Positions 1 through 64,000 of a DNA stretch of 64,000 nt are shown here, piece by piece. The notes below the pieces were generated by a model. It saw only the letters and a list, made by a program, of their open reading frames with translations. It made no database searches and was not told the origin of the DNA. The stretch is from Auanema rhodensis. Taxonomy: Eukaryota > Animalia > Nematoda. How positions within the stretch are numbered: the first letter of the stretch is position 1; every line of letters starts with the position of its first letter. The position numbers and the translations under genes are program-made. The stretch spans positions 11,408,001 through 11,472,000 of the forward strand of contig OZ059894.1 of the NCBI GenBank assembly GCA_964057225.1. Direction: 5' to 3'.

Positions 1-34
1 GATGGCGTACTTTCAACGTGGTATGGTCGTAAGC
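1..34 (-). rRNA. 5S rRNA: 5S rRNA, 5' part (cut by window edge)
   Basis: Reverse complement GCTTACGACCATACCACGTTGAAAGTACGCCATC. Confidence 0.9.
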
Positions 35-263
35 AATGTTATATTCTTCATTATCAGTTATATCACTCTAAATCTTGTTGTTAATAGTTAGGACCACAAA
101 GAAAACAACAGGAACAGTAACAAATGAAATGCCCAAACTTTACAGTGTTCGAGTTATTTACAGTATCTAAGACTACCTCTGTCGTGTTATTAGAGCAAAC
201 ATTCGATTAACAACAACTTTTTTTTAGTTATCAAAGCTTTTTTATTTCTTCAAAAAATTTCAA

Positions 264-276
264 ATAAAATATAAAA
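264..276 (-). terminator. Pol III oligo-dT terminator of 5S (same after every 5S copy)
   Basis: Minus strand reads TTTTATATTTTAT directly after the 5S 3' end. Confidence 0.75.
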
Positions 277-394
277 GCTTACGACACCCGGGATTCCCAA
301 GCCGTCTCCGATCCAAGTACTAACCGGGCCCAACGTTGCTTGACTTGCCAGATCGGACGGGATGGCGTACTTTCAACGTGGTATGGTCGTAAGC
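276..394 (-). rRNA. 5S rRNA: 5S rRNA (119 nt)
   Basis: Reverse complement GCTTACGACCATACCACGTTGAAAG...GTTAGTACTTGGATCGGAGACGGCTTGGGAATCCCGGGTGTCGTAAGCT. Complementary ends, internal box C, followed by a T-run; closely resembles nematode 5S. Confidence 0.97.
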
Positions 395-536
395 AATGTC
401 ATATTCTTCATTATCAGTTATATCACTCTAAATCTTGTTGTTAATAGATACGACCACAAAGAAAACAACAGGAACAGTAACAATAACAAATAAAATTTTT
501 TTTTCACCTATGTGTCTAAAGGTTAGCCATGTATCC

Positions 537-539
<3 letters not shown>

Positions 540-588
<49 letters not shown>
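540..588. repeat. (TA)n microsatellite, one per unit, about 16-34 repeats
   Basis: Seen in every unit between GTATCCGTT and CAACAGTAAAAAG; long at ~24710-24778, short at ~41860-41891. Confidence 0.97.
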
Positions 589-590
<2 letters not shown>

Positions 591-1404
591 ACAGTAAAAA
601 GTCCAATCAAGAGAGAAATTTTTTCAACACATAGTTGTTTTTTTTTTAAATATCATTGTTTTTCCTCATAACTCGGTTTAAACTCGTTCTAACCCGTTGA
701 AATACGTCTAGAAAGTCTTTATAACATGCATATGTATGATAGAACTTCATATTTATTGTAATAGAAAATTTTATTTTCAGACGTCTTGGTTAACAATGAT
801 ATGTTTTACCCCCTTATAATTTTTATCATAATGTTCCTTATACGGAACGCTCAATGAAACTTGCTTCCAGAAAAATTTCTTTCTATTTTTTCTTCATATG
901 TACGTAGATACTATAGAGAACTATGATAGAAAACTTTAACATTCACGAAATCATCATTTCTCATTACGCTACGGAGGTTTAAAAAGCTGTGTTTTACCTT
1001 ATAATAGACCGGAAAACCCTTGTGTTAAAACTGGACCGTTTTTACACATATAAAAATGTCCCGTATTCGGGACCCTAATGTAACTTTTGATTCCCTATAT
1101 TTTTTTTCATGAAATTTACAATCTACTGTAGAAAGAAGAATTATTTTTATAAAAACTGTAAATTTTTGAAAAATGAAAACAAAACGAAAACAAAAACAAC
1201 TTTTTTTTGAACATTTTCTCACACAAGGGTCCCCCCTTACCTACTTTTTTTCTCATTACTCGTTTCAACCTCATCCGATCACTCTGCAAACATGTTTAAT
1301 CGTTCTAACTTGTTGAAATACGTCTTAAAAGTCTAAACAACATGCATATGCATAATAGAAACCACCCGAATAGGCCCCCACGCACTAAACGAGATATATA
1401 CATT

Positions 1405-1720
1405 ACCAGTATAGTAATAGAACACATATTGAAGATTAATTCGATAAGAACAATTTATTGACGTAGAGAATGTTTGTTCCGAAAAACTACAATATTAAAC
1501 TATAAAAGTAACAAAAGCGTAGAGGCAGCAAAGACATGAATAAACATAAATGTAAATACAGAATTACCAGGTAGTACATAAGTATGACAAAAAATTATAA
1601 GAAAGCCATGAAAATAGAAGGTTTGTGAACAAATGAGAGGTACATCTTTGATCGTATAGTCATTTCTAAACCGTTCGTATGCTGCAGCATCGTCATAAGC
1701 GTCACTCAAGTTGAATTTCC
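1405..1720 (-). mobile_element. Degenerate relic of element B tandem junction (B 3' end + U2 nt 39-78 + B 5' start); present in 17 units
   Basis: 1416-1455 matches U2 nt 39-78 at 36/40; 1456-1499 matches 63137-63180 at 38/44; ACCAGTATAG (1405-1414) is identical to 63915-63924; patchier similarity extends to ~1720. Confidence 0.8.
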
Positions 1721-1770
1721 ATGTGTACTACACGATTTTCATTCTTATTGTTACATTCTTTCCCTGAGGG

Positions 1771-1956
1771 AATGGGCCGTTCCCGCCAGCAGTGCAAGAG
1801 CGGGTCGACCCGTGAGGTGGAGCTAGCAAGCCAGCATCTACCTCAAGTCTCAAAAATCGGTTAACCTTATTGTGAACCAATGGAACACATATCGAAGGTT
1901 AATTCGATAAGAACGATTACTACACTTTGATCTTAGCCAAAAGGCCGAGAAGCGAT
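1771..1956 (-). ncRNA. U2: U2 spliceosomal snRNA (~186 nt)
   Basis: Reverse complement ATCGCTTCTCGGCCTTTTGGCTAAGATCAAAGTGTAGTA..., stem IIa TATCGAA/TTCGATA, Sm site GATTTTTG, stem-loop IV with TTGCAC loop; 3' end approximate. Confidence 0.96.
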
Positions 1957-1994
1957 ACAGCATAGCCATGAGTATCAAAGACATCAAGCAAATG

Positions 1995-2020
1995 TATCGT
2001 ACTTGTTACGAGTGCACTCT
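1995..2020 (-). promoter_or_regulatory. Candidate snRNA proximal sequence element region (about -40 to -65 of U2)
   Basis: Position only: relatively GC-rich GTGCACTCGTAACAAGTACG at the usual PSE distance; no consensus match verified. Confidence 0.3.
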
Positions 2021-2398
2021 CTCATTTGAATATAAAAGTGTGGTTTGACAATCTTGACTGTACAGGTCATAAATGGCTCATATAAACTGTGGATTTACTC
2101 AACTTTTGGACTTATTTTTTTCTTATTCGAAGCGCTGCACTTTTTTCTATTCTTTTTATTCAAATACTTGTATATAGTTTTATATGTACGGTTGCAAAGT
2201 TTCCGAATATTTTATATATTTTTATACAATAATTAGGAGAAGGTTAATACAATGAAATCTCCCAACTTTACAGTGTTTGTATTGCTTACAGTATCTAGAA
2301 CAACCACTCTTGTAATATTAGAGCACATATCAATCAACAACTTTTTCTAGTTATCAAAGCTTTTTTATTTCTTCAAGATATTTCAAATAAAATATAAA

Positions 2399-2517
2399 AG
2401 CTTACGACACCCGGGATTCCCAAGCCGTCTCCGATCCAAGTACTAACCGGGCCCAACGTTGCTTGACTTGCCAGATCGGACGGGATGGCGTACTTTCAAC
2501 GTGGTATGGTCGTAAGC
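2399..2517 (-). rRNA. 5S rRNA: 5S rRNA
   Basis: Same sequence as 276-394. Confidence 0.96.
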
Positions 2518-2758
2518 AATGTTATATTCTTCATTATCAGTTATATCACTCTAAATCTTGTTGTTAATAGTTAGGACCACAAAGAAAACAACAGGAACAG
2601 TAACAAATGAAATGCCCAAACTTTACAGTGTTCGAGTTATTTACAGTATCTAAGACTACCTCTGTCGTGTTATTAGAGCAAACATTCGATTAACAACAAC
2701 TTTTTTTTAGTTATCAAAGCTTTTTTATTTCTTCAAAAAATTTCAAATAAAATATAAA

Positions 2759-2877
2759 AGCTTACGACACCCGGGATTCCCAAGCCGTCTCCGATCCAAG
2801 TACTAACCGGGCCCAACGTTGCTTGACTTGCCAGATCGGACGGGATGGCGTACTTTCAACGTGGTATGGTCGTAAGC
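2759..2877 (-). rRNA. 5S rRNA: 5S rRNA
   Basis: Same sequence as 276-394. Confidence 0.96.
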
Positions 2878-3019
2878 AATGTCATATTCTTCATTATCAG
2901 TTATATCACTCTAAATCTTGTTGTTAATAGATACGACCACAAAGAAAACAACAGGAACAGTAACAATAACAAAAAAAATTTTTTTTTCACCTATGTGTCT
3001 AAAGGTTAGCCATGTATCC

Positions 3020-3069
<50 letters not shown>

Positions 3070-4249
3070 ACAGTAAAAAGTCCAATCAAGAGAGAAATTT
3101 TTTCAACACATAGTTGTTTTTTTTTTAAATATCATTGTTTTTCCTCATAACTCGGTTTAAACTCGTTCTAACCCGTTGAAATACGTCTAGAAAGTCTTTA
3201 TAACATGCATATGTATGATAGAACTTCATATTTATTGTAATAGAAAATTTTATTTTCAGACGTCTTGGTTAACAATGATATGTTTTACCCCCTTATAATT
3301 TTTATCATAATGTTCCTTATACGGAACGCTCAATGAAACTTGCTTCCAGAAAAATTTCTTTCTATTTTTTCTTCATATGTACGTAGATACTATAGAGAAC
3401 TATGATAGAAAACTTTAACATTCACGAAATCATCATTTCTCATTACGCTACGGAGGTTTAAAAAGCTGTGTTTTACCTTATAATAGACCGGAAAACCCTT
3501 GTGTTAAAACTGGACCGTTTTTACACATATAAAAATGTCCCGTATTCGGGACCCTAATGTAACTTTTGATTCCCTATATTTTTTTTCATGAAATTTACAA
3601 TCTACTGTAGAAAGAAGAATTATTTTTATAAAAACTGTAAATTTTTGAAAAATGAAAACAAAACGAAAACAAAAACAACTTTTTTTTGAACATTTTCTCA
3701 CACAAGGGTCCCCCCTTACCTACTTTTTTTCTCATTACTCGTTTCAACCTCATCCGATCACTCTGCAAACATGTTTAATCGTTCTAACTTGTTGAAATAC
3801 GTCTTAAAAGTCTAAACAACATGCATATGCATAATAGAAACCACCCGAATAGGCCCCCACGCACTAAACGAGATATATACATTACCAGTATAGTAATAGA
3901 ACACATATTGAAGATTAATTCGATAAGAACAATTTATTGACGTAGAGAATGTTTGTTCCGAAAAACTACAATATTAAACTATAAAAGTAACAAAAGCGTA
4001 GAGGCAGCAAAGACATGAATAAACATAAATGTAAATACAGAATTACCAGGTAGTACATAAGTATGACAAAAAATTATAAGAAAGCCATGAAAATAGAAGG
4101 TTTGTGAACAAATGAGAGGTACATCTTTGATCGTATAGTCATTTCTAAACCGTTCGTATGCTGCAGCATCGTCATAAGCGTCACTCAAGTTGAATTTCCA
4201 TGTGTACTACACGATTTTCATTCTTATTGTTACATTCTTTCCCTGAGGG

Positions 4250-4435
4250 AATGGGCCGTTCCCGCCAGCAGTGCAAGAGCGGGTCGACCCGTGAGGTGGA
4301 GCTAGCAAGCCAGCATCTACCTCAAGTCTCAAAAATCGGTTAACCTTATTGTGAACCAATGGAACACATATCGAAGGTTAATTCGATAAGAACGATTACT
4401 ACACTTTGATCTTAGCCAAAAGGCCGAGAAGCGAT
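4250..4435 (-). ncRNA. U2: U2 snRNA
   Basis: Same sequence as 1771-1956. Confidence 0.95.
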
Positions 4436-4877
4436 ACAGCATAGCCATGAGTATCAAAGACATCAAGCAAATGTATCGTACTTGTTACGAGTGCACTCTC
4501 TCATTTGAATATAAAAGTGTGGTTTGACAATCTTGACTGTACAGGTCATAAATGGCTCATATAAACTGTGGATTTACTCAACTTTTGGACTTATTTTTTT
4601 CTTATTCGAAGCGCTGCACTTTTTTCTATTCTTTTTATTCAAATACTTGTATATAGTTTTATATGTACGGTTGCAAAGTTTCCGAATATTTTATATATTT
4701 TTATACAATAATTAGGAGAAGGTTAATACAATGAAATCTCCCAACTTTACAGTGTTTGTATTGCTTACAGTATCTAGAACAACCACTCTTGTAATATTAG
4801 AGCACATATCAATCAACAACTTTTTCTAGTTATCAAAGCTTTTTTATTTCTTCAAGATATTTCAAATAAAATATAAA

Positions 4878-4996
4878 AGCTTACGACACCCGGGATTCCC
4901 AAGCCGTCTCCGATCCAAGTACTAACCGGGCCCAACGTTGCTTGACTTGCCAGATCGGACGGGATGGCGTACTTTCAACGTGGTATGGTCGTAAGC
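4878..4996 (-). rRNA. 5S rRNA: 5S rRNA
   Basis: Array copy. Confidence 0.96.
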
Positions 4997-5237
4997 AATG
5001 TTATATTCTTCATTATCAGTTATATCACTCTAAATCTTGTTGTTAATAGTTAGGACCACAAAGAAAACAACAGGAACAGTAACAAATGAAATGCCCAAAC
5101 TTTACAGTGTTCGAGTTATTTACAGTATCTAAGACTACCTCTGTCGTGTTATTAGAGCAAACATTCGATTAACAACAACTTTTTTTTAGTTATCAAAGCT
5201 TTTTTATTTCTTCAAAAAATTTCAAATAAAATATAAA

Positions 5238-5356
5238 AGCTTACGACACCCGGGATTCCCAAGCCGTCTCCGATCCAAGTACTAACCGGGCCCAACGTTG
5301 CTTGACTTGCCAGATCGGACGGGATGGCGTACTTTCAACGTGGTATGGTCGTAAGC
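5238..5356 (-). rRNA. 5S rRNA: 5S rRNA
   Basis: Array copy. Confidence 0.96.
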
Positions 5357-5498
5357 AATGTCATATTCTTCATTATCAGTTATATCACTCTAAATCTTGT
5401 TGTTAATAGATACGACCACAAAGAAAACAACAGGAACAGTAACAATAACAAAAAAAATTTTTTTTTCACCTATGTGTCTAAAGGTTAGCCATGTATCC

Positions 5499-5548
<50 letters not shown>

Positions 5549-6728
5549 ACAGTAAAAAGTCCAATCAAGAGAGAAATTTTTTCAACACATAGTTGTTTTT
5601 TTTTTAAATATCATTGTTTTTCCTCATAACTCGGTTTAAACTCGTTCTAACCCGTTGAAATACGTCTAGAAAGTCTTTATAACATGCATATGTATGATAG
5701 AACTTCATATTTATTGTAATAGAAAATTTTATTTTCAGACGTCTTGGTTAACAATGATATGTTTTACCCCCTTATAATTTTTATCATAATGTTCCTTATA
5801 CGGAACGCTCAATGAAACTTGCTTCCAGAAAAATTTCTTTCTATTTTTTCTTCATATGTACGTAGATACTATAGAGAACTATGATAGAAAACTTTAACAT
5901 TCACGAAATCATCATTTCTCATTACGCTACGGAGGTTTAAAAAGCTGTGTTTTACCTTATAATAGACCGGAAAACCCTTGTGTTAAAACTGGACCGTTTT
6001 TACACATATAAAAATGTCCCGTATTCGGGACCCTAATGTAACTTTTGATTCCCTATATTTTTTTTCATGAAATTTACAATCTACTGTAGAAAGAAGAATT
6101 ATTTTTATAAAAACTGTAAATTTTTGAAAAATGAAAACAAAACGAAAACAAAAACAACTTTTTTTTGAACATTTTCTCACACAAGGGTCCCCCCTTACCT
6201 ACTTTTTTTCTCATTACTCGTTTCAACCTCATCCGATCACTCTGCAAACATGTTTAATCGTTCTAACTTGTTGAAATACGTCTTAAAAGTCTAAACAACA
6301 TGCATATGCATAATAGAAACCACCCGAATAGGCCCCCACGCACTAAACGAGATATATACATTACCAGTATAGTAATAGAACACATATTGAAGATTAATTC
6401 GATAAGAACAATTTATTGACGTAGAGAATGTTTGTTCCGAAAAACTACAATATTAAACTATAAAAGTAACAAAAGCGTAGAGGCAGCAAAGACATGAATA
6501 AACATAAATGTAAATACAGAATTACCAGGTAGTACATAAGTATGACAAAAAATTATAAGAAAGCCATGAAAATAGAAGGTTTGTGAACAAATGAGAGGTA
6601 CATCTTTGATCGTATAGTCATTTCTAAACCGTTCGTATGCTGCAGCATCGTCATAAGCGTCACTCAAGTTGAATTTCCATGTGTACTACACGATTTTCAT
6701 TCTTATTGTTACATTCTTTCCCTGAGGG

Positions 6729-6914
6729 AATGGGCCGTTCCCGCCAGCAGTGCAAGAGCGGGTCGACCCGTGAGGTGGAGCTAGCAAGCCAGCATCTACC
6801 TCAAGTCTCAAAAATCGGTTAACCTTATTGTGAACCAATGGAACACATATCGAAGGTTAATTCGATAAGAACGATTACTACACTTTGATCTTAGCCAAAA
6901 GGCCGAGAAGCGAT
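6729..6914 (-). ncRNA. U2: U2 snRNA
   Basis: Array copy. Confidence 0.95.
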
Positions 6915-7356
6915 ACAGCATAGCCATGAGTATCAAAGACATCAAGCAAATGTATCGTACTTGTTACGAGTGCACTCTCTCATTTGAATATAAAAGTGTG
7001 GTTTGACAATCTTGACTGTACAGGTCATAAATGGCTCATATAAACTGTGGATTTACTCAACTTTTGGACTTATTTTTTTCTTATTCGAAGCGCTGCACTT
7101 TTTTCTATTCTTTTTATTCAAATACTTGTATATAGTTTTATATGTACGGTTGCAAAGTTTCCGAATATTTTATATATTTTTATACAATAATTAGGAGAAG
7201 GTTAATACAATGAAATCTCCCAACTTTACAGTGTTTGTATTGCTTACAGTATCTAGAACAACCACTCTTGTAATATTAGAGCACATATCAATCAACAACT
7301 TTTTCTAGTTATCAAAGCTTTTTTATTTCTTCAAGATATTTCAAATAAAATATAAA

Positions 7357-7475
7357 AGCTTACGACACCCGGGATTCCCAAGCCGTCTCCGATCCAAGTA
7401 CTAACCGGGCCCAACGTTGCTTGACTTGCCAGATCGGACGGGATGGCGTACTTTCAACGTGGTATGGTCGTAAGC
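7357..7475 (-). rRNA. 5S rRNA: 5S rRNA
   Basis: Array copy. Confidence 0.96.
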
Positions 7476-7716
7476 AATGTTATATTCTTCATTATCAGTT
7501 ATATCACTCTAAATCTTGTTGTTAATAGTTAGGACCACAAAGAAAACAACAGGAACAGTAACAAATGAAATGCCCAAACTTTACAGTGTTCGAGTTATTT
7601 ACAGTATCTAAGACTACCTCTGTCGTGTTATTAGAGCAAACATTCGATTAACAACAACTTTTTTTTAGTTATCAAAGCTTTTTTATTTCTTCAAAAAATT
7701 TCAAATAAAATATAAA

Positions 7717-7835
7717 AGCTTACGACACCCGGGATTCCCAAGCCGTCTCCGATCCAAGTACTAACCGGGCCCAACGTTGCTTGACTTGCCAGATCGGACG
7801 GGATGGCGTACTTTCAACGTGGTATGGTCGTAAGC
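7717..7835 (-). rRNA. 5S rRNA: 5S rRNA
   Basis: Array copy. Confidence 0.96.
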
Positions 7836-7977
7836 AATGTCATATTCTTCATTATCAGTTATATCACTCTAAATCTTGTTGTTAATAGATACGACCACAA
7901 AGAAAACAACAGGAACAGTAACAATAACAAATAAAATTTTTTTTTCACCTATGTGTCTAAAGGTTAGCCATGTATCC

Positions 7978-8035
<58 letters not shown>

Positions 8036-9215
8036 ACAGTAAAAAGTCCAATCAAGAGAGAAATTTTTTCAACACATAGTTGTTTTTTTTTTAAATATCA
8101 TTGTTTTTCCTCATAACTCGGTTTAAACTCGTTCTAACCCGTTGAAATACGTCTAGAAAGTCTTTATAACATGCATATGTATGATAGAACTTCATATTTA
8201 TTGTAATAGAAAATTTTATTTTCAGACGTCTTGGTTAACAATGATATGTTTTACCCCCTTATAATTTTTATCATAATGTTCCTTATACGGAACGCTCAAT
8301 GAAACTTGCTTCCAGAAAAATTTCTTTCTATTTTTTCTTCATATGTACGTAGATACTATAGAGAACTATGATAGAAAACTTTAACATTCACGAAATCATC
8401 ATTTCTCATTACGCTACGGAGGTTTAAAAAGCTGTGTTTTACCTTATAATAGACCGGAAAACCCTTGTGTTAAAACTGGACCGTTTTTACACATATAAAA
8501 ATGTCCCGTATTCGGGACCCTAATGTAACTTTTGATTCCCTATATTTTTTTTCATGAAATTTACAATCTACTGTAGAAAGAAGAATTATTTTTATAAAAA
8601 CTGTAAATTTTTGAAAAATGAAAACAAAACGAAAACAAAAACAACTTTTTTTTGAACATTTTCTCACACAAGGGTCCCCCCTTACCTACTTTTTTTCTCA
8701 TTACTCGTTTCAACCTCATCCGATCACTCTGCAAACATGTTTAATCGTTCTAACTTGTTGAAATACGTCTTAAAAGTCTAAACAACATGCATATGCATAA
8801 TAGAAACCACCCGAATAGGCCCCCACGCACTAAACGAGATATATACATTACCAGTATAGTAATAGAACACATATTGAAGATTAATTCGATAAGAACAATT
8901 TATTGACGTAGAGAATGTTTGTTCCGAAAAACTACAATATTAAACTATAAAAGTAACAAAAGCGTAGAGGCAGCAAAGACATGAATAAACATAAATGTAA
9001 ATACAGAATTACCAGGTAGTACATAAGTATGACAAAAAATTATAAGAAAGCCATGAAAATAGAAGGTTTGTGAACAAATGAGAGGTACATCTTTGATCGT
9101 ATAGTCATTTCTAAACCGTTCGTATGCTGCAGCATCGTCATAAGCGTCACTCAAGTTGAATTTCCATGTGTACTACACGATTTTCATTCTTATTGTTACA
9201 TTCTTTCCCTGAGGG

Positions 9216-9401
9216 AATGGGCCGTTCCCGCCAGCAGTGCAAGAGCGGGTCGACCCGTGAGGTGGAGCTAGCAAGCCAGCATCTACCTCAAGTCTCAAAA
9301 ATCGGTTAACCTTATTGTGAACCAATGGAACACATATCGAAGGTTAATTCGATAAGAACGATTACTACACTTTGATCTTAGCCAAAAGGCCGAGAAGCGA
9401 T
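9216..9401 (-). ncRNA. U2: U2 snRNA
   Basis: Array copy. Confidence 0.95.
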
Positions 9402-9843
9402 ACAGCATAGCCATGAGTATCAAAGACATCAAGCAAATGTATCGTACTTGTTACGAGTGCACTCTCTCATTTGAATATAAAAGTGTGGTTTGACAATCTT
9501 GACTGTACAGGTCATAAATGGCTCATATAAACTGTGGATTTACTCAACTTTTGGACTTATTTTTTTCTTATTCGAAGCGCTGCACTTTTTTCTATTCTTT
9601 TTATTCAAATACTTGTATATAGTTTTATATGTACGGTTGCAAAGTTTCCGAATATTTTATATATTTTTATACAATAATTAGGAGAAGGTTAATACAATGA
9701 AATCTCCCAACTTTACAGTGTTTGTATTGCTTACAGTATCTAGAACAACCACTCTTGTAATATTAGAGCACATATCAATCAACAACTTTTTCTAGTTATC
9801 AAAGCTTTTTTATTTCTTCAAGATATTTCAAATAAAATATAAA

Positions 9844-9962
9844 AGCTTACGACACCCGGGATTCCCAAGCCGTCTCCGATCCAAGTACTAACCGGGCCCA
9901 ACGTTGCTTGACTTGCCAGATCGGACGGGATGGCGTACTTTCAACGTGGTATGGTCGTAAGC
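9844..9962 (-). rRNA. 5S rRNA: 5S rRNA
   Basis: Array copy. Confidence 0.96.
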
Positions 9963-10203
9963 AATGTTATATTCTTCATTATCAGTTATATCACTCTAAA
10001 TCTTGTTGTTAATAGTTAGGACCACAAAGAAAACAACAGGAACAGTAACAAATGAAATGCCCAAACTTTACAGTGTTCGAGTTATTTACAGTATCTAAGA
10101 CTACCTCTGTCGTGTTATTAGAGCAAACATTCGATTAACAACAACTTTTTTTTAGTTATCAAAGCTTTTTTATTTCTTCAAAAAATTTCAAATAAAATAT
10201 AAA

Positions 10204-10322
10204 AGCTTACGACACCCGGGATTCCCAAGCCGTCTCCGATCCAAGTACTAACCGGGCCCAACGTTGCTTGACTTGCCAGATCGGACGGGATGGCGTACTT
10301 TCAACGTGGTATGGTCGTAAGC
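10204..10322 (-). rRNA. 5S rRNA: 5S rRNA
   Basis: Array copy. Confidence 0.96.
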
Positions 10323-10464
10323 AATGTCATATTCTTCATTATCAGTTATATCACTCTAAATCTTGTTGTTAATAGATACGACCACAAAGAAAACAACAGG
10401 AACAGTAACAATAACAAAAAAAATTTTTTTTTCACCTATGTGTCTAAAGGTTAGCCATGTATCC

Positions 10465-10526
<62 letters not shown>

Positions 10527-11706
10527 ACAGTAAAAAGTCCAATCAAGAGAGAAATTTTTTCAACACATAGTTGTTTTTTTTTTAAATATCATTGTTTTTC
10601 CTCATAACTCGGTTTAAACTCGTTCTAACCCGTTGAAATACGTCTAGAAAGTCTTTATAACATGCATATGTATGATAGAACTTCATATTTATTGTAATAG
10701 AAAATTTTATTTTCAGACGTCTTGGTTAACAATGATATGTTTTACCCCCTTATAATTTTTATCATAATGTTCCTTATACGGAACGCTCAATGAAACTTGC
10801 TTCCAGAAAAATTTCTTTCTATTTTTTCTTCATATGTACGTAGATACTATAGAGAACTATGATAGAAAACTTTAACATTCACGAAATCATCATTTCTCAT
10901 TACGCTACGGAGGTTTAAAAAGCTGTGTTTTACCTTATAATAGACCGGAAAACCCTTGTGTTAAAACTGGACCGTTTTTACACATATAAAAATGTCCCGT
11001 ATTCGGGACCCTAATGTAACTTTTGATTCCCTATATTTTTTTTCATGAAATTTACAATCTACTGTAGAAAGAAGAATTATTTTTATAAAAACTGTAAATT
11101 TTTGAAAAATGAAAACAAAACGAAAACAAAAACAACTTTTTTTTGAACATTTTCTCACACAAGGGTCCCCCCTTACCTACTTTTTTTCTCATTACTCGTT
11201 TCAACCTCATCCGATCACTCTGCAAACATGTTTAATCGTTCTAACTTGTTGAAATACGTCTTAAAAGTCTAAACAACATGCATATGCATAATAGAAACCA
11301 CCCGAATAGGCCCCCACGCACTAAACGAGATATATACATTACCAGTATAGTAATAGAACACATATTGAAGATTAATTCGATAAGAACAATTTATTGACGT
11401 AGAGAATGTTTGTTCCGAAAAACTACAATATTAAACTATAAAAGTAACAAAAGCGTAGAGGCAGCAAAGACATGAATAAACATAAATGTAAATACAGAAT
11501 TACCAGGTAGTACATAAGTATGACAAAAAATTATAAGAAAGCCATGAAAATAGAAGGTTTGTGAACAAATGAGAGGTACATCTTTGATCGTATAGTCATT
11601 TCTAAACCGTTCGTATGCTGCAGCATCGTCATAAGCGTCACTCAAGTTGAATTTCCATGTGTACTACACGATTTTCATTCTTATTGTTACATTCTTTCCC
11701 TGAGGG

Positions 11707-11892
11707 AATGGGCCGTTCCCGCCAGCAGTGCAAGAGCGGGTCGACCCGTGAGGTGGAGCTAGCAAGCCAGCATCTACCTCAAGTCTCAAAAATCGGTTAA
11801 CCTTATTGTGAACCAATGGAACACATATCGAAGGTTAATTCGATAAGAACGATTACTACACTTTGATCTTAGCCAAAAGGCCGAGAAGCGAT
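11707..11892 (-). ncRNA. U2: U2 snRNA
   Basis: Array copy. Confidence 0.95.
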
Positions 11893-12334
11893 ACAGCATA
11901 GCCATGAGTATCAAAGACATCAAGCAAATGTATCGTACTTGTTACGAGTGCACTCTCTCATTTGAATATAAAAGTGTGGTTTGACAATCTTGACTGTACA
12001 GGTCATAAATGGCTCATATAAACTGTGGATTTACTCAACTTTTGGACTTATTTTTTTCTTATTCGAAGCGCTGCACTTTTTTCTATTCTTTTTATTCAAA
12101 TACTTGTATATAGTTTTATATGTACGGTTGCAAAGTTTCCGAATATTTTATATATTTTTATACAATAATTAGGAGAAGGTTAATACAATGAAATCTCCCA
12201 ACTTTACAGTGTTTGTATTGCTTACAGTATCTAGAACAACCACTCTTGTAATATTAGAGCACATATCAATCAACAACTTTTTCTAGTTATCAAAGCTTTT
12301 TTATTTCTTCAAGATATTTCAAATAAAATATAAA

Positions 12335-12453
12335 AGCTTACGACACCCGGGATTCCCAAGCCGTCTCCGATCCAAGTACTAACCGGGCCCAACGTTGCTT
12401 GACTTGCCAGATCGGACGGGATGGCGTACTTTCAACGTGGTATGGTCGTAAGC
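12335..12453 (-). rRNA. 5S rRNA: 5S rRNA
   Basis: Array copy. Confidence 0.96.
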
Positions 12454-12694
12454 AATGTTATATTCTTCATTATCAGTTATATCACTCTAAATCTTGTTGT
12501 TAATAGTTAGGACCACAAAGAAAACAACAGGAACAGTAACAAATGAAATGCCCAAACTTTACAGTGTTCGAGTTATTTACAGTATCTAAGACTACCTCTG
12601 TCGTGTTATTAGAGCAAACATTCGATTAACAACAACTTTTTTTTAGTTATCAAAGCTTTTTTATTTCTTCAAAAAATTTCAAATAAAATATAAA

Positions 12695-12813
12695 AGCTTA
12701 CGACACCCGGGATTCCCAAGCCGTCTCCGATCCAAGTACTAACCGGGCCCAACGTTGCTTGACTTGCCAGATCGGACGGGATGGCGTACTTTCAACGTGG
12801 TATGGTCGTAAGC
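12695..12813 (-). rRNA. 5S rRNA: 5S rRNA
   Basis: Array copy. Confidence 0.96.
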
Positions 12814-12955
12814 AATGTCATATTCTTCATTATCAGTTATATCACTCTAAATCTTGTTGTTAATAGATACGACCACAAAGAAAACAACAGGAACAGTAAC
12901 AATAACAAAAAAAATTTTTTTTTCACCTATGTGTCTAAAGGTTAGCCATGTATCC

Positions 12956-13007
<52 letters not shown>

Positions 13008-14187
13008 ACAGTAAAAAGTCCAATCAAGAGAGAAATTTTTTCAACACATAGTTGTTTTTTTTTTAAATATCATTGTTTTTCCTCATAACTCGGTTTAAAC
13101 TCGTTCTAACCCGTTGAAATACGTCTAGAAAGTCTTTATAACATGCATATGTATGATAGAACTTCATATTTATTGTAATAGAAAATTTTATTTTCAGACG
13201 TCTTGGTTAACAATGATATGTTTTACCCCCTTATAATTTTTATCATAATGTTCCTTATACGGAACGCTCAATGAAACTTGCTTCCAGAAAAATTTCTTTC
13301 TATTTTTTCTTCATATGTACGTAGATACTATAGAGAACTATGATAGAAAACTTTAACATTCACGAAATCATCATTTCTCATTACGCTACGGAGGTTTAAA
13401 AAGCTGTGTTTTACCTTATAATAGACCGGAAAACCCTTGTGTTAAAACTGGACCGTTTTTACACATATAAAAATGTCCCGTATTCGGGACCCTAATGTAA
13501 CTTTTGATTCCCTATATTTTTTTTCATGAAATTTACAATCTACTGTAGAAAGAAGAATTATTTTTATAAAAACTGTAAATTTTTGAAAAATGAAAACAAA
13601 ACGAAAACAAAAACAACTTTTTTTTGAACATTTTCTCACACAAGGGTCCCCCCTTACCTACTTTTTTTCTCATTACTCGTTTCAACCTCATCCGATCACT
13701 CTGCAAACATGTTTAATCGTTCTAACTTGTTGAAATACGTCTTAAAAGTCTAAACAACATGCATATGCATAATAGAAACCACCCGAATAGGCCCCCACGC
13801 ACTAAACGAGATATATACATTACCAGTATAGTAATAGAACACATATTGAAGATTAATTCGATAAGAACAATTTATTGACGTAGAGAATGTTTGTTCCGAA
13901 AAACTACAATATTAAACTATAAAAGTAACAAAAGCGTAGAGGCAGCAAAGACATGAATAAACATAAATGTAAATACAGAATTACCAGGTAGTACATAAGT
14001 ATGACAAAAAATTATAAGAAAGCCATGAAAATAGAAGGTTTGTGAACAAATGAGAGGTACATCTTTGATCGTATAGTCATTTCTAAACCGTTCGTATGCT
14101 GCAGCATCGTCATAAGCGTCACTCAAGTTGAATTTCCATGTGTACTACACGATTTTCATTCTTATTGTTACATTCTTTCCCTGAGGG

Positions 14188-14373
14188 AATGGGCCGTTTC
14201 CGCCAGCAGTGCAAGAGCGGGTCGACCCGTGAGGTGGAGCTAGCAAGCCAGCATCTACCTCAAGTCTCAAAAATCGGTTAACCTTATTGTGAACCAATGG
14301 AACACATATCGAAGGTTAATTCGATAAGAACGATTACTACACTTTGATCTTAGCCAAAAGGCCGAGAAGCGAT
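14188..14373 (-). ncRNA. U2: U2 snRNA (G175A variant)
   Basis: Array copy; C>T at 14199 on the + strand. Confidence 0.95.
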
Positions 14374-14815
14374 ACAGCATAGCCATGAGTATCAAAGACA
14401 TCAAGCAAATGTATCGTACTTGTTACGAGTGCACTCTCTCATTTGAATATAAAAGTGTGGTTTGACAATCTTGACTGTACAGGTCATAAATGGCTCATAT
14501 AAACTGTGGATTTACTCAACTTTTGGACTTATTTTTTTCTTATTCGAAGCGCTGCACTTTTTTCTATTCTTTTTATTCAAATACTTGTATATAGTTTTAT
14601 ATGTACGGTTGCAAAGTTTCCGAATATTTTATATATTTTTATACAATAATTAGGAGAAGGTTAATACAATGAAATCTCCCAACTTTACAGTGTTTGTATT
14701 GCTTACAGTATCTAGAACAACCACTCTTGTAATATTAGAGCACATATCAATCAACAACTTTTTCTAGTTATCAAAGCTTTTTTATTTCTTCAAGATATTT
14801 CAAATAAAATATAAA

Positions 14816-14934
14816 AGCTTACGACACCCGGGATTCCCAAGCCGTCTCCGATCCAAGTACTAACCGGGCCCAACGTTGCTTGACTTGCCAGATCGGACGG
14901 GATGGCGTACTTTCAACGTGGTATGGTCGTAAGC
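14816..14934 (-). rRNA. 5S rRNA: 5S rRNA
   Basis: Array copy. Confidence 0.96.
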
Positions 14935-15175
14935 AATGTTATATTCTTCATTATCAGTTATATCACTCTAAATCTTGTTGTTAATAGTTAGGACCACAAA
15001 GAAAACAACAGGAACAGTAACAAATGAAATGCCCAAACTTTACAGTGTTCGAGTTATTTACAGTATCTAAGACTACCTCTGTCGTGTTATTAGAGCAAAC
15101 ATTCGATTAACAACAACTTTTTTTTAGTTATCAAAGCTTTTTTATTTCTTCAAAAAATTTCAAATAAAATATAAA

Positions 15176-15294
15176 AGCTTACGACACCCGGGATTCCCAA
15201 GCCGTCTCCGATCCAAGTACTAACCGGGCCCAACGTTGCTTGACTTGCCAGATCGGACGGGATGGCGTACTTTCAACGTGGTATGGTCGTAAGC
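15176..15294 (-). rRNA. 5S rRNA: 5S rRNA
   Basis: Array copy. Confidence 0.96.
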
Positions 15295-15436
15295 AATGTC
15301 ATATTCTTCATTATCAGTTATATCACTCTAAATCTTGTTGTTAATAGATACGACCACAAAGAAAACAACAGGAACAGTAACAATAACAAAAAAAATTTTT
15401 TTTTCACCTATGTGTCTAAAGGTTAGCCATGTATCC

Positions 15437-15490
<54 letters not shown>

Positions 15491-16670
15491 ACAGTAAAAA
15501 GTCCAATCAAGAGAGAAATTTTTTCAACACATAGTTGTTTTTTTTTTAAATATCATTGTTTTTCCTCATAACTCGGTTTAAACTCGTTCTAACCCGTTGA
15601 AATACGTCTAGAAAGTCTTTATAACATGCATATGTATGATAGAACTTCATATTTATTGTAATAGAAAATTTTATTTTCAGACGTCTTGGTTAACAATGAT
15701 ATGTTTTACCCCCTTATAATTTTTATCATAATGTTCCTTATACGGAACGCTCAATGAAACTTGCTTCCAGAAAAATTTCTTTCTATTTTTTCTTCATATG
15801 TACGTAGATACTATAGAGAACTATGATAGAAAACTTTAACATTCACGAAATCATCATTTCTCATTACGCTACGGAGGTTTAAAAAGCTGTGTTTTACCTT
15901 ATAATAGACCGGAAAACCCTTGTGTTAAAACTGGACCGTTTTTACACATATAAAAATGTCCCGTATTCGGGACCCTAATGTAACTTTTGATTCCCTATAT
16001 TTTTTTTCATGAAATTTACAATCTACTGTAGAAAGAAGAATTATTTTTATAAAAACTGTAAATTTTTGAAAAATGAAAACAAAACGAAAACAAAAACAAC
16101 TTTTTTTTGAACATTTTCTCACACAAGGGTCCCCCCTTACCTACTTTTTTTCTCATTACTCGTTTCAACCTCATCCGATCACTCTGCAAACATGTTTAAT
16201 CGTTCTAACTTGTTGAAATACGTCTTAAAAGTCTAAACAACATGCATATGCATAATAGAAACCACCCGAATAGGCCCCCACGCACTAAACGAGATATATA
16301 CATTACCAGTATAGTAATAGAACACATATTGAAGATTAATTCGATAAGAACAATTTATTGACGTAGAGAATGTTTGTTCCGAAAAACTACAATATTAAAC
16401 TATAAAAGTAACAAAAGCGTAGAGGCAGCAAAGACATGAATAAACATAAATGTAAATACAGAATTACCAGGTAGTACATAAGTATGACAAAAAATTATAA
16501 GAAAGCCATGAAAATAGAAGGTTTGTGAACAAATGAGAGGTACATCTTTGATCGTATAGTCATTTCTAAACCGTTCGTATGCTGCAGCATCGTCATAAGC
16601 GTCACTCAAGTTGAATTTCCATGTGTACTACACGATTTTCATTCTTATTGTTACATTCTTTCCCTGAGGG

Positions 16671-16819
16671 AATGGGCCGTTCCCGCCAGCAGTGCAAGAG
16701 CGGGTCGACCCGTGAGGTGGAGCTAGCAAGCCAGCATCTACCTCAAGTCTCAAAAATCGGTTAACCTTATTGTGAACCAATGGAACACATATCGAAGGTT
16801 AATTCGATAAGAACGATTA
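16671..16819 (-). pseudogene. U2: U2 snRNA nt 38-186, 3' part of interrupted gene
   Basis: U2 match ends at ...GAACGATTA, then element 3' end ATGGTTTATTG. Confidence 0.93.
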
Positions 16820-18648
16820 ATGGTTTATTGAATAACTAATGTTATGATACAATAAATAACCAATAAAAAAGAGCCCAGAATCGGGGAGACGGTATTACCA
16901 GTACAACTTAAAACAGCAAGTAATTAAAAAGTACATAATAAGACACATTGCCAACAGAGGCTAAAACGACTCAAGAGTCGGGGGAGTGGGTTAAAAAAAA
17001 TGAACAAAAAAATGAATATTAAAGCAGAACAATGAGAAATCAAGTGCCGCTATGATCAAACAATTTGAGTGCCTACGGCAATGATGTTAAAAATAAACAA
17101 CAAAATACATGTACCAATGAAGGTCAGAAAGAAAGAAACAAAAGACAAAAATAAGTAATACAAAAAGTAAATACATTACAATCAAATCACAAACAAGTCA
17201 ATTGATAATTTCTTCTTCATATTGCCTTACACCAGAAACATGTTCCACGTAGATATTCCTGGCCCACTTGATGGTATCGGCGACGACGAGCTTCTCCATT
17301 AGCCGGTTGTAGTGGCTGCTGATCTTGAGTGATCGGAGGGCTTGTCCGTTGAGCGGGTCCATAGTTCCAAGCATTCCTACGACATATGCTTCTACACTAG
17401 TCTTATAACCAAGACATTGGTATTGGCTGGCTATGTCAGCATATTTCCTCTCCTTTATCATACGCGCGGCTATCATGGCTTGACGGCGGTTTTCATAGCT
17501 CACTGTAACATCAACGATACTACAGTGTTTTGCGTCATGATCGACCACTACTATGTCAGGTCGGAGTGTACTATTAATGCCAGGAAGAGGCTGGTTAGTG
17601 TAAACTTCTCCGTTTTTAGGCTCTGGCAGGGCTTTGATAAGACGGTCCACGATGTTGTTGTGGCGGAGTTGGATTGCTCTCGTGTGAGAGTGGCAGTGTC
17701 CAAGAACATGTGCAGCAGTTTCGTTGGAGTAACTACACCTGCGGCACTGTTTGTTTCCTTCTCCGTGTCTTCTACAGCCATTGAGCTGGAGAGTATTGAG
17801 TCGAGCCTTGTGGATGAATCGCCAATCAGCAAACCGTATGAAATCTCCCTTCGCCATAAAGTGATTGGACGCTTTGTTGAGCATTGTGACATCAAAGACT
17901 TTCCCTTGATCCGGTTTTTGAAGAAGGATCCGAAGGTCTTTCAGCCATAATGCACGTCGCAGGCTTCTGTGGCATAGTGAAGGTGTTAACAGTTGGTTGT
18001 TTAGATTGAGTTCTAAACCACTTTCGAGGCATGTCCAGTTAGCGTTGATGAGTTTCTTGAGTTGACGCATCGCTACTCTTACTCTAGTCCAGATGGAGGA
18101 AACATCAGATGTTTCGGTGTCGAAAATGCCATCAACGGAACCGTTGTAATATGCAGCTGTCTCATCGTTACTGGCTTGACGTTTAATCCTTTTTGATGCT
18201 ACTTTTTTTTGAGTCTTGATGCGCAATATCAGCTACTACAAGATCAGATGACTTCAAAAGTTGGTAGGCATGAGTGACTTCACAGACGTCTGACAGGTGT
18301 TGGAGTCGAGAGAGACCAAGTCCGCCGTAGTTAGTTGGCAGGTAGATTGGTTCAGCACTGGCGTTTGGAGGATAGTGCATCCATCTACGGGCACAGCGTT
18401 TGAGTTCTTTGTCAAAGGCGACTAGTTTACTCTTTGGGACGTGGCCATTCGTCATATGAAAATTAAGGCAGGGCATCAGGAAGGTGCGTACTGCGTCACC
18501 ATTGTGGTCTGAGTAGGATCGCGGAATAGGAGCGCAGATTGAACAAGAAAAAGGGCTCTGAAGAGGCACCTTTAGCTTGTAAAGCCCTTGCTCCATCTCT
18601 AGCAGATCTAAAGACTTACGTAGTACAGTTGCAATATCGATTTAGCCA
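16820..18648 (-). mobile_element. Utopia-like U2-targeting RLE non-LTR retrotransposon, copy 1 (1881-bp internal deletion)
   Basis: Both ends identical to full-length copies; deletion junction ...GCGTCA|CCATTG at 18498. Confidence 0.93.
17198..18596 (-). pseudogene. Deleted retrotransposon ORF: partial ZnF fused to post-RT linker, CCHC and RLE; +1 frameshift in T-run at ~18203-18210
   Basis: ORFs 18183-18596 (SDHNG|DAVRTF) and 17198-18226. Confidence 0.88.
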
Positions 18649-18744
18649 TTAACCTTATTGTGAACCAATGGAACACATATCGAAGGTTAATTCGATAAGA
18701 ACGATTACTACACTTTGATCTTAGCCAAAAGGCCGAGAAGCGAT
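18649..18744 (-). pseudogene. U2: U2 snRNA nt 1-96 fused to element 5' end
   Basis: ATCGC...AATAAGGTTAA then TGGCTAAATCG (element). Confidence 0.93.
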
Positions 18745-19186
18745 ACAGCATAGCCATGAGTATCAAAGACATCAAGCAAATGTATCGTACTTGTTACGAG
18801 TGCACTCTCTCATTTGAATATAAAAGTGTGGTTTGACAATCTTGACTGTACAGGTCATAAATGGCTCATATAAACTGTGGATTTACTCAACTTTTGGACT
18901 TATTTTTTTCTTATTCGAAGCGCTGCACTTTTTTCTATTCTTTTTATTCAAATACTTGTATATAGTTTTATATGTACGGTTGCAAAGTTTCCGAATATTT
19001 TATATATTTTTATACAATAATTAGGAGAAGGTTAATACAATGAAATCTCCCAACTTTACAGTGTTTGTATTGCTTACAGTATCTAGAACAACCACTCTTG
19101 TAATATTAGAGCACATATCAATCAACAACTTTTTCTAGTTATCAAAGCTTTTTTATTTCTTCAAGATATTTCAAATAAAATATAAA

Positions 19187-19305
19187 AGCTTACGACACCC
19201 GGGATTCCCAAGCCGTCTCCGATCCAAGTACTAACCGGGCCCAACGTTGCTTGACTTGCCAGATCGGACGGGATGGCGTACTTTCAACGTGGTATGGTCG
19301 TAAGC
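19187..19305 (-). rRNA. 5S rRNA: 5S rRNA
   Basis: Array copy. Confidence 0.96.
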
Positions 19306-19546
19306 AATGTTATATTCTTCATTATCAGTTATATCACTCTAAATCTTGTTGTTAATAGTTAGGACCACAAAGAAAACAACAGGATCAGTAACAAATGAAA
19401 TGCCCAAACTTTACAGTGTTCGAGTTATTTACAGTATCTAAGACTACCTCTGTCGTGTTATTAGAGCAAACATTCGATTAACAACAACTTTTTTTTAGTT
19501 ATCAAAGCTTTTTTATTTCTTCAAAAAATTTCAAATAAAATATAAA

Positions 19547-19665
19547 AGCTTACGACACCCGGGATTCCCAAGCCGTCTCCGATCCAAGTACTAACCGGGC
19601 CCAACGTTGCTTGACTTGCCAGATCGGACGGGATGGCGTACTTTCAACGTGGTATGGTCGTAAGC
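19547..19665 (-). rRNA. 5S rRNA: 5S rRNA
   Basis: Array copy. Confidence 0.96.
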
Positions 19666-19807
19666 AATGTCATATTCTTCATTATCAGTTATATCACTCT
19701 AAATCTTGTTGTTAATAGATACGACCACAAAGAAAACAACAGGAACAGTAACAATAACAAAAAAAATTTTTTTTTCACCTATGTGTCTAAAGGTTAGCCA
19801 TGTATCC

Positions 19808-19855
<48 letters not shown>

Positions 19856-20257
19856 ACAGTAAAAAGTCCAATCAAGAGAGAAATTTTTTCAACACATAGT
19901 TGTTTTTTTTTTAAATATCATTGTTTTTCCTCATAACTCGGTTTAAACTCGTTCTAACCCGTTGAAATACGTCTAGAAAGTCTTTATAACATGCATATGT
20001 ATGATAGAACTTCATATTTATTGTAATAGAAAATTTTATTTTCAGACGTCTTGGTTAACAATGATATGTTTTACCCCCTTATAATTTTTATCATAATGTT
20101 CCTTATACGGAACGCTCAATGAAACTTGCTTCCAGAAAAATTTCTTTCTATTTTTTCTTCATATGTACGTAGATACTATAGAGAACTATGATAGAAAACT
20201 TTAACATTCACGAAATCATCATTTCTCATTACGCTACGGAGGTTTAAAATCATCATC

Positions 20258-23200
20258 ATCGGGGAGACGGTATTACCAGTACAACTTAAAACAGCAAGTA
20301 ATTAAAAAGTACATAATAAGACACATTGCCAACAGAGGCTAAAACGACTCAAGAGTCGGGGGAGTGGGTTAAAAAAAATGAACAAAAAAATGAATATTAA
20401 AGCAGAACAATGAGAAATCAAGTGCCGCTATGATCAAACAATTTGAGTGCCTACGGCAATGATGTTAAAAATAAACAACAAAATACATGTACCAATGAAG
20501 GTCAGAAAGAAAGAAACAAAAGACAAAAATAAGTAATACAAAAAGTAAATACATTACAATCAAATCACAAACAAGTCAATTGATAATTTCTTCTTCATAT
20601 TGCCTTACACCAGAAACATGTTCCACGTAGATATTCCTGGCCCACTTGATGGTATCGGCGACGACGAGCTTCTCCATTAGCCGGTTGTAGTGGCTGCTGA
20701 TCTTGAGTGATCGGAGGGCTTGTCCGTTGAGCGGGTCCATAGTTCCAAGCATTCCTACGACATATGCTTCTACACTAGTCTTATAACCAAGACATTGGTA
20801 TTGGCTGGCTATGTCAGCATATTTCCTCTCCTTTATCATACGCGCGGCTATCATGGCTTGACGGCGGTTTTCATAGCTCACTGTAACATCAACGATACTA
20901 CAGTGTTTTGCGTCATGATCGACCACTACTATGTCAGGTCGGAGTGTACTATTAATGCCAGGAAGAGGCTGGTTAGTGTAAACTTCTCCGTTTTTAGGCT
21001 CTGGCAGGGCTTTGATAAGACGGTCCACGATGTTGTTGTGGCGGAGTTGGATTGCTCTCGTGTGAGAGTGGCAGTGTCCAAGAACATGTGCAGCAGTTTC
21101 GTTGGAGTAACTACACCTGCGGCACTGTTTGTTTCCTTCTCCGTGTCTTCTACAGCCATTGAGCTGGAGAGTATTGAGTCGAGCCTTGTGGATGAATCGC
21201 CAATCAGCAAACCGTATGAAATCTCCCTTCGCCATAAAGTGATTGGACGCTTTGTTGAGCATTGTGACATCAAAGACTTTCCCTTGATCCGGTTTTTGAA
21301 GAAGGATCCGAAGGTCTTTCAGCCATAATGCACGTCGCAGGCTTCTGTGGCATAGTGAAGGTGTTAACAGTTGGTTGTTTAGATTGAGTTCTAAACCACT
21401 TTCGAGGCATGTCCAGTTAGCGTTGATGAGTTTCTTGAGTTGACGCATCGCTACTCTTACTCTAGTCCAGATGGAGGAAACATCAGATGTTTCGGTGTCG
21501 AAAATGCCATCAACGGAACCGTTGTAATATGCAGCTGTCTCATCGTTACTGGCTTGACGTTTAATCCTTTTTGATGCTACTTTTTTTGAGTCTTGATGCG
21601 CAATATCAGCTACTACAAGATCAGATGACTTCAAAAGTTGGTAGGCATGAGTGACTTCACAGACGTCTGACAGGTGTTGGAGTCGAGAGAGACCAAGTCC
21701 GCCGTAGTTAGTTGGCAGGTAGATTGGTTCAGCACTGGCGTTTGGAGGATAGTGCATCCATCTACGGGCACAGCGTTTGAGTTCTTTGTCAAAGGCGACT
21801 AGTTTACTCTTTGGGACGTGGCCATTCGTCATATGAAAATTAAGGCAGGGCATCAGGAAGGTGCGTACTGCGTCAGCTTTCTGCCATTCAGCAAGTAAGG
21901 ATTTGTCAATTTTTTCCAAGTGTTGACTCATAATATTCACTGTTGGAACCGCAGACTTATGTAAATGCATTCCAGTAGGGATTCCCAGGTGGGAGTAGCT
22001 GTCGAATTTGCTGAGAGCGGGTAGAGAGGAGCTCTGTAGCATGTATGAGGCTGTTGATATTTTCCCTTTGTCGATCGTCAAGGTGGCGCATTTCGCTGGT
22101 TTGAAGGTCAAGCCTGTGAAATTAGCCGCATTTGATGCTGCGTCCAACATTTTCTGTAGATCTTCTGATGATGAGGAGACCAGGGCAAGGTCATCGGCGT
22201 ACGCTAGCACAGCGATGTTGTGGTTGTGTAGCTTATAGCCAGTAGAGGATTCCAAGATGGTTTTAATTAGAGGTTCAATGGCAAGGTTGAACAGGATCGG
22301 AGATAGTGGGGATCCTTGTAACACACCTGCATGAACTGGAATGGTCGATGTGAGTCCGGAGCCTGTCTGGATTCTTGTAGAGGCATCTGTGTATAGAGCT
22401 CGTACTCGGGATATTGAGGCTTCAGCCACTCCTGACCATCTTAGAACGTCTAGCAGAGTTTCGTGTGGCAGCGATCCAAAAGCGTTTGCGAGATCAAGCC
22501 AAGCAATTGCAATTTTCTCACGTTTACGTTTAGCGTCCGCAATGGTACTTTGCAACATAAAGTTGTGTTCCATGCATCCAGCTTTGGCCACAAAGCCCTT
22601 TTGGGAGGGAGAAAGTCTTTTTTCTGCTCTTGCCCATGTTAGCAGTCGATGCGTAAGACAAGCTGAGTACGTCTTACCAATTGTGCACGAAAGTGCTATT
22701 GGTCGCCAGTTGTTAATGTCAGCTTTATCACCTTTCTTATGGATGAGGACGGTGGTCGACTCTTTCCAGGAAAAAGGGATGTGTCCTAGCTTGTGTACGG
22801 TGTTAAATATCGCTGCTAATATGTGACCTCCTTGGTCAAATTTCTTCCAGTGCGAGTATCGAAGTCCATCAGCTCCTGGAGCCGTATCGCTGCAACGTCG
22901 TATGCGTTCCCAGACTTCCAAAGGGGTGAAAACACCTTCTAATGGGTCGGTACTAGCTGGCAAATCCGGTCTGGTGACTGTGATGGGGAGGGCTGGGCCT
23001 TGACTGCTGTGAACAGAAAGGAAATGTTTTTCAACCTCTGCAGATGGTATGGTGCAGGTTTCACTTTGTTCTCCGAGCAGTTGTCGAAAGGCTTTCTTCT
23101 TGTTGGCCCTCCAGAGCTTCTGGAGCTTCATCGCCTGGGTTTTTTGGTCTTCCTCAGGTTGTGTGTGTGGTCGGCGCCTTTGTCGGAAGTTGGGAACTTT

Positions 23201-23907
23201 GATCATAATGTCAAGAGACTTTCTGATTGCGTCTACCAACTCTTCCAGGACCTGCTCGAGCTCACTTTTGCACACAACCTTTTTAATTCTATCCACCCAA
23301 GTATTTTCAGAGTTTCTATTCGGATCAGGGTCGGCAAAAAATGGTTCTGTACTCGAAACCCTGATCTCGTTGAATATTTCACTCTCTCGCGGAAGGGGGG
23401 AAACTTCGGCCTCTGGGGACAAGTCCAGAATTGGGGCCTCAAACAAGCGTACCGTTGATGGAGATCCTTGTTCCTGTCCACTGGATGATGTTTCCTCCAT
23501 TGTACGCTCCTCCACGGGCGGGGTGGTCGTCCTTGTGCCTGGTGGCCGGGTGTTCCTGATCCTCCGCAATATAGGGCGGGAACTGGGCTCTCTCGGAGAT
23601 AGAGGTGAGATCACCACAGTTTCCTCTATGATGCGGAGGCATCCTTCAGCTTTTTTTCTGATGGCTTTTAACGGCCTTCAGATTGCTGGTGAGGCCACAG
23701 GCACGGCACTCAAATTCTACTCCGACCTCATGTTCTCTCCGAAGATGGCGGACGAGACCATTGTGGTCTGAGTAGGATCGCGGAATAGGAGCGCAGATTG
23801 AACAAGAAAAAGGGCTCTGAAGAGGCACCTTTAGCTTGTAAAGCCCTTGCTCCATCTCTAGCAGATCTAAAGACTTACGTAGTACAGTTGCAATATCGAT
23901 TTAGCCA
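20258..23907 (-). mobile_element. Utopia-like retrotransposon, copy 2 (last 60 bp lost with flanking U2 3' part and spacer)
   Basis: Spacer ...GGTTTAAAA joined via TCATCATC to ATCGGGGAGAC inside the 3' UTR. Confidence 0.93.
20576..23855 (-). pseudogene. ZnF-RT-RLE polyprotein with +1 frameshift in T-run at ~23651-23657
   Basis: ORFs 23646-23855 and 20576-23617; run is 7 T versus 6 T in intact copies (may be a homopolymer error). Confidence 0.85.
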
Positions 23908-24003
23908 TTAACCTTATTGTGAACCAATGGAACACATATCGAAGGTTAATTCGATAAGAACGATTACTACACTTTGATCTTAGCCAAAAGGCCGAGAAGC
24001 GAT
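23908..24003 (-). pseudogene. U2: U2 snRNA nt 1-96 fused to element 5' end
   Basis: Same junction as 18649. Confidence 0.93.
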
Positions 24004-24445
24004 ACAGCATAGCCATGAGTATCAAAGACATCAAGCAAATGTATCGTACTTGTTACGAGTGCACTCTCTCATTTGAATATAAAAGTGTGGTTTGACAATC
24101 TTGACTGTACAGGTCATAAATGGCTCATATAAACTGTGGATTTACTCAACTTTTGGACTTATTTTTTTCTTATTCGAAGCGCTGCACTTTTTTCTATTCT
24201 TTTTATTCAAATACTTGTATATAGTTTTATATGTACGGTTGCAAAGTTTCCGAATATTTTATATATTTTTATACAATAATTAGGAGAAGGTTAATACAAT
24301 GAAATCTCCCAACTTTACAGTGTTTGTATTGCTTACAGTATCTAGAACAACCACTCTTGTAATATTAGAGCACATATCAATCAACAACTTTTTCTAGTTA
24401 TCAAAGCTTTTTTATTTCTTCAAGATATTTCAAATAAAATATAAA

Positions 24446-24564
24446 AGCTTACGACACCCGGGATTCCCAAGCCGTCTCCGATCCAAGTACTAACCGGGCC
24501 CAACGTTGCTTGACTTGCCAGATCGGACGGGATGGCGTACTTTCAACGTGGTATGGTCGTAAGC
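24446..24564 (-). rRNA. 5S rRNA: 5S rRNA (only copy in this unit)
   Basis: First-copy left flank joined to second-copy right flank. Confidence 0.96.
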
Positions 24565-24706
24565 AATGTCATATTCTTCATTATCAGTTATATCACTCTA
24601 AATCTTGTTGTTAATAGATACGACCACAAAGAAAACAACAGGAACAGTAACAATAACAAAAAAAATTTTTTTTTCACCTATGTGTCTAAAGGTTAGCCAT
24701 GTATCC

Positions 24707-24780
<74 letters not shown>

Positions 24781-25960
24781 ACAGTAAAAAGTCCAATCAA
24801 GAGAGAAATTTTTTCAACACATAGTTGTTTTTTTTTTAAATATCATTGTTTTTCCTCATAACTCGGTTTAAACTCGTTCTAACCCGTTGAAATACGTCTA
24901 GAAAGTCTTTATAACATGCATATGTATGATAGAACTTCATATTTATTGTAATAGAAAATTTTATTTTCAGACGTCTTGGTTAACAATGATATGTTTTACC
25001 CCCTTATAATTTTTATCATAATGTTCCTTATACGGAACGCTCAATGAAACTTGCTTCCAGAAAAATTTCTTTCTATTTTTTCTTCATATGTACGTAGATA
25101 CTATAGAGAACTATGATAGAAAACTTTAACATTCACGAAATCATCATTTCTCATTACGCTACGGAGGTTTAAAAAGCTGTGTTTTACCTTATAATAGACC
25201 GGAAAACCCTTGTGTTAAAACTGGACCGTTTTTACACATATAAAAATGTCCCGTATTCGGGACCCTAATGTAACTTTTGATTCCCTATATTTTTTTTCAT
25301 GAAATTTACAATCTACTGTAGAAAGAAGAATTATTTTTATAAAAACTGTAAATTTTTGAAAAATGAAAACAAAACGAAAACAAAAACAACTTTTTTTTGA
25401 ACATTTTCTCACACAAGGGTCCCCCCTTACCTACTTTTTTTCTCATTACTCGTTTCAACCTCATCCGATCACTCTGCAAACATGTTTAATCGTTCTAACT
25501 TGTTGAAATACGTCTTAAAAGTCTAAACAACATGCATATGCATAATAGAAACCACCCGAATAGGCCCCCACGCACTAAACGAGATATATACATTACCAGT
25601 ATAGTAATAGAACACATATTGAAGATTAATTCGATAAGAACAATTTATTGACGTAGAGAATGTTTGTTCCGAAAAACTACAATATTAAACTATAAAAGTA
25701 ACAAAAGCGTAGAGGCAGCAAAGACATGAATAAACATAAATGTAAATACAGAATTACCAGGTAGTACATAAGTATGACAAAAAATTATAAGAAAGCCATG
25801 AAAATAGAAGGTTTGTGAACAAATGAGAGGTACATCTTTGATTGTATAGTCATTTCTAAACCGTTCGTATGCTGCAGCATCGTCATAAGCGTCACTCAAG
25901 TTGAATTTCCATGTGTACTACACGATTTTCATTCTTATTGTTACATTCTTTCCCTGAGGG

Positions 25961-26146
25961 AATGGGCCGTTCCCGCCAGCAGTGCAAGAGCGGGTCGACC
26001 CGTGAGGTGGAGCTAGCAAGCCAGCATCTACCTCAAGTCTCAAAAATCGGTTAACCTTATTGTGAACCAATGGAACACATATCGAAGGTTAATTCGATAA
26101 GAACGATTACTACACTTTGATCTTAGCCAAAAGGCCGAGAAGCGAT
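25961..26146 (-). ncRNA. U2: U2 snRNA
   Basis: Array copy. Confidence 0.95.
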
Positions 26147-26588
26147 ACAGCATAGCCATGAGTATCAAAGACATCAAGCAAATGTATCGTACTTGTTACG
26201 AGTGCACTCTCTCATTTGAATATAAAAGTGTGGTTTGACAATCTTGACTGTACAGGTCATAAATGGCTCATATAAACTGTGGATTTACTCAACTTTTGGA
26301 CTTATTTTTTTCTTATTCGAAGCGCTGCACTTTTTTCTATTCTTTTTATTCAAATACTTGTATATAGTTTTATATGTACGGTTGCAAAGTTTCCGAATAT
26401 TTTATATATTTTTATACAATAATTAGGAGAAGGTTAATACAATGAAATCTCCCAACTTTACAGTGTTTGTATTGCTTACAGTATCTAGAACAACCACTCT
26501 TGTAATATTAGAGCACATATCAATCAACAACTTTTTCTAGTTATCAAAGCTTTTTTATTTCTTCAAGATATTTCAAATAAAATATAAA

Positions 26589-26707
26589 AGCTTACGACAC
26601 CCGGGATTCCCAAGCCGTCTCCGATCCAAGTACTAACCGGGCCCAACGTTGCTTGACTTGCCAGATCGGACGGGATGGCGTACTTTCAACGTGGTATGGT
26701 CGTAAGC
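26589..26707 (-). rRNA. 5S rRNA: 5S rRNA
   Basis: Array copy. Confidence 0.96.
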
Positions 26708-26948
26708 AATGTTATATTCTTCATTATCAGTTATATCACTCTAAATCTTGTTGTTAATAGTTAGGACCACAAAGAAAACAACAGGAACAGTAACAAATGA
26801 AATGCCCAAACTTTACAGTGTTCGAGTTATTTACAGTATCTAAGACTACCTCTGTCGTGTTATTAGAGCAAACATTCGATTAACAACAACTTTTTTTTAG
26901 TTATCAAAGCTTTTTTATTTCTTCAAAAAATTTCAAATAAAATATAAA

Positions 26949-27067
26949 AGCTTACGACACCCGGGATTCCCAAGCCGTCTCCGATCCAAGTACTAACCGG
27001 GCCCAACGTTGCTTGACTTGCCAGATCGGACGGGATGGCGTACTTTCAACGTGGTATGGTCGTAAGC
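26949..27067 (-). rRNA. 5S rRNA: 5S rRNA
   Basis: Array copy. Confidence 0.96.
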
Positions 27068-27209
27068 AATGTCATATTCTTCATTATCAGTTATATCACT
27101 CTAAATCTTGTTGTTAATAGATACGACCACAAAGAAAACAACAGGAACAGTAACAATAACAAAAAAAATTTTTTTTTCACCTATGTGTCTAAAGGTTAGC
27201 CATGTATCC

Positions 27210-27281
<72 letters not shown>

Positions 27282-28461
27282 ACAGTAAAAAGTCCAATCA
27301 AGAGAGAAATTTTTTCAACACATAGTTGTTTTTTTTTTAAATATCATTGTTTTTCCTCATAACTCGGTTTAAACTCGTTCTAACCCGTTGAAATACGTCT
27401 AGAAAGTCTTTATAACATGCATATGTATGATAGAACTTCATATTTATTGTAATAGAAAATTTTATTTTCAGACGTCTTGGTTAACAATGATATGTTTTAC
27501 CCCCTTATAATTTTTATCATAATGTTCCTTATACGGAACGCTCAATGAAACTTGCTTCCAGAAAAATTTCTTTCTATTTTTTCTTCATATGTACGTAGAT
27601 ACTATAGAGAACTATGATAGAAAACTTTAACATTCACGAAATCATCATTTCTCATTACGCTACGGAGGTTTAAAAAGCTGTGTTTTACCTTATAATAGAC
27701 CGGAAAACCCTTGTGTTAAAACTGGACCGTTTTTACACATATAAAAATGTCCCGTATTCGGGACCCTAATGTAACTTTTGATTCCCTATATTTTTTTTCA
27801 TGAAATTTACAATCTACTGTAGAAAGAAGAATTATTTTTATAAAAACTGTAAATTTTTGAAAAATGAAAACAAAACGAAAACAAAAACAACTTTTTTTTG
27901 AACATTTTCTCACACAAGGGTCCCCCCTTACCTACTTTTTTTCTCATTACTCGTTTCAACCTCATCCGATCACTCTGCAAACATGTTTAATCGTTCTAAC
28001 TTGTTGAAATACGTCTTAAAAGTCTAAACAACATGCATATGCATAATAGAAACCACCCGAATAGGCCCCCACGCACTAAACGAGATATATACATTACCAG
28101 TATAGTAATAGAACACATATTGAAGATTAATTCGATAAGAACAATTTATTGACGTAGAGAATGTTTGTTCCGAAAAACTACAATATTAAACTATAAAAGT
28201 AACAAAAGCGTAGAGGCAGCAAAGACATGAATAAACATAAATGTAAATACAGAATTACCAGGTAGTACATAAGTATGACAAAAAATTATAAGAAAGCCAT
28301 GAAAATAGAAGGTTTGTGAACAAATGAGAGGTACATCTTTGATCGTATAGTCATTTCTAAACCGTTCGTATGCTGCAGCATCGTCATAAGCGTCACTCAA
28401 GTTGAATTTCCATGTGTACTACACGATTTTCATTCTTATTGTTACATTCTTTCCCTGAGGG

Positions 28462-28647
28462 AATGGGCCGTTTCCGCCAGCAGTGCAAGAGCGGGTCGAC
28501 CCGTGAGGTGGAGCTAGCAAGCCAGCATCTACCTCAAGTCTCAAAAATCGGTTAACCTTATTGTGAACCAATGGAACACATATCGAAGGTTAATTCGATA
28601 AGAACGATTACTACACTTTGATCTTAGCCAAAAGGCCGAGAAGCGAT
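28462..28647 (-). ncRNA. U2: U2 snRNA (G175A variant)
   Basis: Array copy; C>T at 28473 on the + strand. Confidence 0.95.
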
Positions 28648-29089
28648 ACAGCATAGCCATGAGTATCAAAGACATCAAGCAAATGTATCGTACTTGTTAC
28701 GAGTGCACTCTCTCATTTGAATATAAAAGTGTGGTTTGACAATCTTGACTGTACAGGTCATAAATGGCTCATATAAACTGTGGATTTACTCAACTTTTGG
28801 ACTTATTTTTTTCTTATTCGAAGCGCTGCACTTTTTTCTATTCTTTTTATTCAAATACTTGTATATAGTTTTATATGTACGGTTGCAAAGTTTCCGAATA
28901 TTTTATATATTTTTATACAATAATTAGGAGAAGGTTAATACAATGAAATCTCCCAACTTTACAGTGTTTGTATTGCTTACAGTATCTAGAACAACCACTC
29001 TTGTAATATTAGAGCACATATCAATCAACAACTTTTTCTAGTTATCAAAGCTTTTTTATTTCTTCAAGATATTTCAAATAAAATATAAA

Positions 29090-29208
29090 AGCTTACGACA
29101 CCCGGGATTCCCAAGCCGTCTCCGATCCAAGTACTAACCGGGCCCAACGTTGCTTGACTTGCCAGATCGGACGGGATGGCGTACTTTCAACGTGGTATGG
29201 TCGTAAGC
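29090..29208 (-). rRNA. 5S rRNA: 5S rRNA
   Basis: Array copy. Confidence 0.96.
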
Positions 29209-29449
29209 AATGTTATATTCTTCATTATCAGTTATATCACTCTAAATCTTGTTGTTAATAGTTAGGACCACAAAGAAAACAACAGGAACAGTAACAAATG
29301 AAATGCCCAAACTTTACAGTGTTCGAGTTATTTACAGTATCTAAGACTACCTCTGTCGTGTTATTAGAGCAAACATTCGATTAACAACAACTTTTTTTTA
29401 GTTATCAAAGCTTTTTTATTTCTTCAAAAAATTTCAAATAAAATATAAA

Positions 29450-29568
29450 AGCTTACGACACCCGGGATTCCCAAGCCGTCTCCGATCCAAGTACTAACCG
29501 GGCCCAACGTTGCTTGACTTGCCAGATCGGACGGGATGGCGTACTTTCAACGTGGTATGGTCGTAAGC
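29450..29568 (-). rRNA. 5S rRNA: 5S rRNA
   Basis: Array copy. Confidence 0.96.
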
Positions 29569-29710
29569 AATGTCATATTCTTCATTATCAGTTATATCAC
29601 TCTAAATCTTGTTGTTAATAGATACGACCACAAAGAAAACAACAGGAACAGTAACAATAACAAAAAAAATTTTTTTTTCACCTATGTGTCTAAAGGTTAG
29701 CCATGTATCC

Positions 29711-29760
<50 letters not shown>

Positions 29761-30940
29761 ACAGTAAAAAGTCCAATCAAGAGAGAAATTTTTTCAACAC
29801 ATAGTTGTTTTTTTTTTAAATATCATTGTTTTTCCTCATAACTCGGTTTAAACTCGTTCTAACCCGTTGAAATACGTCTAGAAAGTCTTTATAACATGCA
29901 TATGTATGATAGAACTTCATATTTATTGTAATAGAAAATTTTATTTTCAGACGTCTTGGTTAACAATGATATGTTTTACCCCCTTATAATTTTTATCATA
30001 ATGTTCCTTATACGGAACGCTCAATGAAACTTGCTTCCAGAAAAATTTCTTTCTATTTTTTCTTCATATGTACGTAGATACTATAGAGAACTATGATAGA
30101 AAACTTTAACATTCACGAAATCATCATTTCTCATTACGCTACGGAGGTTTAAAAAGCTGTGTTTTACCTTATAATAGACCGGAAAACCCTTGTGTTAAAA
30201 CTGGACCGTTTTTACACATATAAAAATGTCCCGTATTCGGGACCCTAATGTAACTTTTGATTCCCTATATTTTTTTTCATGAAATTTACAATCTACTGTA
30301 GAAAGAAGAATTATTTTTATAAAAACTGTAAATTTTTGAAAAATGAAAACAAAACGAAAACAAAAACAACTTTTTTTTGAACATTTTCTCACACAAGGGT
30401 CCCCCCTTACCTACTTTTTTTCTCATTACTCGTTTCAACCTCATCCGATCACTCTGCAAACATGTTTAATCGTTCTAACTTGTTGAAATACGTCTTAAAA
30501 GTCTAAACAACATGCATATGCATAATAGAAACCACCCGAATAGGCCCCCACGCACTAAACGAGATATATACATTACCAGTATAGTAATAGAACACATATT
30601 GAAGATTAATTCGATAAGAACAATTTATTGACGTAGAGAATGTTTGTTCCGAAAAACTACAATATTAAACTATAAAAGTAACAAAAGCGTAGAGGCAGCA
30701 AAGACATGAATAAACATAAATGTAAATACAGAATTACCAGGTAGTACATAAGTATGACAAAAAATTATAAGAAAGCCATGAAAATAGAAGGTTTGTGAAC
30801 AAATGAGAGGTACATCTTTGATCGTATAGTCATTTCTAAACCGTTCGTATGCTGCAGCATCGTCATAAGCGTCACTCAAGTTGAATTTCCATGTGTACTA
30901 CACGATTTTCATTCTTATTGTTACATTCTTTCCCTGAGGG

Positions 30941-31089
30941 AATGGGCCGTTCCCGCCAGCAGTGCAAGAGCGGGTCGACCCGTGAGGTGGAGCTAGCAAG
31001 CCAGCATCTACCTCAAGTCTCAAAAATCGGTTAACCTTATTGTGAACCAATGGAACACATATCGAAGGTTAATTCGATAAGAACGATTA
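30941..31089 (-). pseudogene. U2: U2 snRNA nt 38-186, 3' part of interrupted gene
   Basis: Same junction as 16819. Confidence 0.93.
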
Positions 31090-34000
31090 ATGGTTTATTG
31101 AATAACTAATGTTATGATACAATAAATAACCAATAAAAAAGAGCCCAGAATCGGGGAGACGGTATTACCAGTACAACTTAAAACAGCAAGTAATTAAAAA
31201 GTACATAATAAGACACATTGCCAACAGAGGCTAAAACGACTCAAGAGTCGGGGGAGTGGGTTAAAAAAAATGAACAAAAAAATGAATATTAAAGCAGAAC
31301 AATGAGAAATCAAGTGCCGCTATGATCAAACAATTTGAGTGCCTACGGCAATGATGTTAAAAATAAACAACAAAATACATGTACCAATGAAGGTCAGAAA
31401 GAAAGAAACAAAAGACAAAAATAAGTAATACAAAAAGTAAATACATTACAATCAAATCACAAACAAGTCAATTGATAATTTCTTCTTCATATTGCCTTAC
31501 ACCAGAAACATGTTCCACGTAGATATTCCTGGCCCACTTGATGGTATCGGCGACGACGAGCTTCTCCATTAGCCGGTTGTAGTGGCTGCTGATCTTGAGT
31601 GATCGGAGGGTCCATAGTTCCAAGCATTCCTACGACATATGCTTCTACACTAGTCTTATAACCAAGACATTGGTATTGGCTGGCTATGTCAGCATATTTC
31701 CTCTCCTTTATCATACGCGCGGCTATCATGGCTTGACGGCGGTTTTCATAGCTCACTGTAACATCAACGATACTACAGTGTTTTGCGTCATGATCGACCA
31801 CTACTATGTCAGGTCGGAGTGTACTATTAATGCCAGGAAGAGGCTGGTTAGTGTAAACTTCTCCGTTTTTAGGCTCTGGCAGGGCTTTGATAAGACGGTC
31901 CACGATGTTGTTGTGGCGGAGTTGGATTGCTCTCGTGTGAGAGTGGCAGTGTCCAAGAACATGTGCAGCAGTTTCGTTGGAGTAACTACACCTGCGGCAC
32001 TGTTTGTTTCCTTCTCCGTGTCTTCTACAGCCATTGAGCTGGAGAGTATTGAGTCGAGCCTTGTGGATGAATCGCCAATCAGCAAACCGTATGAAATCTC
32101 CCTTCGCCATAAAGTGATTGGACGCTTTGTTGAGCATTGTGACATCAAAGACTTTCCCTTGATCCGGTTTTTGAAGAAGGATCCGAAGGTCTTTCAGCCA
32201 TAATGCACGTCGCAGGCTTCTGTGGCATAGTGAAGGTGTTAACAGTTGGTTGTTTAGATTGAGTTCTAAACCACTTTCGAGGCATGTCCAGTTAGCGTTG
32301 ATGAGTTTCTTGAGTTGACGCATCGCTACTCTTACTCTAGTCCAGATGGAGGAAACATCAGATGTTTCGGTGTCGAAAATGCCATCAACGGAACCGTTGT
32401 AATATGCAGCTGTCTCATCGTTACTGGCTTGACGTTTAATCCTTTTTGATGCTACTTTTTTTGAGTCTTGATGCGCAATATCAGCTACTACAAGATCAGA
32501 TGACTTCAAAAGTTGGTAGGCATGAGTGACTTCACAGACGTCTGACAGGTGTTGGAGTCGAGAGAGACCAAGTCCGCCGTAGTTAGTTGGCAGGTAGATT
32601 GGTTCAGCACTGGCGTTTGGAGGATAGTGCATCCATCTACGGGCACAGCGTTTGAGTTCTTTGTCAAAGGCGACTAGTTTACTCTTTGGGACGTGGCCAT
32701 TCGTCATATGAAAATTAAGGCAGGGCATCAGGAAGGTGCGTACTGCGTCAGCTTTCTGCCATTCAGCAAGTAAGGATTTGTCAATTTTTTCCAAGTGTTG
32801 ACTCATAATATTCACTGTTGGAACCGCAGACTTATGTAAATGCATTCCAGTAGGGATTCCCAGGTGGGAGTAGCTGTCGAATTTGCTGAGAGCGGGTAGA
32901 GAGGAGCTCTGTAGCATGTATGAGGCTGTTGATATTTTCCCTTTGTCGATCGTCAAGGTGGCGCATTTCGCTGGTTTGAAGGTCAAGCCTGTGAAATTAG
33001 CCGCATTTGATGCTGCGTCCAACATTTTCTGTAGATCTTCTGATGATGAGGAGACCAGGGCAAGGTCATCGGCGTACGCTAGCACAGCGATGTTGTGGTT
33101 GTGTAGCTTATAGCCAGTAGAGGATTCCAAGATGGTTTTAATTAGAGGTTCAATGGCAAGGTTGAACAGGATCGGAGATAGTGGGGATCCTTGTAACACA
33201 CCTGCATGAACTGGAATGGTCGATGTGAGTCCGGAGCCTGTCTGGATTCTTGTAGAGGCATCTGTGTATAGAGCTCGTACTCGGGATATTGAGGCTTCAG
33301 CCACTCCTGACCATCTTAGAACGTCTAGCAGAGTTTCGTGTGGCAGCGATCCAAAAGCGTTTGCGAGATCAAGCCAAGCAATTGCAATTTTCTCACGTTT
33401 ACGTTTAGCGTCCGCAATGGTACTTTGCAACATAAAGTTGTGTTCCATGCATCCAGCTTTGGCCACAAAGCCCTTTTGGGAGGGAGAAAGTCTTTTTTCT
33501 GCTCTTGCCCATGTTAGCAGTCGATGCGTAAGACAAGCTGAGTACGTCTTACCAATTGTGCACGAAAGTGCTATTGGTCGCCAGTTGTTAATGTCAGCTT
33601 TATCACCTTTCTTATGGATGAGGACGGTGGTCGACTCTTTCCAGGAAAAAGGGATGTGTCCTAGCTTGTGTACGGTGTTAAATATCGCTGCTAATATGTG
33701 ACCTCCTTGGTCAAATTTCTTCCAGTGCGAGTATCGAAGTCCATCAGCTCCTGGAGCCGTATCGCTGCAACGTCGTATGCGTTCCCAGACTTCCAAAGGG
33801 GTGAAAACACCTTCTAATGGGTCGGTACTAGCTGGCAAATCCGGTCTGGTGACTGTGATGGGGAGGGCTGGGCCTTGACTGCTGTGAACAGAAAGGAAAT
33901 GTTTTTCAACCTCTGCAGATGGTATGGTGCAGGTTTCACTTTGTTCTCCGAGCAGTTGTCGAAAGGCTTTCTTCTTGTTGGCCCTCCAGAGCTTCTGGAG

Positions 34001-34781
34001 CTTCATCGCCTGGGTTTTTTGGTCTTCCTCAGGTTGTGTGTGTGGTCGGCGCCTTTGTCGGAAGTTGGGAACTTTGATCATAATGTCAAGAGACTTTCTG
34101 ATTGCGTCTACCAACTCTTCCAGGACCTGCTCGAGCTCACTTTTGCACACAACCTTTTTAATTCTATCCACCCAAGTATTTTCAGAGTTTCTATTCGGAT
34201 CAGGGTCGGCAAAAAATGGTTCTGTACTCGAAACCCTGATCTCGTTGAATATTTCACTCTCTCGCGGAAGGGGGGAAACTTCGGCCTCTGGGGACAAGTC
34301 CAGAATTGGGGCCTCAAACAAGCGTACCGTTGATGGAGATCCTTGTTCCTGTCCACTGGATGATGTTTCCTCCATTGTACGCTCCTCCACGGGCGGGGTG
34401 GTCGTCCTTGTGCCTGGTGGGCGGGTGTTCCTGATCCTCCGCAATATAGGGCGGGAACTGGGCTCTCTCGGAGATAGAGGTGAGATCACCACAGTTTCCT
34501 CTATGATGCGGAGGCATCCTTCAGCTTTTTTCTGATGGCTTTTAACGGCCTTCAGATTGCTGGTGAGGCCACAGGCACGGCACTCAAATTCTACTCCGAC
34601 CTCATGTTCTCTCCGAAGATGGCGGACGAGACCATTGTGGTCTGAGTAGGATCGCGGAATAGGAGCGCAGATTGAACAAGAAAAAGGGCTCTGAAGAGGC
34701 ACCTTTAGCTTGTAAAGCCCTTGCTCCATCTCTAGCAGATCTAAAGACTTACGTAGTACAGTTGCAATATCGATTTAGCCA
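31090..34781 (-). mobile_element. Utopia-like retrotransposon, copy 3 (17-bp deletion near ORF end)
   Basis: Full ends; GGAGGG|TCCATAG at 31610 lacks CTTGTCCGTTGAGCGGG. Confidence 0.94.
31487..34729 (-). CDS. ZnF-RT-RLE polyprotein, 1080 aa, C-terminus frameshifted after GTMDP
   Basis: Matches the 1092-aa protein up to GTMDP, then an unrelated tail. Confidence 0.8.
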   Translation of the reverse strand: MEQGLYKLKVPLQSPFSCSICAPIPRSYSDHNGLVRHLRREHEVGVEFECRACGLTSNLKAVKSHQKKAEGCLRIIEETVVISPLSPREPSSRPILRRIRNTRPPGTRTTTPPVEERTMEETSSSGQEQGSPSTVRLFEAPILDLSPEAEVSPLPRESEIFNEIRVSSTEPFFADPDPNRNSENTWVDRIKKVVCKSELEQVLEELVDAIRKSLDIMIKVPNFRQRRRPHTQPEEDQKTQAMKLQKLWRANKKKAFRQLLGEQSETCTIPSAEVEKHFLSVHSSQGPALPITVTRPDLPASTDPLEGVFTPLEVWERIRRCSDTAPGADGLRYSHWKKFDQGGHILAAIFNTVHKLGHIPFSWKESTTVLIHKKGDKADINNWRPIALSCTIGKTYSACLTHRLLTWARAEKRLSPSQKGFVAKAGCMEHNFMLQSTIADAKRKREKIAIAWLDLANAFGSLPHETLLDVLRWSGVAEASISRVRALYTDASTRIQTGSGLTSTIPVHAGVLQGSPLSPILFNLAIEPLIKTILESSTGYKLHNHNIAVLAYADDLALVSSSSEDLQKMLDAASNAANFTGLTFKPAKCATLTIDKGKISTASYMLQSSSLPALSKFDSYSHLGIPTGMHLHKSAVPTVNIMSQHLEKIDKSLLAEWQKADAVRTFLMPCLNFHMTNGHVPKSKLVAFDKELKRCARRWMHYPPNASAEPIYLPTNYGGLGLSRLQHLSDVCEVTHAYQLLKSSDLVVADIAHQDSKKVASKRIKRQASNDETAAYYNGSVDGIFDTETSDVSSIWTRVRVAMRQLKKLINANWTCLESGLELNLNNQLLTPSLCHRSLRRALWLKDLRILLQKPDQGKVFDVTMLNKASNHFMAKGDFIRFADWRFIHKARLNTLQLNGCRRHGEGNKQCRRCSYSNETAAHVLGHCHSHTRAIQLRHNNIVDRLIKALPEPKNGEVYTNQPLPGINSTLRPDIVVVDHDAKHCSIVDVTVSYENRRQAMIAARMIKERKYADIASQYQCLGYKTSVEAYVVGMLGTMDPPITQDQQPLQPANGEARRRRYHQVGQEYLRGTCFWCKAI

Positions 34782-34877
34782 TTAACCTTATTGTGAACCA
34801 ATGGAACACATATCGAAGGTTAATTCGATAAGAACGATTACTACACTTTGATCTTAGCCAAAAGGCCGAGAAGCGAT
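34782..34877 (-). pseudogene. U2: U2 snRNA nt 1-96 fused to element 5' end
   Basis: Same junction as 18649. Confidence 0.93.
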
Positions 34878-35324
34878 ACAGCATAGCCATGAGTATCAAA
34901 GACATCAAGCAAATGTATCGTACTTGTTACGAGTGCACTCTCTCATTTGAATATAAAAGTGTGGTTTGACAATCTTGACTGTACAGGTCATAAATGGCTC
35001 ATATAAACTGTGGATTTACTCAACTTTTGGACTTATTTTTTTCTTATTCGAAGCGCTGCACTTTTTTCTATTCTTTTTATTCAAATACTTGTATATAGTT
35101 TTATATGTACGGTTGCAAAGTTTCCGAATATTTTATATATTTTTATACAATAATTAGGAGAAGGTTAATACAATGAAATCTCCCAACTTTACAGTGTTTG
35201 TATTGCTTACAGTATCTAGAACAACCACTCTTGTAATATTAGAGCAAACATTCGATTAACAACAACTTTTTTTTAGTTATCAAAGCTTTTTTATTTCTTC
35301 AAAAAATTTCAAATAAAATATAAA

Positions 35325-35443
35325 AGCTTACGACACCCGGGATTCCCAAGCCGTCTCCGATCCAAGTACTAACCGGGCCCAACGTTGCTTGACTTGCCAG
35401 ATCGGACGGGATGGCGTACTTTCAACGTGGTATGGTCGTAAGC
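35325..35443 (-). rRNA. 5S rRNA: 5S rRNA (only copy in this unit)
   Basis: Flank switches from first-copy to second-copy type at TATTAGAGCA (~35237-35246). Confidence 0.96.
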
Positions 35444-35585
35444 AATGTCATATTCTTCATTATCAGTTATATCACTCTAAATCTTGTTGTTAATAGATAC
35501 GACCACAAAGAAAACAACAGGAACAGTAACAATAACAAAAAAAATTTTTTTTTCACCTATGTGTCTAAAGGTTAGCCATGTATCC

Positions 35586-35641
<56 letters not shown>

Positions 35642-36821
35642 ACAGTAAAAAGTCCAATCAAGAGAGAAATTTTTTCAACACATAGTTGTTTTTTTTTTAA
35701 ATATCATTGTTTTTCCTCATAACTCGGTTTAAACTCGTTCTAACCCGTTGAAATACGTCTAGAAAGTCTTTATAACATGCATATGTATGATAGAACTTCA
35801 TATTTATTGTAATAGAAAATTTTATTTTCAGACGTCTTGGTTAACAATGATATGTTTTACCCCCTTATAATTTTTATCATAATGTTCCTTATACGGAACG
35901 CTCAATGAAACTTGCTTCCAGAAAAATTTCTTTCTATTTTTTCTTCATATGTACGTAGATACTATAGAGAACTATGATAGAAAACTTTAACATTCACGAA
36001 ATCATCATTTCTCATTACGCTACGGAGGTTTAAAAAGCTGTGTTTTACCTTATAATAGACCGGAAAACCCTTGTGTTAAAACTGGACCGTTTTTACACAT
36101 ATAAAAATGTCCCGTATTCGGGACCCTAATGTAACTTTTGATTCCCTATATTTTTTTTCATGAAATTTACAATCTACTGTAGAAAGAAGAATTATTTTTA
36201 TAAAAACTGTAAATTTTTGAAAAATGAAAACAAAACGAAAACAAAAACAACTTTTTTTTGAACATTTTCTCACACAAGGGTCCCCCCTTACCTACTTTTT
36301 TTCTCATTACTCGTTTCAACCTCATCCGATCACTCTGCAAACATGTTTAATCGTTCTAACTTGTTGAAATACGTCTTAAAAGTCTAAACAACATGCATAT
36401 GCATAATAGAAACCACCCGAATAGGCCCCCACGCACTAAACGAGATATATACATTACCAGTATAGTAATAGAACACATATTGAAGATTAATTCGATAAGA
36501 ACAATTTATTGACGTAGAGAATGTTTGTTCCGAAAAACTACAATATTAAACTATAAAAGTAACAAAAGCGTAGAGGCAGCAAAGACATGAATAAACATAA
36601 ATGTAAATACAGAATTACCAGGTAGTACATAAGTATGACAAAAAATTATAAGAAAGCCATGAAAATAGAAGGTTTGTGAACAAATGAGAGGTACATCTTT
36701 GATCGTATAGTCATTTCTAAACCGTTCGTATGCTGCAGCATCGTCATAAGCGTCACTCAAGTTGAATTTCCATGTGTACTACACGATTTTCATTCTTATT
36801 GTTACATTCTTTCCCTGAGGG

Positions 36822-36970
36822 AATGGGCCGTTCCCGCCAGCAGTGCAAGAGCGGGTCGACCCGTGAGGTGGAGCTAGCAAGCCAGCATCTACCTCAAGTC
36901 TCAAAAATCGGTTAACCTTATTGTGAACCAATGGAACACATATCGAAGGTTAATTCGATAAGAACGATTA
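36822..36970 (-). pseudogene. U2: U2 snRNA nt 38-186, 3' part of interrupted gene
   Basis: Same junction as 16819. Confidence 0.93.
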
Positions 36971-39900
36971 ATGGTTTATTGGATAACTAATGTTATGAAA
37001 CAATAAATAACCAATAAAAAAGAGCCCAGAATCGGGGAGACGGTATTACCAGTACAACTTAAAACAACAAGTGATTAAAAAGTACAAAATAAAACACATT
37101 ACCAACAGAGGCTAAAACGACTCAAGAGTCGGGGGAGTGGGTTAAAAAAAGTAATGAATAACAAAAAAAATGAATAATAAAGCAGAACAGTGAAAAGTAA
37201 ATATCAAGTGCCGCTATGATCAAACAATTTGAGTGCCTACGGCAATGGTGTTAAAAATAAACAACAAAATACATGTACCAATGAAGGTCAGAAAGAGAGA
37301 AAGAAAAAAGACAAAAATAAGTAATACAAAAAGTAAAAAATATATTACAATCAAATCACAAACAAGTCAATGGATAATTTCTTCTTCATACTGCCTTACA
37401 CCAGAAACATGTTCCACGTAGATATTCCTGGCCCACTTGATGGTATCGGCGACGACGAGCTTCTCCATTAGCCGGTTGTAGTGGCTGCTGATCTTGAGTG
37501 ATCGGAGGGCTTGTACGTTGAGCGGGTCCATAGTTCCAAGCATTCCTACAACATACGCTTCTACACTAGTCTTATAACCAAGACATTGGTATTGGCTGGC
37601 TATGTCAGCATATTTCCTCTCCTTTATCATACGCGCGGCTATCATGGCTTGTCGGCGGTTTTCATAGCTCACTGTAACATCAACGATACTACAGTGTTTT
37701 GCGTCATGATCGACCACTACTATGTCAGGTCGGAGTGTACTATTAATGCCAGGAAGAGGCTGGTTAGTGTAAACTTCTCCGTTTTTAGGCTCTGGCAGGG
37801 CTTTGATAAGACGGTCCACGATGTTGTTGTGGCGGAGTTGGATTGCTCTCGTGTGAAAGTGGCAGTGTCCAAGAACATGTGCAGCAGTTTCGTTGGGGTA
37901 ACTACACCTGCGGCACTGTTTGTTTCCTTCTCCGTGTCTTCTACAGCCATTGAGCTGGAGAGTATTAAGTCGAGCCTTGTGGATGAATCGCCAATCAGCA
38001 AACCGTATGAAATCTCCCTTCGCCATAAAGTGATTGGACGCTTTGTTGAGCATTGTGACATCAAAGACTTTCCCTTGATCCGGTTTTTGAAGAAGGATCC
38101 GAAGGTCTTTCAGCCATAATGCACGTCGCAGGCTTCTGTGGCATAGTGAAGGTGTTAACAGTTGGTTGTTTAGATTGAGTTCTAAACCACTTTCGAGGCA
38201 TGTCCAGTTAGCGTTGATGAGTTTCTTGAGTTGACGCATCGCTACTCTTACTCTAGTCCAGATGGAGGAAACATCAGATGTTTCGGTGTCGAAAATGCCA
38301 TCAACGGAACCGTTGTAATATGCAGCTGTCTCATCGTTACTGGCTTGACGTTTAATCCTTTTTGATGCTACTTTTATTGAGTCTTGATGCGCAATATCAG
38401 CTACTACAAGATCAGATGACTTCAAAAGTTGGTAGGCATGAGTGACTTCACAGACGTCTGACAGGTGTTGGAGTCGAGAGAGACCAAGTCCGCCGTAGTT
38501 AGTTGGCAGGTAGATTGGTTCAGCACTGGCGTTTGGAGGATAGTGCATCCATCTACGGGCACAGCGTTTGAGTTCTTTGTCAAAGGCGACTAGTTTACTC
38601 TTTGGGACGTGGCCATTCGTCATATGAAAATTAAGGCAGGGCATCAGGAAGGTGCGTACTGCGTCAGCTTTCTGCCATTCAGCCAGTAAGGATTTGTCAA
38701 TTTTTTCCAAGTGTTGACTCATGATATTCACTGTTGGAACCGCAGACTTATGTAAATGCATTCCAGTAGGGATTCCCAGGTGGGAGTAGCTGTCAAATTT
38801 GCTGAGAGCGGGTAGAAAGCAGCTCTGAAGCATGTATGAGGCTGTTGATATTTTCCCTTTGTCGATCGTCAAAGTGGCGCATTTCGCTGGTTTGAAGGTC
38901 AAGCCTGTGAAATTAGCCGCATTTGATGCTGCGTCCAACATTTTCTGTAGATCTTCTGATGATGAGGAGACCAGGGCAAGGTCATCGGCGTACGCTAGCA
39001 CAGCGATGTTGTGATTGTGTAGCTTATAGCCTGTAGAGGTTTCCAAGATGGTTTTAATTAGAGGTTCAATGGCAAGGTTGAACAGGATCGGAGATAGTGG
39101 GGATCCTTGTAACACACCTGCGTGAACTGGAATGGTCGAAGTGAGTCCGGAGCCTGTCTGGATTCTTGTAGAGGCATCTGTGTATAGAGCTCGTACTCGG
39201 GATATTGAGGCTTCAGCCATTCCTGACCATCTTAGAACGTCTAGCAGAGTTTCGTGTGGCAGCGATCCAAAAGCGTTTGCGAGATCAAGCCAAGCAATTG
39301 CAATTTTCTCACGTTTACGTTTAGCGTCTGCAATGGTACTTTGCAACAAAAAGTTGTGTTCCATGCATCCAGCTTTGGCCACAAAGCCCTTTTGGGAGGG
39401 AGAAAGTCTTTTTTCTGCTCTTGCCCATGTTAGCAGTCGATGCGTAAGACAAGCTGAGTACGTCTTACCAATTGTGCACGAAAGTGCTATTGGTCGCCAG
39501 TTGTTAATGTCAGCTTTATCACCTTTCTTATGGATGAGGACGGTGGTCGACTCTTTCCAGGAAAAAGGGATGTGTCCTAGCTTGTGTACGGTGTTAAATA
39601 TCGCTGCTAATATGTGACCTCCTTGGTCAAATTTCTTCCAGTGCGAGTATCGAAGTCCATCAGCTCCTGGAGCCGTATCGCTGCAACGTCGTATGCGTTC
39701 CCAGACTTCCAAAGGGGTGAAAACACCTTCTAATGGGTCGGTACTAGTTGGCAAATCCGGTCTGGTGACTGTGATGGGGAGGGCTGGGCCTTGACTGCTG
39801 TGAACAGAAAGGAAGTGTTTTTCAACATCTGCAGATGGTATGGTGCAGGTTTCACTTTGTTCTCCGAGCAGTTGTCGAAAGGCTTTCTTCTTGTTGGCCC

Positions 39901-40697
39901 TCCAAAGCTTCTGGATCTTCATCGCCTGGGTTTTTTGGTCTTCCTCAGGTTGTGTGTGTGGTCGGCGCCTTTGTCGGAAGTTGGGAACTTTGATCATAAT
40001 GTCAAGAGACTTTCTGATTGTGTCTACCAACTCTTCCAGGACCTGCTCGAGCTCACTTTTGCACACTACCTTTTTAATTCTATCCACCCAAATATTTTCA
40101 GAGTTTCTATTCGGATCAGGGTCGGCAAAAGATGGTTCTGTACTCGGAACCCTGATCTCGTTGAATATTTCACTCTCTCGCGGAAGGGGGGAAACTTCGG
40201 CCTCTGGGGACAAGTCCAGAATTGGGGCCTCAAACAAGCGTACCGTTGATGGAGATCCTTGTTCCTGTCCACTGGATGATGTTTCCTCCATTGTACGCTC
40301 CTCCACGGGCGGGGTGGTCGTCCTTGTGCCTGGTGGGCGGGTGTTCCTGATCCTCCGCAATATAGGGCGGGAACTGGGCTCTCTCGGAGATAGAGGTGAG
40401 ATCACCACAGTTTCCTCTATGATGCGGAGGCATCCTTCAGCTTTTTTCTGATGGCTTTTAACGGCCTTCAGATTGCTGGTGAGGCCACAGGCACGGCACT
40501 CAAATTCTACTCCGACCTCATGTTCTCTCCGAAGATGGCGGACGAGACCATTGTGGTCTGAGTAGGATCGCGGAATAGGAGCGCAGATTGAACAAGAAAA
40601 AGGGCTCTGAAGAGGCACCTTTAGCTTGTAAAGCCCTTGCTCCATCTCTAGCAGATCTAAAGACTTACGTAGTACAGTTGCAATATCGATTTAGCCA
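36971..40697 (-). mobile_element. Utopia-like retrotransposon, copy 4 (full length, variant subfamily)
   Basis: Intact ORF; 3' UTR has indels and substitutions versus other copies. Confidence 0.95.
37367..40645 (-). CDS. Non-LTR retrotransposon polyprotein, 1092 aa (2 ZnF, RT, CCHC, RLE)
   Basis: CSIC..HLRREH; CRAC..H..C; APGADG, WRPIAL, LDLANAFGS, QGSPLSP, YADD; CRRC..HVLGHC, RHN, RPDIV, KERKY. Confidence 0.96.
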   Translation of the reverse strand: MEQGLYKLKVPLQSPFSCSICAPIPRSYSDHNGLVRHLRREHEVGVEFECRACGLTSNLKAVKSHQKKAEGCLRIIEETVVISPLSPREPSSRPILRRIRNTRPPGTRTTTPPVEERTMEETSSSGQEQGSPSTVRLFEAPILDLSPEAEVSPLPRESEIFNEIRVPSTEPSFADPDPNRNSENIWVDRIKKVVCKSELEQVLEELVDTIRKSLDIMIKVPNFRQRRRPHTQPEEDQKTQAMKIQKLWRANKKKAFRQLLGEQSETCTIPSADVEKHFLSVHSSQGPALPITVTRPDLPTSTDPLEGVFTPLEVWERIRRCSDTAPGADGLRYSHWKKFDQGGHILAAIFNTVHKLGHIPFSWKESTTVLIHKKGDKADINNWRPIALSCTIGKTYSACLTHRLLTWARAEKRLSPSQKGFVAKAGCMEHNFLLQSTIADAKRKREKIAIAWLDLANAFGSLPHETLLDVLRWSGMAEASISRVRALYTDASTRIQTGSGLTSTIPVHAGVLQGSPLSPILFNLAIEPLIKTILETSTGYKLHNHNIAVLAYADDLALVSSSSEDLQKMLDAASNAANFTGLTFKPAKCATLTIDKGKISTASYMLQSCFLPALSKFDSYSHLGIPTGMHLHKSAVPTVNIMSQHLEKIDKSLLAEWQKADAVRTFLMPCLNFHMTNGHVPKSKLVAFDKELKRCARRWMHYPPNASAEPIYLPTNYGGLGLSRLQHLSDVCEVTHAYQLLKSSDLVVADIAHQDSIKVASKRIKRQASNDETAAYYNGSVDGIFDTETSDVSSIWTRVRVAMRQLKKLINANWTCLESGLELNLNNQLLTPSLCHRSLRRALWLKDLRILLQKPDQGKVFDVTMLNKASNHFMAKGDFIRFADWRFIHKARLNTLQLNGCRRHGEGNKQCRRCSYPNETAAHVLGHCHFHTRAIQLRHNNIVDRLIKALPEPKNGEVYTNQPLPGINSTLRPDIVVVDHDAKHCSIVDVTVSYENRRQAMIAARMIKERKYADIASQYQCLGYKTSVEAYVVGMLGTMDPLNVQALRSLKISSHYNRLMEKLVVADTIKWARNIYVEHVSGVRQYEEEIIH

Positions 40698-40793
40698 TTA
40701 ACCTTATTGTGAACCAATGGAACACATATCGAAGGTTAATTCGATAAGAACGATTACTACACTTTGATCTTAGCCAAAAGGCCGAGAAGCGAT
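40698..40793 (-). pseudogene. U2: U2 snRNA nt 1-96 fused to element 5' end
   Basis: Same junction as 18649. Confidence 0.93.
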
Positions 40794-41235
40794 ACAGCAT
40801 AGCCATGAGTATCAAAGACATCAAGCAAATGTATCGTACTTGTTACGAGTGCACTCTCTCATTTGAATATAAAAGTGTGGTTTGACAATCTTGACTGTAC
40901 AGGTCATAAATGGCTCATATAAACTGTGGATTTACTCAACTTTTGGACTTATTTTTTTCTTATTCGAAGCGCTGCACTTTTTTCTATTCTTTTTATTCAA
41001 ATACTTGTATATAGTTTTATATGTACGGTTGCAAAGTTTCCGAATATTTTATATATTTTTATACAATAATTAGGAGAAGGTTAATACAATGAAATCTCCC
41101 AACTTTACAGTGTTTGTATTGCTTACAGTATCTAGAACAACCACTCTTGTAATATTAGAGCACATATCAATCAACAACTTTTTCTAGTTATCAAAGCTTT
41201 TTTATTTCTTCAAGATATTTCAAATAAAATATAAA

Positions 41236-41354
41236 AGCTTACGACACCCGGGATTCCCAAGCCGTCTCCGATCCAAGTACTAACCGGGCCCAACGTTGCT
41301 TGACTTGCCAGATCGGACGGGATGGCGTACTTTCAACGTGGTATGGTCGTAAGC
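41236..41354 (-). rRNA. 5S rRNA: 5S rRNA
   Basis: Array copy. Confidence 0.96.
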
Positions 41355-41595
41355 AATGTTATATTCTTCATTATCAGTTATATCACTCTAAATCTTGTTG
41401 TTAATAGTTAGGACCACAAAGAAAACAACAGGAACAGTAACAAATGAAATGCCCAAACTTTACAGTGTTCGAGTTATTTACAGTATCTAAGACTACCTCT
41501 GTCGTGTTATTAGAGCAAACATTCGATTAACAACAACTTTTTTTTAGTTATCAAAGCTTTTTTATTTCTTCAAAAAATTTCAAATAAAATATAAA

Positions 41596-41714
41596 AGCTT
41601 ACGACACCCGGGATTCCCAAGCCGTCTCCGATCCAAGTACTAACCGGGCCCAACGTTGCTTGACTTGCCAGATCGGACGGGATGGCGTACTTTCAACGTG
41701 GTATGGTCGTAAGC
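41596..41714 (-). rRNA. 5S rRNA: 5S rRNA
   Basis: Array copy. Confidence 0.96.
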
Positions 41715-41856
41715 AATGTCATATTCTTCATTATCAGTTATATCACTCTAAATCTTGTTGTTAATAGATACGACCACAAAGAAAACAACAGGAACAGTAA
41801 CAATAACAAAAAAAATTTTTTTTTCACCTATGTGTCTAAAGGTTAGCCATGTATCC

Positions 41857-41892
<36 letters not shown>

Positions 41893-43072
41893 ACAGTAAA
41901 AAGTCCAATCAAGAGAGAAATTTTTTCAACACATAGTTGTTTTTTTTTTAAATATCATTGTTTTTCCTCATAACTCGGTTTAAACTCGTTCTAACCCGTT
42001 GAAATACGTCTAGAAAGTCTTTATAACATGCATATGTATGATAGAACTTCATATTTATTGTAATAGAAAATTTTATTTTCAGACGTCTTGGTTAACAATG
42101 ATATGTTTTACCCCCTTATAATTTTTATCATAATGTTCCTTATACGGAACGCTCAATGAAACTTGCTTCCAGAAAAATTTCTTTCTATTTTTTCTTCATA
42201 TGTACGTAGATACTATAGAGAACTATGATAGAAAACTTTAACATTCACGAAATCATCATTTCTCATTACGCTACGGAGGTTTAAAAAGCTGTGTTTTACC
42301 TTATAATAGACCGGAAAACCCTTGTGTTAAAACTGGACCGTTTTTACACATATAAAAATGTCCCGTATTCGGGACCCTAATGTAACTTTTGATTCCCTAT
42401 ATTTTTTTTCATGAAATTTACAATCTACTGTAGAAAGAAGAATTATTTTTATAAAAACTGTAAATTTTTGAAAAATGAAAACAAAACGAAAACAAAAACA
42501 ACTTTTTTTTGAACATTTTCTCACACAAGGGTCCCCCCTTACCTACTTTTTTTCTCATTACTCGTTTCAACCTCATCCGATCACTCTGCAAACATGTTTA
42601 ATCGTTCTAACTTGTTGAAATACGTCTTAAAAGTCTAAACAACATGCATATGCATAATAGAAACCACCCGAATAGGCCCCCACGCACTAAACGAGATATA
42701 TACATTACCAGTATAGTAATAGAACACATATTGAAGATTAATTCGATAAGAACAATTTATTGACGTAGAGAATGTTTGTTCCGAAAAACTACAATATTAA
42801 ACTATAAAAGTAACAAAAGCGTAGAGGCAGCAAAGACATGAATAAACATAAATGTAAATACAGAATTACCAGGTAGTACATAAGTATGACAAAAAATTAT
42901 AAGAAAGCCATGAAAATAGAAGGTTTGTGAACAAATGAGAGGTACATCTTTGATCGTATAGTCATTTCTAAACCGTTCGTATGCTGCAGCATCGTCATAA
43001 GCGTCACTCAAGTTGAATTTCCATGTGTACTACACGATTTTCATTCTTATTGTTACATTCTTTCCCTGAGGG

Positions 43073-43258
43073 AATGGGCCGTTCCCGCCAGCAGTGCAAG
43101 AGCGGGTCGACCCGTGAGGTGGAGCTAGCAAGCCAGCATCTACCTCAAGTCTCAAAAATCGGTTAACCTTATTGTGAACCAATGGAACACATATCGAAGG
43201 TTAATTCGATAAGAACGATTACTACACTTTGATCTTAGCCAAAAGGCCGAGAAGCGAT
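43073..43258 (-). ncRNA. U2: U2 snRNA
   Basis: Array copy. Confidence 0.95.
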
Positions 43259-43700
43259 ACAGCATAGCCATGAGTATCAAAGACATCAAGCAAATGTATC
43301 GTACTTGTTACGAGTGCACTCTCTCATTTGAATATAAAAGTGTGGTTTGACAATCTTGACTGTACAGGTCATAAATGGCTCATATAAACTGTGGATTTAC
43401 TCAACTTTTGGACTTATTTTTTTCTTATTCGAAGCGCTGCACTTTTTTCTATTCTTTTTATTCAAATACTTGTATATAGTTTTATATGTACGGTTGCAAA
43501 GTTTCCGAATATTTTATATATTTTTATACAATAATTAGGAGAAGGTTAATACAATGAAATCTCCCAACTTTACAGTGTTTGTATTGCTTACAGTATCTAG
43601 AACAACCACTCTTGTAATATTAGAGCACATATCAATCAACAACTTTTTCTAGTTATCAAAGCTTTTTTATTTCTTCAAGATATTTCAAATAAAATATAAA

Positions 43701-43819
43701 AGCTTACGACACCCGGGATTCCCAAGCCGTCTCCGATCCAAGTACTAACCGGGCCCAACGTTGCTTGACTTGCCAGATCGGACGGGATGGCGTACTTTCA
43801 ACGTGGTATGGTCGTAAGC
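43701..43819 (-). rRNA. 5S rRNA: 5S rRNA
   Basis: Array copy. Confidence 0.96.
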
Positions 43820-44060
43820 AATGTTATATTCTTCATTATCAGTTATATCACTCTAAATCTTGTTGTTAATAGTTAGGACCACAAAGAAAACAACAGGAAC
43901 AGTAACAAATGAAATGCCCAAACTTTACAGTGTTCGAGTTATTTACAGTATCTAAGACTACCTCTGTCGTGTTATTAGAGCAAACATTCGATTAACAACA
44001 ACTTTTTTTTAGTTATCAAAGCTTTTTTATTTCTTCAAAAAATTTCAAATAAAATATAAA

Positions 44061-44179
44061 AGCTTACGACACCCGGGATTCCCAAGCCGTCTCCGATCCA
44101 AGTACTAACCGGGCCCAACGTTGCTTGACTTGCCAGATCGGACGGGATGGCGTACTTTCAACGTGGTATGGTCGTAAGC
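44061..44179 (-). rRNA. 5S rRNA: 5S rRNA
   Basis: Array copy. Confidence 0.96.
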
Positions 44180-44321
44180 AATGTCATATTCTTCATTATC
44201 AGTTATATCACTCTAAATCTTGTTGTTAATAGATACGACCACAAAGAAAACAACAGGAACAGTAACAATAACAAAAAAAATTTTTTTTTCACCTATGTGT
44301 CTAAAGGTTAGCCATGTATCC

Positions 44322-44371
<50 letters not shown>

Positions 44372-45551
44372 ACAGTAAAAAGTCCAATCAAGAGAGAAAT
44401 TTTTTCAACACATAGTTGTTTTTTTTTTAAATATCATTGTTTTTCCTCATAACTCGGTTTAAACTCGTTCTAACCCGTTGAAATACGTCTAGAAAGTCTT
44501 TATAACATGCATATGTATGATAGAACTTCATATTTATTGTAATAGAAAATTTTATTTTCAGACGTCTTGGTTAACAATGATATGTTTTACCCCCTTATAA
44601 TTTTTATCATAATGTTCCTTATACGGAACGCTCAATGAAACTTGCTTCCAGAAAAATTTCTTTCTATTTTTTCTTCATATGTACGTAGATACTATAGAGA
44701 ACTATGATAGAAAACTTTAACATTCACGAAATCATCATTTCTCATTACGCTACGGAGGTTTAAAAAGCTGTGTTTTACCTTATAATAGACCGGAAAACCC
44801 TTGTGTTAAAACTGGACCGTTTTTACACATATAAAAATGTCCCGTATTCGGGACCCTAATGTAACTTTTGATTCCCTATATTTTTTTTCATGAAATTTAC
44901 AATCTACTGTAGAAAGAAGAATTATTTTTATAAAAACTGTAAATTTTTGAAAAATGAAAACAAAACGAAAACAAAAACAACTTTTTTTTGAACATTTTCT
45001 CACACAAGGGTCCCCCCTTACCTACTTTTTTTCTCATTACTCGTTTCAACCTCATCCGATCACTCTGCAAACATGTTTAATCGTTCTAACTTGTTGAAAT
45101 ACGTCTTAAAAGTCTAAACAACATGCATATGCATAATAGAAACCACCCGAATAGGCCCCCACGCACTAAACGAGATATATACATTACCAGTATAGTAATA
45201 GAACACATATTGAAGATTAATTCGATAAGAACAATTTATTGACGTAGAGAATGTTTGTTCCGAAAAACTACAATATTAAACTATAAAAGTAACAAAAGCG
45301 TAGAGGCAGCAAAGACATGAATAAACATAAATGTAAATACAGAATTACCAGGTAGTACATAAGTATGACAAAAAATTATAAGAAAGCCATGAAAATAGAA
45401 GGTTTGTGAACAAATGAGAGGTACATCTTTGATCGTATAGTCATTTCTAAACCGTTCGTATGCTGCAGCATCGTCATAAGCGTCACTCAAGTTGAATTTC
45501 CATGTGTACTACACGATTTTCATTCTTATTGTTACATTCTTTCCCTGAGGG

Positions 45552-45737
45552 AATGGGCCGTTCCCGCCAGCAGTGCAAGAGCGGGTCGACCCGTGAGGTG
45601 GAGCTAGCAAGCCAGCATCTACCTCAAGTCTCAAAAATCGGTTAACCTTATTGTGAACCAATGGAACACATATCGAAGGTTAATTCGATAAGAACGATTA
45701 CTACACTTTGATCTTAGCCAAAAGGCCGAGAAGCGAT
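45552..45737 (-). ncRNA. U2: U2 snRNA
   Basis: Array copy. Confidence 0.95.
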
Positions 45738-46179
45738 ACAGCATAGCCATGAGTATCAAAGACATCAAGCAAATGTATCGTACTTGTTACGAGTGCACTC
45801 TCTCATTTGAATATAAAAGTGTGGTTTGACAATCTTGACTGTACAGGTCATAAATGGCTCATATAAACTGTGGATTTACTCAACTTTTGGACTTATTTTT
45901 TTCTTATTCGAAGCGCTGCACTTTTTTCTATTCTTTTTATTCAAATACTTGTATATAGTTTTATATGTACGGTTGCAAAGTTTCCGAATATTTTATATAT
46001 TTTTATACAATAATTAGGAGAAGGTTAATACAATGAAATCTCCCAACTTTACAGTGTTTGTATTGCTTACAGTATCTAGAACAACCACTCTTGTAATATT
46101 AGAGCACATATCAATCAACAACTTTTTCTAGTTATCAAAGCTTTTTTATTTCTTCAAGATATTTCAAATAAAATATAAA

Positions 46180-46298
46180 AGCTTACGACACCCGGGATTC
46201 CCAAGCCGTCTCCGATCCAAGTACTAACCGGGCCCAACGTTGCTTGACTTGCCAGATCGGACGGGATGGCGTACTTTCAACGTGGTATGGTCGTAAGC
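46180..46298 (-). rRNA. 5S rRNA: 5S rRNA
   Basis: Array copy. Confidence 0.96.
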
Positions 46299-46539
46299 AA
46301 TGTTATATTCTTCATTATCAGTTATATCACTCTAAATCTTGTTGTTAATAGTTAGGACCACAAAGAAAACAACAGGAACAGTAACAAATGAAATGCCCAA
46401 ACTTTACAGTGTTCGAGTTATTTACAGTATCTAAGACTACCTCTGTCGTGTTATTAGAGCAAACATTCGATTAACAACAACTTTTTTTTAGTTATCAAAG
46501 CTTTTTTATTTCTTCAAAAAATTTCAAATAAAATATAAA

Positions 46540-46658
46540 AGCTTACGACACCCGGGATTCCCAAGCCGTCTCCGATCCAAGTACTAACCGGGCCCAACGT
46601 TGCTTGACTTGCCAGATCGGACGGGATGGCGTACTTTCAACGTGGTATGGTCGTAAGC
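46540..46658 (-). rRNA. 5S rRNA: 5S rRNA
   Basis: Array copy. Confidence 0.96.
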
Positions 46659-46800
46659 AATGTCATATTCTTCATTATCAGTTATATCACTCTAAATCTT
46701 GTTGTTAATAGATACGACCACAAAGAAAACAACAGGAACAGTAACAATAACAAAAAAAATTTTTTTTTCACCTATGTGTCTAAAGGTTAGCCATGTATCC

Positions 46801-46850
<50 letters not shown>

Positions 46851-48030
46851 ACAGTAAAAAGTCCAATCAAGAGAGAAATTTTTTCAACACATAGTTGTTT
46901 TTTTTTTAAATATCATTGTTTTTCCTCATAACTCGGTTTAAACTCGTTCTAACCCGTTGAAATACGTCTAGAAAGTCTTTATAACATGCATATGTATGAT
47001 AGAACTTCATATTTATTGTAATAGAAAATTTTATTTTCAGACGTCTTGGTTAACAATGATATGTTTTACCCCCTTATAATTTTTATCATAATGTTCCTTA
47101 TACGGAACGCTCAATGAAACTTGCTTCCAGAAAAATTTCTTTCTATTTTTTCTTCATATGTACGTAGATACTATAGAGAACTATGATAGAAAACTTTAAC
47201 ATTCACGAAATCATCATTTCTCATTACGCTACGGAGGTTTAAAAAGCTGTGTTTTACCTTATAATAGACCGGAAAACCCTTGTGTTAAAACTGGACCGTT
47301 TTTACACATATAAAAATGTCCCGTATTCGGGACCCTAATGTAACTTTTGATTCCCTATATTTTTTTTCATGAAATTTACAATCTACTGTAGAAAGAAGAA
47401 TTATTTTTATAAAAACTGTAAATTTTTGAAAAATGAAAACAAAACGAAAACAAAAACAACTTTTTTTTGAACATTTTCTCACACAAGGGTCCCCCCTTAC
47501 CTACTTTTTTTCTCATTACTCGTTTCAACCTCATCCGATCACTCTGCAAACATGTTTAATCGTTCTAACTTGTTGAAATACGTCTTAAAAGTCTAAACAA
47601 CATGCATATGCATAATAGAAACCACCCGAATAGGCCCCCACGCACTAAACGAGATATATACATTACCAGTATAGTAATAGAACACATATTGAAGATTAAT
47701 TCGATAAGAACAATTTATTGACGTAGAGAATGTTTGTTCCGAAAAACTACAATATTAAACTATAAAAGTAACAAAAGCGTAGAGGCAGCAAAGACATGAA
47801 TAAACATAAATGTAAATACAGAATTACCAGGTAGTACATAAGTATGACAAAAAATTATAAGAAAGCCATGAAAATAGAAGGTTTGTGAACAAATGAGAGG
47901 TACATCTTTGATCGTATAGTCATTTCTAAACCGTTCGTATGCTGCAGCATCGTCATAAGCGTCACTCAAGTTGAATTTCCATGTGTACTACACGATTTTC
48001 ATTCTTATTGTTACATTCTTTCCCTGAGGG

Positions 48031-48216
48031 AATGGGCCGTTCCCGCCAGCAGTGCAAGAGCGGGTCGACCCGTGAGGTGGAGCTAGCAAGCCAGCATCTA
48101 CCTCAAGTCTCAAAAATCGGTTAACCTTATTGTGAACCAATGGAACACATATCGAAGGTTAATTCGATAAGAACGATTACTACACTTTGATCTTAGCCAA
48201 AAGGCCGAGAAGCGAT
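48031..48216 (-). ncRNA. U2: U2 snRNA
   Basis: Array copy. Confidence 0.95.
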
Positions 48217-48658
48217 ACAGCATAGCCATGAGTATCAAAGACATCAAGCAAATGTATCGTACTTGTTACGAGTGCACTCTCTCATTTGAATATAAAAGTG
48301 TGGTTTGACAATCTTGACTGTACAGGTCATAAATGGCTCATATAAACTGTGGATTTACTCAACTTTTGGACTTATTTTTTTCTTATTCGAAGCGCTGCAC
48401 TTTTTTCTATTTTTTTTATTCAAATACTTGTATATAGTTTTATATGTACGGTTGCAAAGTTTCCGAATATTTTATATATTTTTATACAATAATTAGGAGA
48501 AGGTTAATACAATGAAATCTCCCAACTTTACAGTGTTTGTATTGCTTACAGTATCTAGAACAACCACTCTTGTAATATTAGAGCACATATCAATCAACAA
48601 CTTTTTCTAGTTATCAAAGCTTTTTTATTTCTTCAAGATATTTCAAATAAAATATAAA

Positions 48659-48777
48659 AGCTTACGACACCCGGGATTCCCAAGCCGTCTCCGATCCAAG
48701 TACTAACCGGGCCCAACGTTGCTTGACTTGCCAGATCGGACGGGATGGCGTACTTTCAACGTGGTATGGTCGTAAGC
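48659..48777 (-). rRNA. 5S rRNA: 5S rRNA
   Basis: Array copy. Confidence 0.96.
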
Positions 48778-49018
48778 AATGTTATATTCTTCATTATCAG
48801 TTATATCACTCTAAATCTTGTTGTTAATAGTTAGGACCACAAAGAAAACAACAGGAACAGTAACAAATGAAATGCCCAAACTTTACAGTGTTCGAGTTAT
48901 TTACAGTATCTAAGACTACCTCTGTCGTGTTATTAGAGCAAACATTCGATTAACAACAACTTTTTTTTAGTTATCAAAGCTTTTTTATTTCTTCAAAAAA
49001 TTTCAAATAAAATATAAA

Positions 49019-49137
49019 AGCTTACGACACCCGGGATTCCCAAGCCGTCTCCGATCCAAGTACTAACCGGGCCCAACGTTGCTTGACTTGCCAGATCGGA
49101 CGGGATGGCGTACTTTCAACGTGGTATGGTCGTAAGC
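49019..49137 (-). rRNA. 5S rRNA: 5S rRNA
   Basis: Array copy. Confidence 0.96.
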
Positions 49138-49279
49138 AATGTCATATTCTTCATTATCAGTTATATCACTCTAAATCTTGTTGTTAATAGATACGACCAC
49201 AAAGAAAACAACAGGAACAGTAACAATAACAAAAAAAATTTTTTTTTCACCTATGTGTCTAAAGGTTAGCCATGTATCC

Positions 49280-49331
<52 letters not shown>

Positions 49332-50511
49332 ACAGTAAAAAGTCCAATCAAGAGAGAAATTTTTTCAACACATAGTTGTTTTTTTTTTAAATATCATTGT
49401 TTTTCCTCATAACTCGGTTTAAACTCGTTCTAACCCGTTGAAATACGTCTAGAAAGTCTTTATAACATGCATATGTATGATAGAACTTCATATTTATTGT
49501 AATAGAAAATTTTATTTTCAGACGTCTTGGTTAACAATGATATGTTTTACCCCCTTATAATTTTTATCATAATGTTCCTTATACGGAACGCTCAATGAAA
49601 CTTGCTTCCAGAAAAATTTCTTTCTATTTTTTCTTCATATGTACGTAGATACTATAGAGAACTATGATAGAAAACTTTAACATTCACGAAATCATCATTT
49701 CTCATTACGCTACGGAGGTTTAAAAAGCTGTGTTTTACCTTATAATAGACCGGAAAACCCTTGTGTTAAAACTGGACCGTTTTTACACATATAAAAATGT
49801 CCCGTATTCGGGACCCTAATGTAACTTTTGATTCCCTATATTTTTTTTCATGAAATTTACAATCTACTGTAGAAAGAAGAATTATTTTTATAAAAACTGT
49901 AAATTTTTGAAAAATGAAAACAAAACGAAAACAAAAACAACTTTTTTTTGAACATTTTCTCACACAAGGGTCCCCCCTTACCTACTTTTTTTCTCATTAC
50001 TCGTTTCAACCTCATCCGATCACTCTGCAAACATGTTTAATCGTTCTAACTTGTTGAAATACGTCTTAAAAGTCTAAACAACATGCATATGCATAATAGA
50101 AACCACCCGAATAGGCCCCCACGCACTAAACGAGATATATACATTACCAGTATAGTAATAGAACACATATTGAAGATTAATTCGATAAGAACAATTTATT
50201 GACGTAGAGAATGTTTGTTCCGAAAAACTACAATATTAAACTATAAAAGTAACAAAAGCGTAGAGGCAGCAAAGACATGAATAAACATAAATGTAAATAC
50301 AGAATTACCAGGTAGTACATAAGTATGACAAAAAATTATAAGAAAGCCATGAAAATAGAAGGTTTGTGAACAAATGAGAGGTACATCTTTGATCGTATAG
50401 TCATTTCTAAACCGTTCGTATGCTGCAGCATCGTCATAAGCTTCACTCAAGTTGAATTTCCATGTGTACTACACGATTTTCATTCTTATTGTTACATTCT
50501 TTCCCTGAGGG

Positions 50512-50697
50512 AATGGGCCGTTCCCGCCAGCAGTGCAAGAGCGGGTCGACCCGTGAGGTGGAGCTAGCAAGCCAGCATCTACCTCAAGTCTCAAAAATCG
50601 GTTAACCTTATTGTGAACCAATGGAACACATATCGAAGGTTAATTCGATAAGAACGATTACTACACTTTGATCTTAGCCAAAAGGCCGAGAAGCGAT
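50512..50697 (-). ncRNA. U2: U2 snRNA
   Basis: Array copy. Confidence 0.95.
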
Positions 50698-51139
50698 ACA
50701 GCATAGCCATGAGTATCAAAGACATCAAGCAAATGTATCGTACTTGTTACGAGTGCACTCTCTCATTTGAATATAAAAGTGTGGTTTGACAATCTTGACT
50801 GTACAGGTCATAAATGGCTCATATAAACTGTGGATTTACTCAACTTTTGGACTTATTTTTTTCTTATTCGAAGCGCTGCACTTTTTTCTATTCTTTTTAT
50901 TCAAATACTTGTATATAGTTTTATATGTACGGTTGCAAAGTTTCCGAATATTTTATATATTTTTATACAATAATTAGGAGAAGGTTAATACAATGAAATC
51001 TCCCAACTTTACAGTGTTTGTATTGCTTACAGTATCTAGAACAACCACTCTTGTAATATTAGAGCACATATCAATCAACAACTTTTTCTAGTTATCAAAG
51101 CTTTTTTATTTCTTCAAGATATTTCAAATAAAATATAAA

Positions 51140-51258
51140 AGCTTACGACACCCGGGATTCCCAAGCCGTCTCCGATCCAAGTACTAACCGGGCCCAACGT
51201 TGCTTGACTTGCCAGATCGGACGGGATGGCGTACTTTCAACGTGGTATGGTCGTAAGC
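51140..51258 (-). rRNA. 5S rRNA: 5S rRNA
   Basis: Array copy. Confidence 0.96.
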
Positions 51259-51499
51259 AATGTTATATTCTTCATTATCAGTTATATCACTCTAAATCTT
51301 GTTGTTAATAGTTAGGACCACAAAGAAAACAACAGGAACAGTAACAAATGAAATGCCCAAACTTTACAGTGTTCGAGTTATTTACAGTATCTAAGACTAC
51401 CTCTGTCGTGTTATTAGAGCAAACATTCGATTAACAACAACTTTTTTTTAGTTATCAAAGCTTTTTTATTTCTTCAAAAAATTTCAAATAAAATATAAA

Positions 51500-51618
51500 A
51501 GCTTACGACACCCGGGATTCCCAAGCCGTCTCCGATCCAAGTACTAACCGGGCCCAACGTTGCTTGACTTGCCAGATCGGACGGGATGGCGTACTTTCAA
51601 CGTGGTATGGTCGTAAGC
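51500..51618 (-). rRNA. 5S rRNA: 5S rRNA
   Basis: Array copy. Confidence 0.96.
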
Positions 51619-51760
51619 AATGTCATATTCTTCATTATCAGTTATATCACTCTAAATCTTGTTGTTAATAGATACGACCACAAAGAAAACAACAGGAACA
51701 GTAACAATAACAAAAAAAATTTTTTTTTCACCTATGTGTCTAAAGGTTAGCCATGTATCC

Positions 51761-51796
<36 letters not shown>

Positions 51797-52976
51797 ACAG
51801 TAAAAAGTCCAATCAAGAGAGAAATTTTTTCAACACATAGTTTTTTTTTTTTTAAATATCATTGTTTTTCCTCATAACTCGGTTTAAACTCGTTCTAACC
51901 CGTTGAAATACGTCTAGAAAGTCTTTATAACATGCATATGTATGATAGAACTTCATATTTATTGTAATAGAAAATTTTATTTTCAGACGTCTTGGTTAAC
52001 AATGATATGTTTTACCCCCTTATAATTTTTATCATAATGTTCCTTATACGGAACGCTCAATGAAACTTGCTTCCAGAAAAATTTCTTTCTATTTTTTCTT
52101 CATATGTACGTAGATACTATAGAGAACTATGATAGAAAACTTTAACATTCACGAAATCATCATTTCTCATTACGCTACGGAGGTTTAAAAAGCTGTGTTT
52201 TACCTTATAATAGACCGGAAAACCCTTGTGTTAAAACTGGACCGTTTTTACACATATAAAAATGTCCCGTATTCGGGACCCTAATGTAACTTTTGATTCC
52301 CTATATTTTTTTTCATGAAATTTACAATCTACTGTAGAAAGAAGAATTATTTTTATAAAAACTGTAAATTTTTGAAAAATGAAAACAAAACGAAAACAAA
52401 AACAACTTTTTTTTGAACATTTTCTCACACAAGGGTCCCCCCTTACCTACTTTTTTTCTCATTACTCGTTTCAACCTCATCCGATCACTCTGCAAACATG
52501 TTTAATCGTTCTAACTTGTTGAAATACGTCTTAAAAGTCTAAACAACATGCATATGCATAATAGAAACCACCCGAATAGGCCCCCACGCACTAAACGAGA
52601 TATATACATTACCAGTATAGTAATAGAACACATATTGAAGATTAATTCGATAAGAACAATTTATTGACGTAGAGAATGTTTGTTCCGAAAAACTACAATA
52701 TTAAACTATAAAAGTAACAAAAGCGTAGAGGCAGCAAAGACATGAATAAACATAAATGTAAATACAGAATTACCAGGTAGTACATAAGTATGACAAAAAA
52801 TTATAAGAAAGCCATGAAAATAGAAGGTTTGTGAACAAATGAGAGGTACATCTTTGATCGTATAGTCATTTCTAAACCGTTCGTATGCTGCAGCATCGTC
52901 ATAAGCGTCACTCAAGTTGAATTTCCATGTGTACTACACGATTTTCATTCTTATTGTTACATTCTTTCCCTGAGGG

Positions 52977-53125
52977 AATGGGCCGTTCCCGCCAGCAGTG
53001 CAAGAGCGGGTCGACCCGTGAGGTGGAGCTAGCAAGCCAGCATCTACCTCAAGTCTCAAAAATCGGTTAACCTTATTGTGAACCAATGGAACACATATCG
53101 AAGGTTAATTCGATAAGAACGATTA
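52977..53125 (-). pseudogene. U2: U2 snRNA nt 38-186, 3' part of interrupted gene
   Basis: Same junction as 16819. Confidence 0.93.
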
Positions 53126-56100
53126 ATGGTTTATTGAATAACTAATGTTATGATACAATAAATAACCAATAAAAAAGAGCCCAGAATCGGGGAGACGGTA
53201 TTACCAGTACAACTTAAAACAGCAAGTAATTAAAAAGTACATAATAAGACACATTGCCAACAGAGGCTAAAACGACTCAAGAGTCGGGGGAGTGGGTTAA
53301 AAAAAATGAACAAAAAAATGAATATTAAAGCAGAACAATGAGAAATCAAGTGCCGCTATGATCAAACAATTTGAGTGCCTACGGCAATGATGTTAAAAAT
53401 AAACAACAAAATACATGTACCAATGAAGGTCAGAAAGAAAGAAACAAAAGACAAAAATAAGTAATACAAAAAGTAAATACATTACAATCAAATCACAAAC
53501 AAGTCAATTGATAATTTCTTCTTCATACTGCCTTACACCAGAAACATGTTCCACGTAGATATTCCTGGCCCACTTGATGGTATCGGCGACGACGAGCTTC
53601 TCCATTAGCCGGTTGTAGTGGCTGCTGATCTTGAGTGATCGGAGGGCTTGTACGTTGAGCGGGTCCATAGTTCCAAGCATTCCTACGACATACGCTTCTA
53701 CACTAGTCTTATAACCAAGACATTGGTATTGGCTGGCTATGTCAGCATATTTCCTCTCCTTTATCATACGCGCGGCTATCATGGCTTGTCGGCGGTTTTC
53801 ATAGCTCACTGTAACATCAACGATACTACAGTGTTTTGCGTCATGATCGACCACTACTATGTCAGGTCGGAGTGTACTATTAATGCCAGGAAGAGGCTGG
53901 TTAGTGTAAACTTCTCCGTTTTTAGGCTCTGGCAGGGCTTTGATAAGACGGTCCACGATGTTGTTGTGGCGGAGTTGGATTGCTCTCGTGTGAAAGTGGC
54001 AGTGTCCAAGAACATGTGCAGCAGTTTCGTTGGGGTAACTACACCTGCGGCACTGTTTGTTTCCTTCTCCGTGTCTTCTACAGCCATTGAGCTGGAGAGT
54101 ATTAAGTCGAGCCTTGTGGATGAATCGCCAATCAGCAAACCGTATGAAATCTCCCTTCGCCATAAAGTGATTGGACGCTTTGTTGAGCATTGTGACATCA
54201 AAGACTTTCCCTTGATCCGGTTTTTGAAGAAGGATCCGAAGGTCTTTCAGCCATAATGCACGTCGCAGGCTTCTGTGGCATAGTGAAGGTGTTAACAGTT
54301 GGTTGTTTAGATTGAGTTCTAAACCACTTTCGAGGCATGTCCAGTTAGCGTTGATGAGTTTCTTGAGTTGACGCATCGCTACTCTTACTCTAGTCCAGAT
54401 GGAGGAAACATCAGATGTTTCGGTGTCGAAAATGCCATCAACGGAACCGTTGTAATATGCAGCTGTCTCATCGTTACTGGCTTGACGTTTAATCCTTTTT
54501 GATGCTACTTTTATTGAGTCTTGATGCGCAATATCAGCTACTACAAGATCAGATGACTTCAAAAGTTGGTAGGCATGAGTGACTTCACAGACGTCTGACA
54601 GGTGTTGGAGTCGAGAGAGACCAAGTCCGCCGTAGTTAGTTGGCAGGTAGATTGGTTCAGCACTGGCGTTTGGAGGATAGTGCATCCATCTACGGGCACA
54701 GCGTTTGAGTTCTTTGTCAAAGGCGACTAGTTTACTCTTTGGGACGTGGCCATTCGTCATATGAAAATTAAGGCAGGGCATCAGGAAGGTGCGTACTGCG
54801 TCAGCTTTCTGCCATTCAGCCAGTAAGGATTTGTCAATTTTTTTCCAAGTGTTGACTCATGATATTCACTGTTGGAACCGCAGACTTATGTAAATGCATT
54901 CCAGTAGGGATTCCCAGGTGGGAGTAGCTGTCAAATTTGCTGAGAGCGGGTAGAAAGCAGCTCTGAAGCATGTATGAGGCTGTTGATATTTTCCCTTTGT
55001 CGATCGTCAAAGTGGCGCATTTCGCTGGTTTGAAGGTCAAGCCTGTGAAATTAGCCGCATTTGATGCTGCGTCCAACATTTTCTGTAGATCTTCTGATGA
55101 TGAGGAGACCAGGGCAAGGTCATCGGCGTACGCTAGCACAGCGATGTTGTGATTGTGTAGCTTATAGCCTGTAGAGGTTTCCAAGATGGTTTTAATTAGA
55201 GGTTCAATGGCAAGGTTGAACAGGATCGGAGATAGTGGGGATCCTTGTAACACACCTGCGTGAACTGGAATGGTCGAAGTGAGTCCGGAGCCTGTCTGGA
55301 TTCTTGTAGAGGCATCTGTGTATAGAGCTCGTACTCGGGATATTGAGGCTTCAGCCATTCCTGACCATCTTAGAACGTCTAGCAGAGTTTCGTGTGGCAG
55401 CGATCCAAAAGCGTTTGCGAGATCAAGCCAAGCAATTGCAATTTTCTCACGTTTACGTTTAGCGTCTGCAATGGTACTTTGCAACAAAAAGTTGTGTTCC
55501 ATGCATCCAGCTTTGGCCACAAAGCCCTTTTGGGAGGGAGAAAGTCTTTTTTCTGCTCTTGCCCATGTTAGCAGTCGATGCGTAAGACAAGCTGAGTACG
55601 TCTTACCAATTGTGCACGAAAGTGCTATTGGTCGCCAGTTGTTAATGTCAGCTTTATCACCTTTCTTATGGATGAGGACGGTGGTCGACTCTTTCCAGGA
55701 AAAAGGGATGTGTCCTAGCTTGTGTACGGTGTTAAATATCGCTGCTAATATGTGACCTCCTTGGTCAAATTTCTTCCAGTGCGAGTATCGAAGTCCATCA
55801 GCTCCTGGAGCCGTATCGCTGCAACGTCGTATGCGTTCCCAGACTTCCAAAGGGGTGAAAACACCTTCTAATGGGTCGGTACTAGTTGGCAAATCCGGTC
55901 TGGTGACTGTGATGGGGAGGGCTGGGCCTTGACTGCTGTGAACAGAAAGGAAGTGTTTTTCAACATCTGCAGATGGTATGGTGCAGGTTTCACTTTGTTC
56001 TCCGAGCAGTTGTCGAAAGGCTTTCTTCTTGTTGGCCCTCCAAAGCTTCTGGATCTTCATCGCCTGGGTTTTTTGGTCTTCCTCAGGTTGTGTGTGTGGT

Positions 56101-56835
56101 CGGCGCCTTTGTCGGAAGTTGGGAACTTTGATCATAATGTCAAGAGACTTTCTGATTGTGTCTACCAACTCTTCCAGGACCTGCTCGAGCTCACTTTTGC
56201 ACACTACCTTTTTAATTCTATCCACCCAAATATTTTCAGAGTTTCTATTCGGATCAGGGTCGGCAAAAGATGGTTCTGTACTCGGAACCCTGATCTCGTT
56301 GAATATTTCACTCTCTCGCGGAAGGGGGGAAACTTCGGCCTCTGGGGACAAGTCCAGAATTGGGGCCTCAAATAAGCGTACCGTTGATGGAGATCCTTGT
56401 TCCTGTCCACTGGATGATGTTTCCTCCATTGTACGCTCCTCCACGGGCGGGGTGGTCGTCCTTGTGCCTGGTGGGCGGGTGTTCCTGATCCTCCGCAATA
56501 TAGGGCGGGAACTGGGCTCTCTCGGAGATAGAGGTGAGATCACCACAGTTTCCTCTATGATGCGGAGGCATCCTTCAGCTTTTTTCTGATGGCTTTTAAC
56601 GGCCTTCAGATTGCTGGTGAGGCCACAGGCACGGCACTCAAATTCTACTCCGACCTCATGTTCTCTCCGAAGATGGCGGACGAGACCATTGTGGTCTGAG
56701 TAGGATCGCGGAATAGGAGCGCAGATTGAACAAGAAAAAGGGCTCTGAAGAGGCACCTTTAGCTTGTAAAGCCCTTGCTCCATCTCTAGCAGATCTAAAG
56801 ACTTACGTAGTACAGTTGCAATATCGATTTAGCCA
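53126..56835 (-). mobile_element. Utopia-like retrotransposon, copy 5 (copy-4-type ORF with copy-6-type 3' UTR)
   Basis: Diagnostic sites switch between 53509 and 53528. Confidence 0.94.
53504..56783 (-). pseudogene. ZnF-RT-RLE polyprotein with +1 frameshift in T-run at ~54838-54844
   Basis: ORFs 54834-56783 and 53504-54781; 7 T versus 6 T (may be a homopolymer error). Confidence 0.85.
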
Positions 56836-56931
56836 TTAACCTTATTGTGAACCAATGGAACACATATCGAAGGTTAATTCGATAAGAACGATTACTACAC
56901 TTTGATCTTAGCCAAAAGGCCGAGAAGCGAT
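56836..56931 (-). pseudogene. U2: U2 snRNA nt 1-96 fused to element 5' end
   Basis: Same junction as 18649. Confidence 0.93.
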
Positions 56932-57373
56932 ACAGCATAGCCATGAGTATCAAAGACATCAAGCAAATGTATCGTACTTGTTACGAGTGCACTCTCTCAT
57001 TTGAATATAAAAGTGTGGTTTGACAATCTTGACTGTACAGGTCATAAATGGCTCATATAAACTGTGGATTTACTCAACTTTTGGACTTATTTTTTTCTTA
57101 TTCGAAGCGCTGCACTTTTTTCTATTCTTTTTATTCAAATACTTGTATATAGTTTTATATGTACGGTTGCAAAGTTTCCGAATATTTTATATATTTTTAT
57201 ACAATAATTAGGAGAAGGTTAATACAATGAAATCTCCCAACTTTACAGTGTTTGTATTGCTTACAGTATCTAGAACAACCACTCTTGTAATATTAGAGCA
57301 CATATCAATCAACAACTTTTTCTAGTTATCAAAGCTTTTTTATTTCTTCAAGATATTTCAAATAAAATATAAA

Positions 57374-57492
57374 AGCTTACGACACCCGGGATTCCCAAGC
57401 CGTCTCCGATCCAAGTACTAACCGGGCCCAACGTTGCTTGACTTGCCAGATCGGACGGGATGGCGTACTTTCAACGTGGTATGGTCGTAAGC
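57374..57492 (-). rRNA. 5S rRNA: 5S rRNA
   Basis: Array copy. Confidence 0.96.
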
Positions 57493-57733
57493 AATGTTAT
57501 ATTCTTCATTATCAGTTATATCACTCTAAATCTTGTTGTTAATAGTTAGGACCACAAAGAAAACAACAGGAACAGTAACAAATGAAATGCCCAAACTTTA
57601 CAGTGTTCGAGTTATTTACAGTATCTAAGACTACCTCTGTCGTGTTATTAGAGCAAACATTCGATTAACAACAACTTTTTTTTAGTTATCAAAGCTTTTT
57701 TATTTCTTCAAAAAATTTCAAATAAAATATAAA

Positions 57734-57852
57734 AGCTTACGACACCCGGGATTCCCAAGCCGTCTCCGATCCAAGTACTAACCGGGCCCAACGTTGCTTG
57801 ACTTGCCAGATCGGACGGGATGGCGTACTTTCAACGTGGTATGGTCGTAAGC
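57734..57852 (-). rRNA. 5S rRNA: 5S rRNA
   Basis: Array copy. Confidence 0.96.
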
Positions 57853-57994
57853 AATGTCATATTCTTCATTATCAGTTATATCACTCTAAATCTTGTTGTT
57901 AATAGATACGACCACAAAGAAAACAACAGGAACAGTAACAATAACAAAAAAAATTTTTTTTTCACCTATGTGTCTAAAGGTTAGCCATGTATCC

Positions 57995-58040
<46 letters not shown>

Positions 58041-59220
58041 ACAGTAAAAAGTCCAATCAAGAGAGAAATTTTTTCAACACATAGTTGTTTTTTTTTTAAA
58101 TATCATTGTTTTTCCTCATAACTCGGTTTAAACTCGTTCTAACCCGTTGAAATACGTCTAGAAAGTCTTTATAACATGCATATGTATGATAGAACTTCAT
58201 ATTTATTGTAATAGAAAATTTTATTTTCAGACGTCTTGGTTAACAATGATATGTTTTACCCCCTTATAATTTTTATCATAATGTTCCTTATACGGAACGC
58301 TCAATGAAACTTGCTTCCAGAAAAATTTCTTTCTATTTTTTCTTCATATGTACGTAGATACTATAGAGAACTATGATAGAAAACTTTAACATTCACGAAA
58401 TCATCATTTCTCATTACGCTACGGAGGTTTAAAAAGCTGTGTTTTACCTTATAATAGACCGGAAAACCCTTGTGTTAAAACTGGACCGTTTTTACACATA
58501 TAAAAATGTCCCGTATTCGGGACCCTAATGTAACTTTTGATTCCCTATATTTTTTTTCATGAAATTTACAATCTACTGTAGAAAGAAGAATTATTTTTAT
58601 AAAAACTGTAAATTTTTGAAAAATGAAAACAAAACGAAAACAAAAACAACTTTTTTTTGAACATTTTCTCACACAAGGGTCCCCCCTTACCTACTTTTTT
58701 TCTCATTACTCGTTTCAACCTCATCCGATCACTCTGCAAACATGTTTAATCGTTCTAACTTGTTGAAATACGTCTTAAAAGTCTAAACAACATGCATATG
58801 CATAATAGAAACCACCCGAATAGGCCCCCACGCACTAAACGAGATATATACATTACCAGTATAGTAATAGAACACATATTGAAGATTAATTCGATAAGAA
58901 CAATTTATTGACGTAGAGAATGTTTGTTCCGAAAAACTACAATATTAAACTATAAAAGTAACAAAAGCGTAGAGGCAGCAAAGACATGAATAAACATAAA
59001 TGTAAATACAGAATTACCAGGTAGTACATAAGTATGACAAAAAATTATAAGAAAGCCATGAAAATAGAAGGTTTGTGAACAAATGAGAGGTACATCTTTG
59101 ATCGTATAGTCATTTCTAAACCGTTCGTATGCTGCAGCATCGTCATAAGCGTCACTCAAGTTGAATTTCCATGTGTACTACACGATTTTCATTCTTATTG
59201 TTACATTCTTTCCCTGAGGG

Positions 59221-59369
59221 AATGGGCCGTTCCCGCCAGCAGTGCAAGAGCGGGTCGACCCGTGAGGTGGAGCTAGCAAGCCAGCATCTACCTCAAGTCT
59301 CAAAAATCGGTTAACCTTATTGTGAACCAATGGAACACATATCGAAGGTTAATTCGATAAGAACGATTA
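59221..59369 (-). pseudogene. U2: U2 snRNA nt 38-186, 3' part of interrupted gene
   Basis: Same junction as 16819. Confidence 0.93.
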
Positions 59370-62300
59370 ATGGTTTATTGAATAACTAATGTTATGATAC
59401 AATAAATAACCAATAAAAAAGAGCCCAGAATCGGGGAGACGGTATTACCAGTACAACTTAAAACAGCAAGTAATTAAAAAGTACATAATAAGACACATTG
59501 CCAACAGAGGCTAAAACGACTCAAGAGTCGGGGGAGTGGGTTAAAAAAAATGAACAAAAAAATGAATATTAAAGCAGAACAATGAGAAATCAAGTGCCGC
59601 TATGATCAAACAATTTGAGTGCCTACGGCAATGATGTTAAAAATAAACAACAAAATACATGTACCAATGAAGGTCAGAAAGAAAGAAACAAAAGACAAAA
59701 ATAAGTAATACAAAAAGTAAATACATTACAATCAAATCACAAACAAGTCAATTGATAATTTCTTCTTCATATTGCCTTACACCAGAAACATGTTCCACGT
59801 AGATATTCCTGGCCCACTTGATGGTATCGGCGACGACGAGCTTCTCCATTAGCCGGTTGTAGTGGCTGCTGATCTTGAGTGATCGGAGGGCTTGTCCGTT
59901 GAGCGGGTCCATAGTTCCAAGCATTCCTACGACATATGCTTCTACACTAGTCTTATAACCAAGACATTGGTATTGGCTGGCTATGTCAGCATATTTCCTC
60001 TCCTTTATCATACGCGCGGCTATCATGGCTTGACGGCGGTTTTCATAGCTCACTGTAACATCAACGATACTACAGTGTTTTGCGTCATGATCGACCACTA
60101 CTATGTCAGGTCGGAGTGTACTATTAATGCCAGGAAGAGGCTGGTTAGTGTAAACTTCTCCGTTTTTAGGCTCTGGCAGGGCTTTGATAAGACGGTCCAC
60201 GATGTTGTTGTGGCGGAGTTGGATTGCTCTCGTGTGAGAGTGGCAGTGTCCAAGAACATGTGCAGCAGTTTCGTTGGAGTAACTACACCTGCGGCACTGT
60301 TTGTTTCCTTCTCCGTGTCTTCTACAGCCATTGAGCTGGAGAGTATTGAGTCGAGCCTTGTGGATGAATCGCCAATCAGCAAACCGTATGAAATCTCCCT
60401 TCGCCATAAAGTGATTGGACGCTTTGTTGAGCATTGTGACATCAAAGACTTTCCCTTGATCCGGTTTTTGAAGAAGGATCCGAAGGTCTTTCAGCCATAA
60501 TGCACGTCGCAGGCTTCTGTGGCATAGTGAAGGTGTTAACAGTTGGTTGTTTAGATTGAGTTCTAAACCACTTTCGAGGCATGTCCAGTTAGCGTTGATG
60601 AGTTTCTTGAGTTGACGCATCGCTACTCTTACTCTAGTCCAGATGGAGGAAACATCAGATGTTTCGGTGTCGAAAATGCCATCAACGGAACCGTTGTAAT
60701 ATGCAGCTGTCTCATCGTTACTGGCTTGACGTTTAATCCTTTTTGATGCTACTTTTTTTGAGTCTTGATGCGCAATATCAGCTACTACAAGATCAGATGA
60801 CTTCAAAAGTTGGTAGGCATGAGTGACTTCACAGACGTCTGACAGGTGTTGGAGTCGAGAGAGACCAAGTCCGCCGTAGTTAGTTGGCAGGTAGATTGGT
60901 TCAGCACTGGCGTTTGGAGGATAGTGCATCCATCTACGGGCACAGCGTTTGAGTTCTTTGTCAAAGGCGACTAGTTTACTCTTTGGGACGTGGCCATTCG
61001 TCATATGAAAATTAAGGCAGGGCATCAGGAAGGTGCGTACTGCGTCAGCTTTCTGCCATTCAGCAAGTAAGGATTTGTCAATTTTTTCCAAGTGTTGACT
61101 CATAATATTCACTGTTGGAACCGCAGACTTATGTAAATGCATTCCAGTAGGGATTCCCAGGTGGGAGTAGCTGTCGAATTTGCTGAGAGCGGGTAGAGAG
61201 GAGCTCTGTAGCATGTATGAGGCTGTTGATATTTTCCCTTTGTCGATCGTCAAGGTGGCGCATTTCGCTGGTTTGAAGGTCAAGCCTGTGAAATTAGCCG
61301 CATTTGATGCTGCGTCCAACATTTTCTGTAGATCTTCTGATGATGAGGAGACCAGGGCAAGGTCATCGGCGTACGCTAGCACAGCGATGTTGTGGTTGTG
61401 TAGCTTATAGCCAGTAGAGGATTCCAAGATGGTTTTAATTAGAGGTTCAATGGCAAGGTTGAACAGGATCGGAGATAGTGGGGATCCTTGTAACACACCT
61501 GCATGAACTGGAATGGTCGATGTGAGTCCGGAGCCTGTCTGGATTCTTGTAGAGGCATCTGTGTATAGAGCTCGTACTCGGGATATTGAGGCTTCAGCCA
61601 CTCCTGACCATCTTAGAACGTCTAGCAGAGTTTCGTGTGGCAGCGATCCAAAAGCGTTTGCGAGATCAAGCCAAGCAATTGCAATTTTCTCACGTTTACG
61701 TTTAGCGTCCGCAATGGTACTTTGCAACATAAAGTTGTGTTCCATGCATCCAGCTTTGGCCACAAAGCCCTTTTGGGAGGGAGAAAGTCTTTTTTCTGCT
61801 CTTGCCCATGTTAGCAGTCGATGCGTAAGACAAGCTGAGTACGTCTTACCAATTGTGCACGAAAGTGCTATTGGTCGCCAGTTGTTAATGTCAGCTTTAT
61901 CACCTTTCTTATGGATGAGGACGGTGGTCGACTCTTTCCAGGAAAAAGGGATGTGTCCTAGCTTGTGTACGGTGTTAAATATCGCTGCTAATATGTGACC
62001 TCCTTGGTCAAATTTCTTCCAGTGCGAGTATCGAAGTCCATCAGCTCCTGGAGCCGTATCGCTGCAACGTCGTATGCGTTCCCAGACTTCCAAAGGGGTG
62101 AAAACACCTTCTAATGGGTCGGTACTAGCTGGCAAATCCGGTCTGGTGACTGTGATGGGGAGGGCTGGGCCTTGACTGCTGTGAACAGAAAGGAAATGTT
62201 TTTCAACCTCTGCAGATGGTATGGTGCAGGTTTCACTTTGTTCTCCGAGCAGTTGTCGAAAGGCTTTCTTCTTGTTGGCCCTCCAGAGCTTCTGGAGCTT

Positions 62301-63078
62301 CATCGCCTGGGTTTTTTGGTCTTCCTCAGGTTGTGTGTGTGGTCGGCGCCTTTGTCGGAAGTTGGGAACTTTGATCATAATGTCAAGAGACTTTCTGATT
62401 GCGTCTACCAACTCTTCCAGGACCTGCTCGAGCTCACTTTTGCACACAACCTTTTTAATTCTATCCACCCAAGTATTTTCAGAGTTTCTATTCGGATCAG
62501 GGTCGGCAAAAAATGGTTCTGTACTCGAAACCCTGATCTCGTTGAATATTTCACTCTCTCGCGGAAGGGGGGAAACTTCGGCCTCTGGGGACAAGTCCAG
62601 AATTGGGGCCTCAAACAAGCGTACCGTTGATGGAGATCCTTGTTCCTGTCCACTGGATGATGTTTCCTCCATTGTACGCTCCTCCACGGGCGGGGTGGTC
62701 GTCCTTGTGCCTGGTGGCCGGGTGTTCCTGATCCTCCGCAATATAGGGCGGGAACTGGGCTCTCTCGGAGATAGAGGTGAGATCACCACAGTTTCCTCTA
62801 TGATGCGGAGGCATCCTTCAGCTTTTTTCTGATGGCTTTTAACGGCCTTCAGATTGCTGGTGAGGCCACAGGCACGGCACTCAAATTCTACTCCGACCTC
62901 ATGTTCTCTCCGAAGATGGCGGACGAGACCATTGTGGTCTGAGTAGGATCGCGGAATAGGAGCGCAGATTGAACAAGAAAAAGGGCTCTGAAGAGGCACC
63001 TTTAGCTTGTAAAGCCCTTGCTCCATCTCTAGCAGATCTAAAGACTTACGTAGTACAGTTGCAATATCGATTTAGCCA
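59370..63078 (-). mobile_element. Utopia-like retrotransposon, copy 6 (full length, 3709 bp)
   Basis: 52-nt unique 5' UTR, intact ORF, 378-nt 3' UTR ending AATAAACCAT; no poly(A) tail or LTRs. Confidence 0.95.
59748..63026 (-). CDS. Non-LTR retrotransposon polyprotein, 1092 aa (2 ZnF, RT, CCHC, RLE)
   Basis: Same motifs as 37367-40645 (YADD, CRRC..H..C, RHN, RPD, KERKY). Confidence 0.96.
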   Translation of the reverse strand: MEQGLYKLKVPLQSPFSCSICAPIPRSYSDHNGLVRHLRREHEVGVEFECRACGLTSNLKAVKSHQKKAEGCLRIIEETVVISPLSPREPSSRPILRRIRNTRPPGTRTTTPPVEERTMEETSSSGQEQGSPSTVRLFEAPILDLSPEAEVSPLPRESEIFNEIRVSSTEPFFADPDPNRNSENTWVDRIKKVVCKSELEQVLEELVDAIRKSLDIMIKVPNFRQRRRPHTQPEEDQKTQAMKLQKLWRANKKKAFRQLLGEQSETCTIPSAEVEKHFLSVHSSQGPALPITVTRPDLPASTDPLEGVFTPLEVWERIRRCSDTAPGADGLRYSHWKKFDQGGHILAAIFNTVHKLGHIPFSWKESTTVLIHKKGDKADINNWRPIALSCTIGKTYSACLTHRLLTWARAEKRLSPSQKGFVAKAGCMEHNFMLQSTIADAKRKREKIAIAWLDLANAFGSLPHETLLDVLRWSGVAEASISRVRALYTDASTRIQTGSGLTSTIPVHAGVLQGSPLSPILFNLAIEPLIKTILESSTGYKLHNHNIAVLAYADDLALVSSSSEDLQKMLDAASNAANFTGLTFKPAKCATLTIDKGKISTASYMLQSSSLPALSKFDSYSHLGIPTGMHLHKSAVPTVNIMSQHLEKIDKSLLAEWQKADAVRTFLMPCLNFHMTNGHVPKSKLVAFDKELKRCARRWMHYPPNASAEPIYLPTNYGGLGLSRLQHLSDVCEVTHAYQLLKSSDLVVADIAHQDSKKVASKRIKRQASNDETAAYYNGSVDGIFDTETSDVSSIWTRVRVAMRQLKKLINANWTCLESGLELNLNNQLLTPSLCHRSLRRALWLKDLRILLQKPDQGKVFDVTMLNKASNHFMAKGDFIRFADWRFIHKARLNTLQLNGCRRHGEGNKQCRRCSYSNETAAHVLGHCHSHTRAIQLRHNNIVDRLIKALPEPKNGEVYTNQPLPGINSTLRPDIVVVDHDAKHCSIVDVTVSYENRRQAMIAARMIKERKYADIASQYQCLGYKTSVEAYVVGMLGTMDPLNGQALRSLKISSHYNRLMEKLVVADTIKWARNIYVEHVSGVRQYEEEIIN

Positions 63079-63136
63079 TTAACCTTATTGTGAACCAATG
63101 GAACACATATCGAAGGTTAATTCGATAAGAACGATT
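63079..63136 (-). pseudogene. U2: U2 snRNA nt 39-96 fragment between element B and Utopia copy 6
   Basis: Exact U2 match TTAACCTTATTG...GAACGATT. Confidence 0.92.
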
Positions 63137-63924
63137 TATTGAAGTAGATAATGTTTGTCCCGGAGGACTACAATATTAAAATAATTACTGAAGCCCGAAG
63201 GCAGCGAGAAATAGTAAGGATACTACCTGCACTGAGTGCGTCGTATCATAAAAAAAGAGATAGCTAATGGGCAAGTTGAAGAGCTTGAAATTAACAATGA
63301 CGTCACTAGAAGTAAAGTTTTCTATCTGCAGCTGCGGGTAAAGAGGGTCAGCGTAAGCAGAATTCAATTCTACCAACAATTAGTGGGAACATTGAGAGAA
63401 CAGATGAAGGAGGAAATTGTAACTTCAAGTAAAATAGATTATATCTTCAGCTGCGGGTAAAGAGAGTCAGCTTTGTACAGATTACTAGTTTACATAAGAA
63501 GTGGTAACATTTCAAAAAAGGAGCACAACATAAAAAACGAGACTACGGACTATGAGGTAAATGTTATCATTGTCTGGATCGATGATTCGGCATTTGATTG
63601 CAGCTGCGGATTGAGTGGATCAGCTTGCATGGCGTCCGCATTCGACATCAGGGAAAATGATGAGTTTCTTGAGGTCCGGCTCGGCGGGCTGTTATGTCCT
63701 ATTCCCTGTTGATGGTGTTGTTGTCCTTGAGCTTGTTCTTCTTCCCAGAAAAAAAAAAACTGTGAAGCTGAAGAGTCCTATTAAACGTCTTTAAACGCAA
63801 GATTAATAAGAAGCTACTACAGCTAACACAGGACCGCCTCAAGGCCTGGTAGATCAACCAGTGTTGCTTCAATCACCAAGTATTGCGGCCTGGGCCCTTG
63901 GATCAATTCACAACACCAGTATAG
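63137..63924 (-). mobile_element. Element B: 788-bp U2-targeted, probably non-autonomous retroelement
   Basis: Inserted at the same U2 site; flanked by duplicated U2 nt 39-79; ends TCAATAA; no RT or endonuclease ORF. Confidence 0.8.
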
Positions 63925-64000
63925 CAATGGAACACATATCGAAGGTTAATTCGATAAGAACGATTACTACACTTTGATCTTAGCCAAAAGGCCGAGAAGC
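63925..64000 (-). pseudogene. U2: U2 snRNA nt 4-79 fused to element B 5' end (cut by window edge)
   Basis: CAATGGAACACATATC...GCCGAGAAGC matches U2. Confidence 0.92.

Follow-up and report, generated by a model that had tools for sequence, protein, structure and literature searches.

The locus examined here raises the question of how a short segment of noncoding spacer, lying downstream of an intact U2 snRNA gene, came to hold the 3' end of one mobile element, a fragment of U2 and the first nucleotides of another such element, all joined without a gap. The window, by which we mean the whole stretch of 64,000 nucleotides that was analyzed, is a tandem 5S-5S-U2 array in which Rfam places all of the 5S rRNA and U2 snRNA genes on the minus strand. 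Self-BLAST resolves a repeat unit of ~2.48 kb that is composed of 5S, 5S and U2 genes followed by a 1372-nt spacer, with individual units being 99-100% identical. Six U2 genes in the window are interrupted, five of them by a 3.7-kb element termed A and one by an internally deleted 1.83-kb derivative of A. Units that follow two of the A-bearing U2 genes contain a single 5S gene in place of two (23908-24653 and 34782-35532). Our analysis indicates that positions 1405-1548 of this array, referred to below as the scar, are a dead head-to-tail junction of two elements of a second family, termed B, that was most likely formed by double insertion and then trimmed, decayed and spread over the array. 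We place the probability of this reading at roughly 0.8.

The two types of element are seen together at the right end of the window, where the U2 sequence upstream of an A copy is interrupted by B, giving the order U2(1-79), B, U2(39-96), A, U2(38-190). The features of this living stack are the following:

59370-63078, minus strand: element A, a retrotransposon of Utopia type as judged from flanks and content, flanked by U2(1-96) and U2(38-190)
59748-63026: the ORF of element A, 1092 aa, with a reverse transcriptase domain (Pfam RVT_1, E 3e-28)
63079-63136, minus strand: U2 nt 39-96 between B and A, which joins the 3' end of B to the 5' end of A as a stacked junction of living elements
63137-63924, minus strand: element B, a living, non-coding copy of 788 nt, flanked by U2(1-79) and U2(39-96)
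63925-64000, minus strand: the U2 sequence that precedes B, from nt 79 down to nt 4, where it is cut by the end of the window

Element A has the traits of a Utopia element, namely a 3' flank that begins at about U2 nt 39 and a single ORF with N-terminal zinc fingers, a reverse transcriptase, and a C-terminal zinc finger and nuclease. Motifs recognized by pattern only are two N-terminal zinc-finger-like motifs, a CCHC motif at residue 911 and an RPD...D nuclease motif near residue 973. The junction between A and U2(38-190) is found in all A copies that have an intact 3' end. Because this U2 3' flank agrees with the published downstream U2 flank of Utopia, which starts at nt 39 (Kojima and Jurka 2015, PMC4640811), A is by its flanks, domain and motif content assigned to the Utopia type. 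The closest proteins are 38-56% identical and are either unnamed or labelled R2-like. The interrupting copy at 16820-18648 is an internally deleted A and not a 5'-truncated one, as it retains the U2 leader, ~150 nt of the A 5' end and the 3' 1.7 kb, with ~1.88 kb of the ORF missing. In this it resembles the internally deleted non-autonomous derivatives of R2.

Element B has no significant similarity to A except for a short TTCAATA motif near both 3' ends, and the best reading of B is that it constitutes a short non-coding passenger of the Utopia-type element A. Within B, ~120 nt are duplicated in tandem (nt 453-544 against nt 572-660, score 66.5), and a GCTGA..CCGCAGCTG motif is present in three copies. 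The fraction of B sequence words recovered is 0.63-1.00 in DNA sequencing runs with organism labels A, B, D and F and 0.39-0.77 in probable RNA runs. The latter suggests that B is transcribed, with the RNA nature of these runs being a guess and their contigs showing neither strand nor ends. There is no living B-B dimer in the 64-kb window.

Set against these living elements, the relevant parts of the repeat unit are the following:

395-1766, minus strand: the U2-to-5S spacer, as used in the alignments
1405-1414, minus strand: B nt 1-10 (CTATACTGGT), an exact match that follows U2 nt 79 without a gap, just as in living B
1415-1455, minus strand: fragment of U2 snRNA, nt 39-79, 36/41 identical, being the same U2 segment that is duplicated around living B
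1456-1548, minus strand: fossil 3' end of a B-family element, aligning to B nt 703-788 (the last 86 nt)
1767-1956, minus strand: the intact U2 snRNA gene of the unit (Rfam U2, 148.4 bits)

The three pieces of the scar thus follow one another in the order of 3' end, target segment and 5' end, and their boundaries are identical to those of the living B copy, where U2(1-79) precedes the element and U2 resumes at nt 39. Both terminal modules of the B family are present. The final 44 nt of B match at 38/44 positions, preceded by a part that is ~60% identical with indels, and the 5' start matches at 10/10. Across both strands of the whole window CTATACTGGT occurs 18 times, 17 of which are in scars and one at the true 5' end of B (63915-63924). 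The U2 piece differs from the gene at five positions, all of them G:C to A:T transitions (C to T or G to A), and is also recovered as a weak Rfam U2 match at 1409-1452 (model positions 41-84). These values agree with the original prediction, which had given 38/44 for the B end against 63137-63180 and had the spacer sequence end in the first 10 nt of B; its count of 36/40 with four transitions for U2 nt 39-78 becomes 36/41 once nt 79 and a fifth transition are added.

Local alignment of the spacer with B scores 75.5, as compared to 30.7 +/- 3.4 (maximum 43) for dinucleotide shuffles, which places it 13 SD over the shuffles. When the spacer is aligned to a virtual junction composed of B, U2(39-79) and B, a single unbroken block is obtained (score 159.5) that spans B nt 703-788, U2 nt 39-79 and B nt 1-10. 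BLASTN likewise pairs the scar with both living B ends together with their U2 flanks, over 84 nt at 88% identity (E 4e-24) and over 51 nt at 90% identity (E 4e-14).

The homology does not extend further. Upstream of the 86-nt match, local and anchored alignments to B gave scores that were reached by 21 of 200, 98 of 1000 and 155-472 of 500 shuffles, and the strongest additional block, of spacer 161-210 with B 404-449, has a p of ~0.1. A significant alignment of spacer to B therefore stands for the 86-nt B end, and the weaker similarity that had been claimed for ~200 bp more does not, as alignments upstream are no better than shuffles. Since this upstream similarity is within the shuffle range, the feature comprises 1405-1548 (144 nt) and not 1405-1720, with 1549-1720 excluded. 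Alignments of the sequence following the 10-mer to the 5' region of B or to the 5' region of A are also within the shuffle range. No homology to the body of B is detectable in the scar beyond the 86 nt, which may reflect deletion or a different subfamily, and the junction is not flanked by two recognizable elements, just 86 nt of one and 10 nt of the other being left. Identity to B falls from 86% over the last 44 nt to ~60% just upstream and is gone beyond ~90 nt, a drop that exceeds what uniform decay of a direct B ancestor would give. With body homology undetectable as well, it may be that the scar donors, as far as the terminal sequences tell, belonged to a sister family that had only the ends in common with B. 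Additionally, no remnant of U2 nt 1-38, of U2 nt 80-190, of duplicated U2 flanks or of a second U2 gene is found around the scar, so that erosion of a second U2 gene in place is hypothetical.

Two other similarities in this region were considered and set aside. The 3' UTR of A (A nt 3320-3476; 59604-59760) aligns weakly to spacer nt 151-324 (1443-1616) with a score of 50 against 32.8 +/- 4.9 for shuffles, a value reached in 2 of 300 shuffles. This match is borderline and T-rich, with no U2 fragment in A, and was treated as an effect of composition, which it probably is. A sequence repeated in direct orientation close to the two scar ends, TACTA..CTGGTAAT, was examined as a footprint of ectopic insertion or capture and is at chance level (94 of 300 shuffles).

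The scar is present in 17 of the 18 units, and these 17 copies are 100% identical over 156 nt. In the 18th unit, at ~20250, it has been lost in a deletion of ~1 kb that starts in the 3' region of an A copy and ends within the spacer; the relic had been said to be present in 17 units and to be missing solely where deleted at this position, and this is what is found. The deletion, which lies in 19547-23960, joins the 3' region of A to spacer position ~709 of the unit and has taken the last ~60 nt of A, U2(38-190) and ~660 nt of spacer including the scar. Invariance of the scar is not special, as the whole spacer is highly uniform: a comparison of 15 of the 17 spacers, which leaves out two with a differing U2 3' end, shows ~4 sites of substitution and a single microsatellite that varies. 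The scar is nevertheless ~12-14% diverged from its sources, and since the 17 copies are identical despite this divergence, it predates the last homogenization or amplification of the array. A fraction of 0.78-0.90 of the spacer words is recovered from DNA runs of five organism labels (A-E), and contigs of three labels span the scar without differences. The scar is thus real and does not result from assembly.

This structure most likely arose by double insertion. Living elements would integrate at the U2 38/39 nick by target-primed reverse transcription, and their upstream flank keeps U2 up to a family-specific point (nt 79 in B, nt 96 in A). A gene occupied by B consequently reads U2(1-79), B, U2(39-190), with an intact target persisting in its upstream U2 part. 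Insertion of a second B into that upstream part would give the 3' end of the new B, U2(39-79) and the 5' end of the resident B, such that the younger, upstream element would supply the 3' end of the junction and the older, downstream element would supply the 5' end. Deletions would then have trimmed the upstream element to 86 nt and the downstream one to 10 nt. What was left decayed toward A/T, and the unit that carried it would have taken over the 5S-5S-U2 array by unequal exchange or amplification. The living stack of B on A shows that the upstream U2 part has been re-used in this array. Moreover, A and B share the nick and differ in their 5' junction (96 vs 79), which fits a model in which upstream U2 sequence would travel on the element RNA and the cDNA would anneal to the upstream target; a staggered top-strand cut in place of an RNA-borne leader would give the same DNA structure. 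The proposal that the present unit descends from a locus with stacked B insertions, with concerted evolution having spread the scar, is supported by the order and boundaries of the pieces, the living stack and the identical copies. So is the claim that leader length and target site have remained fixed over ~10-15% divergence, given that the nick at 38/39 and the junction at nt 79 are unchanged at ~12-14%.

Other origins can be envisioned that differ in the direction of descent or in the number of insertions. If the spacer were ancestral host DNA from which B took its ends, then similarity would be limited to the termini of B, as is observed; this is nevertheless the least probable of the explanations that we considered. 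Only the conserved gene can be the source of the U2 piece, which has decayed from it G:C to A:T, and the B-like part of the scar has the same bias, with 17 changes to A/T and 5 in the opposite direction relative to B. The spacer copy is consequently a decaying derivative, which argues against capture by B. The circularly permuted order, in which U2 nt 39-79 is bounded at both of the positions made by B integration, argues against it as well, as capture does not predict such an arrangement. In addition, two UNCG-loop hairpins near the 3' end of B fold with a z of ~-2 and the fossil version with a z of ~0, so that stable hairpins kept in B have been lost in the spacer copy. Changes in the terminal hairpin of the fossil (C-G to U-A, C-G to U-G and loop UCCG to UUCG) were considered as compensatory change under selection. 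All of them belong to the dominant class of mutation and the fold is no longer predicted, and there is thus no evidence of selection; we infer that the scar is non-functional. The U2 fragment contains the host-specific AATCG variant, decayed to AATTG. Host U2 reads GTAATCG at 1913-1919, right at the element nick site, where U2 of most animals has GTATCTG. As the fossil carries this host variant too, the variant is older than the fossil.

A more serious competitor, though still an unlikely one, obtains the same junction without a second insertion. A lone B has a 41-bp copy of U2(39-79) on either side, and unequal exchange between these repeats would give a B-U2(39-79)-B dimer. Recombination between them could instead pop out a circle of B plus one repeat, a piece of which would later have been captured in the spacer. 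Both routes yield the exact order and boundaries that are observed, frequent unequal exchange is evident in the array, and a small captured fragment would account for there being no U2 flanks or element bodies around the scar. Circularization and unequal exchange have also been named as routes to tandem elements by McGurk and Barbash (PMC5932611). However, repeats of 41 bp offer little length for homologous exchange, the stack of B on A is a direct instance of re-insertion into an upstream U2 part, and the TACTA repeat as a possible mark of capture is no better than chance. The position of the scar, which starts 218 nt downstream of the 3' end of the intact U2 gene, may be due either to a second U2 gene eroded in place or to capture of a small fragment, and there is an outside chance that U2 and its tail are one retro-copied unit. 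In that last case the intact U2 and 311 nt downstream of it would be a U2-headed element with a B-type 3' tail that was inserted upstream of a resident B, the whole U2 gene would be its leader, and the 218 nt between U2 and the fossil would be its body and not host spacer. Such a unit would explain the intact U2 just upstream without extra deletions, and Phytophthora copies of Utopia are preceded by intact U2 genes instead of U2(1-38) (PMC4640811). A run that is guessed to be RNA also provides a 330-nt contig containing the last 35 nt of U2 and spacer nt 1-295 (1472-1766), with almost nothing from the spacer beyond nt 295. This suggests that U2 read-through transcription extends into the fossil, but the RNA nature of the run is just a guess and contigs show neither strand nor transcript ends. 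Furthermore, canonical U2 targets in the window hold no other copy of such a unit, the stretch of 218 nt is without similarity to B, and the fossil tail no longer folds like that of B. We therefore consider a retro-copied unit to be highly improbable and give the same slight credence to its broader form, in which U2 genes of the array with their 311-nt tails would be U2-headed retro-elements and Utopia machinery would have helped seed or spread the host U2 copies. Were it true, read-through U2 transcripts may once have served the Utopia machinery as templates.

Under the preferred reading of double insertion, the scar has close counterparts among known systems. Utopia-1_NVit occurs in tandem in U2 genes, and 20 of 94 Utopia 3' junctions in N. 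vitripennis are followed by Utopia (PMC4640811). The elements described here have in common with Utopia-1_NVit the U2 target gene and the 3' boundary at U2 nt 39. In contrast, Utopia-1_NVit is living and autonomous and arthropod Utopia makes no target duplication (PMC4640811), while the present case involves a 41-nt duplication or leader (59 nt for A), an old fossil and non-autonomous elements. In Drosophila melanogaster, tandem R1 elements have 33 nt of 28S rDNA between them and are attributed to double insertion (Roiha et al. 1981, as related in McGurk and Barbash 2018, PMC5932611). As far as that account describes them, R1 tandems resemble the scar in being site-specific non-LTR elements arranged head-to-tail, with a piece of target in the junction, an origin from two insertions and spread by unequal exchange. 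They differ in that R1 elements are largely intact and form an array of their own, whereas the scar consists of 86 and 10 nt of non-coding passengers that are carried passively in the 5S-U2 unit. R2 offers a third parallel, as its RNA is described as typically retaining ~28 nt of upstream 28S target and its cDNA as able to anneal upstream (Eickbush et al. 2013, as cited in PMC13580325). On that description, target sequence borne on RNA would explain why each family has a fixed 5' junction (79 for B, 96 for A) and how the target is rebuilt upstream, although B and A are known here from DNA junctions, for which a staggered top-strand cut would account as well.

Given that tandem junctions of Utopia and R1 with target sequence between the elements are already published, the scar represents a case of a known type and not a new system, and none of its implications require a new mechanism. 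What is new is an old and eroded junction of non-autonomous passengers that has been fixed passively in a host 5S-U2 array, demonstrating that homogenization alone can fix a piece of parasite junction throughout a host multigene array. The scar also serves as a dated internal outgroup for the B family and for the functional ends of B, which is of modest value. It indicates that the nick site at U2 38/39 and the junction at nt 79 were already in use ~12% of neutral divergence ago, and that the last 44 and first 10 nt of B have hardly changed while the sequence just inside them has. These conserved ends are probably the parts that are read by the reverse transcriptase, and rebuilding of the target and stacking appear to have a long history among these U2 parasites.

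Runs under five other organism labels contain spacer or B sequence that is nearly unchanged and thus too close for use as an outgroup, two pattern scans of metagenomes for an outgroup scar returned nothing, and contigs that encode the closest Utopia-like proteins (55-56% identity) do not reach a U2 flank. Finally, run X10 contains a low-depth variant of spacer 702-959 with 20 substitutions and 1 indel in 258 nt, which hints at a second, diverged variant of the array.

What the first reader, a model, noticed from the sequence alone, without database searches (positions are those of the whole stretch)
18649..18744. Element carries a U2 leader that rebuilds its own target site (57-59-bp pseudo-TSD)
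Seen: in all six copies, including both subfamilies, the upstream U2 does not stop at the insertion site but runs to nt 96, so nt ~38-96 lies on both sides. This is much longer than usual for RLE-element target duplications. Element B shows the same design with another fixed endpoint (nt 79), also kept in the old relic. Inference: the U2 segment is part of the element RNA, transcribed from the host U2 promoter and joined at the 5' end by homology, which would explain the lack of 5' truncation. Each insertion thus recreates a complete landing site, letting later insertions stack without destroying more U2 genes. Stacking is visible at 63136 and in the spacer relic. I cannot check whether this was already reported for Utopia.
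Basis: partly seen in the sequence, partly recalled or inferred. Interest (0 to 1): 0.85.

Follow-up and report, generated by a model that had tools for sequence, protein, structure and literature searches.

The report
U2-headed Utopia retrotransposon with inherited pseudo-TSD
A jumping gene that lives inside this roundworm's U2 snRNA genes seems to carry the first 96 bases of U2 on its own RNA, so the 59-base repeat flanking it is inherited with the element, not made at each landing, and it rebuilds the landing site.

Summary
The window is a U2/5S tandem array. All six copies of a 3.7-kb Utopia-type (RT plus restriction-like endonuclease) retrotransposon, element A, are preceded by U2 ending at nt 96 and followed by U2 from nt 38. 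Genome-wide, 47 of 47 A 5' ends have this junction.

- The six 5'-truncated A copies I could read lack the nt 38-96 repeat; their upstream U2 stops at nt 38, 20 or 2, or is deleted.
- Across the array, U2 nt 96 is followed only by U2 nt 97 or A nt 1.
- Two full-length copies have a leader starting at U2 nt 1-3 fused to foreign DNA, as expected for cDNA ending at the U2 transcription start.
- Sublineages 1.4% apart sit in identical host flanks, so this is not one amplified insertion.

No RNA data could be obtained, so co-transcription stays inferred.

It is a new variant of known strategies (R2 upstream-homology priming, SLACS host-promoter use). The scan reached a similar reading earlier on other DNA of this genome.

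The parts
18649..18744 (-). U2 snRNA nt 1-96 'leader' in front of an A copy (the finding's coordinates)
   Evidence: blastn 100% to U2 nt 1-96; Rfam U2
16820..18648 (-). Element A copy with an internal deletion (A nt ~151 joined to ~2025)
16667..16819 (-). U2 nt 38-190 downstream of that copy
56836..56931 (-). U2 nt 1-96 leader of a full-length A copy
53126..56835 (-). Full-length element A (3710 bp; frame interrupted near 54834)
52973..53125 (-). U2 nt 38-190 downstream of that copy
40698..40793 (-). U2 nt 1-96 leader
36971..40697 (-). Full-length element A. Its uninterrupted 1092-aa frame (37367-40645) has an N-terminal C2H2 finger, an RT domain, a CCHC knuckle and a PD..D..K endonuclease.
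36818..36970 (-). U2 nt 38-190
34782..34877 (-). U2 nt 1-96 leader
31090..34781 (-). Full-length element A (sublineage alpha)
30937..31089 (-). U2 nt 38-190
23908..24003 (-). U2 nt 1-96 leader
20258..23907 (-). Element A copy that lost its last ~77 nt, the downstream U2 and part of the spacer by a later deletion
63079..63136 (-). U2 nt 39-96: remainder of an A leader after element B landed in it (a stack joint)
59370..63078 (-). Full-length element A (uninterrupted 1092-aa frame 59748-63026)
59217..59369 (-). U2 nt 38-190
63137..63924 (-). Element B: 788 bp, non-coding, 3' end like that of family C
63925..64000 (-). U2 nt 4-79 (cut by the window edge): B's leader, ending at nt 79
1416..1672 (-). 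Spacer relic, present in every unit. It consists of an old C-like 3' end (~217 nt, 77%), a U2 nt 39-79-like stretch (90%), and a B-like 5' start next to it.

Best explanation
Element A is a U2-specific Utopia-type RLE non-LTR retrotransposon.

Proposed mechanism:
- It has no 5' end of its own. Its template RNA starts at the +1 of the interrupted host U2 gene and so begins with U2 nt 1-96.
- Target-primed reverse transcription starts at a bottom-strand nick at U2 nt 37/38.
- A full-length cDNA ends with the complement of U2 nt 96-1. Its last 37 nt pair with the upstream half of the cut target. The target's 3' end at about nt 37 primes second-strand synthesis and copies nt 38-96 from the cDNA.
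- The 59-bp 'duplication' is therefore inherited through the RNA and is not produced by a 59-bp staggered cut.
- Truncated cDNAs lack the homology and are joined by end-joining, giving no duplication or a deletion.
- Each full-length insertion leaves a promoter-bearing U2 nt 1-96 that contains the whole nick site, so later insertions can land there and stacks form.
- B and B' (endpoint nt 79) and family C (nt 89) follow the same design, each with its own heritable endpoint.

Shown: the junction statistics, the truncated-copy junctions, the ectopic 5' joints and the stacks.
Inferred: U2-promoter transcription, annealing-primed second-strand synthesis, and the position of the top-strand cut.
For: 1. 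The nt96|A1 junction is invariant. There are 47 exact copies genome-wide and none with another preceding base.

2. 5'-truncated A copies never carry the repeat.
- L005:7135: U2 nt 1-38, then GTA, then A from nt 2308.
- L003:1183: U2 nt 1-20, then A from nt 1726.
- L017:886: U2 nt 1-2, then A from nt 3550.
- L011:4904: joined through an 8-nt GTGTAGTA microhomology.
- L009:3778 and L010:2635: joined to spacer.
- Genome-wide, U2 nt 79-96 is followed only by U2 nt 97-99 or A nt 1-3. The three exceptions are on contig C8, outside the array. Yet 28 of 62 exact 3' junctions lack a full-length partner.
- Counting five independent truncation events, Fisher's test of 47/47 against 0/5 gives p = 4e-7.

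3. Two truncated copies are sequence-identical over the aligned part to a full-length leader-bearing copy (0 mismatches). The same enzyme lineage therefore gives both outcomes.

4. Two full-length copies have leaders that begin at U2 nt 1-3 fused to non-canonical DNA.
- L020:4156: the promoter flank is cut at about -32. This copy also has a unique 3' junction, so it is an independent event.
- L030: fused to the 3' end of the spacer relic through a 2-nt AT overlap. This junction is unique in the genome.

5. In stacks, the U2 piece before each element always ends at that element's own endpoint, whatever lies upstream.

6. B and B' differ by about 15% and share nt 79 (12 B' copies, at least 35 B copies). 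The old relic keeps nt 79 next to a B-like start.

7. No ribozyme family was found that could remove a leader.

8. Precedents exist. R2 shows uniform 5' junctions when upstream 28S stays on the RNA (PMC3774820). SLACS transcription starts at +1 of the interrupted SL RNA gene (PMC3447711).
Against: - There is no RNA evidence.
- There is no SNP in U2 nt 38-96 anywhere in the sampled array. Donor and target origin of the repeat therefore cannot be told apart directly.
- All stack architectures can also be derived under a TSD model if downstream U2 pieces are allowed as targets.
- For the L030 case, the predicted downstream joint (A 3' end next to relic U2) was not found, so that event is not fully reconstructed.
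- In R2-like mechanisms, top-strand cleavage may depend on completion of cDNA synthesis. Truncated copies alone therefore do not exclude a TSD that is made only in full-length events.
Confidence: 0.72

Rival explanations
1. True target-site duplication. The element's endonuclease nicks the bottom strand at nt 37/38 and the top strand at nt 96/97, but only when the complex has completed a full-length cDNA. Truncated events are resolved by host repair at or upstream of nt 38.
For: - Kojima & Jurka read Utopia flanking repeats as TSDs with family-specific top-strand cut sites: 0 bp in arthropods, 20 bp in reptiles (PMC4640811).
- Family-specific endpoints (96, 89, 79) could reflect different proteins.
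- All stacks are derivable under this model.
Against: - The truncated copies read directly (five independent events), and no orphan 3' end anywhere in the array by the pattern searches, show an upstream endpoint between nt 39 and 96.
- Identical-sequence copies give both outcomes.
- Two leaders start at U2 nt 1-3 on foreign DNA.
- The non-coding B/B' lineage keeps nt 79, while the only autonomous element with a similar 3' end (family C) has nt 89.
- If the element is transcribed from the U2 promoter and has no ribozyme, its RNA would contain nt 1-96 anyway.
Confidence: 0.12
2. The element's own 5' end is a captured U2 nt 38-96 fragment. The RNA starts at or near nt 38 from an internal promoter, insertion is precise with no TSD, and the upstream nt 1-37 always comes from the target.
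For: - In stacks the leader piece always starts at nt 38/39, or nt 34.
- An element 3' end directly followed by U2 nt 1 occurs only once in the genome.
Against: - The L030 and L020:4156 copies have U2 starting at nt 1-3 joined to non-U2 DNA or to a resected promoter flank. Under this model both need unrelated deletions that happen to end at the transcription start.
- Stacks are equally explained by insertion into a complete promoter-proximal leader.
Confidence: 0.1
3. All full-length copies descend from one founder insertion with an odd junction. That insertion was spread through the array by unequal crossing-over or segmental duplication, so junction identity is by descent only.
For: Array dynamics clearly amplify occupied units. 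B-bearing units recur with a ~3.3-kb period at C1:11.94-11.98 Mb, and two truncated copies are duplicates.
Against: - Full-length sublineages differ by up to 55 mismatches in 3.7 kb. In contrast, 1 kb of host flank is identical or differs at 0-4 sites between units hundreds of kb apart.
- Spacing of the copies is irregular.
- There are independent 5' and 3' junction variants.
- Several independent truncated insertions from the same lineages show ongoing retrotransposition.
Confidence: 0.06

Closest known systems
Utopia (U2 snRNA gene-specific RLE non-LTR retrotransposons; Kojima & Jurka 2015, PMC4640811)
   Same: - Domain layout is the same: N-terminal zinc finger, RT, CCHC knuckle and a PD..D..K endonuclease, with no Myb domain.
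- The 3' junction lies at U2 nt 38/39.
- Tandem and stacked insertions in U2 arrays occur.
- 5' boundaries are family-specific.
   Different: - The paper reads flanking repeats (0 or 20 bp) as TSDs from variable top-strand cuts. It does not discuss promoters or co-transcription.
- Here the repeat is 59 bp (41 and 51 bp in sister families). It is strictly linked to full-length copies, absent from truncated ones, and best read as RNA-borne.
R2 elements whose ribozyme cleaves upstream in 28S (Eickbush, Burke & Eickbush 2013, PMC3774820)
   Same: - The element is co-transcribed with the host gene.
- Host sequence is retained on the RNA 5' end.
- Full-length 5' junctions are uniform through annealing of the cDNA to the target, and junctions are variable otherwise.
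   Different: - No HDV-like ribozyme was detected. The RNA 5' end would be set by the host Pol II snRNA start site.
- The retained host segment runs 59 nt past the insertion site. It therefore produces a duplication and a new target, which R2 does not.
SLACS/CRE elements in trypanosomatid spliced-leader RNA genes
   Same: - They are RLE elements sitting in a small-RNA gene.
- Transcription is reported to start at +1 of the interrupted host gene (PMC3447711).
- Their TSDs vary in size (PMC12278014). From memory, 49 bp for SLACS.
   Different: - It is a different clade, with a different host gene and poly(A) tails.
- I found no report that their long TSD is an inherited leader. The present data suggest that this is worth re-examining.

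Membership tests
Utopia (RLE non-LTR retrotransposon) | Reverse transcriptase domain | tested here: met
   Pfam RVT_1, E = 5e-28, residues 371-593 of the 1092-aa frame
Utopia (RLE non-LTR retrotransposon) | C-terminal CCHC zinc knuckle followed by a PD..D/E..K restriction-like endonuclease; N-terminal zinc finger | tested here: met
   Found by motif inspection, not by a profile: CCHC at residue 911; RPD..(D)..IVDVTV..KERKY downstream; C2H2-like finger at residue 18.
Utopia (RLE non-LTR retrotransposon) | Insertion in U2 snRNA genes, with the 3' flank starting at U2 nt 38/39 | tested here: met
   All 3' junctions read in the window and loci. 62 exact 3' junctions genome-wide, all in the U2/5S array.
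Utopia (RLE non-LTR retrotransposon) | No Myb domain (the criterion used to separate Utopia from R2 in PMC13188248) | tested here: met
   No Myb family hit in the Pfam scan
Utopia (RLE non-LTR retrotransposon) | RT phylogeny groups it with named Utopia references | not tested
   No named Utopia reference sequences were available. The nearest proteins (38-56% identity) are unnamed. Those whose loci I read, from the scorpion Centruroides and from a Logan contig, are also flanked by U2 fragments.
R2-type co-transcription with upstream-homology priming | Uniform 5' junction in full-length copies, variable junctions in 5'-truncated copies | tested here: met
   47 of 47 against variable endpoints at nt 38, 20, 2 or deleted
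R2-type co-transcription with upstream-homology priming | Element RNA made as a co-transcript of the host gene | not testable with these tools
The only indirect support is the two leaders that start at U2 nt 1-3 on foreign DNA.
R2-type co-transcription with upstream-homology priming | 5' self-cleaving HDV-like ribozyme | tested here: not met
   Rfam at gathering thresholds finds only U2 and 5S in the window

The most novel reading that the evidence does not exclude
The U2 leader is a selected module, not a fossil.
- It stops just before the Sm site (nt 100-106; endpoints at 79, 89 and 96 all lie upstream), so the RNA is not packaged as an snRNP.
- It pairs with an anti-U2 tract in the 5' UTR.
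- It acts as a self-renewing landing pad, so the family accumulates in stacks at a fixed cost in U2 genes.

By extension, the 'TSDs' used to infer top-strand cut sites in Utopia (20 bp in reptiles and in the scorpion here), and perhaps in SLACS, would be inherited leaders and not cleavage footprints.
Probability: 0.3. Interest if true: 0.75.

Novelty: new variant of a known kind. Interest (0 to 1): 0.6.

Why it matters
- Flanking repeats are routinely used to infer where site-specific retrotransposons cut the second strand. Here natural copies show that a long, invariant 'TSD' can be carried on the element's RNA. This changes how such junctions should be read in Utopia and possibly in the SLACS/CRE elements.
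- It gives a concrete, testable case of a retrotransposon using a Pol II snRNA promoter and host-gene homology to complete integration.
- The element rebuilds its own target, which explains stacking and limits damage to an essential multicopy gene.
- Site-specific RLE elements are being developed for transgene insertion, so a natural 5'-homology design is of practical interest.

Tried and rejected
- **Whole-array fetch.** About 19 orphan 3' ends and the downstream end of the L030 stack could not be read. I used exact pattern counts instead.
- **RNA evidence.** Only three ~20-Mb 'RNA?' contig runs, each holding 0.07 of the words or less. U2 folding was done only in the local script.
- **SNP test of donor versus target origin.** Not possible. 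U2 variants in the sample differ only at nt 115-175.
- **Stack order as a discriminator.** Every stack can be derived under both models, so I dropped it as decisive evidence.
- **Predicted joint 'A 3' end + relic U2'.** Not found.
- **Family C.** Only one copy with its nt 89 junction, so that endpoint rests on n = 1.
- **Flank haplotypes.** Host flanks are too uniform to type insertions.
- **Dispersed 55-bp U2 nt 40-79 repeats.** They do not extend to nt 34, and their context could not be read.

Full report
**What is there**

The window is G000:C1:11,408,001-11,472,000 of a 181-Mb genome that earlier scan notes call a roundworm. It is a minus-strand tandem array of ~2.48-kb units, each with one 190-nt U2 snRNA gene and two 5S rRNA genes. 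The array spans at least C1:10.93-12.22 Mb.

Six units are interrupted by element A (~3710 bp). Its uninterrupted 1092-aa frame has an N-terminal C2H2-like finger, an RT domain (Pfam RVT_1, E = 5e-28), a CCHC knuckle and a PD..D..K endonuclease, and no Myb domain. The 3' junction is at U2 nt 38/39, the Utopia site (PMC4640811).

The closest proteins are unnamed (38-56% identity). They come from metagenome and Logan contigs, other nematodes and the scorpion Centruroides.

**Checking the observation**

blastn of the U2 gene against the window shows U2 nt 1-96 at 100% identity in front of five A copies. In the sixth copy U2 nt 39-96 precedes A, because the 788-bp element B has landed in that leader. 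B itself is preceded by U2 ending at nt 79. U2 nt 38-190 follows five copies. The sixth copy lost its 3' end and the downstream U2 by a later deletion into the spacer.

The repeat is nt 38-96, 59 bp. Its boundary is ambiguous by 3 nt because A ends in TAA.

Genome-wide:
- An exact 37-mer across nt 83-96|A1-23 occurs 47 times, all in this array. No A start has another preceding base.
- Of the 40 junctions scored, 33 extend upstream to at least nt 27. The other seven start at nt 34 or 38 and are stacked.
- B has at least 35 junctions at nt 79. Its ~15%-diverged relative B' has 12 copies, also at nt 79.
- An autonomous family C (63-68% nucleotide identity to A; L005:1685-5622) is preceded by U2 ending at nt 89, in a single copy.
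- Every unit has a spacer relic: a C-like 3' end (77%), a U2 nt 39-79-like stretch (90%), then a B-like 5' start.

**TSD or RNA-borne leader**

*First test: truncated copies.* 5'-truncated copies exist and lack the repeat.
- L005:7135 has U2 nt 1-38, then GTA, then A from nt 2308.
- L003:1183 has U2 nt 1-20, then A from nt 1726.
- L017:886 has U2 nt 1-2, then A from nt 3550.
- L011:4904 is joined through an 8-nt GTGTAGTA microhomology in the U2 3' flank.
- L009:3778 and L010:2635 are duplicates and are joined to spacer.

Two of these copies show 0 mismatches to a full-length, leader-bearing copy over the aligned part. The same enzyme lineage therefore yields both outcomes.

Genome-wide, U2 nt 79-96 is followed only by U2 nt 97-99 or A nt 1-3. 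The three exceptions are on contig C8, outside the array. Meanwhile 28 of 62 exact A 3' junctions have no full-length partner. Three of those are internal deletions, and the rest are 5'-truncated or rearranged.

The nt 96 endpoint is therefore strictly tied to A nt 1.

*Second test: ectopic 5' joints.* Two full-length copies have ectopic 5' joints that start at the U2 transcription start.
- At L020:4156 the promoter flank is cut at about -32 and joined to U2 nt 3-96 plus A. This copy also has a unique 3' junction (ACCAT|CGTTC), so it is an independent event.
- In L030 the relic's 3' end is joined through a 2-nt AT overlap to U2 nt 1-96 plus A. This junction is unique in the genome.

These are what a cDNA ending at U2 +1 would give when upstream homology is missing.

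*Third test: one founder insertion or many.* The copies are not one insertion spread by recombination. Full-length sublineages differ by up to 55 mismatches in 3.7 kb. The 1 kb of host flank is identical or differs at 0-4 sites between units up to hundreds of kb apart. Spacing of the copies is irregular.

Array amplification does occur as well. B-bearing units repeat with a ~3.3-kb period at C1:11.94-11.98 Mb.

**Mechanism proposed**

- The RNA starts at U2 +1 and carries nt 1-96.
- TPRT starts at a nick at nt 37/38.
- The last 37 nt of a full-length cDNA pair with the upstream target half. That half primes second-strand synthesis and copies nt 38-96 from the cDNA.
- Truncated cDNAs are end-joined, with small deletions or filler nucleotides.

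This is the R2 'upstream 28S on the RNA' model (PMC3774820), with two differences. A host start site replaces the ribozyme; none was detected. The retained host segment extends 59 nt past the insertion site.

SLACS transcription from +1 of the interrupted SL RNA gene is a second precedent (PMC3447711).

The shown parts are the junction statistics, the truncated-copy junctions, the ectopic joints and the stacks. Transcription from the U2 promoter, annealing-primed second-strand synthesis and the position of the top-strand cut are inferred.

**Landing-site regeneration**

Stacks seen:
- a truncated A inside an A leader (L003/L002);
- B or B' in front of an A leader (window 63136; L033, L038);
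- A in front of B', which is in front of B (L015);
- four B' copies in a row, 906 bp apart (L033-L039).

In every stack the U2 piece before an element ends at that element's own endpoint. An element 3' end directly followed by U2 nt 1 occurs only once. This fits insertion into the complete, promoter-proximal leader. These architectures can, however, also be derived under a TSD model.

**Comparison outside this genome**

- In Centruroides (L022), a relative is preceded by U2 nt 1 to ~58. Its 3' end is followed by a 20-nt U2 piece (nt ~40-59) and then by the 5' region of the next element. This is a 20-nt version of the same stack.
- A Logan contig (L026) has U2 ending at about nt 36 with no repeat.
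- Kojima & Jurka report 0-bp and 20-bp 'TSDs' and do not mention promoters.

**Limits**

- No RNA data. One search found only three tiny runs.
- No SNP in nt 38-96, so donor and target origin cannot be told apart directly.
- The L030 event is not fully reconstructed.
- A TSD made only on completion of a full-length cDNA is not excluded (rival, ~0.12).

**Verdict**

It is a new variant of known strategies. The scan reached a similar reading earlier on other DNA of this genome (notes s1-387519, s1-407094). Interest 0.6.

Noticed in passing
G000 contigs C3-C8 and distal C1 (e.g. C3:7454427-7454557); not in the window: U2 nt 59-79 followed by an A occurs 157 times. Only 12 of these are B' copies in the array. 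The rest are dispersed, often as 55-bp tandem units made of U2 nt 40-79 plus a 15-nt spacer (AATTTTGTATTTCAT). The units start at the Utopia insertion site, end at the B-lineage endpoint nt 79, and do not extend back to nt 34. They look like a stack joint that has spread outside the U2 genes. Their context could not be read.
   Followed up: partly
window 40646-40697 (-), and the same stretch in every A copy: A's 52-nt 5' UTR contains TACTAC (branch-site-like, complementary to U2 GUAGUA) followed by GTAAGT (5' splice-site-like). Local folding pairs it with U2 nt ~16-40 of its own leader (duplex about -27 kcal/mol). Family C has ACTACGTAC at the same place.
   Followed up: partly
G000:C1:11941755-11980104: B-bearing U2 units repeat with a period of ~2.95-3.31 kb over about 40 kb. 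Occupied units are therefore amplified by unequal crossing-over as well as by transposition.
   Followed up: no
L033, L034, L038, L039 (C1:11633705-11637287): Four identical 864-bp B' elements in a row, each separated by U2 nt 39-79, ending on an A leader.
   Followed up: partly
L005:1685-5622 (-): A second autonomous Utopia family, C. It has a zinc-finger/RT frame and 63-68% nucleotide identity to A. Its 3' end resembles those of B and of the spacer relic. It is preceded by U2 ending at nt 89, and only one copy with this junction was found.
   Followed up: partly
L011:4865-5134 (-); window e.g. 52925-52972: The U2 3' flank carries a pseudo-target, GTGTAGTA, 33-40 nt after the gene. One truncated A copy is joined exactly there, with loss of a whole spacer.
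   Followed up: partly
window 20258 and 18498-18506: One A copy lost its last ~77 nt, the downstream U2 and ~760 nt of spacer. Another has an internal deletion (A nt ~151 joined to ~2025). Both keep the nt 96 leader.
   Followed up: yes
G000:C1:11223384-11302983: Five A 5' junctions and seven 3' junctions lie on the plus strand. Part of the array is therefore inverted.
   Followed up: no
G000:C8:5695105, 10318812, 10330261: Three places outside the array where U2 nt 79-96 is followed by variant bases. They may be dispersed U2 variants or pseudogenes.
   Followed up: no
L022:2589-2650 and 6860-6885: In the scorpion Centruroides sculpturatus, Utopia relatives are stacked with a 20-nt U2 joint. 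Both 5' regions share a GGGTAAGT motif.
   Followed up: partly

What the first reader, a model, noticed from the sequence alone, without database searches (positions are those of the whole stretch)
63137..63924. Second, non-autonomous U2-targeted element nested in the Utopia leader
Seen: 788 bp of sequence unlike the Utopia body, at the same U2 position (after nt 38-39), with its own U2 leader to nt 79 (41-bp duplication), AATAAA across the 3' junction and no RT or endonuclease ORF. Inference: a SINE-like hyperparasite with a U2-derived head, driven by the host U2 Pol II promoter and mobilised in trans, or the deleted remnant of a second autonomous U2-specific family. With the Utopia copies and the spacer relic, it makes a three-layer host/element/parasite system in one snRNA array.
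Basis: partly seen in the sequence, partly recalled or inferred. Interest (0 to 1): 0.85.

Follow-up and report, generated by a model that had tools for sequence, protein, structure and literature searches.

The report
Non-coding rider element in U2 genes
A 788-base, protein-less mobile element sits in U2 snRNA genes of this roundworm at the exact base used by the Utopia retrotransposon. Its tail matches a second, almost extinct Utopia lineage rather than the abundant one beside it, so it looks like a SINE-like parasite that has outlived its partner.

Summary
Window 63924..63137 (- strand) is a 788-bp ORF-less element, called X here, flanked by U2[..1-79] upstream and U2[39-96] plus a Utopia copy downstream. 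AATAAA spans its 3' junction.

X is a family, not a one-off. There are 47 copies in four subfamilies (742-865 bp), all in the 1.2-Mb U2/5S array. Every copy examined or paired by junction coordinates starts after U2 nt 79, and all but one chimera end before nt 39.

The subfamilies share a 106-nt head (83-98% identity) and a ~125-nt tail (67-92%). Their bodies are nearly unrelated (32-58%).

X has no detectable homology to the abundant resident Utopia ("Utopia-1"). New here: a second autonomous lineage, "Utopia-2", exists as a single copy 443 kb (0.44 Mb) before the window's start. It is 50% identical in protein to Utopia-1 and has one in-frame stop. Its last ~84 nt are homologous to X's tail (E=1e-13).

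The "spacer relic" is a Utopia-2-type 3'UTR, then U2[39-78], then the start of X.

Best reading: a SINE-like non-autonomous retroposon of the Utopia-2 lineage, probably read from the U2 promoter. Fresh jumps are not shown, and crossover could have made the stacking.

Earlier agents of this scan already called X a Utopia passenger on other windows of this genome.

The parts
63925..64000 (-). U2 head, nt 4-79 (nt 1-3 and the promoter lie beyond the window end). It still holds an uninterrupted 38/39 target site.
   Evidence: Rfam U2, model 7-84, 64 bits; locus L020: upstream match of 79 nt.
63137..63924 (-). Element X, subfamily Xa, 788 bp, non-coding.
63819..63924 (-). X head module (X nt 1-106). 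It is 83-98% identical among the four subfamilies, GC-rich, predicted to be structured, and of unknown origin.
   Evidence: No Rfam family. No HDV-like fold shared by Xa and Xd.
63260..63818 (-). X variable body (X nt 107-665), 32-58% identical between subfamilies. It carries three diverged internal repeats, each with a CCGCAGC motif.
   Evidence: (self-match, 81% over 53 nt). TRF finds no array.
63137..63259 (-). X tail module (X nt 666-788). The last ~80 nt (63137-63215) are homologous to the 3' end of Utopia-2.
   Evidence: nhmmer E=1e-13; 77% identity over 82 nt.
63157..63168 (-). Terminal 4-bp hairpin with an xNCG tetraloop, 20 nt from the 3' end.
   Evidence: paired in 7 of 7 sequences (X subfamilies, Utopia-2, spacer relic), with 1 compensatory and 3 wobble changes. 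Statistically weak (74 of 500 shuffles reach it).
63135..63140 (-). AATAAA formed by X's last 4 nt plus U2 nt 39-40.
63079..63136 (-). U2 nt 39-96. This is both the downstream target copy of X and the leader of the Utopia-1 copy.
59370..63078 (-). Utopia-1, full length, 3709 bp. The intact 1092-aa ORF is at 63026..59748 and has an RT domain.
59217..59369 (-). U2 nt 38-190, the 3' part of the interrupted gene.
1404..1673 (-). Fossil found in every array unit; this is one example, and it repeats about every 2.48 kb. It consists of a Utopia-2-type 3'UTR (1673..1456), U2 nt 39-78 (1455..1416) and X nt 1-11 (1414..1404).
   Evidence: (173 of 223 nt identical to the Utopia-2 3'UTR).

Best explanation
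X is one copy of a family of short (742-865 bp), non-coding, non-autonomous retroposons that live only in U2 snRNA genes.

Architecture. X is built like a SINE: a conserved 106-nt head, a freely varying body, and a conserved tail. The last ~80 nt of the tail, including a small xNCG-loop hairpin and the terminal ...CTAC(T/G)TCAATA, are shared with a second U2-specific autonomous retrotransposon lineage, Utopia-2.

Inferred mechanism.
1. The interrupted U2 gene is read from the U2 promoter, giving an RNA that starts with U2 nt 1-79 and continues into X.
2. A Utopia-type protein (reverse transcriptase plus restriction-like endonuclease) nicks the antisense strand of a U2 gene at nt 38/39. This was originally Utopia-2's protein. 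Utopia-1's may do it now, if anything still does.
3. The protein recognises the X tail and reverse-transcribes X by target-primed reverse transcription.
4. The 5' end is sealed by homology between the U2 leader on the cDNA and the U2 head of the target.

Consequences. This rebuilds an intact target site upstream of the new copy, so elements can stack. In the window, an X lies in the head of a gene that already held Utopia-1.

Shown: the anatomy, the copy census, the constant junctions, the tail homology to Utopia-2, and the fossil in the spacer.
Inferred: transcription from the U2 promoter, trans-mobilisation, homology-driven 5' joining, and the order of events in the window.
For: 1. Family and junctions. 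There are 47 copies: 35 with a Xa/Xb/Xc-type 5' joint and 12 with an Xd-type joint. All are in the C1 array. All have U2 nt 79 upstream, and all except chimera L029 have nt 39 downstream. Six Xd copies are inferred from spacing and junction pairing, not read.

2. Module pattern. Between subfamilies the head is 83-98% identical, the body 32-58% and the tail 67-92%.

3. Tail homology to an RT-encoding element. Utopia-2 lies at C1:10961685-10965622 and is 3938 bp. Its protein is 50% identical to Utopia-1 over residues 8-1088. Its last ~84 nt match the X profile at E=1e-13. The terminal hairpin is kept in 7 of 7 sequences.

4. No homology of X to Utopia-1 beyond a ~19-nt terminal motif.

5. Junction census. 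Only three kinds of interrupted 3' junction exist in the genome: the X/Utopia-2 type (47), the Utopia-1 type (~70 by subtraction) and a U2 self-copy type on contig C8 (27).

6. Leader likely RNA-templated. The 5' joint is fixed per family: 79 for X (47 of 47), 89 for Utopia-2, and 96 for Utopia-1 (47 of 47). All share one 3' site. Four 5'-truncated Utopia-1 copies join at scattered places: U2 nt ~20, U2 nt ~157, and spacer positions 751 and 796.

7. U2-promoter transcripts appear to be used at this nick. On C8 there are tandem units of U2[39-190] plus 11 nt of 3' flank behind a U2 head.

8. Indirect sign of expression. Small runs of the same species (one study) hold 39-77% of X's words. Yet run X3 (one of the four holders) and two sister runs of the same study (X10, X11) hold 0.00 of an array spacer that is about 8-fold more abundant as DNA.

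9. Spread across unit types. Twenty identical X copies sit in units whose upstream 700 nt differ by up to 29 substitutions.
Against: - No 5'-truncated X copy and no 5'-junction variation were found. All copies are in one array, and about 20 of the Xa copies lie in one regularly spaced block (3309/2947-bp steps). Much of the copy number is therefore array amplification.
- No insertion outside the array and no polymorphism data are available.
- Utopia-2 is a single copy with a TAA stop between the RT and the C-terminal endonuclease region, so the proposed partner may be dead.
- The sharp boundaries of the conserved head and tail fit recombination or template switching as well as selection. L028 is an Xa body with an Xb tail.
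- Covariation support for the structures is weak.
- The head has no recognised promoter or ribozyme.
Confidence: 0.68

Rival explanations
1. X is an immobile array variant. One ancient insertion, or a piece of foreign DNA, in a U2 gene was spread, diversified and shuffled only by unequal crossover and gene conversion. The window's "nesting" arose by crossover within the 41-bp U2[39-79] shared by an X-bearing unit and a Utopia-bearing unit.
For: - All copies are in one array, with block-wise regular spacing.
- Junctions are invariant and no copy is truncated.
- Every stacked arrangement seen (L020, L022, L027, L031, L035) can be drawn as a crossover in U2[39-79].
- Recombinant copies L028 and L029 exist.
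Against: - Four subfamilies keep the head and tail while their bodies are nearly unrelated.
- The tail is homologous to the 3' end of an RT element.
- The 3' joint is exactly the Utopia nick site.
- Identical X copies lie up to 0.9 Mb apart (about 0.6 Mb for the six identical 787-nt copies), in different contexts and unit haplotypes.
- A fossil of the same junction type is fixed in the spacer.
Confidence: 0.15
2. X is mobilised by the abundant resident Utopia-1: a hyperparasite of the element it is stacked on.
For: - Utopia-1 has at least 40 intact 1107-aa frames and 47 full-length 5' ends, so its enzyme is available.
- It uses the same nick site.
- X and Utopia-1 share a terminal motif, AACATTA..TTCAATA.
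- One copy, L029, carries an X body joined to the last 179 nt of Utopia-1.
- Recently identical X copies need some active enzyme if they moved at all.
Against: - Apart from ~19 nt, the tails are unrelated: 49-50% identity over the last ~80 nt against 77% with Utopia-2.
- The conserved terminal hairpin is absent from the Utopia-1 tail.
- R2-type enzymes are of the stringent, tail-recognising kind (PMC3414825).
Confidence: 0.12
3. X is a short internally deleted element (SIDE) of a Utopia-2-like parent, with both ends inherited from the parent and only the middle lost.
For: The 3' ~84 nt come from a Utopia-2-type tail. R2 SIDEs set the precedent.
Against: The first ~700 nt of X match neither the 5'UTR nor the ORF of Utopia-2 or Utopia-1, on either strand. 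The leader joints differ (79 against 89). X has its own conserved head and an X-specific proximal tail hairpin.
Confidence: 0.05

Closest known systems
R2 SIDEs and R2/R1 hybrid SIDEs of Drosophila (Eickbush & Eickbush 2012, PMC3414825)
   Same: They are non-coding, non-autonomous riders of a site-specific retrotransposon with a restriction-like endonuclease. They insert at the parent's exact site in a tandem RNA-gene array, are read from the host gene's promoter, and carry a 3' end taken from the autonomous element. Hybrids with another element's tail exist, as in L029 here.
   Different: SIDEs keep the parent's 5' ribozyme and show variable 5' junctions. X has a head unrelated to either Utopia, no detectable ribozyme, an invariant 5' joint with a 41-nt U2 repeat, four deep subfamilies, and a Pol II snRNA gene as host instead of rDNA.
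Utopia (Kojima & Jurka 2015, PMC4640811)
   Same: The same target base (downstream U2 starts at nt 39), the same orientation, and stacking or tandem copies in U2 genes.
   Different: X encodes nothing. The paper does not mention non-autonomous partners (0 occurrences). It reports no target duplication in arthropods and 20 bp in reptiles. Here the U2 repeats are 41 bp (X), 51 bp (Utopia-2) and 58 bp (Utopia-1).
SINEU, SINEs with U1/U2-derived heads in crocodilians (Kojima 2015, PMC4494074)
   Same: A short retroposon that begins with U2 sequence and lacks a Pol III head. That paper discusses possible dependence on flanking transcription.
   Different: SINEU copies are dispersed, poly(A)-tailed and mobilised by Tx1-type elements into a Mariner. 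X never leaves U2 genes, has no A-tail, and its U2 part cannot be told from the target.
R9 of bdelloid rotifers (Gladyshev & Arkhipova 2009, cited in PMC13580325; details from my own knowledge)
   Same: An R2-superfamily element with an unusually long target duplication (126 bp).
   Different: R9 is autonomous and lives in 28S rDNA. Here the family-specific repeat length argues for an RNA-templated leader rather than a staggered cut.

Membership tests
SINE-like non-autonomous partner of a LINE | Short and non-coding | tested here: met
   742-865 bp; longest ORF 79 aa; no Pfam match.
SINE-like non-autonomous partner of a LINE | 3' tail shared with an autonomous element | tested here: met
   The last ~84 nt match the Utopia-2 tail: nhmmer E=1e-13, 77% identity.
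SINE-like non-autonomous partner of a LINE | Head derived from tRNA, 7SL or 5S with an internal Pol III promoter | tested here: not met
   No Rfam family at E<=10 apart from the flanking U2. The origin of the head is unknown.
SINE-like non-autonomous partner of a LINE | Independent retrotransposition events (new loci, truncated copies, polymorphism) | tested here: inconclusive
   There are several contexts and subfamilies, but no truncated copy and no copy outside the array, and crossover can mimic stacking.
SIDE (short internally deleted element) | 5' end inherited from the parent element | tested here: not met
   The X profile finds no match in the 5' regions of Utopia-1 or Utopia-2.
SIDE (short internally deleted element) | 3' end inherited from the parent and the same insertion site | tested here: met
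SIDE (short internally deleted element) | 5' self-cleaving (HDV-like) ribozyme | tested here: not met
   No Rfam ribozyme. My loose descriptor finds no fold shared by Xa and Xd. This is a weak negative.
Utopia (autonomous U2-specific RLE retrotransposon) | Encodes RT and a restriction-like endonuclease | tested here: not met
   X has no such ORF. The neighbouring 3709-bp element does.
Utopia (autonomous U2-specific RLE retrotransposon) | 3' junction at U2 nt 38/39, in the same orientation as U2 | tested here: met
   PMC4640811.
SINEU (snRNA-headed SINE) | The U2-derived head travels with the element to non-U2 sites | tested here: not met
   No X copy lies outside U2 genes. The dispersed U2[40-78] repeats elsewhere are a 55-bp satellite, not X.

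The most novel reading that the evidence does not exclude
X is a live snRNA-promoter-driven parasite with three properties.
1. Its RNA starts as a capped U2[1-79]-X fusion.
2. Its 5' joining by leader homology rebuilds the target each time, which allows unlimited stacking.
3. It has outlived its own partner lineage (Utopia-2, down to one broken copy) and is switching to Utopia-1, for which the X/Utopia-1-tail hybrid L029 would be a snapshot.

The same enzyme also retro-copies plain U2 pre-snRNA into U2 genes (the C8 arrays).
Probability: 0.25. Interest if true: 0.75.

Novelty: new variant of a known kind. Interest (0 to 1): 0.58.

Why it matters
Non-autonomous partners of site-specific retrotransposons with a restriction-like endonuclease are rare. 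R2 SIDEs are the textbook case. The papers I could search report none for Utopia or for any snRNA-gene target.

This array holds a whole small ecosystem in one assembled place:
- about 400 U2 heads;
- about 70 3' junctions of one autonomous lineage (47 with a complete 5' end);
- one last copy of a second autonomous lineage;
- 47 riders carrying the second lineage's tail;
- hybrids between elements;
- a fossil of the same stack fixed in every repeat unit.

It makes three questions testable:
- How does an R2-type enzyme choose its RNA? The candidate signal is an ~80-nt tail with a 4-bp hairpin.
- How are precise 5' joints made? The candidates are an RNA-borne leader and a staggered cut.
- Can a parasite survive the loss of its partner?

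The value is in mobile-element biology. It is not a new kind of system.

Tried and rejected
- Known RNA family or ribozyme in X. Rfam at E<=10 finds nothing but U2. My HDV-like descriptor gives no fold shared by Xa and Xd.
- Remnant coding sequence. tblastn of the Utopia-1 protein against the X subfamilies gives only noise (E>=19). Pfam finds nothing.
- Tandem repeats in X. TRF finds none. Only an 81% self-match of 53 nt is present.
- Covariation for head and tail structures. There are too few and too similar sequences. No compensatory pairs were found; one was found, which 74 of 500 shuffles reach.
The duplex energy is only about 2 SD below shuffles, so I do not rely on it.
Later patterns start at U2 nt 39 or later, and U2 was compared only inside local scripts.
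- Whole-array download.
- Tails of the nearest Utopia relatives in metagenome contigs (L073, L074). Their 3'UTRs are unrelated and do not reach a U2 flank.

Full report
SETTING
The window is G000:C1:11408001-11472000 of a 181-Mb eukaryotic assembly. An earlier scan note calls the host a roundworm. The nearest named relatives of the Utopia protein fit an invertebrate host, and two of the three are nematodes: Globodera 44% and Diploscapter 52% (partial); the third is a scorpion, Centruroides, at 43%.

The window is a tandem array of ~2.48-kb units, each with one U2 snRNA gene and one or two 5S genes, all on the - strand. Everything below is described in U2 orientation, that is, on the - strand.

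OBSERVATION
An intact U2 gene is at window 1956..1767. Resident Utopia copies ("Utopia-1") read U2[1-96], then a 3709-bp element with an intact 1092-aa RT-bearing ORF, then U2[38/39-190].

At the window's end the order is:
- U2[..1-79];
- 788 bp, called X (63924..63137);
- U2[39-96];
- Utopia-1;
- U2[38-190].

X ends ...CAATA and is followed by U2 nt 39, so AATAAA spans the joint. X has no ORF above 79 aa and no Pfam match. It has no similarity to Utopia-1 by BLAST or by a profile search.

X IS A FAMILY
A genome search finds 29 copies at 99-100% identity, 28 full-length and one (L029) matching X nt 1-749, plus diverged relatives, all on C1 between 10.9 and 12.1 Mb. Cutting every fetched copy at its U2 flanks gives four subfamilies:
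- Xa, 787/788 bp;
- Xb, 783 bp;
- Xc, 742 bp;
- Xd, 865 bp.

Every fetched copy starts right after U2 nt 79 and, except chimera L029, ends right before nt 39.

Junction patterns counted over the whole genome give 35 Xa/b/c-type and 12 Xd-type 5' joints in the array, 47 copies in total. Six of the Xd copies were read; the other six are inferred from spacing and from pairing with 3' joints. On the 3' side there are 47 joints of the X type, of which 46 belong to X and one to Utopia-2.

For scale, the genome has 399 uninterrupted target sites and about 70 Utopia-1 3' joints. The latter figure is by subtraction: 144 interrupted joints, less 47, less 27.

ARCHITECTURE
Alignment of the subfamilies shows:
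- a head (X nt 1-106) at 83-98% identity;
- a body at 32-58%, essentially unrelated apart from short islands such as CCGCAGC;
- a tail (nt 666-788) at 67-92%.

The head is GC-rich and predicted to be structured, but it has no Rfam match and no shared HDV-like fold. The tail has an X-specific proximal hairpin and a distal part with a 4-bp xNCG-loop hairpin 20 nt from the end.

Two copies are mosaics. L028 is an Xa body with an Xb tail. L029 is Xa nt 1-747 joined at a T-run to the last 179 nt of Utopia-1.

THE SECOND AUTONOMOUS LINEAGE (NEW HERE)
One X-type 3' joint, at C1:10961663, had no matching X 5' joint. Fetching it (L065, L066) showed a 3938-bp element in the order Utopia-1 3' part, U2[38-89], element, U2[39-190].
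- Its frame aligns to Utopia-1 residues 8-1088 at 50% identity in one piece.
- It has a single TAA stop (C1:10963021-10963023), roughly at residue 810. That is after the RT domain and before the C-terminal endonuclease region.
- It is unique in the assembly. A search with its protein returns itself at 100% and otherwise only Utopia-1 copies, at 47-60% identity over the matched part.
- Its last ~84 nt match the X profile at E=1e-13. Identity is 77%, and the terminal CTACGTCAATA is the same as in Xc.
- Nothing else in it matches X.

I call it Utopia-2. The Utopia-1 tail shares only a ~19-nt terminal motif with X and lacks the hairpin.

On the usual rule that a non-autonomous element carries its partner's tail, X belongs to the Utopia-2 lineage, not to the element it is stacked on.

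THE SPACER RELIC
It has three parts:
- 217 nt homologous to the Utopia-2 3'UTR (173 of 223 nt identical; 85% over the last 87 nt);
- U2 nt 39-78;
- the first 11 nt of X.

So a stack of a Utopia-2-type element followed by X existed before the present unit was homogenised across the array. In the fossil, the hairpin carries the one compensatory change seen.

HOW THE JOINTS ARE MADE (INFERENCE)
Three families share one 3' site but have three fixed 5' joints: 79 for X (47 of 47), 89 for Utopia-2, and 96 for Utopia-1 (47 of 47 full-length 5' ends). By contrast, four 5'-truncated Utopia-1 copies join upstream DNA at scattered places: U2 nt ~20, U2 nt ~157, and spacer positions 751 and 796.

A fixed staggered cut by one enzyme would not give family-specific lengths. 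An RNA that begins at the U2 start site and carries its own heritable stretch of U2 would. The cDNA end then pairs with the U2 head of the target, as proposed for R2 elements whose RNA keeps some 28S sequence (PMC3774820, abstract only, seen; the details are from my own knowledge).

This also leaves the head with an intact 38/39 site, which explains the stacks and tandems seen:
- X then Utopia-1 (window, L035);
- Utopia-1 then X (L022, L037);
- Utopia-1, Xb, Utopia-1 (L031);
- Xd then Xa (L027);
- four Xd copies at 906-bp steps.

About 7 of the 47 X copies share a gene with Utopia-1. That is close to the ~17% of heads that carry Utopia-1.

On contig C8, U2 heads are followed by 163-bp tandem units made of U2[39-190] plus 11 nt of 3' flank, joined exactly at nt 39. 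I read these as U2 precursor RNA copied at the same nick. If so, U2-promoter transcripts do reach this machinery.

EXPRESSION

Index-level evidence is as follows. Four 20-M-letter runs of the same species (one study, library type not recorded) hold 39-77% of X's words. One of those holders (X3) and two sister runs of the same study (X10, X11) hold 0.00 of a 791-bp array spacer that is about 8 times more abundant as DNA. This pattern is what RNA libraries containing X transcripts would give. It is suggestive only.

MOBILITY
Points in favour:
- the subfamily and module pattern;
- the tail homology;
- the exact nick site;
- identical copies up to 0.9 Mb apart (about 0.6 Mb for the six identical 787-nt copies), in different contexts;
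- twenty identical X copies next to upstream spacers that differ by up to 29 substitutions.

Points against:
- no truncated copy;
- no variable joint;
- no copy outside the array;
- a regular block of ~20 Xa units that is plainly array amplification;
- a partner that may be dead.

The window's stacking can equally be drawn as a crossover within the shared 41 bp.

COMPARISON AND NOVELTY
X works like an R2 SIDE. It is built like a SINE, sharing only the tail with its partner and having a foreign head, and it lacks a Pol III head. It is not a SINEU, because it never leaves U2 genes.

Kojima & Jurka 2015 do not mention non-autonomous partners. I found no later report.

Within this scan the element was already found on other windows of the same genome. 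Three follow-ups called it a non-autonomous passenger of Utopia.

Verdict: a real feature, a new variant of a known kind, of moderate to high interest for mobile-element biology.

Noticed in passing
G000:C8:10054200-10056660 (L071) and C8:6982900-6983500 (L072); 27 joints in all, on C8 only: U2 heads are followed by tandem 163-bp units made of U2 nt 39-190 plus 11 nt of 3' flank, each joined exactly at nt 39 (the Utopia nick site). They look like U2 precursor RNA retro-copied into U2 genes, then perhaps expanded by slippage.
   Followed up: partly
L041-L051 (for example G000:C1:18483841 and 18498243, an inverted pair 14.4 kb apart; many sites on C3 and C4): A dispersed 55-bp tandem repeat made of U2 nt 40-78/79 plus ~16 nt sits at both ends of ~14.4-kb inverted-pair elements, about 230 hits outside the array. 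Its U2 part has the same limits as X's duplicated stretch. It recalls the U2_sat of Ciona mentioned by Kojima & Jurka. The carrier element was not identified.
   Followed up: partly
window 16450-18706: An internally deleted Utopia-1, about 1.87 kb shorter. It keeps the U2[1-96] leader with ~150 nt of the element's 5' end, and the 3' ~1.7 kb. This is a SIDE-like derivative of Utopia-1 itself.
   Followed up: no
L029 = G000:C1:11336991-11340737: A hybrid copy: Xa nt 1-747 joined at a T-run to the last 179 nt of a Utopia-1 variant (96% identity), then U2[38-96] and Utopia-1. It is either a 3.6-kb deletion in an X/Utopia stack or a tail swap.
   Followed up: partly
L067-L070 (C1:11355500, 10940600, 11156400, 11314800): 5'-truncated Utopia-1 copies begin at element nt ~1630-1750 and join upstream DNA at U2 nt ~20, U2 nt ~157, or 751-796 nt into the spacer of the preceding unit. 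These are independent, imprecise 5' joints, and the truncation points cluster.
   Followed up: partly
G000:C1:11223000-11303000: Part of the array is inverted, with U2 and Utopia copies on the + strand.
   Followed up: no
Utopia-2 5'UTR (L066, about 60 nt after the U2[38-89] leader) and the first ~20 nt of Xd: Short tracts are antisense to the U2 5' region: a 10-nt tract in Utopia-2 and a 9-nt tract in Xd opposite U2 nt 31-39. This agrees with an earlier scan note. The overall duplex energy for the X head is only about 2 SD below shuffles.
   Followed up: partly
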